Counted from the first letter of the stretch, positions 1 through 64,000 are shown. The stretch is 64,000 bases of DNA from Tubulanus polymorphus (GCF_964204645.1 NC_134033.1:6224231-6288230), one strand, 5' to 3'. Program-made: numbers and translations. Notes: a model not told the origin generated them from the sequence alone.

Positions 1-1136
1 GCATATCTATACAATACGAAATACATATATGTACCAAAGTGTCGCCGTAGAGACGAATGGGGCCTTGAAATTTGGTGTGGTAGAGTCGATCATCGTATAA
101 ACTAATACAACGACTATTAAAATGGGTGCTTTCCTGAATTCTGCAGGAATATAGATACGAACGAACTAACCCATATAATTTCATGTACAACACTGAACTC
201 AACTTTATTAAACGACTCAACATACACAATATAATGCCTGGTCAGGCACGAAGGAGGCTTACAGAAATAAAGACCAAATCCCGAGTTAATACCACATACA
301 CAAACCAAACACAATTCAGGACAGTGTGTGAACATATCTCTAGGCGCGCCAAATGGAGGTTCAGCCAATCAGTGAGCAGGAATTCTAATCATAGATTCTT
401 ACAAAGCAATTTTACACGGGTGCAGCATTACTCTTGCGGTCACGATGGCCCAATCAGTAGCGCACAAGCACAGAAGTTCGAGTCCCGCTTTAGCTACATA
501 AATATCTTGTAATGTTCGCATCCGCGCGGTAGTTCCCGGTCTCCGCGGGTACAGGTTGTCAAAGATCATATGGTCTCCAATGGGCATGGACACATACATT
601 CTAAATGGTCCGACTAAATTCCATTGCCACCAATAAATCAAGCAGTTAAAAACCGTTTAGCCATGTAAAATCGTATTCGAATTGAGCATAGCTTACTGCA
701 TTGTGTACATGTATCGAAATTCTCAGAAGTTTGGATTTTAGGCGATAAGTGAGGCTATGATCCCACAAAACCCTTTCCCTTCTATAAGTTCGATTTCCAT
801 CGAGGAAAATATCATGACGTAGGCCTTAAATCCCATGAAAATACTGCTATTTATTTTTACTGACCTTTTTTTAATTTCGGGTGGTTTCGAACAAAAAGTC
901 CTGAACAGGTTGGTGTCTAGTTATGACCAGCCAATCCTCACTAACAAGGACCTCTCACTGAAAAGCTGGTTACACGAAAAATGAAACTGCCATTGAGTAG
1001 AAACATTCGCACGAAAGTTTCTTCCCTGGTTAAGTAAAATCACAAACTTTTTCGATTGCGAAAACTATTTATTCTACTGGAAATAATTTTTTCCGAATGA
1101 ACACGACGATATCTCGAATCAAAATGTTTATTTTTA

Positions 1137-4100
1137 TCATTTCTTTGCCACCGAATCGATGTCTCGTATCGCCTGACTAGTTTTTCGAAGCGCGTCCATT
1201 ACCGTAGCGGCGTTGAACTTTTTATCGATTGGTCGCCACGATGGTGATGTCGTCTGCTTTGTTTCTGAGTCTGTCGTCGTCGCCGTTGACAGCGTGAGAT
1301 TATCCAGTAAATCTTGAAACACGGAAGCTAAGGGAAATATTTCCAATACGACTTCCAATACTATCTTGCGCTGGAACCGAGTTCCACTGTCGTGAGCGAG
1401 AGATCAATTTGGCTCAATGTTCTCCTGAGTTTTTATAATCAATTCAAATTTGCAGAAAAACCGTCAAAGTCGGTGAATCTATTACAATGATTTCCATCAA
1501 GTCCAAGCCAAGATATTTATACATTGTATCTACCCATATTTGGATAATACGTAACCGTTTAATACGACAATTTCGGTAATTTTACCCACAAGATTCGCGT
1601 TAACAAAGTTACACTCTAAAAAATCTGTAAACCCGATAGAAACGGCTGTTAAAAAATTTGTAATCCGGATTAGAATTGCTACTCTTAAACCAGATTACGA
1701 TCTAATCAAAACCTGACTTCACCCCATAACCTACAGAGTAAGGAATCTACTGCCACTCTCAGTTTTCTGGTAAGAGTTATAGCCGAATACAGTGTAAAGT
1801 ATTATTGAAAAGCCAGAAAATTTCAGTAACACCAAAGAAGTCTACTAACTTGATATTAGCACAGTGAAACCTGCTTATTTCAAGCAATTTCAAGCAGGCT
1901 CTATGGTATTTTCAAGAGGGATGCCGAACCTCCTTTGAGGGCAAAAGAAATATTGTACCTAAATAAATAGTATCATCATCATTTAAAGGATACAATTAAA
2001 ACACTTGATCTTTTGTAATTCACACTGAACCGACCTGAAAAAATGTTTCGAGATATGCTTTAAGATGTAGGCAGACATTTTAAAATACAGGCAAATATTT
2101 TTTGAGATGCAGGAAGTTTCAAGATGCGGGAGATGTTTTTAGATGTGAGGCGATATAAGAAGCAGTCTTACATGGCTTGTTGGTTGCCGTTGATCGTATC
2201 TTTGAAGAATTCAGTTCTGTTTTCAGACATCACCCATGTAATCCACGCTTTCGTGAAATCTATATACCTGAAATTGTTGATTACATATAGAAGACGACAA
2301 ATCGTCCATTTTCGCAAGAGGTGTGAACAAGGGAAATAATAAAGCACCAGTAGGATCAACGGAGTACAGTTGATCTTGGAGTACAAATATCGATTTGGGA
2401 TTCTGGGATTTGCAATAACGAATAAAGATAAAATATAGCGCACTGTGTAGTAAGCATGTTTAACTTTAATGATATACATCGTAATGGGTTTTTACAATGA
2501 CTCTCTAGACGGCCTACGTGGCAGAACGTTTTATACCATTTTCTATATCTAAGTTCTTGATAATGATGTCACTGGGAGAGTTCTTCAGCATCCAACATTG
2601 AACTTGGACGCTGAAGGACTTTCCCAGTGACGTCATTTTTTAGAAACATTCACCGACCTAGAGTGATTTATTGAGTTGACCAATTCCGAGTAAGGCAGGG
2701 ACTACAACATCACATTTTATTACAGTGTTGTATATTATGAAAGCAGCTTTTCCCACAAATTTGTTAAACACTAGCCGAATTCTGGTACAAGAAATACAAG
2801 AGAAATTTCATTAATGGGGGTTGATACGACAGTTTACTAACCTGCAGTATTGTTGAGGGTTTGATGTATTGACGTAGTAATACTGACCGGATCTCAGTAG
2901 CAGACGGATAGTTTTGGGCAAAAATGGTTCGACACTCCACGAATCGGGAATCTCCTTTGTCTAAGAGAAACAACAATAGATAAATCTACCATTTATTGGA
3001 GTAAATATAACTCGCGGAACCAACAACCGAGAGTGAATCCAGGAATATATTAAGGAGCAAAACCTCCTAGGTCAAGTTGTTCAAATATTATGGCTAAGTA
3101 ACTTTTTAGGGCAATTTGGAGGACCCACAATGAAAAATGATTATTTTCTGAGCATTAAGATTCCAAAACAATTATATTATTTTGGCAGAAAATAATGGAG
3201 GCTTGGACCCTTCAAAATCCACCCCTGCCAAGTTGGCAGTGCCAACCCCCCTTTGAATGATAATGGACAATGCCTCCTTCAGACCTGACTACTGGATCCG
3301 TCCTCTGCACTAACTCTAATGCCCTTCTGTGGGGAACATTTGTAACATTTAATTGCCATCATCAATTTAGTGGGGACCGTTTTTAATGTCACTTGTAAAA
3401 TATTCTAAATGTTTACTGCTAGTAGCAACATTTGATTCATGTAGTTTAGTTCATTTTGATGGTTAAAATGCATTACATGACATGGATACAGTCACAGTCC
3501 ATCGTTTTGCCATCCTTTTGAAATAGGAAAAATCTATAGAACTTAAATTCAATGAAGTACCTTTCTTAAGCAAGCTTTTTTGGTCTAAACAGTTGATTTT
3601 ATAACAGACTTTGACTGGGCATGTGTCAATAAAGCAATAAGCCTCATAGGTAAATTTTCAATTTTCCAATACCCTATGGAGACGTGTTACATATCTGAAT
3701 ACACACCTGTCTTTGAAGTCGTTCGATATCGAAGTTTAAATCTAGCGATATTCTATCGGTAAACAGAACTCTCACCCGCCCACTGGAATACGCACGGAAA
3801 TGACCGATTTCAGTTACACGTTCCTCCTCTAGTAATGATGGGAGCTCCATTCTCAAATCATCCGCATTAACCTGAAAAATAAACACCAATAGTTCCCATT
3901 CTGGATCCAGTTCCACAGTTGTGTAAGTTTAATGTGTCTGTGGATGAAGTTCAACAATCGTGTGGGTTCAATTTAGCTTTGGATTCAGTTCCACAGTTGT
4001 GTGGGTTTAATTTCACTCTGGATTCAGTTCAAGTTGTGAATCCAGTTTTACAGTTGCATGTTATTTGACTCTAGTCTATACACAGTTCCACAGTTGTGTG

Positions 4101-7100
4101 GATTTAATTCGGTTCTACGAAGAAGATTCCTCGTAAATGATTAAATAATTACCTGCCAGCAGATGGAGTCATGATTCGTAGATAAGTTAAGTTTAGCCTG
4201 CGTTGAACAGCATAATAAACGCTGTCCTCGACTGATCAGACGTTTTATAGAATATGGGTGTGAAGAGCCAGTGCCCTCTGGTGGCAGAGCCGCAACACAA
4301 TATGTCCGTTCTTCAACCTAAAACAATAGTCAGACCCAATTTCAAGTTTTTGCTATAATAATGATAACAATAATAATGAACACTTGTAAAGGTACATAAT
4401 GTCTAAAATGATCGGATTTAAAGATATTATGAAAATGACTTCACTACTTTCACAAGCTGGGTTACAAGGATGGGATAGATCCTACCCAGTAAGCTAGTGC
4501 ACATGATATCAGCACTTTATTGGTTCCGGACAGTTTAATCCAGATTTTCATCCAATCTGGAATAGTTTCACTCATGAATATCCAGGATATAAATGCGTTG
4601 GTAGATTGAATGGGGGTCTAGACATTCCCACTGGAGAACAATGAAAACACAAGTGGCCTGGAAGACGTCTTTTCAAAATCTCTGGAGGAAAATTCCAAAA
4701 ACCCTCTGGGCTTTGTACCTTCATTAAACGCAAATTTTGTTGGCACATTGGCCCTTCCTAAAGACACTGGACCGTTGCCTCACACTGAGATTTCTCTATT
4801 CGTTAAGACAGAGATAGATTAAACTCGCACATTTTACCCTCATCAAAGAATATGTATCTTTTCAGATGTATTTCTATAAAAATATCTTAACACCAAAGGT
4901 CAGACCCCACTATTGGAGGAATGCCTTTTATTTTCTTCTGGACTCGGGCCTTCTAATATTCCTAGATCTGCCGCTATAAGGTCTTCTTCACTAAAACCAC
5001 AATTATGAACACCTCTACACATTGAAAACCTCCGATAATGAATGGTATTTCGTTTGATCAATATTTTCCAGCTCATTTTCAAGTAAGAGCACGTCTCTAC
5101 ACAGCAGACACTTAAGCTACGTCTACACTAGCATTTTGTACCCGAGTTATGCGTCTCCACTATGCTCGAAACACGGGTTCAATGCAGAGTTTTCCCCAAG
5201 ATCCGGGTTTTAGAAACTCTTTTTGAAAAAGAAGGGTACACTCCGCATTGAACCCGCGTTCGCCTAAAACTCTGCATTTTTTGCCATTGTAGACAATGAA
5301 CCCGTGCTCAATGCAGGGTTCGGGTCCCACAATTGACCTTGAGCTTGCACTACAGACGTTGCGTCTTCCTACCGAAACTGCATTAAGTGTAGACGCTACT
5401 CACTGAGAAAGCGGGTTTTCGTTGGACCCGGGTACAACGTGCTAGTGTAGACGAGGTTTTTAACTAGCTGCAAATCAACATTTTACCCTCTACAGTGAAG
5501 AGTGGTGGTACATGTATGTCTGGACAGTCAAAGGCTGTTAATCCACATTTTTTTGCTGTGAAAGCGTTCATCATCAGGTAGTTTATCATCATTATAAACT
5601 ATTCGTGATTCATGGTCAATTACTAGGTAATTCTCAAAATGATTATGGGTTAAAGATCAATTGTAGCCTATTCATCAAAATTCTTATTATGATAGCATTC
5701 AATAGATAACTACAGCCCACATACCAGAACAAAAAAGTTACTTTTTCAATAAACACTGACCATGATTAAATATATGGGGTTGAAAAATGAATAACAGGTG
5801 AGTGAATTTTCTTAGATGTTGCAAAATATTTTCATTGGTAACATCATCATTTTCATCAAAAATGTAATCATCAAAATATATGGTAAAGAACTAGGGTTCC
5901 AGGGACACCATGCCCACTTGGGAAGTGGTTTTAAACGCTCAACAATCTAACAATTTCAATATTCAACGCCCCCTGGTGACCATGTACAAAAACCAATGAC
6001 CTTGAAACCCACCACAATCATAGAACATGTCAGCAGCTACGATTTTGATAACAAAATATGCCTCGTTACCAATCTAATATAAAAATACTAAGTTACTTTA
6101 CTATTCAACGCCCCCTGGCGACCATATGCAAAACCCAATGACCTTGAAACTCTCCACAATCATAGAACATGTCACGAACTACAACTTTGCAATTGATCAT
6201 GGTAAAAAAATATGCCTAGGTACCAATCTAATAAGGTAAGGAAATACTAAGTTATTCTACTATTCAACGCCCCCTGGTGACCATATAGAATAACTGATGT
6301 CCTTGAACCTCACAAAACTCATAGAACACGTTATGGGCTACAACTTTCCAATTGATTGTAGTAACACAATATGCTAAGGTATCAATATAATGTGGGAAAA
6401 CTTTATTCCACCAACAAATGAGTACTGATGACACCAAGATGGCCACCAATTGCATCATAATTAACTGATCAAAAATACCAGTCTCAGGTATAAAACATCC
6501 CTTTCCAAAGAATACCCAGCACAAATCACAATGAGAAATGGCAAACCAGTAGGAAGCTACAGGACCCAGATGTCCGGCCAAAATTGACATTTTTGGGCAC
6601 TAAAAAGGTCATAGGACAGCCACCCGGAGTCAGATGGACCCAATTTTTCTTATGCTGATGGGCCCTTGGTAGATTCAAATATATCCGAAAGATCAAGGTA
6701 ATTGATCATATCGTCTTCAAAATTTTCCTCGTAAACTTCGAAAATGTGTAAAAAGTGCTGATTTTGGCGAACAACAATGGCTGCCAGTCGGCCATCTTGA
6801 TTCTGATAGGGCCAGTTTTTGGGCTGAAGATGTGTCTAGGGTAGATACATGTATAAACCAAATATCAAGACATTACCTTGAAGCGTCTTCAAAACTTCCC
6901 AAAATAACTGGATTCCGTCTACGGACGGACGGACGCTACGACAAACGGACGGATGAAAAGTGAATGCAATAGCCCGCTGCGACTGAAGTCCCAAGTGGGC
7001 TAAAAATGATACCTTGTTTCTCCGCTCTGCTGAGCTTAAAAGATGACCCAGCCGGCCGCCTATCTACCCTATACATTACTTTTAAAAATTGTGATCAATT

Positions 7101-10100
7101 TTACCAAAACAGACCCGGCCGCTATTGGAATAAACTGTTTACAAATTTTATCATATTTTACAAAAATGACCGGGCCGCTGCGGAGAAACAAGGTATCATT
7201 TTTGTTTAGCCTAAAAGCCGAGATTTCAATATCATCAGTAGAGATTCCCACGCCCCGTAAGAGAGATTTACCGCATACTGATGTGCATATTATGCATAAA
7301 AAGCAGGTCATATAAACAGGGATAACTAAAACTTGGAATACCATGAATATCAACATGAAGCTAGAAGCTCACGCTGGCTTGAATTCAGCGTATAGCTCCT
7401 ATTATGTCATCATCAGCGTCATCTACATGGGTGTCAGATGAACTACACGATGCGAAAACATAGGTATCTGCAGGGGCAGATCTAGGAAAATTGTAAGGGT
7501 CCAGAAAGAGGATTTCTCGGGATACAGCCATGCCACTGGTAACTAGTGGGTTACCACCCTTGGCATTAACCCATTAGCACTCAGGAATTTCACCATGTAG
7601 TGTCAACTACCCCTCAAATTCAAGGGAAAATCCAAGTCTATCACGATACCGAATAGCTCATTTGCTGTTCATTTTCATGCACTACAAGTTCATTATTTGT
7701 TGTAAATAGTCAAGGCTTAGATATGATTTGATGAGGTGGTCCACCAAAATAGTATCTTTTTGGCCCCCTGATATTCATCCAAATATACATGGATTTGAAG
7801 TGAGCGCTCAGATCTGCCATGTTCAAACTCCAAATACTTGAGATTTTCAAATAGGAAGATGTTTACTTTGGTAAGTTATTTCCAGCACTTGGGTGTCTAG
7901 TTTATCATAAGCTATTGGGTTTGAATCCCACCATAAACGTTTTTGTGCAGAATACGAAAAAAGTGTCAGGGCGGGTTTGGGCGGCTTGAGGAGTAATAAG
8001 CAGGGCGGATAGAGCGGCTTGAGTGCTAATGGGTTAATATTTTTGAAGAAATACAAACCATACAATTTAATAAATTGGATGAGTGTCAAATTTTCAGGTT
8101 TTGATGATCTCTGCCTTGATGAATAAGGCAACCTCAGTGGGAGGGGCAGGGCTCACCCATCACCATCCCCAAAATCTGCTCCCGATCTTGGGTATAAAGT
8201 GTACCCGGTATGCGTACCTGGCCGTCTTTAACATTCAAGTGTGTGAAGTAATCAGCGTTGCAGCCTTTAGAAATCATGACGCTGCCATCACCCGGGTAAA
8301 TCTCCATACTCAGTTTATGTTCACCGCTAAACCTGTTGATTGAACGATCAAGAATTATCATCATCTCATTTTCAATCCCGTCAATCTTTCACAGTGTACA
8401 CAATTCTAAAGCCCTTTTATAAATCATTCAGAGTAAAGATCTGGCTCCCGATATTCCACAAACTAGACATACATAATGAATAACCCTTGGCCAGTGACTG
8501 AGAGTCATGTAGAGAATGCAAAGTTTAAAATGGGCCCATTTATTCCTGACACCAAGTTTCACCTCACAATATAGGTTTCATTATGACTGTGGCAGCCCTT
8601 TTGGATAACATTTATGCATCAAAAACACTTTAACCTGCTCTTGCCTTAATGCATATACCAAGTCCTACAAAAATCAATGAAAAACTTATGTCCTATGTAT
8701 GTTAAAAACAAAAGAACTCATCCTCCCTCCATCATAATAGCGTATAATATCAGGTATTAACAAAATTGGTCTAAAACTGTAGAGTGGAAACAAACTCCAA
8801 AATATCTATTTAACATACCAAAATGACTGTGGCAGCCATCTTGGACAACCGATGTAAGCTAAAACAGTAGGGTTCATCATCCACCCACGTAAACAAACAT
8901 GCCAAGTCTAAAAAAATCAATCAAATACGGATGACTGTAGAGTGGGAACAATATCTGCATGTGCGACCAGCATCACGCATTATCCCCTGTACTACCAAGA
9001 CCCTTTACAGGTGCTGCTATGACAGAGATTTACTGAGAAAGAGTTCTCCCAGAGATGAGAACGGCGACCTTTGAAATCCACGGTTTGTTCTTGGACTTGG
9101 GTGACACAGGCAAACCAGCTGAGGGCACAGCCATCAGCACTCGTGAACTCCGAAGGCGCAAAGCAATTTGGGGAAGTTTGGGGGCCTCCCCCAAGAAAAT
9201 TTTAGAAATGAAAAGCGTTTTCCGAGCAGATAGAGCGATCTTGAACCCATGAACGACTATTATATTTTGGAAGGTGATGGCTATTTCCATCCTCATTCGA
9301 TGACATTCAGCATCTCATGCATAACGAGTCAAAGCCTTGAATTATTGCAGTTAAAATGCGTCGATGAATGCTCACTAAAATAATCACACAGTGTATAATA
9401 TCTGAAGGCGTTTGCCCTGTACGCACGCGGCGATAATAAAAGGCCTATATACATTACTACTATTGCCGCGCACGCGTGTCCGCAACCAACCGTAGTAGAT
9501 ACAAAATCAGTGTTGCAATACAATATGGAATGCTTTTACAGTTCACCCCATTACCAATCGCGCGGGACCAGCCGAGTGAGACCATCATAACCCCCCCTAT
9601 ACTTTTACATCATTTTTGGACTATTTGGAAAAATGATATTTCTTGATACCGAAATATGCGGGAAACCGCGGATCTGCGGAGAATTGTCATCCCCGTCAAC
9701 AAACCCTGGTGAAGTTTGAAACTTTTTTTCTCAAAATGATGAACCCATTACTCCCGATTACCTGTAAATAATGCCTTCCGAACAGATGACCTTGACCCCA
9801 CCGTTGAAGCAGCAAGCCTCTGCATCCATTTCATCGTTCGCAGCACCACCTACAGGCCGCCATTTGTGAGGATGCGGCGATTGCCATCGAAGTGGTAACG
9901 ACACGGGTAGCTTCGTAGCAACGTGCATGTGGTCATCATGGCGACAGTCGATTTTGTAGTCATCGTCAATGTTGACAATGGAATTCTGAGAACTTATATC
10001 CTTAATCGTTCGGTTGATGTATGAAATATCTTGGGTGCTATCAAAAAACAAGAGCGATGACCACTTGAGGAGAAAATTCTTAACAGGCTCACCGCCACCG

Positions 10101-13100
10101 TTAGAATATTGTACCTCCCCTGTTGCTACTACGAGTATTTTAGGTGATACAGCCTTCAGGCTTTGGGTCAGTCCTTAAAATATCAATCAAAATATACTCG
10201 TAGTTTGGCACTCGAGCTATCATATTGTCAGCCTTTGCTAGAATTCACCAATGAGCATCGAGAATAAAGCAGGGTTTGTTCACATTGCCACTAATCAGAA
10301 ACTGTGTTATTTCCATATGTGCCAAAGTGCAATTATCTTACAGTGGCTATGAAGGATCATGAGTATACTCGTAGTGGGACTGGAGATAGAACCAGAAGTA
10401 AACTGGCACTGGAGATTCCCAGCCGGCAGCGAACGAGTTAATTTAAAATCTAATTTATTACAAGACATTAGGCCTACGTATTGTACTGTTCCTAACCTAA
10501 TGGATGGTCTTCGTAGAAAAGTTTAAAGGGGAACTGCAATCAAAAAACTTTAATTGGCCATTCATTTTTACTCTTGTTGTTGAGCGTAATGCTAGTGGAA
10601 ATTTCCAATTCTTCCTACTTATGTAACTCATATACAACGATTTTAATGCTGTTACAAGGAGAATGTAAGGCAGATGAGAACCACCATATATAAATTCCAA
10701 AGCGAGGCTTGTAAACATTGATGACGTATCCTGGCCCACCACACACGAGTGTGTACACAAATAGATACACTCATCCAAGATCTCAGTTGAAAATTGTGAT
10801 TAAAATACTCCTGCTGGGCTGCCAGTGGGGTCTCTACTTATATCTATCCACCCACTGTGTGAAACATATCCAAATAATTGCTGATGTGGCATTATGCTGC
10901 AATTTAGGAGAAAAGCGACTGCTATGTGTGGAAAATGGCGGACGCCAGGCTCTCTACAAAACCCTCTTTTTGGATAAAGTATAAGTGAAATGTTTTCTGC
11001 TGTTGTGAAAATGTATTAATAAAGGTTTCTAAGGCATATAGATACAAGAATTTTAGACTGCAGTTCCCCTTAAACACTTGACAAAACTGAATAATTTGAT
11101 GCTTTGAAAAACGTTCTTCAGAAATCCTTCACGCCTTTTGATTAGACTTGTGGCAAACGAGGATCCATCAGAGGTTGCTAGTGTGCTCATGCACTGAACC
11201 AGCTTTTTGTCCGGGTGATGCAAATTTAGACACATATAAGCGTTTGAAAAATATTGAAAATGAAAATTGAGGCTAACAGTTTTTCTAGTGCTACCAGTTT
11301 ACTGATTTAACTGGTGCCGCTAATTCTTACCTGTTACTGGAATATTCAGCGTATTTCGTCAACAGCTGCAGTGGATGTTTCCAAATTGGTGGACAATTCA
11401 CCACCAGGTGGTGCTGCACTACCCATGTGTAACGCCAGTACGTTGAAGTGTTTTCATCGCAACTGGAATTCTTTTCTTTGTAATGAGGTTTGGCATCTGT
11501 CTTAGGCATATCCTGCTGTTCTTGCGTATTTGAATCTATTTCAGTTAAAACTTTTCCTTCTGAACATCTGAAAATTCAACACACACAACATTATCCCTAA
11601 TTTCTCTATTTGTCACTGAAGTTTACGGGCGAATCAGTGGGTGTGAATTCGGTACACCTCCCAAGTCGAGAAGTCATAGTAAAAATGATTTTGAAAATCT
11701 TCTATTTTCCTGATAACGGGTTCTCTGATTCTCGACTGGATGAAATATCATCAGTACCAACACTACCGAGTTTTCAGTGCAATATTTACTGCTAGTCTTG
11801 GCACTTCCCTGACAGGTGCAGTTTACCTAACCGCGTTAATCATCTATGACTGACCATCAGAAAAAAATCATATATTTTTAATTTTCAATCCTTCTAAACA
11901 GTTCCTAAGGATCTAGGCAAATTTGGATGTGGGTTCCATAAAAGGAAGAGCAGCATATGCCCTTGTCGTAACAAATTTACAAAGGAGCAAATCCGAAAAG
12001 ATGCAATTTCTGAGAAGATGAGAGTCAAATTTACAGGATTTTTTATCTCTTTCTTGACAAAAAAGGTGAGCCGGGTCTCGGACCATCAAAAACACTGCCT
12101 AGAACAGCCCTTGTATGTAAAATGTACCGTTTTTTTGCCGGTTGACTCATCTTCGCGAGGAAACTGACGCTGAAGTCTCGACCGTGCGCAGATAGCGTCA
12201 TCGCGGCGTGATCGTCGATTGAAACAATTCGCAATGATCCGTCCTCCATCTCGATCACATCGGCAGACGTACGATCATCATCATCATCCGACTCCAGACT
12301 GACAGGCCAACAGACATGAGTCACATCTTCATAGAGAGTCTTAAAGACAATCAATCATAAAGAAAAAGTGGACTTCAAACCGACTGTCCGTATTTTACAT
12401 GTGTTCAGAACTTCACCAGAGACATTATTAATTGAAAATGAACTACAACAACCACCAGACATTAGACAGTTTATCAGCACACTTTCAAAAACTGATCGTC
12501 CGCATGTGCACCGTGTTCCGAATTTCTTGACCTTAGGCGTGCCACTTCTGGAGCTAAGCAATGGAACTTTGTTCACAAACATTTTGACTCTTGCTGGATA
12601 GTTTCCATCATGCAAAATTGAAAACAGACAAATTACGGTATTGCTTTTCATCACTGAACACTATTGAAATCTATTATTTTAATACATTTATAAACTAGGG
12701 GTCCAGGGACACCATGCCCACTTGGGAAGTGGTTGGATATGCTCAACAATCTAACAATTTCAATATTCAATGCCCCATCCAATGACCTTGAAAAAATCCA
12801 ATGACCTTGAGACTCACCACAATCATAGCACATGTCAGCAGCTACAATCTTGAGTCCGATCGACCCAGTTTTTCTTATGGTGATGGGCCCTTTAGGGATT
12901 CAAATATGTACGAAAGATTAAGGTAATTGATTTAAAAGTCTTCAAAATTTCCTTCCAAACGTTCAAAAATGTGTAAAAAGTTCTGATTTTGGCCAACAAC
13001 AATGGCTGCAAGTCGGCCATCTTGAATCTGACAGGGCCAGTTTTTGGGCTGAAGATGTGTCTAGGGTAGATACATGTATGAACCAAATAACAAGACATTA

Positions 13101-16100
13101 CCTTGAAGCATCTTCAAAACTTCCAAAAATAACTGTTCGGTCTACGAATGGACGGACGACGGACGAAAAGTGAACGCAATTGCCCGCTGGGACTAAAGTC
13201 CCAAGTGGGCTAAAAATTTTGAAATTTCAAGTCCTGTTTATGATATTTTGACGTTTCCTGCTCTTTTAACTAAAAGATCCCTGTGTTTTGACAGCTCGTT
13301 TTTTGATTTGCCGCCAAGAGACGATTACTACGATGAATTAGTTTTCAGATTGTTGACCATACCTGCCACAGCTAGTGGAAAAGATTGTTTTTTGCCTTTC
13401 TTACGATACCAATCGGAATCCAATATTAGTCTGACAATGTCAGCAGAGCCGTGGCTTCGTCCCTGCTGAGACATTTTCAATTGAAAGTTAAACTCAACTG
13501 CGTTCGACTCTAGAAACATCAGACGATCTCATCCCTGAGCTGTGAAATGTAAATCATCAGGCTTGCACGCTTCCTTAACACGTTCGCTGCCACCTAGCGG
13601 TTTAAGGTCCGGTCACCATTGCCAACGCTAATTTTTGACATTATACAATTTATATGCTGCCAGCACTATTTGTACATTGATAAATCAATACACTGATCTA
13701 TTTTAGTGTAAAAAACCAATGACGAGATAACTCGTCACTGGCTCTGGTGAAGAGATTCTCATTTTTTTCTTGTCCCCTTAGTCTCTCCATACTGCTTGAC
13801 AATTGTTAGCTGGTTTCTCGCCTCTGCCAGGTCATTCATAATGCTATGAAATGACATTGAATCGATGACAATATAACACGTCACGGTAAACTGATTTATC
13901 TCGTCAGCGGCATCGAACGTGTTAAAAGCCATGAAAAAATGAGATACTTACGATTTGTTCGTCTTGAGGAATGATGTTTGGACACAAATATGGTCGTTCC
14001 GCGAAACGATTACGAAATTCGAGAATATTCGCCATTTTCATTTTGTATCGACTTGTTACATATTCCGTTCTTTCAGCGACTCGAGACATCTCTAAAAAAT
14101 CAATATTTCATTAATGAGTAATTTTAATAAATACCAACGAAATAATGACTATTTGATGAGTATTTCTTTAAAGTACCAATTATTCCTAACAAGTGCTCCA
14201 CAGGGCACGTCATTTTCACTTGCCAGGGTTTGATTGCCTCCCGCCGAAGCTCACTTCGATACAAACCCTGGTTGCAGACCCTTCATTGGACCATAATGCC
14301 GCCATAGAAAATTCCTTGGGTCGGGTGGACAGGTTGCCTCTGAGAGACACTAGTCTATATACCTAGCTAAACAGATGTGCGGCATTGATAGAGCAAACCT
14401 ACCAACAAGAAACAACACATCCGATTAGCTTAACACATAAGAATGATAGCTACCGAGCGACAACCTGCCCGCCCAAGAAATCTTGGGTGGTGAAATAGAC
14501 CCATGAAATGTCTGCGAGCAGGGTAGTGATAGCATGAGCTTCGGCAGTAGGCAATCAAAGCGCGGATGGGACCATGACGTCCAGCTTAGGGGAATTCCCT
14601 ACACTTACTTGATGCAATTTGTGGGTTATTGCCGCATTTCAGCTTAAATTTACACAGTAATAATAGTAACTAAAATTACAAGACAGGCAAATGCTTCAAA
14701 TAGATTATTTTTCCTCTTTAAACTTAAATTGATGTTTTTGTCTTTTTGAGGTTTTTACCTGAATAAAATTGAATTGACTGGATTCAATGTTTTTGCTAAA
14801 TAAAATAAATTGAATTTGCCTATCGCAGCGTTTTGAGGAAACGCTATTTTACCAGCCCTTATACAATCTTCAAAGATAGTGTTTTTATCGTGCATTCAAA
14901 AAAGGTCTCCCTTAAACTCATTCAACTCAAGATTACATGTAAATCAAACGTGAAATGCTTCTCTGAGTCGTTAAATAGTGTAGACCATGATGCCACGGGT
15001 TTTACCAATACCTGCAGCAGATATCTGTCCAATTGGAGAGGAGACTTCACTCTGATTGGCTTCTAGAAACGTATTCTATTGCCTTGCAAATTGGCCTCGT
15101 AATTATGCAACTATTAGAAGGCTAATGGTTCAACAAAACTGGAGCTAGAATTTAGTAACAACCAGTTATGAGTTAGATTTGACTCATAGTTAACTAATTG
15201 AAAATGAACTAACATTAAATCCGGTTAACTTCAACTCACGACTGTGAATCTGGGCCGAGTTGTAGGCCTATCAGTATTTGGACTCAATCTAATAATGTAT
15301 TGACTGATTTTATCATGAGCTATTATTTACAGGGATATGTAGATGTGCTGCTGCAGATTAGCAATGCCTGGTGGATCCTCACCACCACTAGGCAAATCCT
15401 CTATTAGGCCTACTAGAGTAGCTGATGTCCTACTCAGGGTTTCCAGCCGTAAGGCCAATGTAAAAAGAAGTACTAAGAGGGACTTTCTGGGCAATTTTAG
15501 ACCCAAAAGGAGGGACTTTTGGACTCAGAAAGAAGTACTTTCCAGTAATATGAGGGCTCATGACCATTTTCGCAATGCCTACACTGGGACACTAGTCATG
15601 TAGACCAGTCATGCATTTCAGGGACAGGGTAATTCCATAACGCTTTCCGGTAGATTCAATTTTACTGACAATTGAATTACCAGGCCTAAGTAATAAATAC
15701 TTCAACAGCTGAATCCGGGCCAAAATTGCATGCGAAAAATACAATTCGGAAGGACTTTTTCATCAAAAAGAAGGACAAAGATTATGTTTGTCCAAACTTT
15801 TTCCAAAAGAAGGACTTGGAAGGGCTACTGGAAACCCTGCTAGCGCACACTAGTGACACCTGATGGTTTTTCACCTGCAACAAGTGGAAACCTCTTTTAC
15901 TAGATGATATCCAACTGCACACTAGTGACACCTGATCGATCTTCACTTGCCACAAGCACAATTACCAGTTGTGTCGATGGTTCCCCATTAGCAAAATAGT
16001 CCAGTAACATAGCCTAACGTTTCGTAAATTACTGAAGTATATTCTATTTACCTTGTAAAGGATGGGCGTATTTTCCGATCGGTTGATCGTGAACGAAACA

Positions 16101-16207
16101 AATTGCACAACTTGACAATTGCACTTTACATCCATCCAGAAACCCGGCTTCTATGTTATCATTAGAAAATAATACCAGTTGATTGGGTTCGTCGATGAGC
16201 TCGTCCG
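1137..16207 (-). CDS. C5orf34: C5orf34-like protein (DUF4524/DUF4520 family), multi-exon host gene; first coding exon not located
   Basis: Phase-compatible GT-AG exons: 16052-16207 (LVLFSNDNIEAGFLDGCKVQLSSCA..HPLQ), 13952-14091 (RTEYVTSRY..LEFRNRFAERPYL), 12128-12339 (VCWP..GSLRIVSIDDHA..FSVSFLAKMSQ), 11331-11567 (YTWVVQHHLVVNCPPIWKHPL), 9762-10037 (LPVSLPLRWQSPHPHKW), 8218-8332 (SMEIYPGDGSV), 4153-4317 (EERTYCVAALPP..ICWQ), 3707-3871 (GHFRAYSSGRVRVLFTDRISL), 2842-2960, 2172-2267, and a terminal exon ending at 1137 (ALRKTSQAIRDID; acceptor uncertain, 1312 or 1386). The blocks are collinear with my recollection of vertebrate C5orf34. Confidence 0.88.
3895..4110. repeat. Short degenerate tandem repeat (~40-bp units, core CCACAGTTGTGT) in an intron
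   Basis: Recurrent gttccacagttgtgt..tttaat units. Confidence 0.55.
5116..5456. mobile_element. MITE, PIF/Harbinger-like
   Basis: Terminal inverted repeats CGTCTACACTAGCA..GTACCC / GGGTAC..TGCTAGTGTAGACG with internal inverted subrepeats; TAA nearby on both sides. Confidence 0.6.
5890..7005 (+). mobile_element. Non-autonomous Helentron/DINE-like repeat with internal ~155-bp tandem units
   Basis: Subterminal inverted repeat GCCCACTTGGGA / TCCCAAGTGGGC, 3' hairpin before an A-run, (GGAC)n microsatellite, three internal units starting ATTCAACGCCCCCTGG; second copy at 12693-13215. Confidence 0.7.
12693..13215 (+). mobile_element. Second, shorter copy of the Helentron/DINE-like repeat
   Basis: Same 5' (ACTAGGGGTCCAGGGACACCATGCCCACTTGGGAAG) and 3' (GGACGGACG..GTCCCAAGTGGGCTAAAAA) modules as 5890-7005, with one internal unit. 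Confidence 0.7.
13579..13921. mobile_element. TTAA-specific MITE (piggyBac-like)
   Basis: TTAA|CACGTTCGCTGCC ... GGCATCGAACGTG|TTAA. Confidence 0.65.
14203..14582. mobile_element. Foldback/MITE-like long imperfect palindrome
   Basis: Paired arms TTTGATTGCCT..GCCGAAGCTCA / TGAGCTTCGGCAGTAGGCAATCAAA and CAGGTTG / CAACCTG. Confidence 0.5.
15435..15839. mobile_element. hAT-like non-autonomous element
   Basis: TIR CAGGGTTTCCAG / CTGGAAACCCTG with repeated AAGGACTT subterminal motifs; no clear TSD. Confidence 0.45.
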
Positions 16208-17580
16208 CTGATGAAAATACAAACAAAATCAGTCCTTTAGAGGCATCACAAAAGATGCATTGTTGTAAGAAAATGTCTCTAAGTGAGAGTTATGAAACTA
16301 GGGGCACATGTATACTGTTCACCCAGAGGGCAGTTCATTTTTTGCATTGCAGCAATTGCGATACCGTGCCATCTCTATAACTGAAATGAATATTTTGTGC
16401 ATGCTGCAATATTTTAGTACCACTATTTTGCTGACATTTATATATGCTAATTAAAATAACATTAAAATTACATTGTAGGTTTTTAGGGTTCTGATAGGTT
16501 TAGGGTGCGTTTTTTAAGCTAGGGTAAGGATTAGAGTTAAGGGTTAGGAGACCCCACTAGTAGACGGGCAGCGGGTTATCCCTGCAAACCGTTGCGCTGG
16601 AAGTGCAGCGACTGCAGCAGTGAAAGCCGTGGCAATAATTTACTTAATGACTTTTTTTCGTTTTGGAGGCCATTTGATAAGGTTTCACCACTAAAAATCG
16701 CGATTAAATGCGCAGGAGACCTCCAAAATATCCTGTACTGCAATTGCTATGGCAGCAAAAATCCTCTACCTTTCAACTTTAAGTGAAGAGCTCGTGGTGA
16801 TTTCAGCGTCTAAATTCAACAAACGAAAGTTAATCATAAGATACAAATGCAATTCAAATTCAATCTTATTGCGCAAACTTTCTGAGGAATATATTCGCGA
16901 CAGTTTTGGTAGTTTAAAATACAATCCCTGTGAGAAGACCCACACAGAATACAATTTCAATGATCTAACGGGATTAATTAGTCATTTTGAAGTGGTTTCC
17001 TGAAATTTTGAGCAATAAAATTGAATCTGCATTTGTATCTTACCGATCAACTTTCCGTTTTTCTGCAAATTTTGCTCTCCCAAACTCAGAATACGTTCAT
17101 TTGATGAATAAATTCTGGTTATGAGCAAAATATAAGATGTTGTCCTTCGATCGATGTATCGTTTGTTGGATCATCTGGATTATTAGCTTGCCAGTCGCCG
17201 GTATCAGAACGGATTACTAAATAAAGGCATTTTTCAATAAGGTCAGTTCATAAGCTTTCCAGCGTTGTATGATAGGGCCCCTATGTGATGATTTACGTCC
17301 GGGAACCGCATCAACTCATCGTTTTTCGTCGGGAATCGACTACTCCGAGACGTCCTAGTAATTCCGGCTTTGGCTATTCTGACTCGTTTTTTCGGGTTTG
17401 AGTCGTGATTTCTCGGGTGTCTTTTATCCGATTTTTTGGCGGAAGGTCTCAAACGAAAAAGTAACCTCTTAGGAATGAAAGGAAACCGATTTCGTGCGAA
17501 TCGGTCGATGGGTTACGAAGTTATGAGCGATTGAAATGAGAAGGTCAATTCTAGTATGTCAAAATGTTAGCTCCCTTTTC

Positions 17581-17797
17581 GGTAAAAGTGCAGATCCGCA
17601 CCTCTCGTGATTGACGCAATCTGCTGAATGACAGATTCCTGGCTAAAATCTTTCTACTCTCTCTAGTGAAGATATCTTAAAATTAACCAATGGCAATGTA
17701 CTGAATTGCTGATGACATTTTGAATCTGAATCAATGATATTTTATTTATAATTGATTGAACCGTTTACGCGGAGAGGTGCGGATCTGCACTTTTACC
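17581..17797. mobile_element. MITE with 26-bp TIR and 8-bp TSD (Merlin-like)
   Basis: TIR GGTAAAAGTGCAGATCCGCACCTCTC / GAGAGGTGCGGATCTGCACTTTTACC, flanked by CCCTTTTC on both sides. Confidence 0.75.
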
Positions 17798-19996
17798 CCC
17801 TTTTCTTTTTTTATAGGTGGTACCTAGGATACTGGGTCAAATCTTTGATTTTGGACCCCCAGCCATCGTGGACGTGACGAGCCCCTGTGTCTTGAGTCTG
17901 TGACTGTGTCGTCGTGTGCTGTGGCCGAACTCAACAAATCAAAGCCACATCCCTGAAAAGTGACCCTTAAAGACCACCCACACCCCTCATTTCGAAATAG
18001 GCATGGTGGCCTATATTTCTTTTCGGAATACTTGCTTGCGATGACAACTCCAATTTAACATCGTAATTTTAAATTCAAGTTGCGCTTACTGTGTTTGTTT
18101 TTGCCACCGGTCTCCATCTTGAATTCACCAACAAATAGGGATAGCTCCGAAACTAATCGATTCAGCCGGGTCAAATTCAAATCCTTTATTTCTCCTACCT
18201 CGCACTCGATGTTCGGTTGATTTAAGAGAAGAAAGTTGTCATAAACTAGTTGATTCCCCAAAATTCTTAAGGTACGGTTTTGTTGTCTATAACTGATTAC
18301 AGATATGATGTTAATTGGTAAACTGGGGTTATCTCATTTTTTATTTCGATGTAGACGGGTGTCGGCTCTCTGTTTTGGACCATGGATCAAAGTGTAGTAA
18401 CGGCGAATGAATTAAAATTTAGAGGGCAATTATGAGCTAGCTTGAAAGTGAAGATGTTGGGCCCTGAAAAGTTATGGTATGAAGGTCAGGTGATAGATTA
18501 GGCAGCGATGAATGTGATAGCCGGTAGGCCTAACCGATTACTACCGATCTCTAGAATTCATCGGTGAATAACCGGCAACTCTGTTCTAGAAACAACAAAA
18601 TGTATGATTTGTTTTAGGAATGAAATTAAATTGAAATGTACCGTTTAGAGTTGTTCAGTTTATTGGGTTCTGGGTTTTGGGTTAGTGTAATATTAGCTTA
18701 CGAGCGTGTTCCCTCTTGTGTCGAGGTCAGCGCGTTGTGGAGAGAATCTAGTTACTGTCGGCGGCCACCAATGTTTGCCTTGCACTTAGATAACCATGAA
18801 ATAAAAGTAGTCAGGAAGTATTAATTGCAAGAAAATATTTATTAAACACATTTTATAACAGGATATGATCTGTAGTCAAATGTGTGTCTGCCAGATGATG
18901 TTTCTTCTAGGCTGTTTATATCCTAAAAATTAAAAAAAAAACAAAAACAACGACAATAGATATTTCAATACATGTCCCCTGGACAAGAATTATTTCAGAG
19001 AGAGTCTATAAAACGTGAATACTTGATTGTACAATCTAATGGCATAGCTGTTGGCTCCAGTTGAAAAATCATTGGACAAAAGAAAAAATCAAAACAGTTT
19101 TGGCGCCAAAAAAATATGATTTGTTGCCAGGTTTGTTTACACATGTGCGCGATGCACGTGGTTATATTATTGTTTACATCTGACGTCATCGGCAGATCGC
19201 AAGCCCCGCCCCACGTGTCAATCAAATGGCTTATAGGCAAAATGTTAAAAGAACCCTACTAAAAAAACTATGCAGTGTAACAATCCGGGATTTTCGGTAC
19301 AGAATCCGACGCCAAATACCTTTCTCTTAAAGGTTTTTTGGTGTATATCGGATAAATAATGATTATGATATTCACCTCATAAAATTTGAAGTGGATTGCT
19401 TCTGATTCTGCGGACCATTGCGTAATTTTCAATGCTGCGAACGTCTCTAGATTCTCACAGGGCTTCTATGCGCTCACAAAGAATTAAGTTAAGTCACCAT
19501 ATATGTTGACACTCACCTTTAAAGAGACTTCGTACGGTCTTCTAAAGTTAACATCCACGATACAACGATTTTGAAAATGGCACTTCTGTCGATCACTATA
19601 CCCTCTACGTCATAAGCAACACGTGATGTGTGATATCACATAAACGGCGTGAAGAGCATTTTTTTCAAGAGGGCACAGCAAAAACTAACCAACAATTTTT
19701 AACCAAATTCAATCCCAACTTGAAGACACCATTTCTGATGCAGAATTTGAGGAAATCTCTAACTAACTGGCTTTAAAACGACCTGTGAATCTAGCGGCGA
19801 TGTAGAGAGGCCGCAAGCATTCCACAGAAAAGAAATCGAAGAAACAAGCCACGTAAGCGATCGTCTGATTTATCAGAGACTGATTCAGTTAGTGTCGATG
19901 ATAGTGATGATAGTAATTGGAAGATGTGGGTTTCAGATCAGAGGACGAGAGTACGACACACCACTCATCACCACAAGTAATTTTTCCCCATGATAA

Positions 19997-20338
19997 ATGG
20001 GAGATAGAAAAGCACTCTTAGCGACAATAAATAACATAATAAAACCAACAAAAAACAATTTGAAATAAAAGAAGTTAGTCGATGTTACAAAAGAAATTGA
20101 ACACAAAATATTGAAATCAGAAAAGGTAAAAACTAAATATGGAGATAAAATTTCAGCAAATTTAAGTTACTGTAATGTTAGTACAACGCGAGAATTAAAA
20201 GTATTTTTACCTGATAAATGGGTTGCATTGAGTACAGAGGAATTAAAAGATTTAGAGGGATTTAAAATAATTTACCATGGGAAAAATGAAGACGGGCATC
20301 ATGATTTAGAAGTTGTTGACAAAATAATTAAGAAATAA
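19997..20338 (+). pseudogene. Frameshifted homolog of the 108-aa protein at 36136-36462
   Basis: MGDRKAL.. start, then a frameshift; downstream KTKYGDKISANLSYCNVST..VFLPDKW is nearly identical to the inner copy. Confidence 0.8.
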
Positions 20339-20483
20339 AATAATAAAAAAAAAATAAAAAAATAAAAATAATGAATATCAAGAATCCGAAATGACTGGAC
20401 AATTCAATTGCTCCGCGTAGATAGACAAAAAGATATTCAATTAATCAAAATAAAATTATTTTTTTTGCTTTTTTTCTAAAATA

Positions 20484-20849
20484 TTAATCCATTTTTTTTA
20501 TTGTGAATTTTGGAATTTCAGAAGTATTTTCATTTTCAATAGCAGTAGTTTCAGAATTATTAATATCATAAATTTTATTTGATTTCTTATACCAACTACA
20601 CCCAATCAAAATGAATACAATTACAAGTCCAGTTGTGAAATATAAATATTTATCAAATATTCTATTACCAGGAGTAGAAATAACAATATTTTCACCATTT
20701 TTATTAACATTTTCATTATTTATTTTTTCTTTTATAGCTTTTTTAAATTCTCTGAATTTAATTCCTAATTGCCGAGACCATTCAATTTGTTTCTGAGTTC
20801 TCGATTTTTTCTTCACAGTTAATCCTTTCACCTCTTCCACTTGGCTCAT
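20484..20849 (-). CDS. Polinton small membrane protein (outer element), one TM helix
   Basis: 121-aa ORF with TAAATG start and hydrophobic YLYFTTGLVIVFILIGCSW; homolog at 34894-35276. Confidence 0.75.
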   Translation of the reverse strand: MSQVEEVKGLTVKKKSRTQKQIEWSRQLGIKFREFKKAIKEKINNENVNKNGENIVISTPGNRIFDKYLYFTTGLVIVFILIGCSWYKKSNKIYDINNSETTAIENENTSEIPKFTIKKMD

Positions 20850-20873
20850 TTATTGTAGAAAAATTTTTACTTC

Positions 20874-20953
20874 AGTAATTAGAAAAGTGGGGTTTCAGAT
20901 CAGAGGGCGTGAGGGCGAGACACCCCACTCATCACCACAAGTAATTTTTTCCC
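20874..20953 (+). repeat. Left TIR
   Basis: Exact reverse complement of 36885-36964. Confidence 0.95.
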
Positions 20954-20959
20954 TAAAAA

Positions 20960-23900
20960 ATGGGGAGAATGAACACCAACTAGAAAACAATAATGTCAAT
21001 AAAAATCAATATTATTGTCAATATTGTAAAAAATACATCGATACATCTCATAAAACACGACATGAAAAAACTGCAAATCATATAAAAAATGTAATAGATT
21101 TTGAAACTCCAGAAAATTCCAATGAAAGAAAAGAACGATTAGAAAATATGAATGTAGATGAAATAAAATGTGAAGTTTGTAACGAATTTATAGTAAAAAG
21201 GAATTATAATAGACATCTCGAATCACAAAAACATTATAAAAATTTAAATAAAAATGTTTTAGGATTAGAATATTTTGATAATAAACCACAACAAATAAAA
21301 GAATCAACTTCAAAAACAAAATCCATTTCAAATAAACCTTACATGGAAAATGTTAGAAATTATATTGATTCACTAGAAATAAAAGATACACTTGAAATCT
21401 TAGAAACATTACATAGTAAAATTGGTCCTGCAGCTATTATATTTAGATTTTTTAAAGGTACAACAATAGAAGATTATAGTAAATTTAATGAAATAATAGA
21501 AAAAATACTAGATTTTATAACAGATGTTGAATATCCAAAAATTAGTATCTCTGGGAAAGTAAGTTTTATAAAGTCAGAAGAAAAAATGCATTATAATATT
21601 CAAACACACTCTGAAGAAATAATTTCAAAAACACAAATAAAAGAGAAGTTAGAAAAAATATTTAATGAATTTAAACGTCATATTGAAGAAAGATATTTTG
21701 AGGGTTCTGGCTTAACATTGAATGAAATTATATATTTAGATTTAAATGTTTATAATACAAAAAGAAATAAAACATCAAAAAGTAATAAAATGTTTAAAAA
21801 TGATTCAAACTTTATAACAGAAAAAGATATGAAAGCATCAAGTTATATCAAATTACCATTTATAACAAAAGCAGTAATAAATATTCAAAATGAAGATAAT
21901 AAATGTTTTCTATGGTCAATTATTAGTTGCTTACATCCAACACAGGAAAATGTTTGTAGAATAACAGATTATCGGAAATATGAAACATTATATAAAATTG
22001 ATCAATATCCAGTAACTATAAAAATGATTCCTAAAATAGAAAAAATTAATAATTTAAAAATAAATGTATTCGAATTAATGCAATTACCAAAGACAAAAGG
22101 TGAAAATATTAAAGATTATACATTGGAAGCTTTATATTTAACAGAATATTATGATGATGAAAATGCTATAGATTTGTTATATTACAAAAAAGATGAAAAT
22201 GAACATTATATGTGGTTAAAACAAATTGATTTATTCTTTAGAACAACAGAAAGTGATCATCATCGTAAAATTTATCTATGTAGAAAATGTTTATCTAAAT
22301 TTATGACTGAGAATACATTACTAAAACATAAAGAATTATGTGATAATAAAGATTTTTGTAAATTAATAATGCCAACAGAAAAAGATTATAAATTGAAATT
22401 TACTAATCATAAATTTAAAAATATTGTTCCATTTGTAATTTATGGGGATTTTGAATCGTTGAATAAAGAATTAACCGATCAAGATAGAAAAGAAATATAT
22501 AACAAAAAGCAATTATTAAAATCAATGGATAAAGGAAGTGAATTAAATGAAGATATAATTCAAGACCCACCAATTATAAATACAATTAAAAAAGTTCATC
22601 AAAGAGCTGCTGCTTATGGAATTTATATAAAATCAAATTATCCTGAATTATATGAAAGTCAATATATTTCTTTTAGAGGTGAAAATGTAGTTAATGATTT
22701 TTGTGATAAAATTATTGAATTAGAAAGTGATTTTGCAAAATGATTAAACAAAAATAAAAGAATAGTTATGACAAAAGAAGATGAAATTGATTTTAATTAT
22801 GCAACTCATTGTTGTTATTGTGAAAAACGTTTTTATTCATTTGATAAAAGAGTTAGAGATCATGATCATTTAAATTCAAAATATCGTGGAGCTGCTCATG
22901 AAGATTGCAATTTACAAGCTAAAAAAGTAAATTTCGTACCAATATTATTTCATAATTTATCAGGTTATGATACTCATCTATTTATAAAACAATTATCGGG
23001 AAAATTGGGCGCAATTAATCAAGAAATAGAAGAATATAATGCTATAAATGAAGCAAATGTAAGAAAATATGATTTTAAACTATTAGCTAAAACATCTGAA
23101 AATTATATTTCATTTCAATTTGGTTGCATTAGATTTTTAGATTCTTATAGATTTCTAGCAAGTTCATTAGATAATTTATCAAAATCATTAGTTGATAATG
23201 ATTTTATTATAACTCGATATTATTATCCAAATGACCAAGATTTTAAATTATTGAGATATAAAGGCGCAATTCCTTATTCATTTTATAAAACACACGATGA
23301 TTTCAAAGAAACGAAATTATTAAAAGATCAATTTTATGATAAATTAAAAGAGGAGTATGTGAAAGACGAAGTTTTTAATAGAACATTAAATATTTGGAAC
23401 CATTTTAAGATGAAAAATCATGGTGAATTAGTTGATTTATATTTAAAATCAGATGTTATGATATTGGCTGACATATTTGAAAAGTTTAGAGAAGTTAATC
23501 TAAACCATTTTAATGTTGATCCTTGTTATTGCTACTCTAGTCCTGGTTTAACCTGGCAATGTGGTTTAAAATATACAAATGTAGAATTAGATTTATTAAA
23601 AGAACCAGATATGGTTTTATTATTTGAAAAATCAATTAGAGGTGGAATTAGTGGTGTTATGGGAGATAGGTATTTTAAAGCAAATGATGAATATAAATTA
23701 TTATATATTGACGCCAATAATTTATATGGTTGGGCAATGATGCAACCTCAACCACATAAAAATTTTATATTAACAGAAGTTGAAAATGATGATAAAACTG
23801 ATTGGGAAAGCGCAATTGTGAGTTTAAAAGATGAAGCACCAATTGGTTATTTCTTTGTAGTTGATTTAGAATATCCTGAAAATATAAAGTTTAAAACAAG

Positions 23901-24960
23901 AAACTTACCTTATTGCCCAGAACATTTAACTGTAGATGATAGTTATTTAAGTGAATACCAGAAGAAAATAAAACCGAAAGATCATGTTTTTACAGAAAAA
24001 TTAATACTTACTCAAAATAATAAATATAATTATATTGTTCATTATAGAATGTTAAAATTTTATCTAAAACAAGGAATGAAATTAAAGAAAGTACATAGAT
24101 ATATTGAATTTAATCAATCGAAGTGGTTAGAAAAATATATAGATTTCAATACTCAACAGAGAACAATATCAAAAACAGATTTTGAAAAAGATTTTTTTAA
24201 ATTGATGAATAATAGTTTTTATGGAAAAACTTGTGAGAATATTCGTAATAGAAACGACATTGAATTAGTGAATAATTATGAAAGATTAAGACACCTACAA
24301 TCAAGTCCTAGACATTTAGGAAATAAAAGGTTTGAGGATTATTTAACAGCAGTAAAATTAAAAAGAACATCCATGAAATTTAATAAACCAATATTTATAG
24401 GTTCAACCGTTCTAGAAATTTCAAAATTATTAATGTATCAATTTTACTATAATGTATTGCAACCCCATTTTGGGGAAAAACACATAGAAATCTTATATTT
24501 TGATACTGACAGTTACATATTAAAGATAAAAACTGATAACATAACAAAAGACTTAAAAACATTGAAACATTATTTTGATTTTAGCAATTACCCCAAAGAT
24601 CATGAATTGTTTAGTAATGATAATAAAAAGATTCCTGGTAAGTTTAAAGATGAATTAGGAGGTGATGAAATGATTGAATTTGTTGGGATAAGAAGTAAAA
24701 TGTATAGTTATAGAACAAAAGATCATGAAGCTAAAAAGTTAAAAGGAATAACAAAACATGTGGTTGATAAACATATAGAATTTCAAGATTATATAAAGTG
24801 TTTATATAAATCAATTGTAATGAAACACAAAATGAATTGTTTAAATTCAGAAGATCATGAGATGTACATTAATGAAGTTGAAAAAACTAGTTTAAATCCA
24901 TTTGATGATAAAAGGCATATTTTAGATGATGGTATAAAAACATTACCTTATGGCCATTAA
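20960..24960 (+). pseudogene. Protein-primed family B DNA polymerase (pPolB), disrupted
   Basis: N-terminal C2H2-type fingers, INIQNEDNKCFLWSI, ExoI YGDFES, DHDH..YRGAAHEDCN, ExoII FHNLSGYD, ExoIII YLKSDV, Pol motifs YIDANNLYG, KLMNNSFYGK and YFDTDS. In-frame TGA at 22741-22743 joins the 618-aa and 730-aa ORFs. A 1-nt deletion just after ATG 20960 is inferred from the copy at 36877. Confidence 0.93.
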
Positions 24961-26258
24961 AACATAAAATCAATATCATCATACTCGAAATCACTATTGT
25001 CTTCTTCATTTTCATTTAATTGTTCAGGTTCTTCTTCCATTCCATTTTTCTCATTTAAATAAAGTTCTATCTTGTTCCACATTTCATCTCGCTCTCTTTG
25101 TTTCTTTTTGTTTGTTAATTCATCAAATGGAATTATAATATCTAGGTTTAAATAATTTACAATCTTATTTAAAAAGAATTCATAATTTATTGAATCTGTT
25201 ATTCTATTTTCCAAATGATACATTAATATTTGTTTGAATATTTTTTTTATATTTTTCATATCTTCTTCTGTTAATTTAGGTTTTTCATAATAATCGTTAA
25301 ATAATAAATATAAATACATTTTCTTTTGTTTTGTGTTAAATGTTGGTGGAATAATTGTTTTTATAATATCTTTTTTAGTTATTTCACCATTTTTATTTTC
25401 TATTATTTTCATTTTTTCAAGCCATTGCATATATTCTGGTGTATGATCTTCTATAGAAAATATTTTAAAAATTTCATCAAGATAATTTAATTTTGGATCT
25501 ATAAGAAAATTTCTAGTTTTTTCTTCATCCCATAAATTCTTTTGCCATCCACAATCAACACAAAATAACACAGTTCCTTCTTGTCTTAAGGTCGCATAAC
25601 TACATTGTGGACATTTTCGTTTATAATTTAATGGTAATAGATCTTCATTAAGCTCTTGGTATTTTCTTACGTTTTCTTTATGTTTTATTGTTCTATTATG
25701 TAGATTTGAATTACTTGTTGTAATAATCAATTTACAATATTTACAATAATATGTTTTTCTTGTTAATTCATTATATTGTTTTTCTAACTTTTCAACTGTT
25801 TCTTCATTATCTGGTAACGTTTTCTCATATTTTATTTTTTCTAATAAATTATTTTTTCTTTCATTGAATTCAGTTTCAAATTTATTAGAAATTTTATCTA
25901 TATGTGCTTTACGAAATTGATGATTCTCCCAATCTTCTTTATTATCAGGGATGTATTTCATTCGACAAGGCTCGCAGAAATTATTCTTTACATTATCCTT
26001 ATCATAAAATAAGGAAGGTCTTTTCCAAATAACTTCAGGTTCAACTTCAACAGAATTACTATCAACATTAGCTGTTGCGCCATTAATTCTACACTTCTCT
26101 GAATGTTTTTTAACATAATTTCTTGAGAATAATTTATTACATTTTGGACAGTTTAGTTTAGGGGGTTTATAATTTTCATTATGTTTTTTCATATGTCGAG
26201 CCATATTACTTTTTCTTAGAAGTTCACCACAAATTTCACATGCTATCTTCTCATCCAT
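24957..26258 (-). CDS. Multi-zinc-finger protein with C-terminal VLTF3 (poxvirus A2)-like late transcription factor domain
   Basis: C2H2 fingers, then Zn ribbon CPQC..EGTVLFCVDCG, then PKLTEEDMKNIKKIFKQI..INYEFFLNKIVNYL..KKKQRERDEMWNKI, which matches the VLTF3 C-terminal pattern as I recall it; acidic tail. Confidence 0.7.
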   Translation of the reverse strand: MDEKIACEICGELLRKSNMARHMKKHNENYKPPKLNCPKCNKLFSRNYVKKHSEKCRINGATANVDSNSVEVEPEVIWKRPSLFYDKDNVKNNFCEPCRMKYIPDNKEDWENHQFRKAHIDKISNKFETEFNERKNNLLEKIKYEKTLPDNEETVEKLEKQYNELTRKTYYCKYCKLIITTSNSNLHNRTIKHKENVRKYQELNEDLLPLNYKRKCPQCSYATLRQEGTVLFCVDCGWQKNLWDEEKTRNFLIDPKLNYLDEIFKIFSIEDHTPEYMQWLEKMKIIENKNGEITKKDIIKTIIPPTFNTKQKKMYLYLLFNDYYEKPKLTEEDMKNIKKIFKQILMYHLENRITDSINYEFFLNKIVNYLNLDIIIPFDELTNKKKQRERDEMWNKIELYLNEKNGMEEEPEQLNENEEDNSDFEYDDIDFMF

Positions 26259-26272
26259 TTATTAGGGGAAAA

Positions 26273-26292
26273 AATTACTTGTGGTGATGAGT
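26273..26292 (-). promoter_or_regulatory. Invariant 20-bp box ACTCATCACCACAAGTAATT upstream of non-structural genes (one of six copies)
   Basis: Identical copies at 19963-19982(+), 20927-20946(+), 26273-26292(-), 35992-36011(-), 36477-36496(-) and 36892-36911(-), each 13-14 nt before an ATG. Confidence 0.8.
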
Positions 26293-26315
26293 GTAATTTT
26301 TTTATGTTATAAATA

Positions 26316-27074
26316 ATGGTAGAATTAAAAGAATACAGAATATATGTTGATTCTAGAAAACTTACAAATTATAAATCACATAATTTACTAGTACAATTAG
26401 ATAGAGAATTTAAGAATTGTGTAGATTTAAAATTAGTTAATATAAGTTTATGTAATTCTTTTTATAATATATCGGATAAAACTTTCGAACATAGAGGTTT
26501 TGCAATTCATATGAAAAATAAAAATAAATGGTTTTATCTAATGTTAAAACCAGGGTTATATAATTTAGAAACATTAGCCCAAGAAATTAATCGGAGAGCA
26601 CGATTAAAACTTGGAAGTGAATATAAATTTTCAATTAGATTTATAAAAAGTGATAGTTCTGATAAAATTAAAATAAAGTTAGATGATGAAAGCAAACATG
26701 CATTTATGGTAAGGAAACCTTTAGCTAAACTGTTAGGAATTAAACCACAAATTGTTACAGGAAACGTAGACGGTAATTCAAATATAATACCTTTTACACA
26801 TTTTTATATTTATTGCAATTTAATCGATCCTACAAAAACATTTGAAGCAACTAAAGATACAACATGTAATTCTGGTTTACTAAACATTTTACCATTGAAG
26901 AATGTTAAACAATTTGGAACGCAAATAAATTATAATTTAACAGAATGTGATTTTAAACCTTGCATTCCTCATTTTAATAATTTTAGATTAGAAATAAGAA
27001 ATCATAATGGATACTTAATTGATTTAAATAACTTTCCTGTGATATATGAATTAGTTATAAGATGTAGAGAGTAA
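26316..27074 (+). CDS. Minor capsid (penton, single jelly-roll) protein
   Basis: IYVDSR, NSFYNI, PGLYNLETL, FYIYCNLI, LLNILP, LEIRNHNGYLIDLNN: the typical Polinton/virophage mCP pattern. Confidence 0.75.
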   Translation: MVELKEYRIYVDSRKLTNYKSHNLLVQLDREFKNCVDLKLVNISLCNSFYNISDKTFEHRGFAIHMKNKNKWFYLMLKPGLYNLETLAQEINRRARLKLGSEYKFSIRFIKSDSSDKIKIKLDDESKHAFMVRKPLAKLLGIKPQIVTGNVDGNSNIIPFTHFYIYCNLIDPTKTFEATKDTTCNSGLLNILPLKNVKQFGTQINYNLTECDFKPCIPHFNNFRLEIRNHNGYLIDLNNFPVIYELVIRCRE

Positions 27075-27090
27075 TTTTTTTGATATATAA

Positions 27091-27447
27091 ATGAATATAA
27101 CTGTTGGACCGAGTATATGTTTTGGATTTGATTTTAAACGTGAGAAAGAAATGAAATTTAATATTAATGATGTAATAACACATATCAAAAATGTTGTATT
27201 TTCTAATGAAACAACATTTGAGTATGAAACAACAATAGATAAAGAAACTTTAAATGTAGAAAAGATTACTAATTTAATTAGAGAATCTTTAAGATTTTAT
27301 GAATTAGATGAAGATTTTATCATCGATGATATTAAAAAAATAATAATTGAAATATATACAAATGAAACTAGTAATGAAATAAATGTTGAAATAATCATCA
27401 CTAAGATAACTAAATATTTTGATGATAGTAATTTTTTTGATAAATAA
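27091..27447 (+). CDS. Hypothetical acidic Polinton protein
   Basis: 118-aa ORF with TAAATG start, tightly packed in the gene array. Confidence 0.7.
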   Translation: MNITVGPSICFGFDFKREKEMKFNINDVITHIKNVVFSNETTFEYETTIDKETLNVEKITNLIRESLRFYELDEDFIIDDIKKIIIEIYTNETSNEINVEIIITKITKYFDDSNFFDK

Positions 27448-27669
27448 ATGAGTGATAATAAGTGGATAATAACTGGATTATATAATGGTGCATTACTATC
27501 AGTTGGAACTGTTGGTTATTCAATGCTATTAAAAAAAGTATTCAAAATGGGAAGTGTTAATGTTGATAGATTTGATATAAATGATATTTTAAAGTTAACA
27601 TTAGCAGTTACTTTATCTAATTTAACTATTGATTATTTGGAAAAACAAAAATATATTCCTCCCATATAA
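27448..27669 (+). CDS. Small hydrophobic Polinton protein
   Basis: 73 aa; stop/start junction TAA-ATG; two hydrophobic segments. Confidence 0.7.
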   Translation: MSDNKWIITGLYNGALLSVGTVGYSMLLKKVFKMGSVNVDRFDINDILKLTLAVTLSNLTIDYLEKQKYIPPI

Positions 27670-27693
27670 ATACATAATTTTTTTGCTAAATAA

Positions 27694-28116
27694 ATGGCTT
27701 CTGCAATTATAACTATTATAGGATCGGCAATTGTTAACGCTTTAGCATTTACTGGTGGTGGTTATTTATTTAAACATATTGATAAAAATAGTTCATTAGG
27801 AGAACAAAGAAGACATAATTTAGCGTTAGAGAAATATAATAAAGATGCAGAAGAATATAGAGAAAAGAGACAAAACTATATGGATTACATCAATAAAGAA
27901 TTATATGATCAAAAGATTTCACATAGAGATTTTCAATCAGTTGATGATGCAATGAGTTTATATAACGCGGTAACCAATAAAGAAAAATTACATCTATACA
28001 AACCTAAATTATCAGATTATTATACCCCAAGTAAAGAACAACAGAAATATGAAATAATATGGATTTTAGGTGGAACAGTTATTGTTATATTTGTTGCTTA
28101 TAAGTTTACTAATTAG
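27694..28116 (+). CDS. Polinton membrane protein (N-terminal hydrophobic segment, coiled coil, C-terminal TM)
   Basis: MASAIITIIGSAIVNALAFTGGGYLF..EQRRHNLALEK..IIWILGGTVIVIFVAY. Confidence 0.75.
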   Translation: MASAIITIIGSAIVNALAFTGGGYLFKHIDKNSSLGEQRRHNLALEKYNKDAEEYREKRQNYMDYINKELYDQKISHRDFQSVDDAMSLYNAVTNKEKLHLYKPKLSDYYTPSKEQQKYEIIWILGGTVIVIFVAYKFTN

Positions 28117-28135
28117 TAATTTTTATTCTAAATAA

Positions 28136-28570
28136 ATGGAAGATAAAGTTGATAGTATTGATATTATTCCTCATGATATAAATAAAACTAAATTAAAAAC
28201 ATATTTAGAAAAACAAATATTAGAATTTGAAAGTGACTTAAAGATAAAAAAGAAAAAATATTTAAAAAGTAAAATTATATATTATTTGATTATCAGTGGT
28301 TCGGTTACAATTAGTTCTGTAATAACATTTCTAGCAATATTCAGTCCATTAACACCTTTAGCTATATCAATTGGTGTATTAGGATTAAGTTCAAGTGTTT
28401 TAACCGGTATAAGTTCAAAATTAAATATAAAAAGTAATAAAGAAAAAATTAAAACTAATATAAAAGAAATTAATAAATTAAAGAACACACTAGATTATAT
28501 AATAAGTTTAAATGGTTATATAACAGTTGAAGAACAAGATAAATTATTAAAAGAATTAATAAATTATTAA
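28136..28570 (+). CDS. Polinton two-TM protein
   Basis: 144 aa with a central hydrophobic hairpin IIYYLIISGSV..LTGI flanked by Lys-rich helices. Confidence 0.75.
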   Translation: MEDKVDSIDIIPHDINKTKLKTYLEKQILEFESDLKIKKKKYLKSKIIYYLIISGSVTISSVITFLAIFSPLTPLAISIGVLGLSSSVLTGISSKLNIKSNKEKIKTNIKEINKLKNTLDYIISLNGYITVEEQDKLLKELINY

Positions 28571-28586
28571 TTTTTTAGTTATATAA

Positions 28587-29915
28587 ATGGGGTTTCCAAA
28601 AGCTTTCCAATATAATAAATCAATTAAATATAATATTCCGGCAATAGATTTTAAGAAAAATATTACATATAAAAATATAGTTTTAAATTCATTAACTAAT
28701 TTAGAAATTTATGTTAATGAATCACAGTTTTTTATTTCTAAAATGGAAAATATATTTAATACATATGAAGTTACTTTTACTCGAGATGAATATCATAAAT
28801 ATAAAGTAAAATCTAATATGAAATATTGGCAGAACCAATTAGATTTTGCTGTTTATTGTGCAACAACAGGATGTGGAATTAGTTGGAATGATCATTTGAA
28901 TAACTTAGATAAAAATTTAAAGTATTCTGATTTAAAATTAATTCACACAATATTTAGATTTCACACATATTTTCAAATCAGAATAATATTAAATGAATTA
29001 GAATGTCCTTTACCCGGGTCTAAATATTTCAAAGAATTGGATAATAATATTAATATATCCAAGTTTTATAAAATATGTAATGAATTTAATATAAATATTA
29101 ATTCCGATTTTAGAGCGCATGGTAAATTGCAAGGTGTTGGTGAAGAGTTTGAAATAAAAAGAATTGATTATATGCATAGAATTTCAGCTTATCATAATTA
29201 TAAAATTGATAATAATAATGGTTGGGTTTATTTTATTTTAGAAAATAGTGAAGGTTTTACAAAATCAGGTATACAAAGAATAAATCAATCTATTAGAATT
29301 TATTTGATATGTATTTTAGGCGCTCAAGTTGAAACAAGATCCCCAATAATTGGAAATGATAACACTTCATTCGATGCACAGAAACAGTTTAAAGTTTTAT
29401 TTGAAGATTCCATACATGATGATGAAAATAGATCGATTCCAGAAAACATTATAAGATATCAAAATTATTTAGATAAATCTCATGTAAGACTTAATTATTG
29501 TATAGGCCCTAATCTATTAATTATTTCTAATGATTTAGTATTAAAGATGGGAAATATAATTGGTTATAATAATCTAATTAAAACTGCAACAATAAATAAT
29601 TCATTTGGGTTAAATGATATAAATAAAAAGATAATTACTGCTCCAAAATTAATGGAAGGTGAAAAAAATAAAAAACATATTCAATCAACTGAAACTAAAA
29701 CTAAGAATATTAAATTAAATAATGATTCTAAAATAAAAGATTATAATACATCAGAAAATATTAGAACTGATAATGGTGCCATATGGCACCCACACGGTGA
29801 TATTCAACATGATGTAATTAAACTAAATGATGATAATAAATTCCATGAAAATACTAAATTAGCTATAACTTGTATAGGAATTGTTATAGGAGGAATATTA
29901 TATTTTAAATTTTAA
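28587..29915 (+). CDS. Hypothetical Polinton protein with C-terminal membrane anchor
   Basis: 442-aa intact ORF; YWQNQLDFAVYCATTGCGISW; C-terminal LAITCIGIVIGGILYF. Confidence 0.8.
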   Translation: MGFPKAFQYNKSIKYNIPAIDFKKNITYKNIVLNSLTNLEIYVNESQFFISKMENIFNTYEVTFTRDEYHKYKVKSNMKYWQNQLDFAVYCATTGCGISWNDHLNNLDKNLKYSDLKLIHTIFRFHTYFQIRIILNELECPLPGSKYFKELDNNINISKFYKICNEFNININSDFRAHGKLQGVGEEFEIKRIDYMHRISAYHNYKIDNNNGWVYFILENSEGFTKSGIQRINQSIRIYLICILGAQVETRSPIIGNDNTSFDAQKQFKVLFEDSIHDDENRSIPENIIRYQNYLDKSHVRLNYCIGPNLLIISNDLVLKMGNIIGYNNLIKTATINNSFGLNDINKKIITAPKLMEGEKNKKHIQSTETKTKNIKLNNDSKIKDYNTSENIRTDNGAIWHPHGDIQHDVIKLNDDNKFHENTKLAITCIGIVIGGILYFKF

Positions 29916-29931
29916 TTTTTTTATTATATAA

Positions 29932-31362
29932 ATGGATGTAGAAGGTGGAGAAGATATTGGAATGGATAATTTTGATGAACCTGGTATAACTGATGAACAA
30001 CCACCTGATTTTGATGAAACAAGTTTTAATGATGGTAATGAACCAGAATATAACAATAATTTAAATATGCCTGATTATATTAAAAATGCTGAATCACAAT
30101 TAAATCCTGAAAATTTAGACCCAGATTTAGTAAAACAAGATTTAGATAATTTAAACAAAATACCTAAATTAGAAGATTTAATTGAAAAATCTAATTTTAA
30201 CATAAATGATGAAGACGTTGGACTTTTAGCAGATCAATTAAAATTTTTAGATAATGGTAAATGTTATTATCGTTTGAAAGGTGATTATTATATTGATATC
30301 ACTTATAAAAATAATAAAAATAAAATATTATCAGAATCAACTTTAGAAAAATTAAAACCAGATAGAATTAAAATAATAAGTAATAGTAATGAAATAACTG
30401 ATGTTACACAAAAAGAAATAGATGATAATATAGATGTATTTAAACAAAGAATTAATGAATTATTTGAAATAATCAAAAAGAAATCAGAAACAGAAACAAC
30501 TTCTGAACAGAATATAACTTCCAAAAATAGTAAACATAGATCAAATAAAGTTCCAATTGAAAAACTTTTACCGAATGGATTACTTGATGCAACAGATCAA
30601 GAATTAGAAGATTTAGATATATTTTCTGATAAAGCAATTAGAGAAATTATTAGTATAAGACTTGCATCTGATAAAATTGAACATAATAAAAGTATAAGAG
30701 ATTTTAAAATTAGAACTTTAGAAAAAGAATTAACTGATAAAAATAAAGAAATAGAACAATTAAAGTCTGATTTATATCATCAAGTAATTGATGAAATAGA
30801 ATATAGGCAAAAAGAATTACGTTTAGAAAAAGAAATTAGTAATTTAAAAGATAATTTAGAAGTACAGAAAGAAGAAATTAAATTATTGTTAAAATCATAT
30901 GATTATAATATTAATAGATTAAAAGTTATTTTTAAAGATTTGTTGATTAAACCAAATTCTGAAATATCATTAAAAGACAGGATAAAGTTATTATTTAAAT
31001 TAGAAGGAATAACAATTCTTTCAATTCTAACAGCTGTTACTATGTTATTTACAACAATAGGTTTAGCTATATCAAATGCTTTAAAATCTACTCCTACTCC
31101 CAATAAACCAGATAAACCTCCAGGAAATAATTCTATACAAGATAAAGTTAAAGATGGTTTAAAGAAATTAGCAAAATATTTATGGGAACTATCTAAAAAA
31201 TCTGCTGCAGCATTACCAGGAGTTATTGCTTCAATTGTTGGTTTTGTTTTAAAATCTGCAGGTAATATTCTTAACTTTGCTGCTGAACATATTATTTTAT
31301 TTTTAATCACAGTTGTAAGTGCTATTATTTTTGGGTTAGTAAATATGATTAAAAATAAATAA
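29932..31362 (+). CDS. Coiled-coil protein with C-terminal TM segments
   Basis: 476 aa; acidic N-terminus, long heptad region, hydrophobic ITILSILTAVTMLFTTIGLAI and IILFLITVVSAIIFGLV. Confidence 0.8.
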   Translation: MDVEGGEDIGMDNFDEPGITDEQPPDFDETSFNDGNEPEYNNNLNMPDYIKNAESQLNPENLDPDLVKQDLDNLNKIPKLEDLIEKSNFNINDEDVGLLADQLKFLDNGKCYYRLKGDYYIDITYKNNKNKILSESTLEKLKPDRIKIISNSNEITDVTQKEIDDNIDVFKQRINELFEIIKKKSETETTSEQNITSKNSKHRSNKVPIEKLLPNGLLDATDQELEDLDIFSDKAIREIISIRLASDKIEHNKSIRDFKIRTLEKELTDKNKEIEQLKSDLYHQVIDEIEYRQKELRLEKEISNLKDNLEVQKEEIKLLLKSYDYNINRLKVIFKDLLIKPNSEISLKDRIKLLFKLEGITILSILTAVTMLFTTIGLAISNALKSTPTPNKPDKPPGNNSIQDKVKDGLKKLAKYLWELSKKSAAALPGVIASIVGFVLKSAGNILNFAAEHIILFLITVVSAIIFGLVNMIKNK

Positions 31363-31382
31363 TTAATTTTTTTGTTAAATAA

Positions 31383-32630
31383 ATGAGTGGGAGTTATATA
31401 AGTCCTTCTAAGATTTCTAGAATATCTAATGCTATTAAAGCAGAAAGATCACATCATATAATTACTCATAACCCTTCAAATATTAATCCCGATGAAACTT
31501 TATACGTTAGAATCCCTCGATTAACACAAAATACTTTTTATGTTCCAAACAGTATTTATTTATCAGCTGATATAAAAGTAATCGGTAATAATAATAATTA
31601 TGTCGTTGATAATGTTGGAAGATATTTGATTAAAAAGTTAACAATAAAGATTGGTCCAGAAACAGTTTTCTCATTAGATGATTATAATTTATTTATGCAC
31701 TATAAAGATTTATGGTTAACTAAAGAAAATAGAAATAATATGATATTTCAAGGCATCCAATCAGAAAACCAAAATAAATTAAGATCAGAAGCTAATAGCG
31801 CAATATTAACAAATGATGTAGATAAATTGATAAAAAGTATATATGGAAGCAAATATAAAATTCCATTAGACTTTGAATTGATAAATAATAATGCACCTTT
31901 ATATAAATACGCAATTCAAGAAGATATTATATTTGAGATAACATTTGCTCCTGTAAATGAAATTGTATTATCTAGTGTTGTTAAAGATATGAGTTATAAA
32001 TTATCGAATATATGTTTAGAATATGATACAGTAACTGATGAAAATATTGCTAGAACAATTCAAACTCAATACAATCAAGGATTTTCATTATTATATGATT
32101 ATATTGATAAATTTAAAACTGTAACTATTAATGCAAATGATGAAATAATTAATGAGAATATTAACTTCCCTAGAAGATCTATTAAAGGTATATTAATATT
32201 TTTTACCATTGGAACGTATACTAATGGCGCAATAAATGTTGACAATTATTATAATCCTGAAATAACAAAAGTAGAAATAACTATCGAAGGAATAGCGAAT
32301 AAAATATTTTGCCAAGGAATGAGAATGATTGATCAATGGCCAGAAATTAGAAAACATTTTATGAATGAAAAAGTAAAATCATTTGAAAATTGTAATATTA
32401 ATCAAATTGATTATTATACCGGTAATAAATATGCATTATGGTTAGATTTTAGAACAACAGAAGATAATTCATTACATGGTTCTGGAAAAAACCTACAGAA
32501 CACTAAAGATGGAATACAATTATTCATGAAAAAGAATAAAGGAATCAAAAATTTTAAAATGCACATTTATATTATATCTGACGCGCAATTAAATATTGTA
32601 AATTCACAATTAGATAGTATTCAATATTAG
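31383..32630 (+). CDS. Major capsid protein (double jelly-roll), putative
   Basis: 415-aa beta-rich ORF (HNPSNINPDETLYVRIP..YKIPLDF..NICLEYD..KYALWLDFR); size and position next to the integrase fit a Polinton MCP. Confidence 0.75.
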   Translation: MSGSYISPSKISRISNAIKAERSHHIITHNPSNINPDETLYVRIPRLTQNTFYVPNSIYLSADIKVIGNNNNYVVDNVGRYLIKKLTIKIGPETVFSLDDYNLFMHYKDLWLTKENRNNMIFQGIQSENQNKLRSEANSAILTNDVDKLIKSIYGSKYKIPLDFELINNNAPLYKYAIQEDIIFEITFAPVNEIVLSSVVKDMSYKLSNICLEYDTVTDENIARTIQTQYNQGFSLLYDYIDKFKTVTINANDEIINENINFPRRSIKGILIFFTIGTYTNGAINVDNYYNPEITKVEITIEGIANKIFCQGMRMIDQWPEIRKHFMNEKVKSFENCNINQIDYYTGNKYALWLDFRTTEDNSLHGSGKNLQNTKDGIQLFMKKNKGIKNFKMHIYIISDAQLNIVNSQLDSIQY

Positions 32631-32660
32631 AAATATAAAGTTAAAATTAAGGATATATAA

Positions 32661-33788
32661 ATGAGTGGTAAAAAAACTCCTAATACTAAAGAACAATATT
32701 TAAGAAATTTATATTACAACCCTGAGAGTTCGGTTGCTTATTCTTCTACTAAAAATATATGGCGTAAAGTAAAACAAGATAAATTAGATAAGATAATCCC
32801 ACAAAATTTAGTTAAATATAAAGATATAAATGAATTTATGTTAGAACAACCAACGTATACAACACATAAAAAAATTGTTAGAAAATATAAAACTCGTAAA
32901 ACTATGGTAAGTTATGTAGATCAACAGTGGCAAGGAGATTTAATTGATATGAAAAATGTTAAGAAAGATAATGATGATTATTGGTGGTTATTGAATATAA
33001 TTGATATTTTTAGTCGTTATGTATGGAGCTTCCCACTTTATAGAAAAGATGCTGCACAAACATCACATGTTTTAAGAAAATTTCTTTCAGGTGGTAAACT
33101 AAAACCAGAAAAAATTCAATTTGATGATGGAAAAGAATTTGATAATTCATTAGTTCATGGACTTTTAGATTTTCATAATATTAAATATTTTTCAACAAAA
33201 TCGGATAAAAAAGCAGCAGTTGTTGAACGATTTAATAGAACATTAAGAACAAGAATGTGGAAATATTTTACAGCAAATAATACTTTTAAATGGATTGATG
33301 TTTTACCAAAATTGATAGAAGGATATAATAATTCCTATCATTCTTCTATTGGAATGAGACCTATTGATGCTAGAAAATCTGAAAATGCTGAAATTGTTTG
33401 GAATAATTTATATGGAGCATTTCTTGTTGATGATTTTGGTGAACCTAAATTTAAAGTTGGTCAAAATGTTAGAATTTCTAAGTATAAAAAGATATTTGAT
33501 AAAGGATACGATCGAAATTTTACTAGAGAAATATATAAAATAAAAAAGGTAATAACAACAAAACCATATGTCTATAAATTAGAAGATTTAGATGGTGAAG
33601 AAGTTGATGGATATTTTTACGAAGAAGAATTAAGTTTAACTACTGAAAATCTAGAACAAGAATATAAAATTGAAAAAGTATTAAAAACAAAAACTATTAA
33701 AAGAAAAAAATATTCTTTAGTAAAATGGGTTGGATGGCCAGATAAATTTAATGAATGGATATTATCAAGTAAAATTAAAAATATATAA
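32661..33788 (+). CDS. Retroviral-type (rve) DDE integrase with C-terminal chromodomain
   Basis: QWQGDLIDM, IDIFSRY, IQFDDGKEF, VVERFNRTL, YNNSYHSSIGMRP; chromodomain YKIEKVL..LVKWVGWPDKFNEWI; ORF intact. Confidence 0.95.
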   Translation: MSGKKTPNTKEQYLRNLYYNPESSVAYSSTKNIWRKVKQDKLDKIIPQNLVKYKDINEFMLEQPTYTTHKKIVRKYKTRKTMVSYVDQQWQGDLIDMKNVKKDNDDYWWLLNIIDIFSRYVWSFPLYRKDAAQTSHVLRKFLSGGKLKPEKIQFDDGKEFDNSLVHGLLDFHNIKYFSTKSDKKAAVVERFNRTLRTRMWKYFTANNTFKWIDVLPKLIEGYNNSYHSSIGMRPIDARKSENAEIVWNNLYGAFLVDDFGEPKFKVGQNVRISKYKKIFDKGYDRNFTREIYKIKKVITTKPYVYKLEDLDGEEVDGYFYEEELSLTTENLEQEYKIEKVLKTKTIKRKKYSLVKWVGWPDKFNEWILSSKIKNI

Positions 33789-34037
33789 ATGAATAAGGAA
33801 TTATTCATATTTGAGCCTCATAATATGTTAATTTCTGGTGTAACAAATTGTGGAAAAACTTATTTTATATTACATTTATTAGAAACTGTTTATGAAAACT
33901 ATTTTGATAAGATAGTATTATTTTGTCCAACATATGAATTTAATCAAACTTATGATAAAAATATTACTAGGAATAATAAATTTATTATATTAGATCCTAA
34001 AACAGTAAAAGAACAAAAGATCAAAATTACTATTTAG
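33789..34037 (+). pseudogene. A32/FtsK-like packaging ATPase, truncated after Walker A
   Basis: MLISGVTNCGKT Walker A and IVLFCPT; the ORF ends at 82 aa with no Walker B. Confidence 0.8.
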
Positions 34038-34074
34038 ATTACAACACCCATTTAAATATGAATTTATTTAAATT

Positions 34075-34325
34075 CAATTAGTTTGTTAATCTAGTTGAAT
34101 TCTAGTTATTGGTAGTTGTAACAAAAATCAAATAGATTTAACAATATTTTAACTAGCTTGTTAATCTAGTTACATTCTAGTTACATTCTAGTTGAATTCT
34201 AGTTGTTAATAGTTGAAACAAAAAATCAACTAAATTTAACAAGAAATAAACAAAAACAACAATATTTCAACTAGCTTGTTAATCTAGTTGAATTCTAGTT
34301 ACATTCTAGTTAAATTCTAGTTGCA
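34075..34325. repeat. Tandem 10-bp (AATTCTAGTT/CATTCTAGTT) array in ~3 higher-order blocks
   Basis: Repeated TCTAGTTGAAT/TCTAGTTACAT units, preceded by (AACTAGC)TTGTTAATCTAG. Confidence 0.75.
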
Positions 34326-34356
34326 ACATCACACAATTAATTTTTTTGTTATATAA

Positions 34357-34947
34357 ATGGTAGGTGAAAAGAAAATAAAATCTAAAAATGGTGATGTTCC
34401 AATTGAAAAAACTTTAGATAATTTAGGAATAACAGAAACAAAATTAACTCCAGATGATGGTGCTTTAAATAATGTTACAACAAATAATAATTATGAATAT
34501 TATCTTTATTGTAAACATCAATTAGAAATATTAATAGCATCTGGAAAATGTAAAAATTTTGTCAGTAAAAATTTAACTTATAATGAATTAGACACAATGA
34601 AATCAGATGAAATTATTAGATTATTTAAGATTTATGAAGCCGCGAGAACAGCTAGAATTAATGATGCGATATCAGAAAATGTAGTAAAAGGTTATAGTAA
34701 ATTATGTAATTATATACTACCAATTGAAGATGAAAATAGATTATATTCCGATTTAAAAATGATTATTTAGTTATGACTGAATTAAATAAATGGATTGGAT
34801 ATTTATCATTTCAATTAGGTGGATTTATGACATTATTATCAACTGGAGTTATAACATTTTCAAATATTGAAAGTAAAAATATTTCTATAATAAATGAACA
34901 AGGTGGAAGAAGTGAAGAAAAAACCGAGAACTCAGAAACAAATTGAA
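34357..34947 (+). pseudogene. Polinton protein with C-terminal hydrophobic segment; 1-nt frameshift near 34755
   Basis: Restoring one A in TTAAAAATG extends the 137-aa ORF through ..WIGYLSFQLGGFMTLLSTGVITFSNIE.. Confidence 0.65.
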
Positions 34948-35276
34948 TGGTCTCGGCAATTAGGAATTAAATCACAAGAATATAAAAAGCTGTAAAAGAA
35001 AAAATGAGTAATAAAAATGTTAATAAAAATGGTGAAAATATTGTTATTTCTACTCCTTCTGATAGTAGAATATTTGATAAATATTTATATTTTACAGTTG
35101 GATTTGTAATTGTATTCATTTTGATTGGGTGTAATTGGTATAAGAAATCAAATAAAATTCATGATATTAGTAATTCTGAACCAACTGCTATCAAAAATGA
35201 AAGTACTTCTGAAATTCCAAAATTGACAATAAAAAAATGGATTAATATTTTAGAAAAAAAGCAAAAAAATAATTGA
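34894..35276 (+). pseudogene. Homolog of the 20484-20849 membrane protein, with homopolymer frameshifts
   Basis: TAAATG start MNKVEEVKKKPRTQKQIEWSRQLG; A-run shifts at ~34985 and ~35235 relative to the outer copy. Confidence 0.75.
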
Positions 35277-35281
35277 ATATC

Positions 35282-35977
35282 TCACTGCGGAGCAATTAAA
35301 TTGTCTAGATAAGTCATTTCGGATTCCTCAACGTATCGTTCATTATTTGGATTATTGTTCCATTGATCAATAAATTTCTTTGCTTTTGTTAACTGTTCTG
35401 AATATAACTGTAAATTTAGTTTATTAGATTTGGTTTGATTTTCTTTCTTTTCTAAAGGTCTTAAATTTTTCCAACCCCAAATAAGTTTTTTATCGTATTC
35501 ATCATTCATGTTAAATTTAGATATTGGTAACACGTGATCAATATGATAATAATCCCCATAATTATCTATATTCATTTTATCATCGAATTGAAATATAATC
35601 CATGATTTGAGAAATTCATCTGAACAACCCAATAAATTAGATAGTGTTTCTGAATGCGTTTCTTTGTTGAATAATTGTGTTAATCTAGACCTTAAGCATT
35701 GTTTCAATCTAAAATTAAGATCTGTTTGATATCTTTCTCTCATATATTTTGTCATATAATAATTATAATGTTTTATATTATCTTCTCGATATTGTTTGGT
35801 GTATAGTTTAGCACAAGTTTTACAACAATTTTGAAAACCATCTTTGCTAATCTTACGCTTACTAAATTCTGTTATAGCTAATTTATCTAATTCACATTTA
35901 GAACACTTCTTGTAGTATATGTTTATAACGCCAGTGTTATTTGTAATATTGATAATTTGTGGTTGTTCTGGTTCCAT
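35282..35977 (-). CDS. HNH endonuclease (NCLDV-type, N-terminal Cys cluster)
   Basis: KKCSKC..F..KDGFQNCCKTC; LLGCS..M..DNYG..HIDHVLP..W.NLRPL..EN.TKSNK. Confidence 0.85.
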   Translation of the reverse strand: MEPEQPQIINITNNTGVINIYYKKCSKCELDKLAITEFSKRKISKDGFQNCCKTCAKLYTKQYREDNIKHYNYYMTKYMRERYQTDLNFRLKQCLRSRLTQLFNKETHSETLSNLLGCSDEFLKSWIIFQFDDKMNIDNYGDYYHIDHVLPISKFNMNDEYDKKLIWGWKNLRPLEKKENQTKSNKLNLQLYSEQLTKAKKFIDQWNNNPNNERYVEESEMTYLDNLIAPQ

Positions 35978-36135
35978 TTAGTAGGAAAAAAAATTACTTG
36001 TGGTGATGAGTATGAAAAAAAATAATTGAATATCTCACTACTTTTGTCTATCTATGTGGAGCAATTAAATTGTCCAGATAAGTCATTTCGGATTCTAGAT
36101 ATTCATTATTTTTATTAATTTATTTTTTTTAAAAT

Positions 36136-36462
36136 TTAATCAACAATTTCTAAATCATGATGGCCATCTTCATTTTTTCCATGATAGATTATTTTAAATC
36201 CTTCTAAATCTTTTAATTCCTCTGTACTCAATGAAACCCATTTATCAGGTAAAAATACTTTAAATTCTCGTGATGTACTAACATTACAGTAACTTAAATT
36301 CGCTGATACTTTCTCTCCATATTTAGTTTTTATCTTTTCTAATTTCAATATTTTATGTTCAATTTCTTTTGTAACATCAACTAACTTTTTTATTTCAAAT
36401 TGTTTTTTTGCTGGTTTTATTCTGTTATTTATTGTTGCTAAGAATGCTTTTCTATCTCCCAT
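36136..36462 (-). CDS. Small basic protein, possibly OB-fold ssDNA-binding (function inferred)
   Basis: 108 aa; KIKTKYGEKV..FKVFLPDKW..IIYHGK; conserved in the outer copy. Confidence 0.65.
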   Translation of the reverse strand: MGDRKAFLATINNRIKPAKKQFEIKKLVDVTKEIEHKILKLEKIKTKYGEKVSANLSYCNVSTSREFKVFLPDKWVSLSTEELKDLEGFKIIYHGKNEDGHHDLEIVD

Positions 36463-36699
36463 TTATAAGGAAAACAAATTACTTGTGGTGATGAGTGGGG
36501 ATTACTTCCCCTATATAACAAGCACGCTATTAACCGTTCTCACCCAAGCCTCACAGCATCTATTTATCTGGGTACAGTTGACACGCAATCACTGTACTAC
36601 AGTAATAGCACACACATTAATAACCGTTCTCAGTAGAGACTCACTGTATCGATCTATCCACACGCAGCTGTTGTTACGCGCACTCACTGTTTATGTGTG

Positions 36700-36877
36700 T
36701 CACAATTTTACTACGTAATATTTCTAAAATTTCAATTGTATCTTTTATTTCTAGTGAATCAATATAATTTCTAACATTTTCCATGTAAGGTTTATCGATG
36801 TATTTTTTACAATATGGGCAATAATATTGATTTTTATTGACATCACTTTTTTCTGTTTGGAACTCACTGTCTCCCAT
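36700..36877 (-). pseudogene. Diverged, internally deleted copy of the pPolB 5' end, extending the right TIR
   Basis: MGDSEFQTEKSDVNKNQYYCPYCKKYID fused to KPYMENVRNYIDSLEIKDT, matching 20960-21040 plus 21333-21420. Confidence 0.85.
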
Positions 36878-36884
36878 TTATTAG

Positions 36885-36964
36885 GGGAAAAAATTACTTG
36901 TGGTGATGAGTGGGGTGTCTCGCCCTCACGCCCTCTGATCTGAAACCCCACTTTTCTAATTACT
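36885..36964 (-). repeat. Right TIR
   Basis: Exact reverse complement of 20874-20953. Confidence 0.95.
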
Positions 36965-37035
36965 TACTTCAATATTCAATATTAGAAAATGTTATAACTC
37001 CAGTTGATAATAGCGTCATAAATCCACCTAATTGA
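36965..37035 (-). mobile_element. Continuation of the outer Polinton remnant beyond the TSD
   Basis: Reverse complement matches 34811-34874 (QLGGFMTLLSTGVITFSNIE) and rejoins 20873 across the TSD. Confidence 0.85.
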
Positions 37036-37039
37036 TGGA

Positions 37040-38280
37040 TGGTATATTCTCTGATACATCACCTGATAACTATGTAAACAGCTCCGTACCACAGGGATCA
37101 ATTTTGGGTCCATTGCTATTTTTGTTGTATATTAATGATCTTAAGATGGATTAAGCAGTACTGTGCTTTTGTATGCATATGATACCTCCTTATATTCTAG
37201 TATTGATCCAACTGACCCGTACCCTGGTAATCGAGCCGTCCAGTCAGATTTTGATAATATCTCGAAGTGGGCACGAAGTGGGCTGGGATCTTGAGTTTAA
37301 GCTTAGAAAGAGTTGTGATGTCACATTTTGTAAAAATGACATCAAGAATTATAATCCTTTGTTTTTAAACGGTATTCGTATCCCAAGTGAAACGTCACGT
37401 AAGCACTTTGGTTTTATCTTAGACTCAAATCTACGTTTCCAAAAACTTGTTGAATCTATTTATGAAAAGGTACAAAAGCTTTTAAATCCGTTAAAATCAT
37501 TAAATCACAAATTAAAATCACGACACTTGAACACAATCTACAGTTCATTTATATACCCACACTTTGCGTATTGTGATGTAATATTTAGTAGCGCCAACAA
37601 AACAGCTCTAGATAGGCATGAACGGCTCCATTACCAGTCTGCTATCATAGTATCTGGCTGTATCACAGGTTCTAGTAGAGAAAAAGTTTTAGATGTCCTT
37701 AACTGGCAATCATTATCAAGCAGGCGCCTCGTGCGACAAAAAGTTTTCATGTATAAATTTTCAAAATGTATGCACCCCTCTTATGTCTTATCACTCTTCA
37801 GTACCTACCAAAATATAGCTGAAAGAAACTTGAGAAATCAACAACCTTTTCGTATACCCCATCGTATACCCCATCGTGTACCAAGTAAGATTAAGAATTC
37901 CCCTATATTCAGACTTATGGCTGTCTGGAATGACACTTGTACAGACATTCGCTCTATTCAAAACTTATCAATTTTTAAATCTAGAGTCTATAAACGATCA
38001 TCACAAGTTTCTACAATCACGACAGCAATGATTCTAAATTTAAATCGTAGAGAAGAAATGTCTTTAAAAAGACTACGTGTAGACTTCTTTTTACGATCCC
38101 AGCTATATGATCATAATTTTAGCAATGTGCTTCATCCAAATTGCCCTGAAAGATTCGATACAGTTCATTTCCTTTTAAAATGCCAGCACCCTCCTCATCG
38201 CGATAAAATCCATAGCCTACTCCAGGACCTTGCTAATGAAATTCAATTATCTACAATGCAGCAATTCTTTTCAAAACTTC
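37040..38280 (+). mobile_element. Degraded non-LTR retrotransposon (CR1/L2-like), RT C-terminus and 3' region
   Basis: VPQGSILGPLLFLLYIND at ~37085; KHFGFILDSNL, IYSSFIYPHFAYC; followed by an (ATT)n tail. Confidence 0.8.
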
Positions 38281-38284
38281 TTTT

Positions 38285-38345
38285 CGTCGTCATCATCATC
38301 ATCATCATCAATCAATTATTTTTATTATTTATTATTTATTATTTA

Positions 38346-38403
<58 letters not shown>

Positions 38404-38445
38404 CATTATTATTATTATTATTTATTATTTATTTATTCATTTATT
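38285..38445. repeat. (ATC)n/(ATT)n microsatellite
   Basis: Directly visible. Confidence 0.95.
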
Positions 38446-38706
38446 TCAGAAATAAATTGCAACAATGTGTACAATGTTATTGTTAATACATAATATTGTA
38501 ATATAAAACTGGGGTTTCAGAAAAAGCAAGGCTTGTATAAACTGAAACCCTGAAAAGGAATGTTAAATATATAAAATGTAGTAGTTGGCTAATAAACTGC
38601 TGTTTTAAATTAACTGCGATAAATACAGAGATTTACGAGAAAATACACTAGTATGCTAAATAAATATAAAGCAGCTTAAGAAGAATCAGCGAAAGAGGAC
38701 AATCAA

Positions 38707-39680
38707 TTAATAAGTGGATATATAATAGCGTTTCATATTTGATTTGAAAATATCCAAACTTTTACTGGTTTTTATTGACTGACTAATTTGATTCCAAAGT
38801 TTTGGACCCTTTACTCTCAATGAAAACTTTTTAACATTAGTATGGTAATGACTCAAACGAAGGTTAGTCCTCGATCTGGTATGATGATTATGAATTGATG
38901 CATTTAACTCAAAAAGATCAGCGAACGTGCGAGGTAGAAGGTTGTGGGAATGACAATACACAAACTGCCCAACAAGAAGATTGTTTATATCATGGAGTTT
39001 TAAGATCTAGTGAGTGGCTTTAAATAACGGGCCTGTATGTTCTAGGAAGTAACTTTTGGTGATGATTCGTATGACTCTTTTTTGAAGTTTGAATAACTTA
39101 CCTAGAGCAGATTCGGAGTTGTTGCCCCAAACAATATTGCAATAAAATAGGTGAGGGTAGATAAGGCTGTAATACAGTTGTCTTAGTACATTAGATGGTA
39201 AAAGTTTTGATAATTTGTAGATGATACCATTATTTTTGGCTACCGTCGTTGAGATAATACTTATGTGTTTTTCCAGTTAAGTTTTTCATCAATTTGAACG
39301 CCTAAGAATTTTGTGTCTTGGACCCTGGATATGGGTTTACCATCTATATAGACAAGTTCATTTGAATATTACAAGGCCTTCTATTAAAAACAATGTAATA
39401 CGTTTTTTTTAAGATTTAACGATAATTTGTTTGCTTTAAACCAATCTACAAGTTTAGCTAATTCTGTGTTTATAATGAGTTCAAGATGGCTCGGATTTGA
39501 GAGGCTTTTGAAAAAATATTGGAATCATCAGCAAACAACACATACTGGAAAATTGGAGAAGCATTAACGCAATCATTTATGTATGGTAGAAATAGAATTG
39601 GGCCTAAGACAGAACCTTGTGGCACTCCAAGACTAATTGGGCTAAGAGAAGAAGTATGTTTATCAATAACAACTGCCTGT
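38707..39680 (-). mobile_element. Degraded LINE RT fragment
   Basis: GVPQGSVLGPILFLPYIND..LFADDSN; downstream HNHHTR..KGPKLWN. Confidence 0.8.
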
Positions 39681-39683
39681 TTT

Positions 39684-39895
<212 letters not shown>

Positions 39896-40379
39896 GTTCT
39901 TAAAAATTGTAATAGTCTTTTTTCTACAAAGCGGTCTTTTCAATATTAAATATTTATAACTTTGCTATTAATGTCAATTTTTGACCTTAGCAAATATAAC
40001 TTATTGTAAAATTTTCCCTGAAATAAAGCTATATATATATTAGAAAAAAAATTCATTTCAATAGTTTTTTTGTATGCTGTTGCCAAGCAACTTACAAAAA
40101 TGTTAATTTCTTTGGGCGAAATAAGCAAATTTTATACTTATTTAACTGCATATTGCATTTTATGATTTCTATATACAACAAGTAAGACATAAAACAAAAC
40201 CACAATATGGTAATTAACCATAGGAACATCAGCGCCCCTTTAGGTGAAAAATGAGGTTTTTTCATGAATAATGGGATCTGATCTATCGATGGATGCATGT
40301 TGCAAACCCTTAACAAAAAATGCCGTTATGTTTTCTATACAGACTTTTCCCGCGTCTGAAAACGCCGCCACCGCCGCAA

Positions 40380-41215
40380 GTGACGTTAATTGCCCAGAGG
40401 CCGCAACCGTCGACCGATATTTCAAACTTGGTACACAAGTAGGGTATCATTTGGGCCAAAACCCTATATAAAATTGGGTTGACTCGATTAAAATTATGGC
40501 CACTAGGGGCCGTCATGAAAACGACGTTAACGGCCTAAAGGCCGTGATTGTTGACCGATTTTTTTTTTCAAAGTTGGCACATAACTAGGGCATTATTTAG
40601 GGCAAAATGCTTTTTTAAATTGGGTCGATTTGATTCAAATTATGGCCACCAGGGGACCGACATGAAAATCAACGTTAACAGCGTAGAGGCCGCAATTGTT
40701 GACCGATTCAAACTTGGTACACAACAAAGGTATCACTTGGGCCAGAACCCTCTTAAAAATTGGATCGATTCGATTCAAATCATGGCAACCAGTGGGCCGA
40801 CATGAAAAACGAATTTAACAGTCTAGAGGCCACAACTGTAGACCGAATTTTTGTTGGTACACAACTGGGATATCACATGGACCAGAACCCTATTTGAAAT
40901 GGGTCGAATTCATTCAGATTTTGGCTACCAGGGGGCCGATATGAAAAACATTATCGCGATTTTCAACCGATTTTTTTTCAAACTTGATACACAACTGGGA
41001 TATCACAAAGGGCAGAACCCAATTCAAAATCGGGTTGATTTAATCAAATTATGATACCAGGGGGCCGGCATGAAAACGACGTTAACAGTCTAGAGGCTGC
41101 AATTGTCGACCAAATTTCTCAAAACTTACGAGTAGGGCTTTGTAGAACCTTATTTAAGAGTTAGTTGATGCGATTCAAATTATGGCCAGCTGGGGAAAAC
41201 AGCCTAGAGGCTGTA
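40380..41215. repeat. ~140-bp tandem repeat array (about 6 diverged units)
   Basis: Recurring GACGTTAAC..GAGGCCGCAA..GACCGAT..AAACTTGGTACACAA..ATGGCCACCAGGGG..CATGAAAA. Confidence 0.8.
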
Positions 41216-42492
41216 ACTTTTATTTAAAGACATGATTCTTCTGACATCTTATACTCTAATATTTATATCTATATGAACATTATATAAATTAATAATATAT
41301 AAATGAAATCAATTTTAATAAAAGAATTTGTATAATAAATGGAGAGTAAACAAGTACATAGTGAGAACAACGAATCATTCTTAAATAGAATTAAAGTTAC
41401 CACCAATAAGGGTAAAAAATACTTTAGAGCGAAAGGTTTCAGCGAACTCTAACTCTTTTTCAATTTTAAACTTTTTTAATAAAAATTTAATATATAAATG
41501 AGGTGCTAAAATTTAATTAAGGTTCCTGCGAAAGAAATGAATAATAAATATATAAATTCAATATTTTATCATTTAACTGTTATTAATCATTTAGCTGATA
41601 TTTCATGAGTAAATATACATAAGTATTATAAATCTGATAAAAACAAATTAATTGAAACGTCAGATATATTTGGCGATAATATAATGCTATATAAAATCAT
41701 GTTAGAACAAGAAATTATTAAAGAAAATAGAACAACTTTTCTTAACGTTAATCAGAGAAAGATAACACATTATGAAATTAAAGAATGTTTTAATCAAGGA
41801 AATATTATATTAGATAAATTTAAATGAATTAATACAGAAATATATAATATTGAAAAATTATTAAATGAAAAGAATTACAATATATTAGATATATACAAGC
41901 ATAAATATAATTCCCAGCGGCATAGAGAATTAGGAGTAAGTTTAGTAGTAAGTTGTTATTTGATTTAATTATGTAAACATCTAAATGTTTGATGATATTT
42001 TGAAAATGATAATAAAATATTAAATATTAATCAATTTTTTAGTTTTTCTCTTAAATAAATGGCCTCTAAAGTGTGGGCAAAATTTAGGAATTTGCCAGAA
42101 TTTTTCTTAAGATTTTCACTTTCTTTTGCAATGAGTTAGATCCATAAAAGTACACTTTTCAGAAACAGGTGATGATACTTGTTCGTCACATTTTGTTTTG
42201 TTTGTTAGGTATGAAAGCAGATTTTTTGGCAGAAATCTTACATTTGGAGCTGAACCATTTTACTTCCGCGAGGTTACTAAAACATATAGATTCAGTAAAA
42301 CCTTAATCGAAGTTCTAAGCGAAACATTCTACGCACTAATAGTGGATGTTTTCATGTTATCAAACCATAATAGGTTTAAATCCCATATTTACTGATATAC
42401 ATTTGGTGCACTGCTGAGCCTCTTGGGGCCCGCATCTCTGTGCAAGCAAAAGCAAAAGTGGCAAGATTCTGTCGTAAATGTATGTCGTGAGG

Positions 42493-43626
42493 TTATATAA
42501 GAGTACAGCTAACTACCGAATGCCAAAGTTTTGATATGTTCCTCCGGAACATAGAGTTCGTGAAAATATAAATGAAAAAATTAATGAACGAATCGATAAT
42601 CGACAACAATTTTGATAACGCCGGAAGGGGAACAGCGAAATGCCTGTAAACAAACCTTCCAGCGTAGTCATAGAACAGCCGTGCATCTATGTGATGAACT
42701 GCGTGAGGGATTTCTAAAACTAAAAATACGAACACAATGGTAATGGAGGTTTTCGTAGGACTGTCGATTGCATTCGTGTTATTTTGTCCGAGTATTTTTG
42801 CAACTCGTACTGATTGGACTATTTTGTAAATAACGATTGTATTTGTCAGCACTAGGACAAAAAATGGTAAGATTGATTCAAACAAGGGAAGAGCTATTGC
42901 TGCGTACCTCCATTGCAGCCCATTATTCGGTAATCTTATCATCACCCAACCTGGTTGTCCGTACGGGCATTTTTGCGATACGTGAACTACTTCTTTGAAA
43001 AGGAAAATCATGATATTAGCGCCCATCATGACGATAATCAAAACTAGTACGCAAACGTGACAGAATGATCTTGTCAACCACGAGCGAGATTTTAGGGGAA
43101 ATGATATCTTTATCAGACGCTCAATCCCGAGAAACGCCGTCAAATTGTTGCGTACGTCTTTGGCGAAGTGGCGCAAGGGCTGTGCAACGTAATGAATTGA
43201 TGGAATGATATCACCTCGCCCTATTCTTGAAAAGTCTCGTCCATACGTGAGTACAGCGACCAGATAATACAGCTGGTCATCTAGAAATGATGTAAATAGA
43301 AACGTCGAGTCAGACAGACTGATAACTCGAAGTAAATAGTAAAGCGAATGGAACTTGCGATCTATCTTATCTAAAGCGACGAAGGCAATAGAATTTAGAA
43401 GCATGCCTAAACAAACAAATGGAAATGCGACGTATACGAAGATCACCAGTTCAATGTGTGCTTTTATGCGTTCGTCGCATTGAAGTCGGATCGTAGTAGT
43501 TCCGTTGAAGAAAGAGCCCCGTATTGATTGCATACTTGGTAGTTGGTAGTTTACTTGCTTTTGCATGTGAAGAAAGCTGCAGGAATAATGTATATATATT
43601 GTTTCAAAGTTGTCAAATATCGACAT
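42493..43626 (-). CDS. Intronless rhodopsin-family (peptide receptor-like) GPCR; true start may be a downstream Met
   Basis: Seven hydrophobic segments; GMLLNS, SLSD, GIERLIKISFP, LEIP, FINFFIY. Confidence 0.85.
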   Translation of the reverse strand: MSIFDNFETIYIHYSCSFLHMQKQVNYQLPSMQSIRGSFFNGTTTIRLQCDERIKAHIELVIFVYVAFPFVCLGMLLNSIAFVALDKIDRKFHSLYYLLRVISLSDSTFLFTSFLDDQLYYLVAVLTYGRDFSRIGRGDIIPSIHYVAQPLRHFAKDVRNNLTAFLGIERLIKISFPLKSRSWLTRSFCHVCVLVLIIVMMGANIMIFLFKEVVHVSQKCPYGQPGWVMIRLPNNGLQWRYAAIALPLFESILPFFVLVLTNTIVIYKIVQSVRVAKILGQNNTNAIDSPTKTSITIVFVFLVLEIPHAVHHIDARLFYDYAGRFVYRHFAVPLPALSKLLSIIDSFINFFIYIFTNSMFRRNISKLWHSVVSCTLI

Positions 43627-43929
43627 ATAACCATTGTCGGTGGGTGATTACCGTTTATTGCATAGTGATATGTATTGATCAAAACCCTTGATACATTTGC
43701 TTCTGGTCCCTCGTGAACAAAAGAACTTAAAATATAGCTGCATAGCAGCGATAACGGATCTTTGCCTAACTGGTTCATATGTCGCACTGGCATGGAAAGT
43801 GTACAAAGATTTCATAGAAATAATTCTAATTAGTCCATAACTATGGCTATTTCCAAGAAGCGCAACCTAGGTCAACACTATGCTGGATATATGTGGATAA
43901 CTGTCTAGTATTGTGGGAGTGGAAGTTAA

Positions 43930-46510
43930 AAATATGAAATGAATTTAGCAGTGGAGATGGGAGGAAGTTATGAGTGTATAGAAATCCAAGTTCAGACCAT
44001 GGAATTTAAGTATTTTGTATTTTTTAAATAGCACCTGTTGTGGCGCGTTATAAGCCGAGTTTTCGATGAGTCTTAGTGCTTTTTTCTGGATAGTAAAGAG
44101 ACTTTTGGATTGACTAGATGATAACAATGGCCCCCACGAAGTGCATACGTTAGGTGACTTTGGATATAGCTCATGTATAACAATTTTTAGTCCAATTGGA
44201 ATGAGATTTTTCAAGCTTCAAGATATAAATTTTTGTTCTATTTGTTAACTACAATTGGAATATTTTTGGATCTTTCTAAAGCATTCGACACTGTAAACCA
44301 TCACATTCTTCTAGAAAAACTTAAATGTTATGGTATTAAGGGATTACCCCTCCTTTGGTTTAAAAACTATCTTGAAAATAGATGCCAAGTTGTACAAATA
44401 GAAAATAAAATATCGGACCCCTCCAAATCAAAATCGGAGTTCCGCAAGGGTCCATCCTTGGTCCCTTACTATTTTTATTATATATCAATGACAGCACAAA
44501 TTTAAGTAATCTTATTCAATTAATCTTGTTCGCCGATGACACGAACGCCTTTATCAGTGATACCGACCGCCATCGCATTATCCAAAATATAAATACTGAA
44601 TTATATAAATTATCAATATGGTTTCAAGCAAACAAATTATCATTGAACCTGGAAAAAACAAATTATATAGTATTCGGTCCTGACTTACCAAACAACGTTT
44701 TTATCCATATAAATGGTCAACCTATCAACCGCGTAAAACACACGAATTTCCTAGGGGTTTGTATTGATGAAAAATTATCATGGAAGGAACATATAAATAA
44801 TATTAGAATAAGAGTTGCCCAAAGTGTAGGTATACTGAATCGACTAAAAAATATCCTGCCACAACGTATCCTTATCAATTTATATTTTGCTCTTATCGAT
44901 CCACACCTAAGCTATTGCAATATTGTATGGTCATCAAATCATTCGAATCTCTTAAATCCTTTACTTCTATTACAAAAACGTGCCGTCAGAATTATTACCA
45001 ACTCTTACTACCTAGAACATACAAATTCACTATATTCAAAAGACTTAATATTTTAAAAATCCAAGATATTAATTCATTCCAAATTGGTAGTTTTATGTAT
45101 AACTACTCCCATAATGATATTCCCCGCAGTTTTGAAAATTATTTTCCTCTAAGAAATCAAATTCACAGCCACTTAACCAGAAATCGTAACGACCTAATTA
45201 TTCCATATTTCAAGGGACAATTAAAGAAACACTCATTAAAAGTTATAGGCCCCCAATTCTGGAACAAATTAAATACAAATATAAAAGAATCAAAAAGTTA
45301 ATTCGTTTTAAAAAAAAGGCTCAAACATTCCCTTGTTGAGCGATATTCGTAATTTATTATGTCAATCAGTTTATGTATGTCATTGTCAGTCAGTATATGT
45401 ATATGTATGTCAATACGTTGTATTATGATCGGTATTATGTCGTTTTTCTACTCTATTTCATTTCATTTTATATATTTTCTTTTCTAGGGCTGCTTTCTTG
45501 TATAAGCTAACTGTTGCTTCAAAGCAGTCCCTCACCTAATATTATTACAATTTTAATATATTTGTTTATCCATTAATTCTGTAAAAATTTTACATGAAAA
45601 TAAAATCATATCATAAATCATATCAATTAACTGTTTTACATGAGGTACCCAATTTAGACGATCATCAGACGATCAGCAAATCAAGAAATTTAGTAGAGTT
45701 TTCTATTTCAAGAAAGTGTTTTCCAAATGCTATTTTGTATAATGATTTGTCAATGGTTTTATCTTTTGAAAAAAGTAAGCAATTTGTCTTATCTATGTTA
45801 AGTGTGAGTTTATTTGAATTAAACCAGTCAATGATAATATTGAGATCAATTTTAGCATTATGCAATAATTAATTCATATGATTGTTGGAAATAAGTAAGT
45901 TAGTATCATCTACAAAGGAAACTCCTTTAGTGTAGCAGAGGTTGCGAATAAGATCATTGACATAAATAAGAAAAAGTAAAGGCCCAAGGGCCGATGCTTG
46001 TTGGACACCAAATGAAACGGTATTATAGGAAGAGTAGGCATTATTGAATTTGACAAACATTTTACGATTACATAAATATGATTTGAACCAATTATAGGCA
46101 TGACCTCGAATACCATAGTGGGATAATTTAAATAATAATTTGTTGACATCGAGGGAGTCAAAAGCCTTTGATAAGTCCAAAAAGAGTCCAAGGGAGTAAT
46201 CCCCCTTTTCAAGATTTTGTAATATAGAGCCTGTAAATTATGTGATGGCATGTGTCGTAGAGTGTTTTGGTAGAAATCCATATTGGCTGTTATTCAGTAT
46301 GTTATGTTTACATAAAAATTTGTAAAGTCTATTGTGAACTAATTTTCAAGTATTTTTGACATGACCGGAAGTAAAGATATTGGTCGGTAGTTATGAAGGA
46401 GCTGTTTGTTTCCATTTCCATATAGAGGAATATTATCTGAGAAATTTACATGCTGGAAATAAACCATCCTGAAGGGATTTATTGCAGAGAATTGTCAAAG
46501 GATCGATAAT
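43930..46510 (-). mobile_element. Degraded LINE split by a plus-strand LINE insertion
   Basis: DLSKAFDS..GPLLFLIYVND..FVDDTN at 45869-46180; 3' part (QKKALRLI) at 43945-44214. Confidence 0.75.
44245..45630 (+). mobile_element. 5'-truncated LINE (RT) nested in the minus-strand LINE
   Basis: FLDLSKAFDTV, FADDTN, LGVCIDEKLSW; AATAAA plus short-repeat tail; TTAACT at both junctions (possible TSD). Confidence 0.8.
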
Positions 46511-46619
46511 ATTGGATATAATTTGAGGAAACCACATATAAGATAAGATCGATATAGGGTTTACAAAAATTAAATCGTCATATAAAAGAAAATTGATACA
46601 AACTTGAACAATATATAAG

Positions 46620-47860
46620 TTTAAGTTTAAGTTTATTACAATAGACCATCATTACAATAAATTTCTATAAATACAATACATTTAGTACGATAACATTTCG
46701 GAAAATATAACGCCCTTTCTGAATCGACACCGTCGTAAAGTAGTAAAGTTGAGGATATAACAACGTTATACACAATGTTAAACTAAATCATATATACATG
46801 TTTGGATTCTTTCTGACCTATGAGATAGTATTTACCTAATTTCAGCAAATTCGTTCTCATACTGCGTTCTCAATAACTGAATAAATCTATGTACAGATGG
46901 ATATCTGTAAATCGTGAAATCTAGGGTATTTTAGAATACTATATTATTCATCTTTTCAAGATAAGTTCCACTGCAAAATCTACAGTTCCTCTGTTGTCTC
47001 TCCAGTGGAGGTCTTTGCCACCTCCCCGTTTTGATCAATAAAATATGGCATATCATTAGTATTTTAGCTATACTTTTTACGGTAATTCGTATCAATCCAT
47101 CCTAAATATGTTTCTTTTTCGAACATTGATTTCGATTCTCTATAAAATGAAACTTGTCTGTATTCGTTAAACTTCCCATGCCAAAGTTGAACGAACTGAT
47201 CTTGAAGACGACGTTTTACAGTATTAATAAAGGTTGTCACATTATTTACATAACCATTAATCCATGCATATTGTAGACTTTAAAAACCATATATTTTTAA
47301 TAGTAGATACCCAGTTATTTTCATTATTATGTAACTCCATGCCTCATAATGAGGTAAAGGCGCACATCTAAAAAAGAGGTATTATTGTCTATGACTAAGT
47401 CACCATATACATCCTATAGGTGTACTTTTCTTTACCCCTTATATATCTCGACAGAAGTCTAAGTGGATCTTCCCGATCACAGGTATTTCCTTTGTACCCC
47501 ATATCTCGCACCCATGGCTTACGATGGACACTGCTAGTGAGTCAAAAAGATACATAATAGTTTCTGTTGTTAGATATAAAAAATGTACAGTGTATTGTTT
47601 TATCGCAAACAGCGCACCTTTTGCTTTATTAATCATATATTCGTGGTTTCTCTTAGTTTTACCGTTTCTTCGCATGATATAGCCCAAATAGCTGCACTGG
47701 GCCACAACTTTCATTTCTTTTCCATCAATATAAAGTATATCATTTTTACCTCCTCGCCTCTTAAAATTTACGATTTTAGTTTTCTCAACATTAATTTTCA
47801 TTTGCTACTTTTTACAATACCCCAAGAAATGATAATGACCGTTTGTAGATCTTCAGCAAT
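46620..47860 (-). mobile_element. Degraded LINE 3' fragment
   Basis: MKINVEKTKIV..YLG..GCEIWG; AATAAA plus (AACTTA)n tail at ~46620-46636. Confidence 0.7.
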
Positions 47861-48458
47861 AAGCGAGTCTCCAATAAGCACCGCTTCCCCTCTTCGTTGC
47901 CTGTGCTACGAATCACAGAGCCCAAAAATATCTTTTTTTGGGAGCGTGGAATTTCAATTTCTGTTCATTGAATACTTTGTACATGTAGTACAACGAGAAA
48001 GATACGGGAATATTCTCGGGTTCAGAGTTATACAGTTCGTACATCTTTAACACGATGACAAATACTCTTGGCTCGTATTTGCTCTACAGTAATGAGATTT
48101 CATTCTCGAGAAACGTTTGAGGTGTTTCGCCACACTTTCCTTTTTGCTTCATCCGCGACATGCAGTCTTTCTCTCCGTGCACCATGCATTTCGCCTTCTA
48201 AGTTACCAAGCGAATTGGTTTTTTTCTATGACCGTTCTCACTTGTCTTTCTGCAATGCCTAATGTAATCAGAAACATTACTTTGCACATTTCAATATTTT
48301 CATTGGCTTCATTAGGCTAATAATAGCGTATGGTTCGCTTTCTACGCCGTTTTCCTTTATACGGACCATAGGGGAAGATATGATGTGCCTTACGGTACTG
48401 TCTCTGCTTCGAGAGTTCTCCCAAAAATGTGATGGTGATGGTGATGGTGATGGTGATG

Positions 48459-48497
<39 letters not shown>

Positions 48498-48689
48498 GGA
48501 AATACTTGTTATAATAGTTATTACAATAACAACATCACCACTATCACACGGTATTGATCATTTCACAGTCATTAGTCATAATGATTTAGATTTGCAAATT
48601 TTGCGGTTAGTGAGATAATACTGATGTTAGTATTATAATTCAGGTCTGGACTATCAAACAATAAAAATTTACATTAATCAATAAGTCGT

Positions 48690-49433
48690 TTTGAAAAGAA
48701 TTGCTGCATTGTAGATAATTGAATCTCATTTGCAAGGTCCTGGAGTAGGCTATGGATTTTATCGCGATGAGGAGGGTGCTGGCATTTTAAAAGGAAATGA
48801 ACTGTATCGAGTCTTTTATTATTGCAATTAGGGCAATTTGAATGAAGCACATTGCTAAAATTATGATCATATAGCTGGGGTAAAAAGAAGTCTACACGCA
48901 GTCTACTAAAGAATCATGCACATACACTATGATACCTCTATTTCTTTTTGTATAGTTGATTATATCATATTCAGGAATTTCGTATTAATTAAGGTTACAA
49001 CTTATGTTCCAACTTCACAAAGTGCAGCCACAGAAACTCTCTTTTCATGTATTAGTTTTTTGAATAATTCAAAGCGAGTGTTTTGGTCAGCACCAATACT
49101 ATTTATGTTATTAAACAGAATATTCATTGGTTTATCAGGCCCTGGATTCAATTCTACATCATTACATAAAAGAATAAGCAAACTTTTGGTATGAATAAAA
49201 TATATCGAGTTCACTGAGCCAGGGATAAACATCATCATTAGTGATCCATGGAGCAATAGTAGGATAGTACGGACGTTATAAGTATGATTAGATACACGTT
49301 TCATTATTGCAAGCCAACAATATATGGCAACGATTAGAATAAGTACATTACTAGTATAACTCACAAGACACAGCGAAAAGGCAGTAACTTTAACTAACAC
49401 TTCCAGGTCAACGAGGCATATCAAGATCAACAA
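48690..49433 (-). mobile_element. Internally deleted LINE: 2A-like peptide and start of APE endonuclease joined to the 3' end
   Basis: LLILLCNDVELNPGP followed by ILFNNINSI..VAALCE; 48690-48905 is the reverse complement of 38070-38280. Confidence 0.65.
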
Positions 49434-51701
49434 GCCAATGCCTATTTGGATGATTTTAAGAATTTTAAGTGAAATTAGAATAAGGCTCCAAAATTAGCTA
49501 TATTTTTACACCTAGGTAATAGAAAACAATTTCTAAAATAGCCAGCACACACTCTGTGATGCAAGTAATTTACAGGCATTTTAACCTACGCCTAGCCTCC
49601 AGGCACCAAAAAGAATATTTCTTCTACAAGTAGTCAAAGATGAATCCATATAAAGAATCTTTGGCATATTTCAGACTAGAACTAGATTGATTGATAAATT
49701 TTGAAACTAAGTCAATTAGTAGCCAAGTAACATATGAAAAAAGAGGAAAAAACGCTATTGTCATATACACGCAAACAAGAAAACGTATTCATCTAAACTT
49801 CTAAGGGACAGCTAAGTTGGAATCAACTTTTTTACATTTTTGAGTCTCATGGAGATGGAAATTAAATAACAGGAGCATCGAGGCTCGACAGACCAGATTA
49901 TACTGGTGAAATGAATACACGCTGGCCGTTCTACTATAAAAGTACTGGTCGGCTAAGTTACAATAGTTTGCTATTGATCATGGATATTCTTCTCAAAGCT
50001 TGATCATGGATATTCTTCTCAAACAATATGTGACTCTGGGTAGAATAATCACACCTGCCAAGCACTACAAACATTTATAAGTTCAGCTGTCAAACTCGGA
50101 ACACCACCGGATCACATACTAGAGTTTAATAAGTTCATAATTTTTGAAATTGTTACTGCAGGATTCCAAAGGCAGGATAAAGAAGATTCAGCTTATGCTT
50201 AGGTCCATCAGATTTCTAACTCCCGAACAGTACCCCACTTGCATTTGCCCAAACTTTCTTAAAGAAACCAGACTCTTCGGCTTTCTTCTTTATAGAGCTC
50301 ATCTCAGGGCATAAGTCTACAGACACGTAAAAATCTGCCTCTTTTAGGTGCTTTTTATTGAAACGTATCAACGTAAGCAAAACAGAAGGGCAGCAAGTAC
50401 ATGTAGTTAATCTGCAGACAGTATGTCAGTGTCAATATCAGCACTATCAATAAAGACCTGATTTAAAGTCAAATATACAAAGTTAACTCAGCTTATTTAA
50501 ACATAGCCATACACCTGGAGTAATCCTCTGGAAATACCGATCTCCATCCACAATAGCTGAAGTATTAATCCACTGTTTGTATAATGTAACTTAGGAAAAT
50601 TTTCTCTCCATATTTTGATATTTATATCCAACTTAAGCAGGAACAGCTAAACAGTGCACCTTACATAGGCGGCCATTCTTGTCTGTTGAAATGAATCAAA
50701 AGCTGTATTAGTGGGTGGGCTAAGTGACTTCTGATTTCAGCCACAAGGTTACCATTGGCATGGAGTTAACCTAGCGTGGTATGAGTAAAGTAATTTAAAG
50801 ACACAATCGAGATCATACCTTAAATTTGAAATGTGGGATTTTTTTTCAAAATGATCAACACCGCCATTACTGAAAATAACATTTTCAACCATAATCTTGC
50901 AACCAAGTGACCTAGACCAGTAAAATTGTTTTTACACACTAACTCATGGCCATACTTTCAGATAAAAGATTTTTATTCAATTTAGACTGGTAATTCGGCC
51001 TTTTTCAATATTGCCGCCACGGCCTTTACAGAAAATCACATTTCCATCCATAACTTTGCTACCAACCTATCTAGACCAGACTAGAGGGAGGGTTGCATGA
51101 AAATTCGCTCAGTGGTTAATCGATGTTCTCGCTAATTTTAGGGTTATTGGTGTGTTAGATCTGTGCCTATGATACGATAGAGAAAAATACATCAGGACAG
51201 AAATGGAATATTCACAATTAAATAGCGGCATGCTCGATCATCAACTTCATAACTTATACAGTGACCACAGCACAGTGAAAAAAGCACCTTTGAAAAGGGC
51301 CAGTATTAATGCCCAGCGAGCGAGTTCGAGTGCCATTCATTGGTATCATGCCACTAAATTTGCCTTCACATTCAATTTGCTTGTGGCTTTTTTAGATCTT
51401 TGGCGAAATTTGCCCTTTTTCAATTAACCCTAAACTCGATTAAATCTATAGAGCAACAATAATGTCTCTTTTAGAATAGTGGCCTTTTGAGTAAAAAATG
51501 CCTTAGATTGCCTTTTATGACTTTGGGCAATTTATTTCATTCACAATTTGCTTTAGGCCTAGTACAAAAAGGCAATTTTTTTTCATGGCGCACAAATTGT
51601 GTGCCCTTTTATTTATTTATTCTTCCGAAACATAAATTTTTCAAGGGCATTTGAATGTGCGATAGTCTGGATCCGCGCCTGATCATTTGACTGAATTTCT
51701 A

Positions 51702-51865
51702 CCGGTTCCTGAACTTCGCTGAACAAGCTGAAACACTGAAACGCTGAAATAAAAACGCTGAAATTTCAGGGAATTTCCAAAAAAACGCGTAAATTTCAGG
51801 GAATTCCCGAAAAACGCTGAAATCGTGCTAGGTACCGAAAATACACGTTTTGAAATATTTTCCGA
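51702..51865 (+). repeat. Terminal module of the dispersed repeat CGGTTCCTGAACTTCGCTGAA (third copy)
   Basis: Same sequence as 61359-61470 and the reverse complement of 58370-58534. Confidence 0.75.
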
Positions 51866-52072
51866 AGAAAAAGGGCTCAGCTGCGATAGTCATTCTGAAG
51901 GAACTTGGCCGAAGGGGGACATACTTTCTTAGTCAACCGTATGTGAAATATATGTCGTAACCGCAAAAAAAAGCATGCGCGGGTTACTGATTAAAGAGGC
52001 CTCGACGACTGGATTTCTCGAAGAAACAGCGACAAAATCCTCACAGTCGACTGCTCACCATCCGGGACAACA

Positions 52073-52614
52073 ACCTGAATATTAAATAACAAAACGAGCA
52101 TGAACCATATGATCATGAAGTTTATTACATCAACCTGATTCTCACAATGACCAGGCAAAACTGATCTGCTATTTACACCGACATTAATAATTTATTCATT
52201 CACATTTAATCAACATTTAATTTCTTCTACTGACTAGATAAAACACTTTGCATTTGATATTATAATCTGTTACTTATTTATATAAACTTAAACCTAGAAC
52301 ACACAGACATCAATGATAACAACAATTCAAACAAATTAACAGACAATGTCTCCACCTACCAGTACGATCCAGCATAACCCGGGAGTTTCAGATCAAGTAG
52401 AAAAATGCATATAATTCAATATAAATAATTCCCAAAATTATCCCAGGAACCCTCAGCTCACATGCACCACAAAATCACAGACATATATTCATAATAAATT
52501 CAAGAAGATTATGATCTTACCTGAATATTAAATAACAAAACGAGCATGAACCATATGATCATGAAGTTTATTACATCAACCTGATTCTCACAATGACCAG
52601 GCAAAACTGATCTG
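52073..52614 (+). repeat. 96-bp perfect direct repeat (52073-52168 and 52519-52614)
   Basis: ACCTGAATATTAAATAAC...GCAAAACTGATCTG occurs twice. Confidence 0.85.
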
Positions 52615-55600
52615 GTCAGCTGATATCAGGTGTTCCTCAGAGGGCAGCACAATACAACCATGAAGCAAGTTGAGCTAATAGCTGCAATGAAAATACTGGC
52701 TACCACATATATTCAGTGAATTGTTGTGTTTATGATGTGGAAATCACAAAAGTCTGAATAAAGTTTACAATAGTCGAACTCCTTGTCGGTGTTTTGTGAG
52801 ATCAGATATTTGGATCCACCGCAGCATCTCCACTTATATTCCCGATACAGACAGTGAGTTGGGACAGACTTGGGTAAGACTGAATTCAGATCATCTGGAT
52901 ATTCGCAATATTTTCCTCTCCTCATGGACCAAACATGATTTTTGCTAGAGAAATTGAGTATAAAATCCATAATGAATATAACTCTTTTTTACTGCCATTC
53001 TATATTTATTGTCCGCTTCTAGTACAAAATCTTATTCAATAAGCTTATACAGACAGCCTGACATGATGATACGTATTTTGTGACATTGCAAATTGTGTGA
53101 CAACAGAATGACACTGAAATCTCTAACTTAACTCGCATCACAAAGACCAAGTCTTGACCAGACAGTAGGCCTAAATCCATGCTCGCTTAAGTAGTTATTC
53201 ATAAATTCCAGCTCTTTAAACCTCATCACTGTATCAGAATTTCATCGTTATTTGGAATCCTATTTCATGACGATTAGTGCTGGATTCGTTAATCTCTTTG
53301 ATTCGTGATTGACGTTACTTTCTGAAATTGAATCAATACACATATCACCAACAATTAAACCTGGATTGACTTTTCAATTCATGTCTCATCCATTTTTCAA
53401 ACTGACCATGATACAACGACAATTTATTCTGTGCACGTTGAGCTCATTCAATTTGATATTAAGTTGTATCTCAGAAAATCTTCATCAGAACACACACAAT
53501 GACCTACAAATAGACAATCAACAGAATATTTGTAAATAAGTATTCATTTACTGTTCACAAGTTTTAAAAGACATTGTCATTGAAGTGAAGTAAGTGAAGT
53601 TACCTGTCGTATAATATTTTCACCTCACTGGGGGTCACTGAAATTGACTGCTTATGTCCAGTGTCACATTCAGAATAATCAATCAATCATCTTAAGTGAA
53701 CTGACAAATTGCCGGTGTCGTGGCCTCTGCTGCATGGCTGGTTCAGTTCAGTACGTCAGTCAGTGGAGATTGGTTTTTCCATCTCAAGTTCGTTGTTGTT
53801 GTCGATTGACGACCGTTCCTTCGAGCAGGGTAGATTTTGACGGCCCTGTAACGGAGACATCTTGAATTGTATATCGATATTTTCGAAGCCACACGTAGTA
53901 CAGGTGCCCGCAGAAGCGTTACCTGATAGTTTTGGTCGAGTTTCTTTCTTCCATTGATGTAAAAACCGACTTTTAAGAGGTCCATGGAACGTAAATCGAG
54001 ACACTCTGGAGGCGGCCATGTTACATTGTTCACGTGATGAAATACTGAAATCTGATTGGATCCGTATATTCTGCGGAAGATGGCGGCCGGGTTAAACCTG
54101 TCCTATTCTGACTGCGAATGCAGGTGGCACAGAATTGGACAGGCGACCAGTCTAATACCGGTACGATCTAACAATGAAATTATCACTTCATTTGAATAAA
54201 TTCTAAATTTCAGTAATATTAATTCTCAATATTTTTTCTTATGTTTGGTGATTTCTTGCAACTTATCATTGCCGAGTCTCATACAAGCAGTAGCTGAATG
54301 AAAGTACAGTTAGCCTGAACCTGATTACCCAAATTAAGTGCTAGCATGGAACTTATGATTGTTTTGATTCTATTTCGGTGTCATTGAAATTCGTTAATAA
54401 GGTTCAACCGTCATAGTATACTGTACTTATCATTGCTACGATTGGGTGCCATATTTCTACAATTTCTACAAGGAAGGAGTCTTGAAGTGTCTTTCGTTCC
54501 CGGGTAGGCATCCTCGCTTGCCAGGAGTCCGGTATCCCTCCCGAACTCGCTTCCAGCCCCCTGGCCTCACGACGCATGATTTCATTACCGGCGCTTTTGC
54601 GTCATATATCACGTCATATATCAACACGCGACAATACTTCCGCGTTCGCTACGTGTTCGCTGATTGGTCCATTTACCGGGAAATTCCATAGATGCCTAAT
54701 GTCATTTGTAACAAGCGCTGTGATTGGCCCGACCTGATTCTGGTCGGCTAGTAACGACTCCAACGACTCGTGAGGTCAAGGGGTTCGGGGAACAGCTTTA
54801 GCGTAGTGGGTTCGAATCCCTTGACAGGTGAAGATGCCGGGTAGGGTACGGGGTAAAACCTGGTTTACATTATCTTTCTACTTGCTGGAGACTACTATCT
54901 GCAATGTATTGCATGCTTTGATTTGTCTGGCTTATAAGAGTCGCAACAGCATTTTCCCATACACAGACTTGGCTTTAGTACTAGATGAAGGCTAGGCACT
55001 GCACATTGTGGATTGACTGGAACTCTAAACTCACAAAATTAAACGAGTCAACAAGAAAGATCCAATAATTGGACTTTTGTCTAACTATATTATTTAACAG
55101 CTTAAAATAATACATAACACATTCTGCAAGAGTAAACAAAAGAAATCAGTTCTTACATTATATCAGAATCAATAGTTCGCTTAACTCGGGCTTGAATTCT
55201 GGTTCCATTGCTTCATATTCTAATGAAATCCACTAGCATACCTTAGCATATTGCTTAGCTTAAGACAAAAAATTTGGTACCAGGAAAAATAAAGTGGGTG
55301 TACTGTACATCCGCAATTGACTTATTTCTCTCTGGTTATTACTGAAATAGCATTTGAATAGCCATTTCATTTTTAAAAATTGTGTCGTTCAGCTATCCTG
55401 CTGCAAATTTCGCAGTTGAAGTTAACTAGTGCCATCTGATTTCTCAGTATCTCAAATTTGCACATTCTTAGCCCGAGTCTAAAAATAGAAAAAGGTTTAG
55501 TAGGAAATAAAAGAATAGTGGCTAATACACCCTGGATATATAGCCTATGGGGTGGGCCTAGTTTGAAAGCACTGAGGTCCGAGGGAACAGCACTTTGTAA

Positions 55601-56157
55601 GTAAATAGTGAAACTTACAAAACACCCAATACTTGAGATGATGTACTTGACAAGAAATGTCCAGCTAAGCAAATCAACTTTGTATATGACTCCTCCTTTT
55701 ATAGATAGAGTAGTAGCCTAAAATATGAATCGGTAAATTTTTCTAACATGTGGTATGTCATTTTTTTCAAAAAAACCTAATTATCATCGCACCACAGCAA
55801 ATAAATTATTCACAGTTGTTGAATGGTTTTCCCTATTTATATTTATTGGTTGACGCTAGTTAGTATGACCCATACGTAGGGCCTACTGCATCTGCATGCC
55901 ATTGGCGTCAATCCATTCCATTCCACGGTGAATTAAAAATGAATTTAGTGAGATCCCTTTTGTCCGAAAGCTGCATCGTTTATATAACTAGCTGTCAAAT
56001 TTAATTTACCTCCTTCAGAGAATACCATAGTCCGTCACCCATCAACGTGTTGACAAAAGAAAAGTTGCTCATAATCCTGTTTTATACATGAACGTTCAAA
56101 TAAGATTTTTTACGTCTTGCAGAAGTAAACCATTTTCTTGGTATATTAAGCATAGTG

Positions 56158-56757
56158 GGCGCTATTGCCAAAATTTTTTTTTCCGTATATTATTAATCAG
56201 GGAGGTCTGTAGAGTCAAAATAGATTACTTTTGACCAAAAAAATAATTTTTTCCAAGCCAAAATTCTGATAATTTTCGATTTCCTCGATTCAAACCGACG
56301 GGTCGGCCATGTTTCCGCACTAATTACCACCTAAAAACATCTGAATAAATATATCTCAATAAATTTAATTGAATTGAATTGACAAAATTTCGTTTTTGGG
56401 CATATAACTTTTCTTCATCAGAACATCTTTAAATCAATAGCTAAGTGTGAAAATAATGCAATCATACGCGTTATTTTCAGAGATGGTTATGTTTAAAAAC
56501 TTGGTTTTTGTAAAGTTTTAACGTCATGACATTTCAGTGGAGGGTTAGGAACTTTGATTGACATCCAATATGGCGTTGTTGACGTCGCGAATCGGCGAAT
56601 TTACACGCGATTTAGGGCCCAAAATAACAAAATTATAACCTAGAAAAAGTAAGTTTTTGGGTCAAAAGTTACTGATTTTGAATCCCTAGACCTCCCTGAT
56701 AATAAATATGCTGCAATAAAAATTTTTGGGAGGGGGGTACGAAAGTGCAATAGCGCC
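56158..56757. mobile_element. Mutator-like MITE with 9-bp TSD
   Basis: GGCGCTATTGC / GCAATAGCGCC ends with long imperfect TIRs; TSD AGCATAGTG; absent from repeat copy B. Confidence 0.8.
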
Positions 56758-56899
56758 AGCATAGTGTTTAAGTTGGCTTGAACGGTTTGTAAATGGGTTT
56801 TCCTCATCATGCTGCCTGTATGCATTAAAAATCCGGATTCCAAGCGAATTAATTTGTCCAACAAGTGGCCCTCTAGAAGTATACTCCACACATGCTGCC

Positions 56900-58290
56900 A
56901 ATTCAATTCAATTCAATTCAATAGATTTATTTGCATAGAATACAATATGTAAACATATATACAATCTACACAGGCCTAGCAACGCCAGAAAGGCCGCTTA
57001 ACGCTAGCACCCATACAAAAAATCAAACAAAGTACCGTAACAAAAATATACACAAATTATACAAATATAATTAACAATATGACTAATATAATTAACAATA
57101 TGACTCAGCAGAATGTGGATGCGTAATTATTATGTGACTGGCTATTAATTATACCGTTTGGGGATTCGATAATCTTAAATAACAGTTATAAAGCAGTTAA
57201 TATTATTGCAAACAGTTAGGTTACTATAAGTGGAGATGAGATAGGTCTTTATCATACATTTAACGGATGATTTACTTAAAAGGTCGATAACGTTACTAAT
57301 TGGTAATGTTCTCCATATATTAGCAAGATATTCTTTCGGTGATTTTGTTTCTTTAAAATGTGGGTTTGTAAGTGAAGAAAAGTTGTGGTCGAGGTGAATG
57401 CTTTTAATGATTAGGCAATTTTTTGAGGTGCATGCTTTTAATGATTAGGTAATTTGTTGTGAGAAGATCTGCAGTAAAAAAGTTTTTGAAGTATTTTGGA
57501 GGGTTGTTTTTGAGTGGGTCATAGATGAAAAGAGTGGCTTTAAGTGTGTAGAGATCATTTATTTAGAGAAGATTAAGTTGTTTGAAGAGTGGTTCAGAGT
57601 GGGCAGTAAAGTTAGACTAATAATTCGAGTTATTTGTTTTTGAAGTAAAAGACATTGTTGCGTGTGTGGTGAGTGACCCCATGATAATATACCATAGTTT
57701 AAGTGAGGAAGGACAAGTGCATTGTAGATGGGGATGAGGTGATTTTGATTTAGAATTTGACTGCATTTATAGATGATACCCAGGCCTTGTGAAATTCGTT
57801 TGCGAACTTTTTCTATGTGGGTTTCCAGTTAAAGTTTTCTTGTAAAATAATGCCTATAAAATTAATGTGGTCTACTCTACTTATCTCTTTACCTTTAATA
57901 AAGAGTTTTAGGGGATTTCTCAATGCATTACTAATGAAAGGCTTACGTTGACTAGAGTGGAATAGGATAAATTTGGTTTTTTCCATGTTGAGAGATAGTA
58001 TATTAGCTAGTAACCAATCGTGAAGAAAGTCTAAATCCTTATTAACTTTTGTTAGAAGAGAATTTATGTCCCTGTCATACGCCAACCCTGTAGTGTCGTC
58101 TGCAAAAAGAACTAAGTCTAAGTTAGGTGTTGAAATGTACAAGTCATTGATATAAACGAGGAATAATAATGGCCCGAGGATAGAACCTTGAAGTACTCCA
58201 CAAGAAATCTCAAGAACAGATGATTTAACAAATTGAAAAGAAACATATTGGTGTCTGTTTGATAAAAAGGAGGACAACCAATGAAGCTTC
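56900..58290 (-). mobile_element. 5'-truncated LINE RT fragment
   Basis: GVLQGSILGPLLFLVYINDL..LFADDT; (TTGAA)n tail at 56900-56921. Confidence 0.8.
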
Positions 58291-58514
58291 CATGCATGAT
58301 GCATGTCTCTGTAACCGAAGGTGGAGAGTAAAACACGGTTCAGGACTCGGCAGCGGACACCGGCCCGGAAAATATTTCAAAACGTGTATAGTCAGTACCT
58401 AGCACGATTTCAGCGTTTTTCGGATATTCCCTGAAATTTCGGCGTTTTTCGGAAATTTCATGAAATTTCAGCGTTTTTATTTCAGCGTTTCGGCGTTTCA
58501 GTATTTCAGCTTTT

Positions 58515-59474
58515 TCAGCGAAGTTCAGGAACCGAATTTCTACAGCGGATTTTCATACAGAAATACTCACGAATTTCTCGTCCAAGTAAAAGATATATGT
58601 AGAAATTTACTACAAAGTTACACATTTGAAATTGGGAAAATATATCATATAGGAAATTCCTCTGTTCCGAGGAGATTGGTAGAAATGTAGTTATAGTAGG
58701 TGGAAGTGTAAATACTGCAAATGCGAGTGAAACTGTTACAAGCATTATTGTTATACGTTTTGATTTTGAAGTTTTTTGATCGGATGATACCATTTTTGAG
58801 CCTCTGAATAACTGAATAATTATTACAGAATTTGATGTTATGATTAAAGTTAACGGTAAAAGGTAAACGTAAATAACAATTATGACAAAATAATTTATTT
58901 GATCGATTAATTCGTGGTAACATCCAAAAGACTTGTCAGTAAAATGTATCAACAAAACCGGTGTGAGATATATAACCAGAGCATTCACTGTAATAATCAT
59001 CAATATAGCAAATCTAGCGAATTGCGCTGTACATATCAAGCGAGATGTGAACGGGAAGAGCACAACTGCCGCACGTTCGAGGGATATTGATACTATCAAC
59101 CACGAACTAGTGCTCTCAGCGAGTGCCATCAAATACTCATAAATTTGACAAGTGATCAGTGAATTCATGATGAATATAGGACCAGAGCTTAGATGCGAAA
59201 GAACAAACTGTAAAACTGGCATCAGGTTAAAACTGATACAGAACGTGAAATCACTAAGAGACAAAATAATAAGATAGTTAGCGTAAGAAAAACTGCGGAA
59301 TCTAGCACTTGTCATTATAAGGAAAGTTGCTGAATTTCCAAACGCTCCAAACAGGAATACGACAGGTAGAATTACCAGTGATACAGTACGGTAGATTCCA
59401 GACCTGTTCACCACAGACATGAGTAAGATGTAACTCTTGTAAGTTCGACCAATTTGCATCTGAGTGGAATTCAT
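58515..59474 (-). CDS. Intronless rhodopsin-family (peptide receptor-like) GPCR
   Basis: GAFGN, LSLSD, SWLIVSISLERAAVVLFP, FTLP, VVNFYIY; 7 TM. Confidence 0.88.
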   Translation of the reverse strand: MNSTQMQIGRTYKSYILLMSVVNRSGIYRTVSLVILPVVFLFGAFGNSATFLIMTSARFRSFSYANYLIILSLSDFTFCISFNLMPVLQFVLSHLSSGPIFIMNSLITCQIYEYLMALAESTSSWLIVSISLERAAVVLFPFTSRLICTAQFARFAILMIITVNALVIYLTPVLLIHFTDKSFGCYHELIDQINYFVIIVIYVYLLPLTLIITSNSVIIIQLFRGSKMVSSDQKTSKSKRITIMLVTVSLAFAVFTLPPTITTFLPISSEQRNFLYDIFSQFQMCNFVVNFYIYLLLGREIREYFCMKIRCRNSVPELR

Positions 59475-59949
59475 GATTCACGATAATCAATTCTTGAATG
59501 TGTGGAGTAATTATGACAATAGACCATGGACGTATAAAATAGATTTAGTTAGTACGTCCATGAATCGACTGACAAATCAAAGTCATTGTTGTATTGTTCG
59601 CAGCAAATGAAAAATCATTTCTCACAAATCTAATACAATAGACTCAGATCTCGTGAAAGTTTATTGTATTGTATTGTATTTTGGCATGTATACATAATGG
59701 ATAAGAGGATCCAGCGTACCCAGCCATGTATAGCTTACAAGGCACTTTGACATAGGCCCTAACTTGTAAAAAATAAATATCACTACATATCAATATTCGT
59801 TTTTTAAGAATTCCATTGTACGTATATCGTGGATATTGCAATAAAACATCTGAACAGGTTGGAAAATGGCCAGGAAAAATTCCACATCTACACCAAATGT
59901 TGGATTTTCCTGACTAAAAGAGGTGTCAGACCCTATTCCCTTACACCCT

Positions 59950-60152
59950 GCGCGAGGGTAGCCAGTGGTTCACATGATCTGCCGTACAATCCGTTAAAGG
60001 TTCGAGCCCGCGTTGGTGGCTCTCTTATGACTATTGCTTGCACAGACCTACCAACATATACGATATCAGTGTATAGTTTTTACGAGAACGTTGCCGTCAC
60101 TACACCACTACGGGCGATGGTGAAAGAATAACGATTTGAAAGAAAAAAAAAA
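59950..60152 (+). mobile_element. tRNA-derived SINE
   Basis: A-box-like GTAGCCAGTGG, B-box GGTTCGAGCC, A-rich tail. Confidence 0.5.
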
Positions 60153-60829
60153 CGTGTGCGGTTATTGCACATGGTGTGATATCTTAATTGATTTGCATAT
60201 GAACAATACAGCTGCTGCGATGAAAGTGAAACTTTCCATTTTCGTCCAATGGTAAACTTTTCAAGTACAGATTTACCAAGTCATCTCAAAATTCGGACGC
60301 TCCCGAGCCTGGGATTCGCTTCATGGCAGAATTGCGCTGTACTTATCTACAAAGTATACATTGTCAAATACGCAAAAGCAACGGTAATATTGAACGAGCA
60401 ATGGTAAATCGAACATACCATTAGTTCTACGACGGTCAGGAAAAATGTAATCATCAAATCTCGATGTACACCGTTTAACAGAAAACCCTAATGATTGAGC
60501 CATTCGTCGATATCCAGTGACTGGATCTTGATATCTCCATTCACTATACTCTTCCCGATCTGAATCGTACTTTACTCTTCTGAATCGTATGATAGTGTCG
60601 GCGTGAATCTCCATAATTCATTAAACGATTCAGGTTTATATTCGGCAATAGTACTAACAATACAATTAGTTTATCGCTCCACAAAATTTACATTTGCACG
60701 GAGCACAAAAAAACAGGTTCATACATTGTACACGTATCCATGCAGTTTACAGAATTCATACAAACACGGTTTAAATGAGAAGAAATACATGAATACTTAT
60801 CAATCAACAATAGCTTGAAAAGTACATAT

Positions 60830-61355
60830 TTAATATGAGTTAGAGAAAATTTGATCCTTGCTGTATAAAGCGAGACAGGTTACAGTGCTGTTTGCCCTTA
60901 GAATTTAATAATTGTAACAGTTTGTTAAGGCACTTGGTCTTATTCTAAAATATGGTTTAATGAACCGGGTGCGAAGATTCTGAAGGAAAGGGCATTCTAG
61001 AACAAGTGGTACTCATCCCCAATGACTCTCAAATTACATAGATTACATATTCGTTCTTCCCTGGGGGTACGGTTATATCTTCCTATTTCGACTGGTAGTT
61101 TATGGTTAGAGCACCGAAATCGGCAAAGAATTATTCTAAGATCCGTTGGCAGTTTGACAAGGTTATTTTCGATACCCCATTGGTTTTAAAAAATTCATAG
61201 TACGTGGCGATGCTTGATTCATTTACTATGCTGTGCCAAGTTTGGGTAAATTGATCAGTTAATCGTGTCCGCACTGTTAAAGAGAAGAGCTCCAGGCCCG
61301 GTGTATTTTGGTTGTACCACAAATCACCAAGTCCGTTAGATTCCAATGTGTTCTT
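60830..61355 (-). mobile_element. LINE 3' fragment
   Basis: GLGDLW..RLTDQFTQTW; CRFRCSNHKLPVEIGRY..RICNLC. Confidence 0.65.
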
Positions 61356-61358
61356 GAT

Positions 61359-62297
61359 CGGTTCCTGAACTTCGCTGAAAAAGCTGAATCACTGAAACGC
61401 TGAAACAAAAACGCTTACATTTCAGGGAATTTCCGAGGTACCGACAATACACGTTCTGAAATATTTTCCGGGCCGGTGTCCGCTGCCGAGTCCTGAACCG
61501 TGTTTTAGTGTCTACCTTCGGTTACAGAGACATGCATGGACAGTATGTGTGGAGTATACTTCTAGAGGTCCACTTTTTGGACAAATTAATTCCTTGAAAT
61601 CCGAATTTTTAATGCATACAGGCAGCATAATGATGAAAATCCATTCACAAACCGTGCAAGCCAACTTAAACACAGGGACTTGTCACAATTGATAGTGAAT
61701 GAATAAAACCAATATCAATGACCAGGTCCACTATCCCTGTATAATATAAAAAAGTTATTTTATTATACAGTTGCAGGGATACTGGTACCCCCATCATTGG
61801 TCTCATCCATTATCAGTCGTGACAAGTCCCTGTGAACTTAAACACTATGAGTATGCTCAATATTCCCTGCAAGACGCAAAATATCTTATTTGAACGTTCA
61901 TGTATAAAACATGGAGCAACTTTTCTTTTGTCAACACGTTGATGGGCGACGGACTATGGTATTCTCTGAAGGAGGTAAATTAATTTTGACAGCTAGTTAT
62001 ATAAATGATGCAGCTTTTGGGCAAAAGGGATCTAACTAAATTTCTTTTTAAATCACTGTGGAATGGAATGGATTGACGCCAACGGCATGCAGTAGGCCCC
62101 TACATATGGGTCATACTAATTAGCGTCAACCAATTAATCTAAATCGGGCAAACCATTCAACAACTATGAATAAGTTATTTGCTGTGGTGTGATAATAATT
62201 AGTTTTTTTTTAAAAAAAATGACATACCAACTATTAGAAAAATGTACCGATTCTTATTTTCAGACTACTACTGAATCTATAAAAGGAGGAGTCATAG
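61359..62297 (+). mobile_element. Dispersed non-coding repeat (copy B)
   Basis: Inverted homolog of 55685-58534 without those insertions. Confidence 0.75.
61671..61834. mobile_element. 164-bp MITE with 16-bp TIR and 8-bp TSD (P/hAT-like)
   Basis: CACAGGGACTTGTCAC / GTGACAAGTCCCTGTG; TSD AACTTAAA; absent from copy A. Confidence 0.85.
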
Positions 62298-62298
62298 A

Positions 62299-64000
62299 TG
62301 TGGGCTATGATTGCCACATTAAATGGTCCAGGTTTGAGTAAAATAAGCAAGACCGCCGGATAGGTGAACAACGACCAATATGTTTGGTGTCTAAGTAAAC
62401 TCTGATTTATTTATCTACTCGCTACAGCATAAGTTCATGCGGGGCTTACATAGGCGGGGTTACATGAACTGAGGGGAGTGCGTTACTGGTAACTGACATA
62501 TAACAATTCCCGACATTCTCCCGGGCGACAGAAAATTACTAGATAGATGTAATTAAGAAAAATGTTACTACAACTAAATAATATCGATATTCGAATAAAT
62601 GATGCATGTATATTGTTATAAATTTATGATAGTCAGATAAGGAACTACTGACAACTAAAAATGATGTGTATAATTGAAATTAATTCTAAAACTAAGATTA
62701 TAAAGTCTACTACATTGCGTTGTGTTTGTTGTTTAGGTCCGAGTGACCTAGCGTTGACCTGAGCGGTTATCAATTAATTAACTACTACATGTATCAGACA
62801 GCACGTTAGCCCATCTACTGATGTTATTTCTAGCCTCGGCAGCTGCCTTTCTCGTCGAATGACGTGTGACGGGTGCAGAATTTACGTTTGAGTCCGGTTT
62901 GCACGTGTTCGAGGGATCTGCGGCGCGCACTTCAAGAGGGTAGAGTTTGCTAATTGGTCGATTAGTTCTGCCATTCGAAATTTTGATCTTAGCGGTTCTA
63001 ACTAAGCCGTCGTTCCCCGGAACGAGTTCCTCGACCAGTGCTAGTCTCCATTTCAGACGCGAATTATGATTGTCGTCGTGTACTAACACGACATCACCCT
63101 TTCTGATGGTATTTCCAGTTAATCCGCGACTTTTAAATTGGATGTGTCTTTCGCGTAGGGCTGTTACGTATTCCTCAGCCCAACGTTTCCACAGATGTTG
63201 TTTTAATGAACCGATTCGCACCGAACGTTTTTCAAATTCTGACGGCATATTTCCAAGCGTCGGGTCGGTCAGTTCATCGTAACTTACGAACAGATGCGGT
63301 AAACTCGTGAGAACGCGACCGTGAAGGAAATGTGACGGGGTTAAAGGTTCTGGGTCGTCCACATCAGATGAACAGTACGATATCGGGCGATTATTTACAG
63401 CTTGTTCAGTCTCTGATACGATCGTAATCAATTCCAGCAGGGATATTCGCGCACGCCCCAGAACTTTTTTGATCGCGGTTTTTGTTATTCCAACTAGCCT
63501 TTCGTAAAATCCACCAAACCAGGGGGCTCGACGAGTTATCATGACCCACTCTGATCGGTGTAGGCTGAAGTACTTTCGGGTTTCGATCGATTCGTATATC
63601 TTTTTGATAGCATTGTTACTCGCAATAAAGGTTGATTGGTTGTCCGATATTATTTTCTGTGGTAACGAACGTCTGGCAGCCATTCTCCTCAACGCGTGTA
63701 GGAATGTTGACGTAGTCATGTCCGTTACCACTTCCAGATGGATGGCACGCGTGTTCGCGCAAGTAAACAAGCATATATACGCGAGTGACTCCTCCCCGGA
63801 TTTCGACCGAAGATGTAGTGCACCGGTGAAATCTAAACCACAGACGGTGAAGGGTGGAGCCTCTTTCAAACGCGAAGATTGTAACGGAGCGCAGTTTGGT
63901 AACGAGTACGGTTTACCGGTGATATATTTGCATATGACGCATTTTCTCAACAACTTCCGAGCCACTTGACGAACACGAGTAATCCAATACTTTTGTCGGA
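62299..64000 (-). mobile_element. BEL/Pao LTR retrotransposon, 3' part (3' LTR ~62299-62515)
   Basis: Integrase ORF, then purine-rich GGGAGAA abutting TG at 62515; AATAAA inside the putative LTR. Confidence 0.8.
62778..63965 (-). CDS. BEL/Pao polyprotein C-terminus: integrase plus DUF5641-like domain (continues beyond the window)
   Basis: CVIC, PFTVCGLDFTG, RAIHLEVV, IISDN, APWFGGFYERLV, LTPSHFL, GDVVLV..W.LA.V..G.DGLVR, RPISKLYPLE. Confidence 0.92.
   Translation of the reverse strand: MARKLLRKCVICKYITGKPYSLPNCAPLQSSRLKEAPPFTVCGLDFTGALHLRSKSGEESLAYICLFTCANTRAIHLEVVTDMTTSTFLHALRRMAARRSLPQKIISDNQSTFIASNNAIKKIYESIETRKYFSLHRSEWVMITRRAPWFGGFYERLVGITKTAIKKVLGRARISLLELITIVSETEQAVNNRPISYCSSDVDDPEPLTPSHFLHGRVLTSLPHLFVSYDELTDPTLGNMPSEFEKRSVRIGSLKQHLWKRWAEEYVTALRERHIQFKSRGLTGNTIRKGDVVLVHDDNHNSRLKWRLALVEELVPGNDGLVRTAKIKISNGRTNRPISKLYPLEVRAADPSNTCKPDSNVNSAPVTRHSTRKAAAEARNNISRWANVLSDTCSS

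Follow-up and report, generated by a model that had tools for sequence, protein, structure and literature searches.

Poxvirus-type late promoters and a VLTF3 homologue in a Maverick/Polinton of Tubulanus polymorphus

For animal Mavericks neither a virion nor a life cycle has been demonstrated, and it is an open question whether they are self-sufficient nuclear viruses or satellites of larger ones (10.64898/2026.06.19.733378). A 64,000-nucleotide stretch of Tubulanus polymorphus DNA (GCF_964204645.1 NC_134033.1:6224231-6288230; hereafter the window) carries a Maverick/Polinton that raises this question in terms of transcription: if its genes stand behind promoters of the poxvirus late type, as a preliminary description of the locus had proposed, which RNA polymerase reads them?

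The element and its genes

The insertion covers 20874-36964 (16,091 bp), extending beyond the 24957..34360 first assigned to it. It has inverted ends, with termini reading AGTAATTAG.. on both strands (AG..CT at 20874 and 36964), and a 6-bp target duplication, TACTTC being found at both flanks. Its GC content is about 23% (about 77% AT), versus about 39% in the left host flank, and DNA reads show loose ends at 20874. The element sits within an older member of its own family, in inverted orientation, which has its terminus at 19912, is 84-88% identical to the right part of the element and resumes at 36965, continuing to about 37035 as the right flank. The family is multicopy in the host, and several genes are broken in the present copy. 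Parts of the stretch were present in 6 of 12 sequencing runs, none of them recorded as RNA. The features are as follows.

19912-20873, no strand assigned: end part of the older inverted copy
20874-21043, plus: left terminal inverted repeat, matching the right end over 172 nt (91%) and over another 93 nt (96%); contains the box CTCATCACCACAAG and a variant late-type promoter ahead of the DNA polymerase gene
21148-24960, plus: DNA polymerase gene, broken (Pfam DNA_pol_B_2, E 3.6e-19 for the second ORF)
24957-26258, minus: VLTF3/A2-like late transcription factor, 433 aa, by sequence and fold comparison
26256-26293, minus: VLTF3 gene promoter, late-type; copies the terminal repeat's inner end (repeat family D10)
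26316-27074, plus: conserved gene, 252 aa, probably minor capsid; promoter variant TAAATAATG; homologues in 6 loci
27072-28570, plus: four small genes (118, 73, 140 and 144 aa), with a T-run and TAAATG before each
28587-31362, plus: two conserved genes, 442 and 476 aa, motif before each; 28 and 30 homologous ORFs in related loci
31383-32630, plus: putative major capsid protein, behind the motif (Pfam Capsid_N, E 0.016); 925 homologues
32661-33788, plus: retroviral-type integrase with chromodomain (Pfam rve, E 4e-9; Chromo, E 8e-4); A-rich motif variant ahead
33789-34037, plus: A32-type packaging ATPase (Pox_A32, E 7e-6), truncated, 82 aa vs 204 aa in relatives
34357-35276, plus: two conserved genes (starts 34357 and 34894), motif before each; both frameshifted here
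35282-35977, minus: zinc-binding HNH-like protein, 231 aa; copy of the terminal-repeat promoter ahead
36136-36462, minus: 108-aa gene; copy of the terminal-repeat promoter ahead; homologue in the related locus L003
36703-36964, minus: right terminal inverted repeat; TAAATG at 36877; a little of the polymerase 5' end left over

The DNA polymerase (a single ORF of 930-1300 aa in relatives), the retroviral-type integrase, the inverted repeats with their 6-bp duplication and the A32 ATPase (full-length in L003, E 5e-11) identify the insertion as a Maverick/Polinton. With the known members of this group (Polintoviricetes, 'adintoviruses'; PMC8502044, 10.64898/2026.06.19.733378) it has in common the protein-primed polymerase, the integrase, the ATPase, probable capsid genes, the inverted ends, the target duplication and an animal host. 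It differs from them by a late-type promoter before nearly every gene, by its pox-like VLTF3 and in that no cysteine protease was found: a Pfam scan of its ORFs recognised no protease family, the adenovirus-type enzyme being a mark of Group 1 Maverick-Polintons. This, together with the 144-aa protein, which is weakly SLATT-like (SLATT_fungal, E 0.005), would fit group 2.

The genes assigned to the double jelly-roll major and single jelly-roll minor capsid proteins expected of the group are candidates. In related loci, genes for the ATPase, integrase and polymerase lie beside homologues of the putative major capsid gene; the element's own protein had no PDB profile match, and the 252-aa candidate minor capsid had a weak one (E 0.084). 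No Sputnik_MCP match, indicative of a virophage-type capsid, was obtained in the element, while the identical scan does find one in the locus L136. Searches of PDB sequences returned nothing significant, and IMG/VR searches yielded no relative for the capsid, the VLTF3 alignment or the integrase. The HNH likeness of the 231-aa protein derives from a relative, L001, with a weak Pfam HNH match (E 0.0055). The 108-aa gene product resembles phi29 SSB (Atlas score 0.87), which we regard as a lead only. As the preliminary description had stated, the element lacks an RNA polymerase gene: no RNA polymerase family was matched among its ORFs (Pfam). Nor did Pfam scans of 24 ORFs from the window and 19 from related loci reveal a poxvirus polymerase subunit.

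The promoter motif in the window and in related elements

Fifteen gene starts had been named as reading TAAATG. All of them do, as do 36877(-) and 19997(+), with two qualifications: the start at 20849 belongs to the older copy and not to the element, and the one at 34894 opens 33 codons only, because the gene is broken. Between 19950 and 36990, TAA precedes the first ATG of 15 of 19 ORFs (79%) versus 35 of 629 other ATGs (5.6%; Fisher p 7e-15), which bears out the proposed enrichment. Of the exceptions, three (21148, 22768 and 35004) are ATGs lying inside broken genes; at the fourth, 26316, the motif is complete and its TAAAT stands three bases upstream of the ATG. The motif is bipartite with fixed spacing, since a second TAA stands at -19 in 14 of the 15 starts versus 1 of the 35 non-start TAAATG. 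In the window there are 14 matches to TAAWWTT-N9-TAAATG, all of them in or at the element, with 0.26 expected from shuffles. The late motif precedes every gene of the element, VLTF3 included; intergenic gaps measure 0-30 bp, and the previous gene's stop supplies the TAA at two starts. TAAATG at starts is not explained by base composition, Kozak context or stop-start overlap. Inside genes TAAATG showed no depletion (23 observed, 23.4 expected). We also considered the T-run as an early-gene terminator (TTTTTNT); there were 10 in coding strands versus 16 expected, a value as low in 4% of 300 shuffles, and this idea was set aside as too weak.

Vaccinia late promoters consist of a T-rich core, a 5-7 bp spacer and TAAAT overlapping the start codon (PMC5294985, PMC11980589). 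As judged from their sequence, the element's promoters have this same architecture, TAAAT(G) with a T-rich core 5-7 bp upstream, in agreement with what had been claimed for them. The strict pattern occurs 49 times in IMG/VR, and five of the ten downstream frames scanned were Pox_A14 starts; the strict motif matches chordopoxvirus A14 promoters, the five matches representing one orthologous promoter.

The motif is restricted to one clade of related elements. In 16 loci with a capsid identity of at least 50%, TAAATG was found at 50 of 60 homologous gene starts. The 67 other loci had it at 1 of 271 starts, and the five AT-rich loci among them at 0 of 17; the 50% cut was chosen post hoc, with the capsid tree serving as a check. 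In this tree (a quick search) the 14 TAAATG rows formed one capsid branch (SH-aLRT 98). The GC-rich members L007 and L008 (40-44% GC) also have TAAATG; in the clade locus L015, exact TAAATG starts numbered 0 of 2. T occupied position -3 in 51 of 60 clade starts, versus a purine in 180 of 237 distant starts, and position -12 in 90% of 61 clade promoters, no more than one base from the T described as conserved in late promoters of vaccinia (PMC11980589). Stop-start fusion accounted for 1 of 61 clade starts. The motif was retained at the new positions that gene shuffling created, in elements with capsid identities of 50-76% and a GC content of 20-44%, and L138, with an ATPase only about 25% identical, has it as well; this retention points to continuing selection. 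Close spacing of divergent starts (24-30 bp, L009-L013) was dropped as a mark of the clade because it is also found outside it, in elements without the motif.

The VLTF3-like protein

The 433-aa ORF at 24957-26258 had been read as VLTF3-like, with a zinc ribbon. In its predicted layout, N-terminal C2H2/U1-type zinc fingers come first, and after them the zinc ribbon and a single helical cyclin-like domain (about residues 205-405); the four ribbon cysteines do not vary among the aligned relatives. Among 1.8 billion proteins phmmer gave four matches, the only one of known family being a Pox_VLTF3 + A2L_zn_ribbon protein (E 5.5e-5, query residues 10-195). A two-sequence poxvirus profile matched the ORF at E 1e-7, and in the Atlas VLTF3 accounted for 27 of 30 matches (score 0.94). 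The top named Foldseek matches were the A2 proteins of cowpox and two entomopoxviruses (E 5.8e-6), with VLTF3 of other giant viruses close behind (E 1.6e-4); the confident model was folded from an alignment with one poxvirus-type row, which may favour pox matches. The single-sequence model was poor (pLDDT 47), and its top match was cowpox VLTF3 (E 0.025). Pfam Pox_VLTF3 (PF04947) matched neither the protein nor its three Polinton-type relatives (P0122-P0124) at E up to 0.1, and word-seeded searches using the VLTF3 domain returned nothing new. These comparisons of sequence and modelled fold identify the ORF as a VLTF3/A2 homologue fused to extra zinc fingers, with poxvirus A2 as its best match outside Polintons. 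The zinc ribbon and helical domain are shared with vaccinia A2; the element's factor differs from it by about 200 extra N-terminal residues with the zinc fingers and by having its own gene behind a late-type motif.

The accompanying expectation of a TFIIB-like protein fared less well, as the likeness of the model to TFIIB is weak. The best structural match was cyclin B1 (Z 6.2), followed by TFIIB-family chains (Z 4.9-6.0), among them 5iy6_M (Z 6.0, rmsd 4.8, 92 aligned) and 7o4i_M (Z 5.7, rmsd 15.3, 131 aligned), and the model has a single cyclin-like repeat.

The novelty of such a gene in Polintons had been overstated. A VLTF3 homologue was already reported in a subgroup of polintoviruses of stony corals and interpreted as gene exchange with giant viruses (PMC11131425, citing Krupovic and Koonin 2016); the word 'promoter' is absent from the main text of that paper, and what the coral viruses share with the present element is a VLTF3 homologue. 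L003 has this VLTF3 gene as well, together with a deoxynucleoside kinase, so VLTF3 and TAAATG occur together in at least one other element, as the preliminary description had suggested checking. Over 83 capsid loci a VLTF3 profile detected no domain (best E 0.026), the long outside loci being possibly incomplete; absence from clade loci is uninformative since contigs are short, L003 itself ending before the domain.

Which polymerase transcribes the element

Poxvirus-style late promoters and a relative of a poxvirus late factor suggest that the element multiplies only during a poxvirus-like infection that lends it the transcription machinery. We therefore favour, with a probability of about 0.6, the view that it is an integrated Maverick/Polinton living like a virophage, as a satellite whose genes are read by the RNA polymerase of an unseen co-infecting poxvirus-like virus. 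The element would be silent until the helper's post-replicative phase. The helper polymerase would then start inside the AAA of TAAATG and slip, producing a short poly(A) leader, so that the 16-30 bp between genes would suffice as promoters. The element's own VLTF3 cannot be the trigger, since its gene needs the same promoter class; it may act as an accessory booster or a competitor, perhaps steered to the element's DNA by the extra zinc fingers. Polymerase, capsid and integrase would then yield particles and new insertions. A nuclear copy meeting a cytoplasmic polymerase is a puzzle that mavirus poses as well, and yet mavirus is activated: its promoters copy the late promoters of CroV, and the integrated virus is switched on by infection (10.1101/068312). 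The element resembles mavirus/CroV and Gezel-14T as an integrated small DNA virus with giant-virus-type promoters, theirs being induced by infection. Those systems have protist hosts, Mimiviridae-type helpers and a virophage-type capsid, whereas the element is an animal Maverick with a poxvirus-type motif and a late factor of its own. The multicopy state of its family in the host must be reconciled with dependence on a helper.

The helper might instead be another cytoplasmic agent with a poxvirus-like polymerase, either a different large DNA virus or a linear element such as pGKL2, which serves pGKL1. Yeast cytoplasmic linear elements use a TAAAN initiator with slippage (PMC6211774), VLTF3 proteins of other giant viruses also match the model, and a limited literature search for poxviruses in marine invertebrates found no report. 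We nevertheless regard such a helper as unlikely, because the overlap of TAAATG with the start codon and the T-run six bases before it correspond to poxvirus late genes, and poxvirus A2 gives the best matches in both sequence and structure.

We also considered nuclear autonomy, with the element's VLTF3 (zinc ribbon and cyclin-like fold) replacing TFIIB and, together with TBP, recruiting host Pol II to the A/T tract and TAAAT. The TFIIB-family chains among the top structural matches, the additional zinc fingers of DNA-binding type and the many copies in the host would agree with this. Yet the Z values are of a size that common helical arrangements also reach, cyclins do as well, and the protein has just one cyclin-like repeat. 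T at -3 gives a poor translation context by the Kozak rule, unless it is left out of the mRNA; the gaps of 0-30 bp are too small for ordinary Pol II promoters and leaders, and no A1- or G8-like partner was recognised among the ORFs (Pfam). Vaccinia has A1, G8 and an RNA polymerase; the element is without all three. Of the two options first proposed, a giant-virus helper or redirected host Pol II, the former can be narrowed to a poxvirus-like virus, while the latter is weakened by the weak TFIIB likeness and by the VLTF3 gene lying behind the late motif that it would have to serve. We judge it a still less likely explanation.

It is improbable that promoters and VLTF3 are relics of a past dependence, in a family that is now a nuclear transposon expressed by read-through or weak host transcription. 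Polymerase and ATPase are indeed broken in this copy, and the DNA-read depth over the VLTF3 gene is about one-third of that over the capsid gene, with many reads breaking off at 26315, so that many copies may lack VLTF3 there (mapping bias is possible); against this stands the persistence of the motif in shuffled and diverged elements, L138 included. That TAAATG arose incidentally through AT-richness, translation context or stop-start coupling, for which the element's composition and the few TAA shared with a preceding stop (two starts in the window, one in the clade) might speak, is very improbable and already largely refuted by the difference between starts and background, the fixed upstream element, and the motif's presence in GC-rich members and absence from AT-rich outsiders.

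Polinton-like viruses related to Mavericks have been described in entomopoxvirus occlusion bodies and proposed as poxvirus hyperparasites (PMC11296320). One lineage falls in the mavpol2 capsid clade, and gene turnover at element ends is reported. That hyperparasitism was deduced from presence in occlusion bodies, the words 'transcription', 'motif', 'VLTF' and 'upstream' are absent from the main text of the paper, and the likeness to our element is one of description.

If the element is a satellite of this kind, a poxvirus-like virus should occur in the host, and an animal germline may harbour an inducible defence resembling that of mavirus. The 25-bp motif common to the whole clade makes the choice between self-sufficient virus and satellite testable by reporter. 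More tentatively, and at somewhat less than even odds, animal Mavericks may include endogenous lineages of 'poxvirus virophages' whose promoters are a code for the helper: one clade with poxvirus late promoters and a captured A2 re-aimed by zinc fingers, its nearest relatives having TATA near the start codon as in late genes of African swine fever virus. On this view Mavericks in animal germlines would serve as inducible antiviral elements, and would point to undiscovered poxvirus-like and asfarvirus-like viruses of invertebrates.

Structure and gene content of the element

The window, which belongs to an animal genome to judge from two rhodopsin-family receptor genes in the flank, carries an AT-rich island (about 23% GC versus about 39% in the left flank). 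The element, a Maverick/Polinton, has inserted into an older copy from the same family, which lies in inverted orientation. The features concerned are the following.

20874-36964: whole element, with termini AGTAATTAG, inverted repeats and a 6-bp duplication, TACTTC
19912-20873, resuming at 36965: older inverted copy of the same family
24957-26258, minus strand: 433-aa ORF, VLTF3-like gene
19964, 20928, 26291, 36010, 36495 and 36910: terminal-repeat box CTCATCACCACAAG
42493-43626 and 58515-59474: two intronless rhodopsin-family receptors, host flank
62778-63719: LTR-type integrase remnant (DUF5641), host flank
37173-38486: probable LINE remnant, host flank

The element's inverted repeats comprise 172 nt with 91% identity and 93 nt with 96% identity. 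Its genes encode a protein-primed DNA polymerase, an integrase with a chromodomain, an A32 ATPase, conserved proteins without assigned function and, probably, a major and a minor capsid protein. Among its ORFs, Pfam gave no match to a cysteine protease family or to an RNA polymerase family, the latter in agreement with the preliminary description, which had seen no RNA polymerase gene. The window copy carries disrupted versions of the polymerase and ATPase genes and of the two with starts at 34357 and 34894.

The family is multicopy in DNA reads labelled as the same species, most reads being 90-99% alike. In sequencing run X1 (kind unspecified), single contigs of one variant reached depths of about 3,500-4,600 over window 19000-36050, versus 590-670 in the flank; contig depth gives no copy number. 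In DNA run X7 this variant accounted for about 4-6% of reads; it may represent a copy that replicates or is strongly expressed. After the truncated ATPase, at 34073-34334, come short repeats, tandem and direct, that are rich in CTAGTT (families D9 and D12).

The TAAATG motif at gene starts

All 15 starts that had been named as reading TAAATG do so. TAA preceded ATG at 15 of 19 ORF first-ATGs versus 35 of 629 other ATGs (p 7e-15), which bears out the enrichment at starts. Of the four first-ATGs without TAA, three are internal to genes that are broken; at the remaining one, TAAAT is shifted three bases upstream. A second TAA, at -19, was found at 14/15 starts versus 1/35 non-start TAAATG, and the bipartite pattern occurred 14 times versus 0.26 expected. 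Ten consecutive plus-strand genes are separated by gaps of 0-30 bases. The box CTCATCACCACAAG sits ahead of four genes, those for the polymerase, VLTF3, the HNH-like protein and the 108-aa protein, which were apparently acquired at the end of the element along with the promoter located there.

A 46-protein capsid alignment found relatives in 221 metagenome loci, of which the best 80 were used along with three loci from genome assemblies; starts were counted only in ORFs homologous to window genes. TAAATG was present at 50 of 60 starts (background 100/2327) in the 16 loci with at least 50% capsid identity, a cut-off set post hoc, and at 1 of 271 in the remaining 67 loci, including 0/17 in the five AT-rich ones. 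Loci L007 (44% GC) and L008 (40% GC) had it at 3/4 starts each. A quick capsid tree of 75 rows, from which loci with a capsid ORF under 330 aa were excluded, placed all 14 TAAATG rows in a single branch (SH-aLRT 98). This branch also includes L015, a locus with TAAATG at 0/2 starts and one TAAATG four bases ahead of its called capsid start. The motif marks one capsid clade. Clade members differ in gene order and orientation while the motif stays at every start. Base -3 is T in 51/60 clade starts and a purine in 180/237 distant starts, and stop-start fusion accounts for 1/61 clade starts. Because of the clade, GC and -3 counts, composition and translation context fail to explain the motif.

According to the available parts of PMC5294985 and PMC11980589, vaccinia late promoters consist of a T-rich core, 5-7 bp and then TAAAT(G/A); ten bases upstream there is a conserved T. 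In 61 clade promoters, T was present in 90% at -12 and in 72% at -13; at the sequence level, the clade motif has the poxvirus late architecture that the preliminary description had ascribed to the element. The strict window pattern gave 49 matches in IMG/VR, most of which open no gene. Pox_A14 starts made up five of the ten scanned frames (at least 67 aa) behind it, and these five represent a single orthologous promoter.

A homologue of the late factor VLTF3

The Pfam family Pox_VLTF3 (vaccinia A2, a late transcription factor) did not match the 433-aa ORF. Of its 30 Atlas neighbours, 27 lie in Pox_VLTF3 clusters (score 0.94). A comparison with 1.8 billion representatives gave four matches, three of them unnamed relatives without Pfam VLTF3. 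The fourth, protein P0125, has matches to Pox_VLTF3 and A2L_zn_ribbon and shares 63% identity with a gene of L084, a locus with TAAATG at 9 of the 19 ORF starts shown, which we take, from its Pfam matches, to be of entomopoxvirus type. A poxvirus-type profile built only from P0125 and L084 sequences found the window protein (E 1e-7), and BLAST gave 36% across 74 residues. The top named targets of the predicted model (pLDDT 81) were cowpox and entomopoxvirus A2 (E 6e-6 to 6e-5), followed by VLTF3 of other giant viruses (from E 1.6e-4); the alignment behind this model included P0125, a possible bias, and a single-sequence model also placed cowpox VLTF3 first, weakly. From the Atlas, profile and structural matches, the ORF, earlier called VLTF3-like, is a VLTF3 homologue. 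Among solved structures, its helical part shows a weak likeness to cyclin folds, that of TFIIB among them (Z up to 6.2); its N-terminal 200 residues contain zinc fingers, which poxvirus A2 lacks.

VLTF3 and TAAATG also co-occur in L003. There, an end-truncated ORF shares 98.6% identity across 143 residues with P0127, which clusters with the VLTF3-like protein P0122; this identity implies a VLTF3 gene in a second TAAATG element. Adjoining it, behind TAAATG, is a deoxynucleoside kinase gene (L003:10340-10981; Pfam dNK, E 1.7e-31), a kind of gene that large DNA viruses typically carry. P0124, a shorter VLTF3-like protein, and P0023, a clade capsid protein, each come from a 12,994-base contig, probably the same one; if so, VLTF3 is present in a second subclade.

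Machinery that may drive the element

Genes for replication, integration, structure and regulation all share a single promoter class. Since nothing in the element appears able to start this programme, outside post-replicative machinery would be required. Motif and factor both point to a putative poxvirus-like machinery, and we favour a poxvirus-like helper driving the element in a virophage-like manner (probability about 0.6). By membership the element is a Maverick; its way of life is probably that of a virophage. The Nucleocytoviricota-like programme of the preliminary description gains partial support from the late-type motif and VLTF3, with the helper narrowed to a poxvirus-like one.

Transcription would initiate inside the AAA of TAAATG, with slippage, as the accessible parts of PMC6211774 and PMC7163114 give as established for vaccinia; this would account both for T at -3, an unfavourable base there, and for the very short spaces between genes. 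The element's own VLTF3 would be accessory, boosting or diverting late transcription. A precedent is mavirus, which integrates, has late promoters of its helper's type and is activated by infection (10.1101/068312, in part).

A cytoplasmic helper other than a poxvirus is unlikely; VLTF3 proteins of other giant viruses do match the predicted model, behind those of poxviruses. Somewhat less likely still is an autonomous element using host Pol II, with TFIIB among the folds weakly resembled and no starter for the programme in the element. That promoters and VLTF3 are a relic seems improbable; genes are broken in the window copy, and the motif is kept throughout the clade. An artefact is scarcely credible, as composition and translation context do not account for the motif.

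VLTF3 is reported from a polintovirus subgroup (PMC11131425), and some viruses of the Polinton-like and MELD groups are reported to have it too (10.64898/2026.06.19.733378, PMC8502044). Polinton-like viruses of entomopoxvirus occlusion bodies are proposed poxvirus hyperparasites (PMC11296320, whose main text, as far as available, contains no promoter analysis). Among the papers listed by literature searches, no title or abstract opening describes a Polinton with poxvirus-type late-promoter wiring; supplementary material, that of PMC11131425 and PMC11296320 included, could affect its novelty. The available parts of 10.1101/2024.03.23.586382, 10.64898/2026.10.13.758929, PMC4542343 and PMC5499653 have no bearing on it.

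In the nearest capsid relatives outside the clade (L014, L019, L044, L051 and L058), TATA lies no more than 16 bases from the start codon in 18/26 genes versus 83/1025 ATGs, and in 41/237 at distant loci; L052, a near copy of L051, was left out of this count, and L014 and L058 may be one element. A similar arrangement, with TA(+1)TA as late initiator and short leaders, is described for African swine fever virus in PMC7163114. L138 (1-9034, 38% GC) is a second TAAATG-wired element, with the motif at all 7 main genes, among 11/328 ATGs. Its ATPase is about 25% identical to the clade's and its integrase 42% identical to the window's; the integrase is preceded by about 140 residues that look adenovirus-type protease-like by eye, with no Pfam match. 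The wiring may go with the type of integrase or may have evolved repeatedly. The near-start TATA lineage and L138 suggest a wide spread of promoter mimicry among animal Mavericks. L136, a virophage with a Sputnik-type capsid, had no TAAATG starts among the ORFs listed, and its polymerase is 38% identical to the element's. P0047 and L081-L083, capsid homologues from assemblies labelled as bacterial or archaeal, are probably contaminating eukaryotic DNA.
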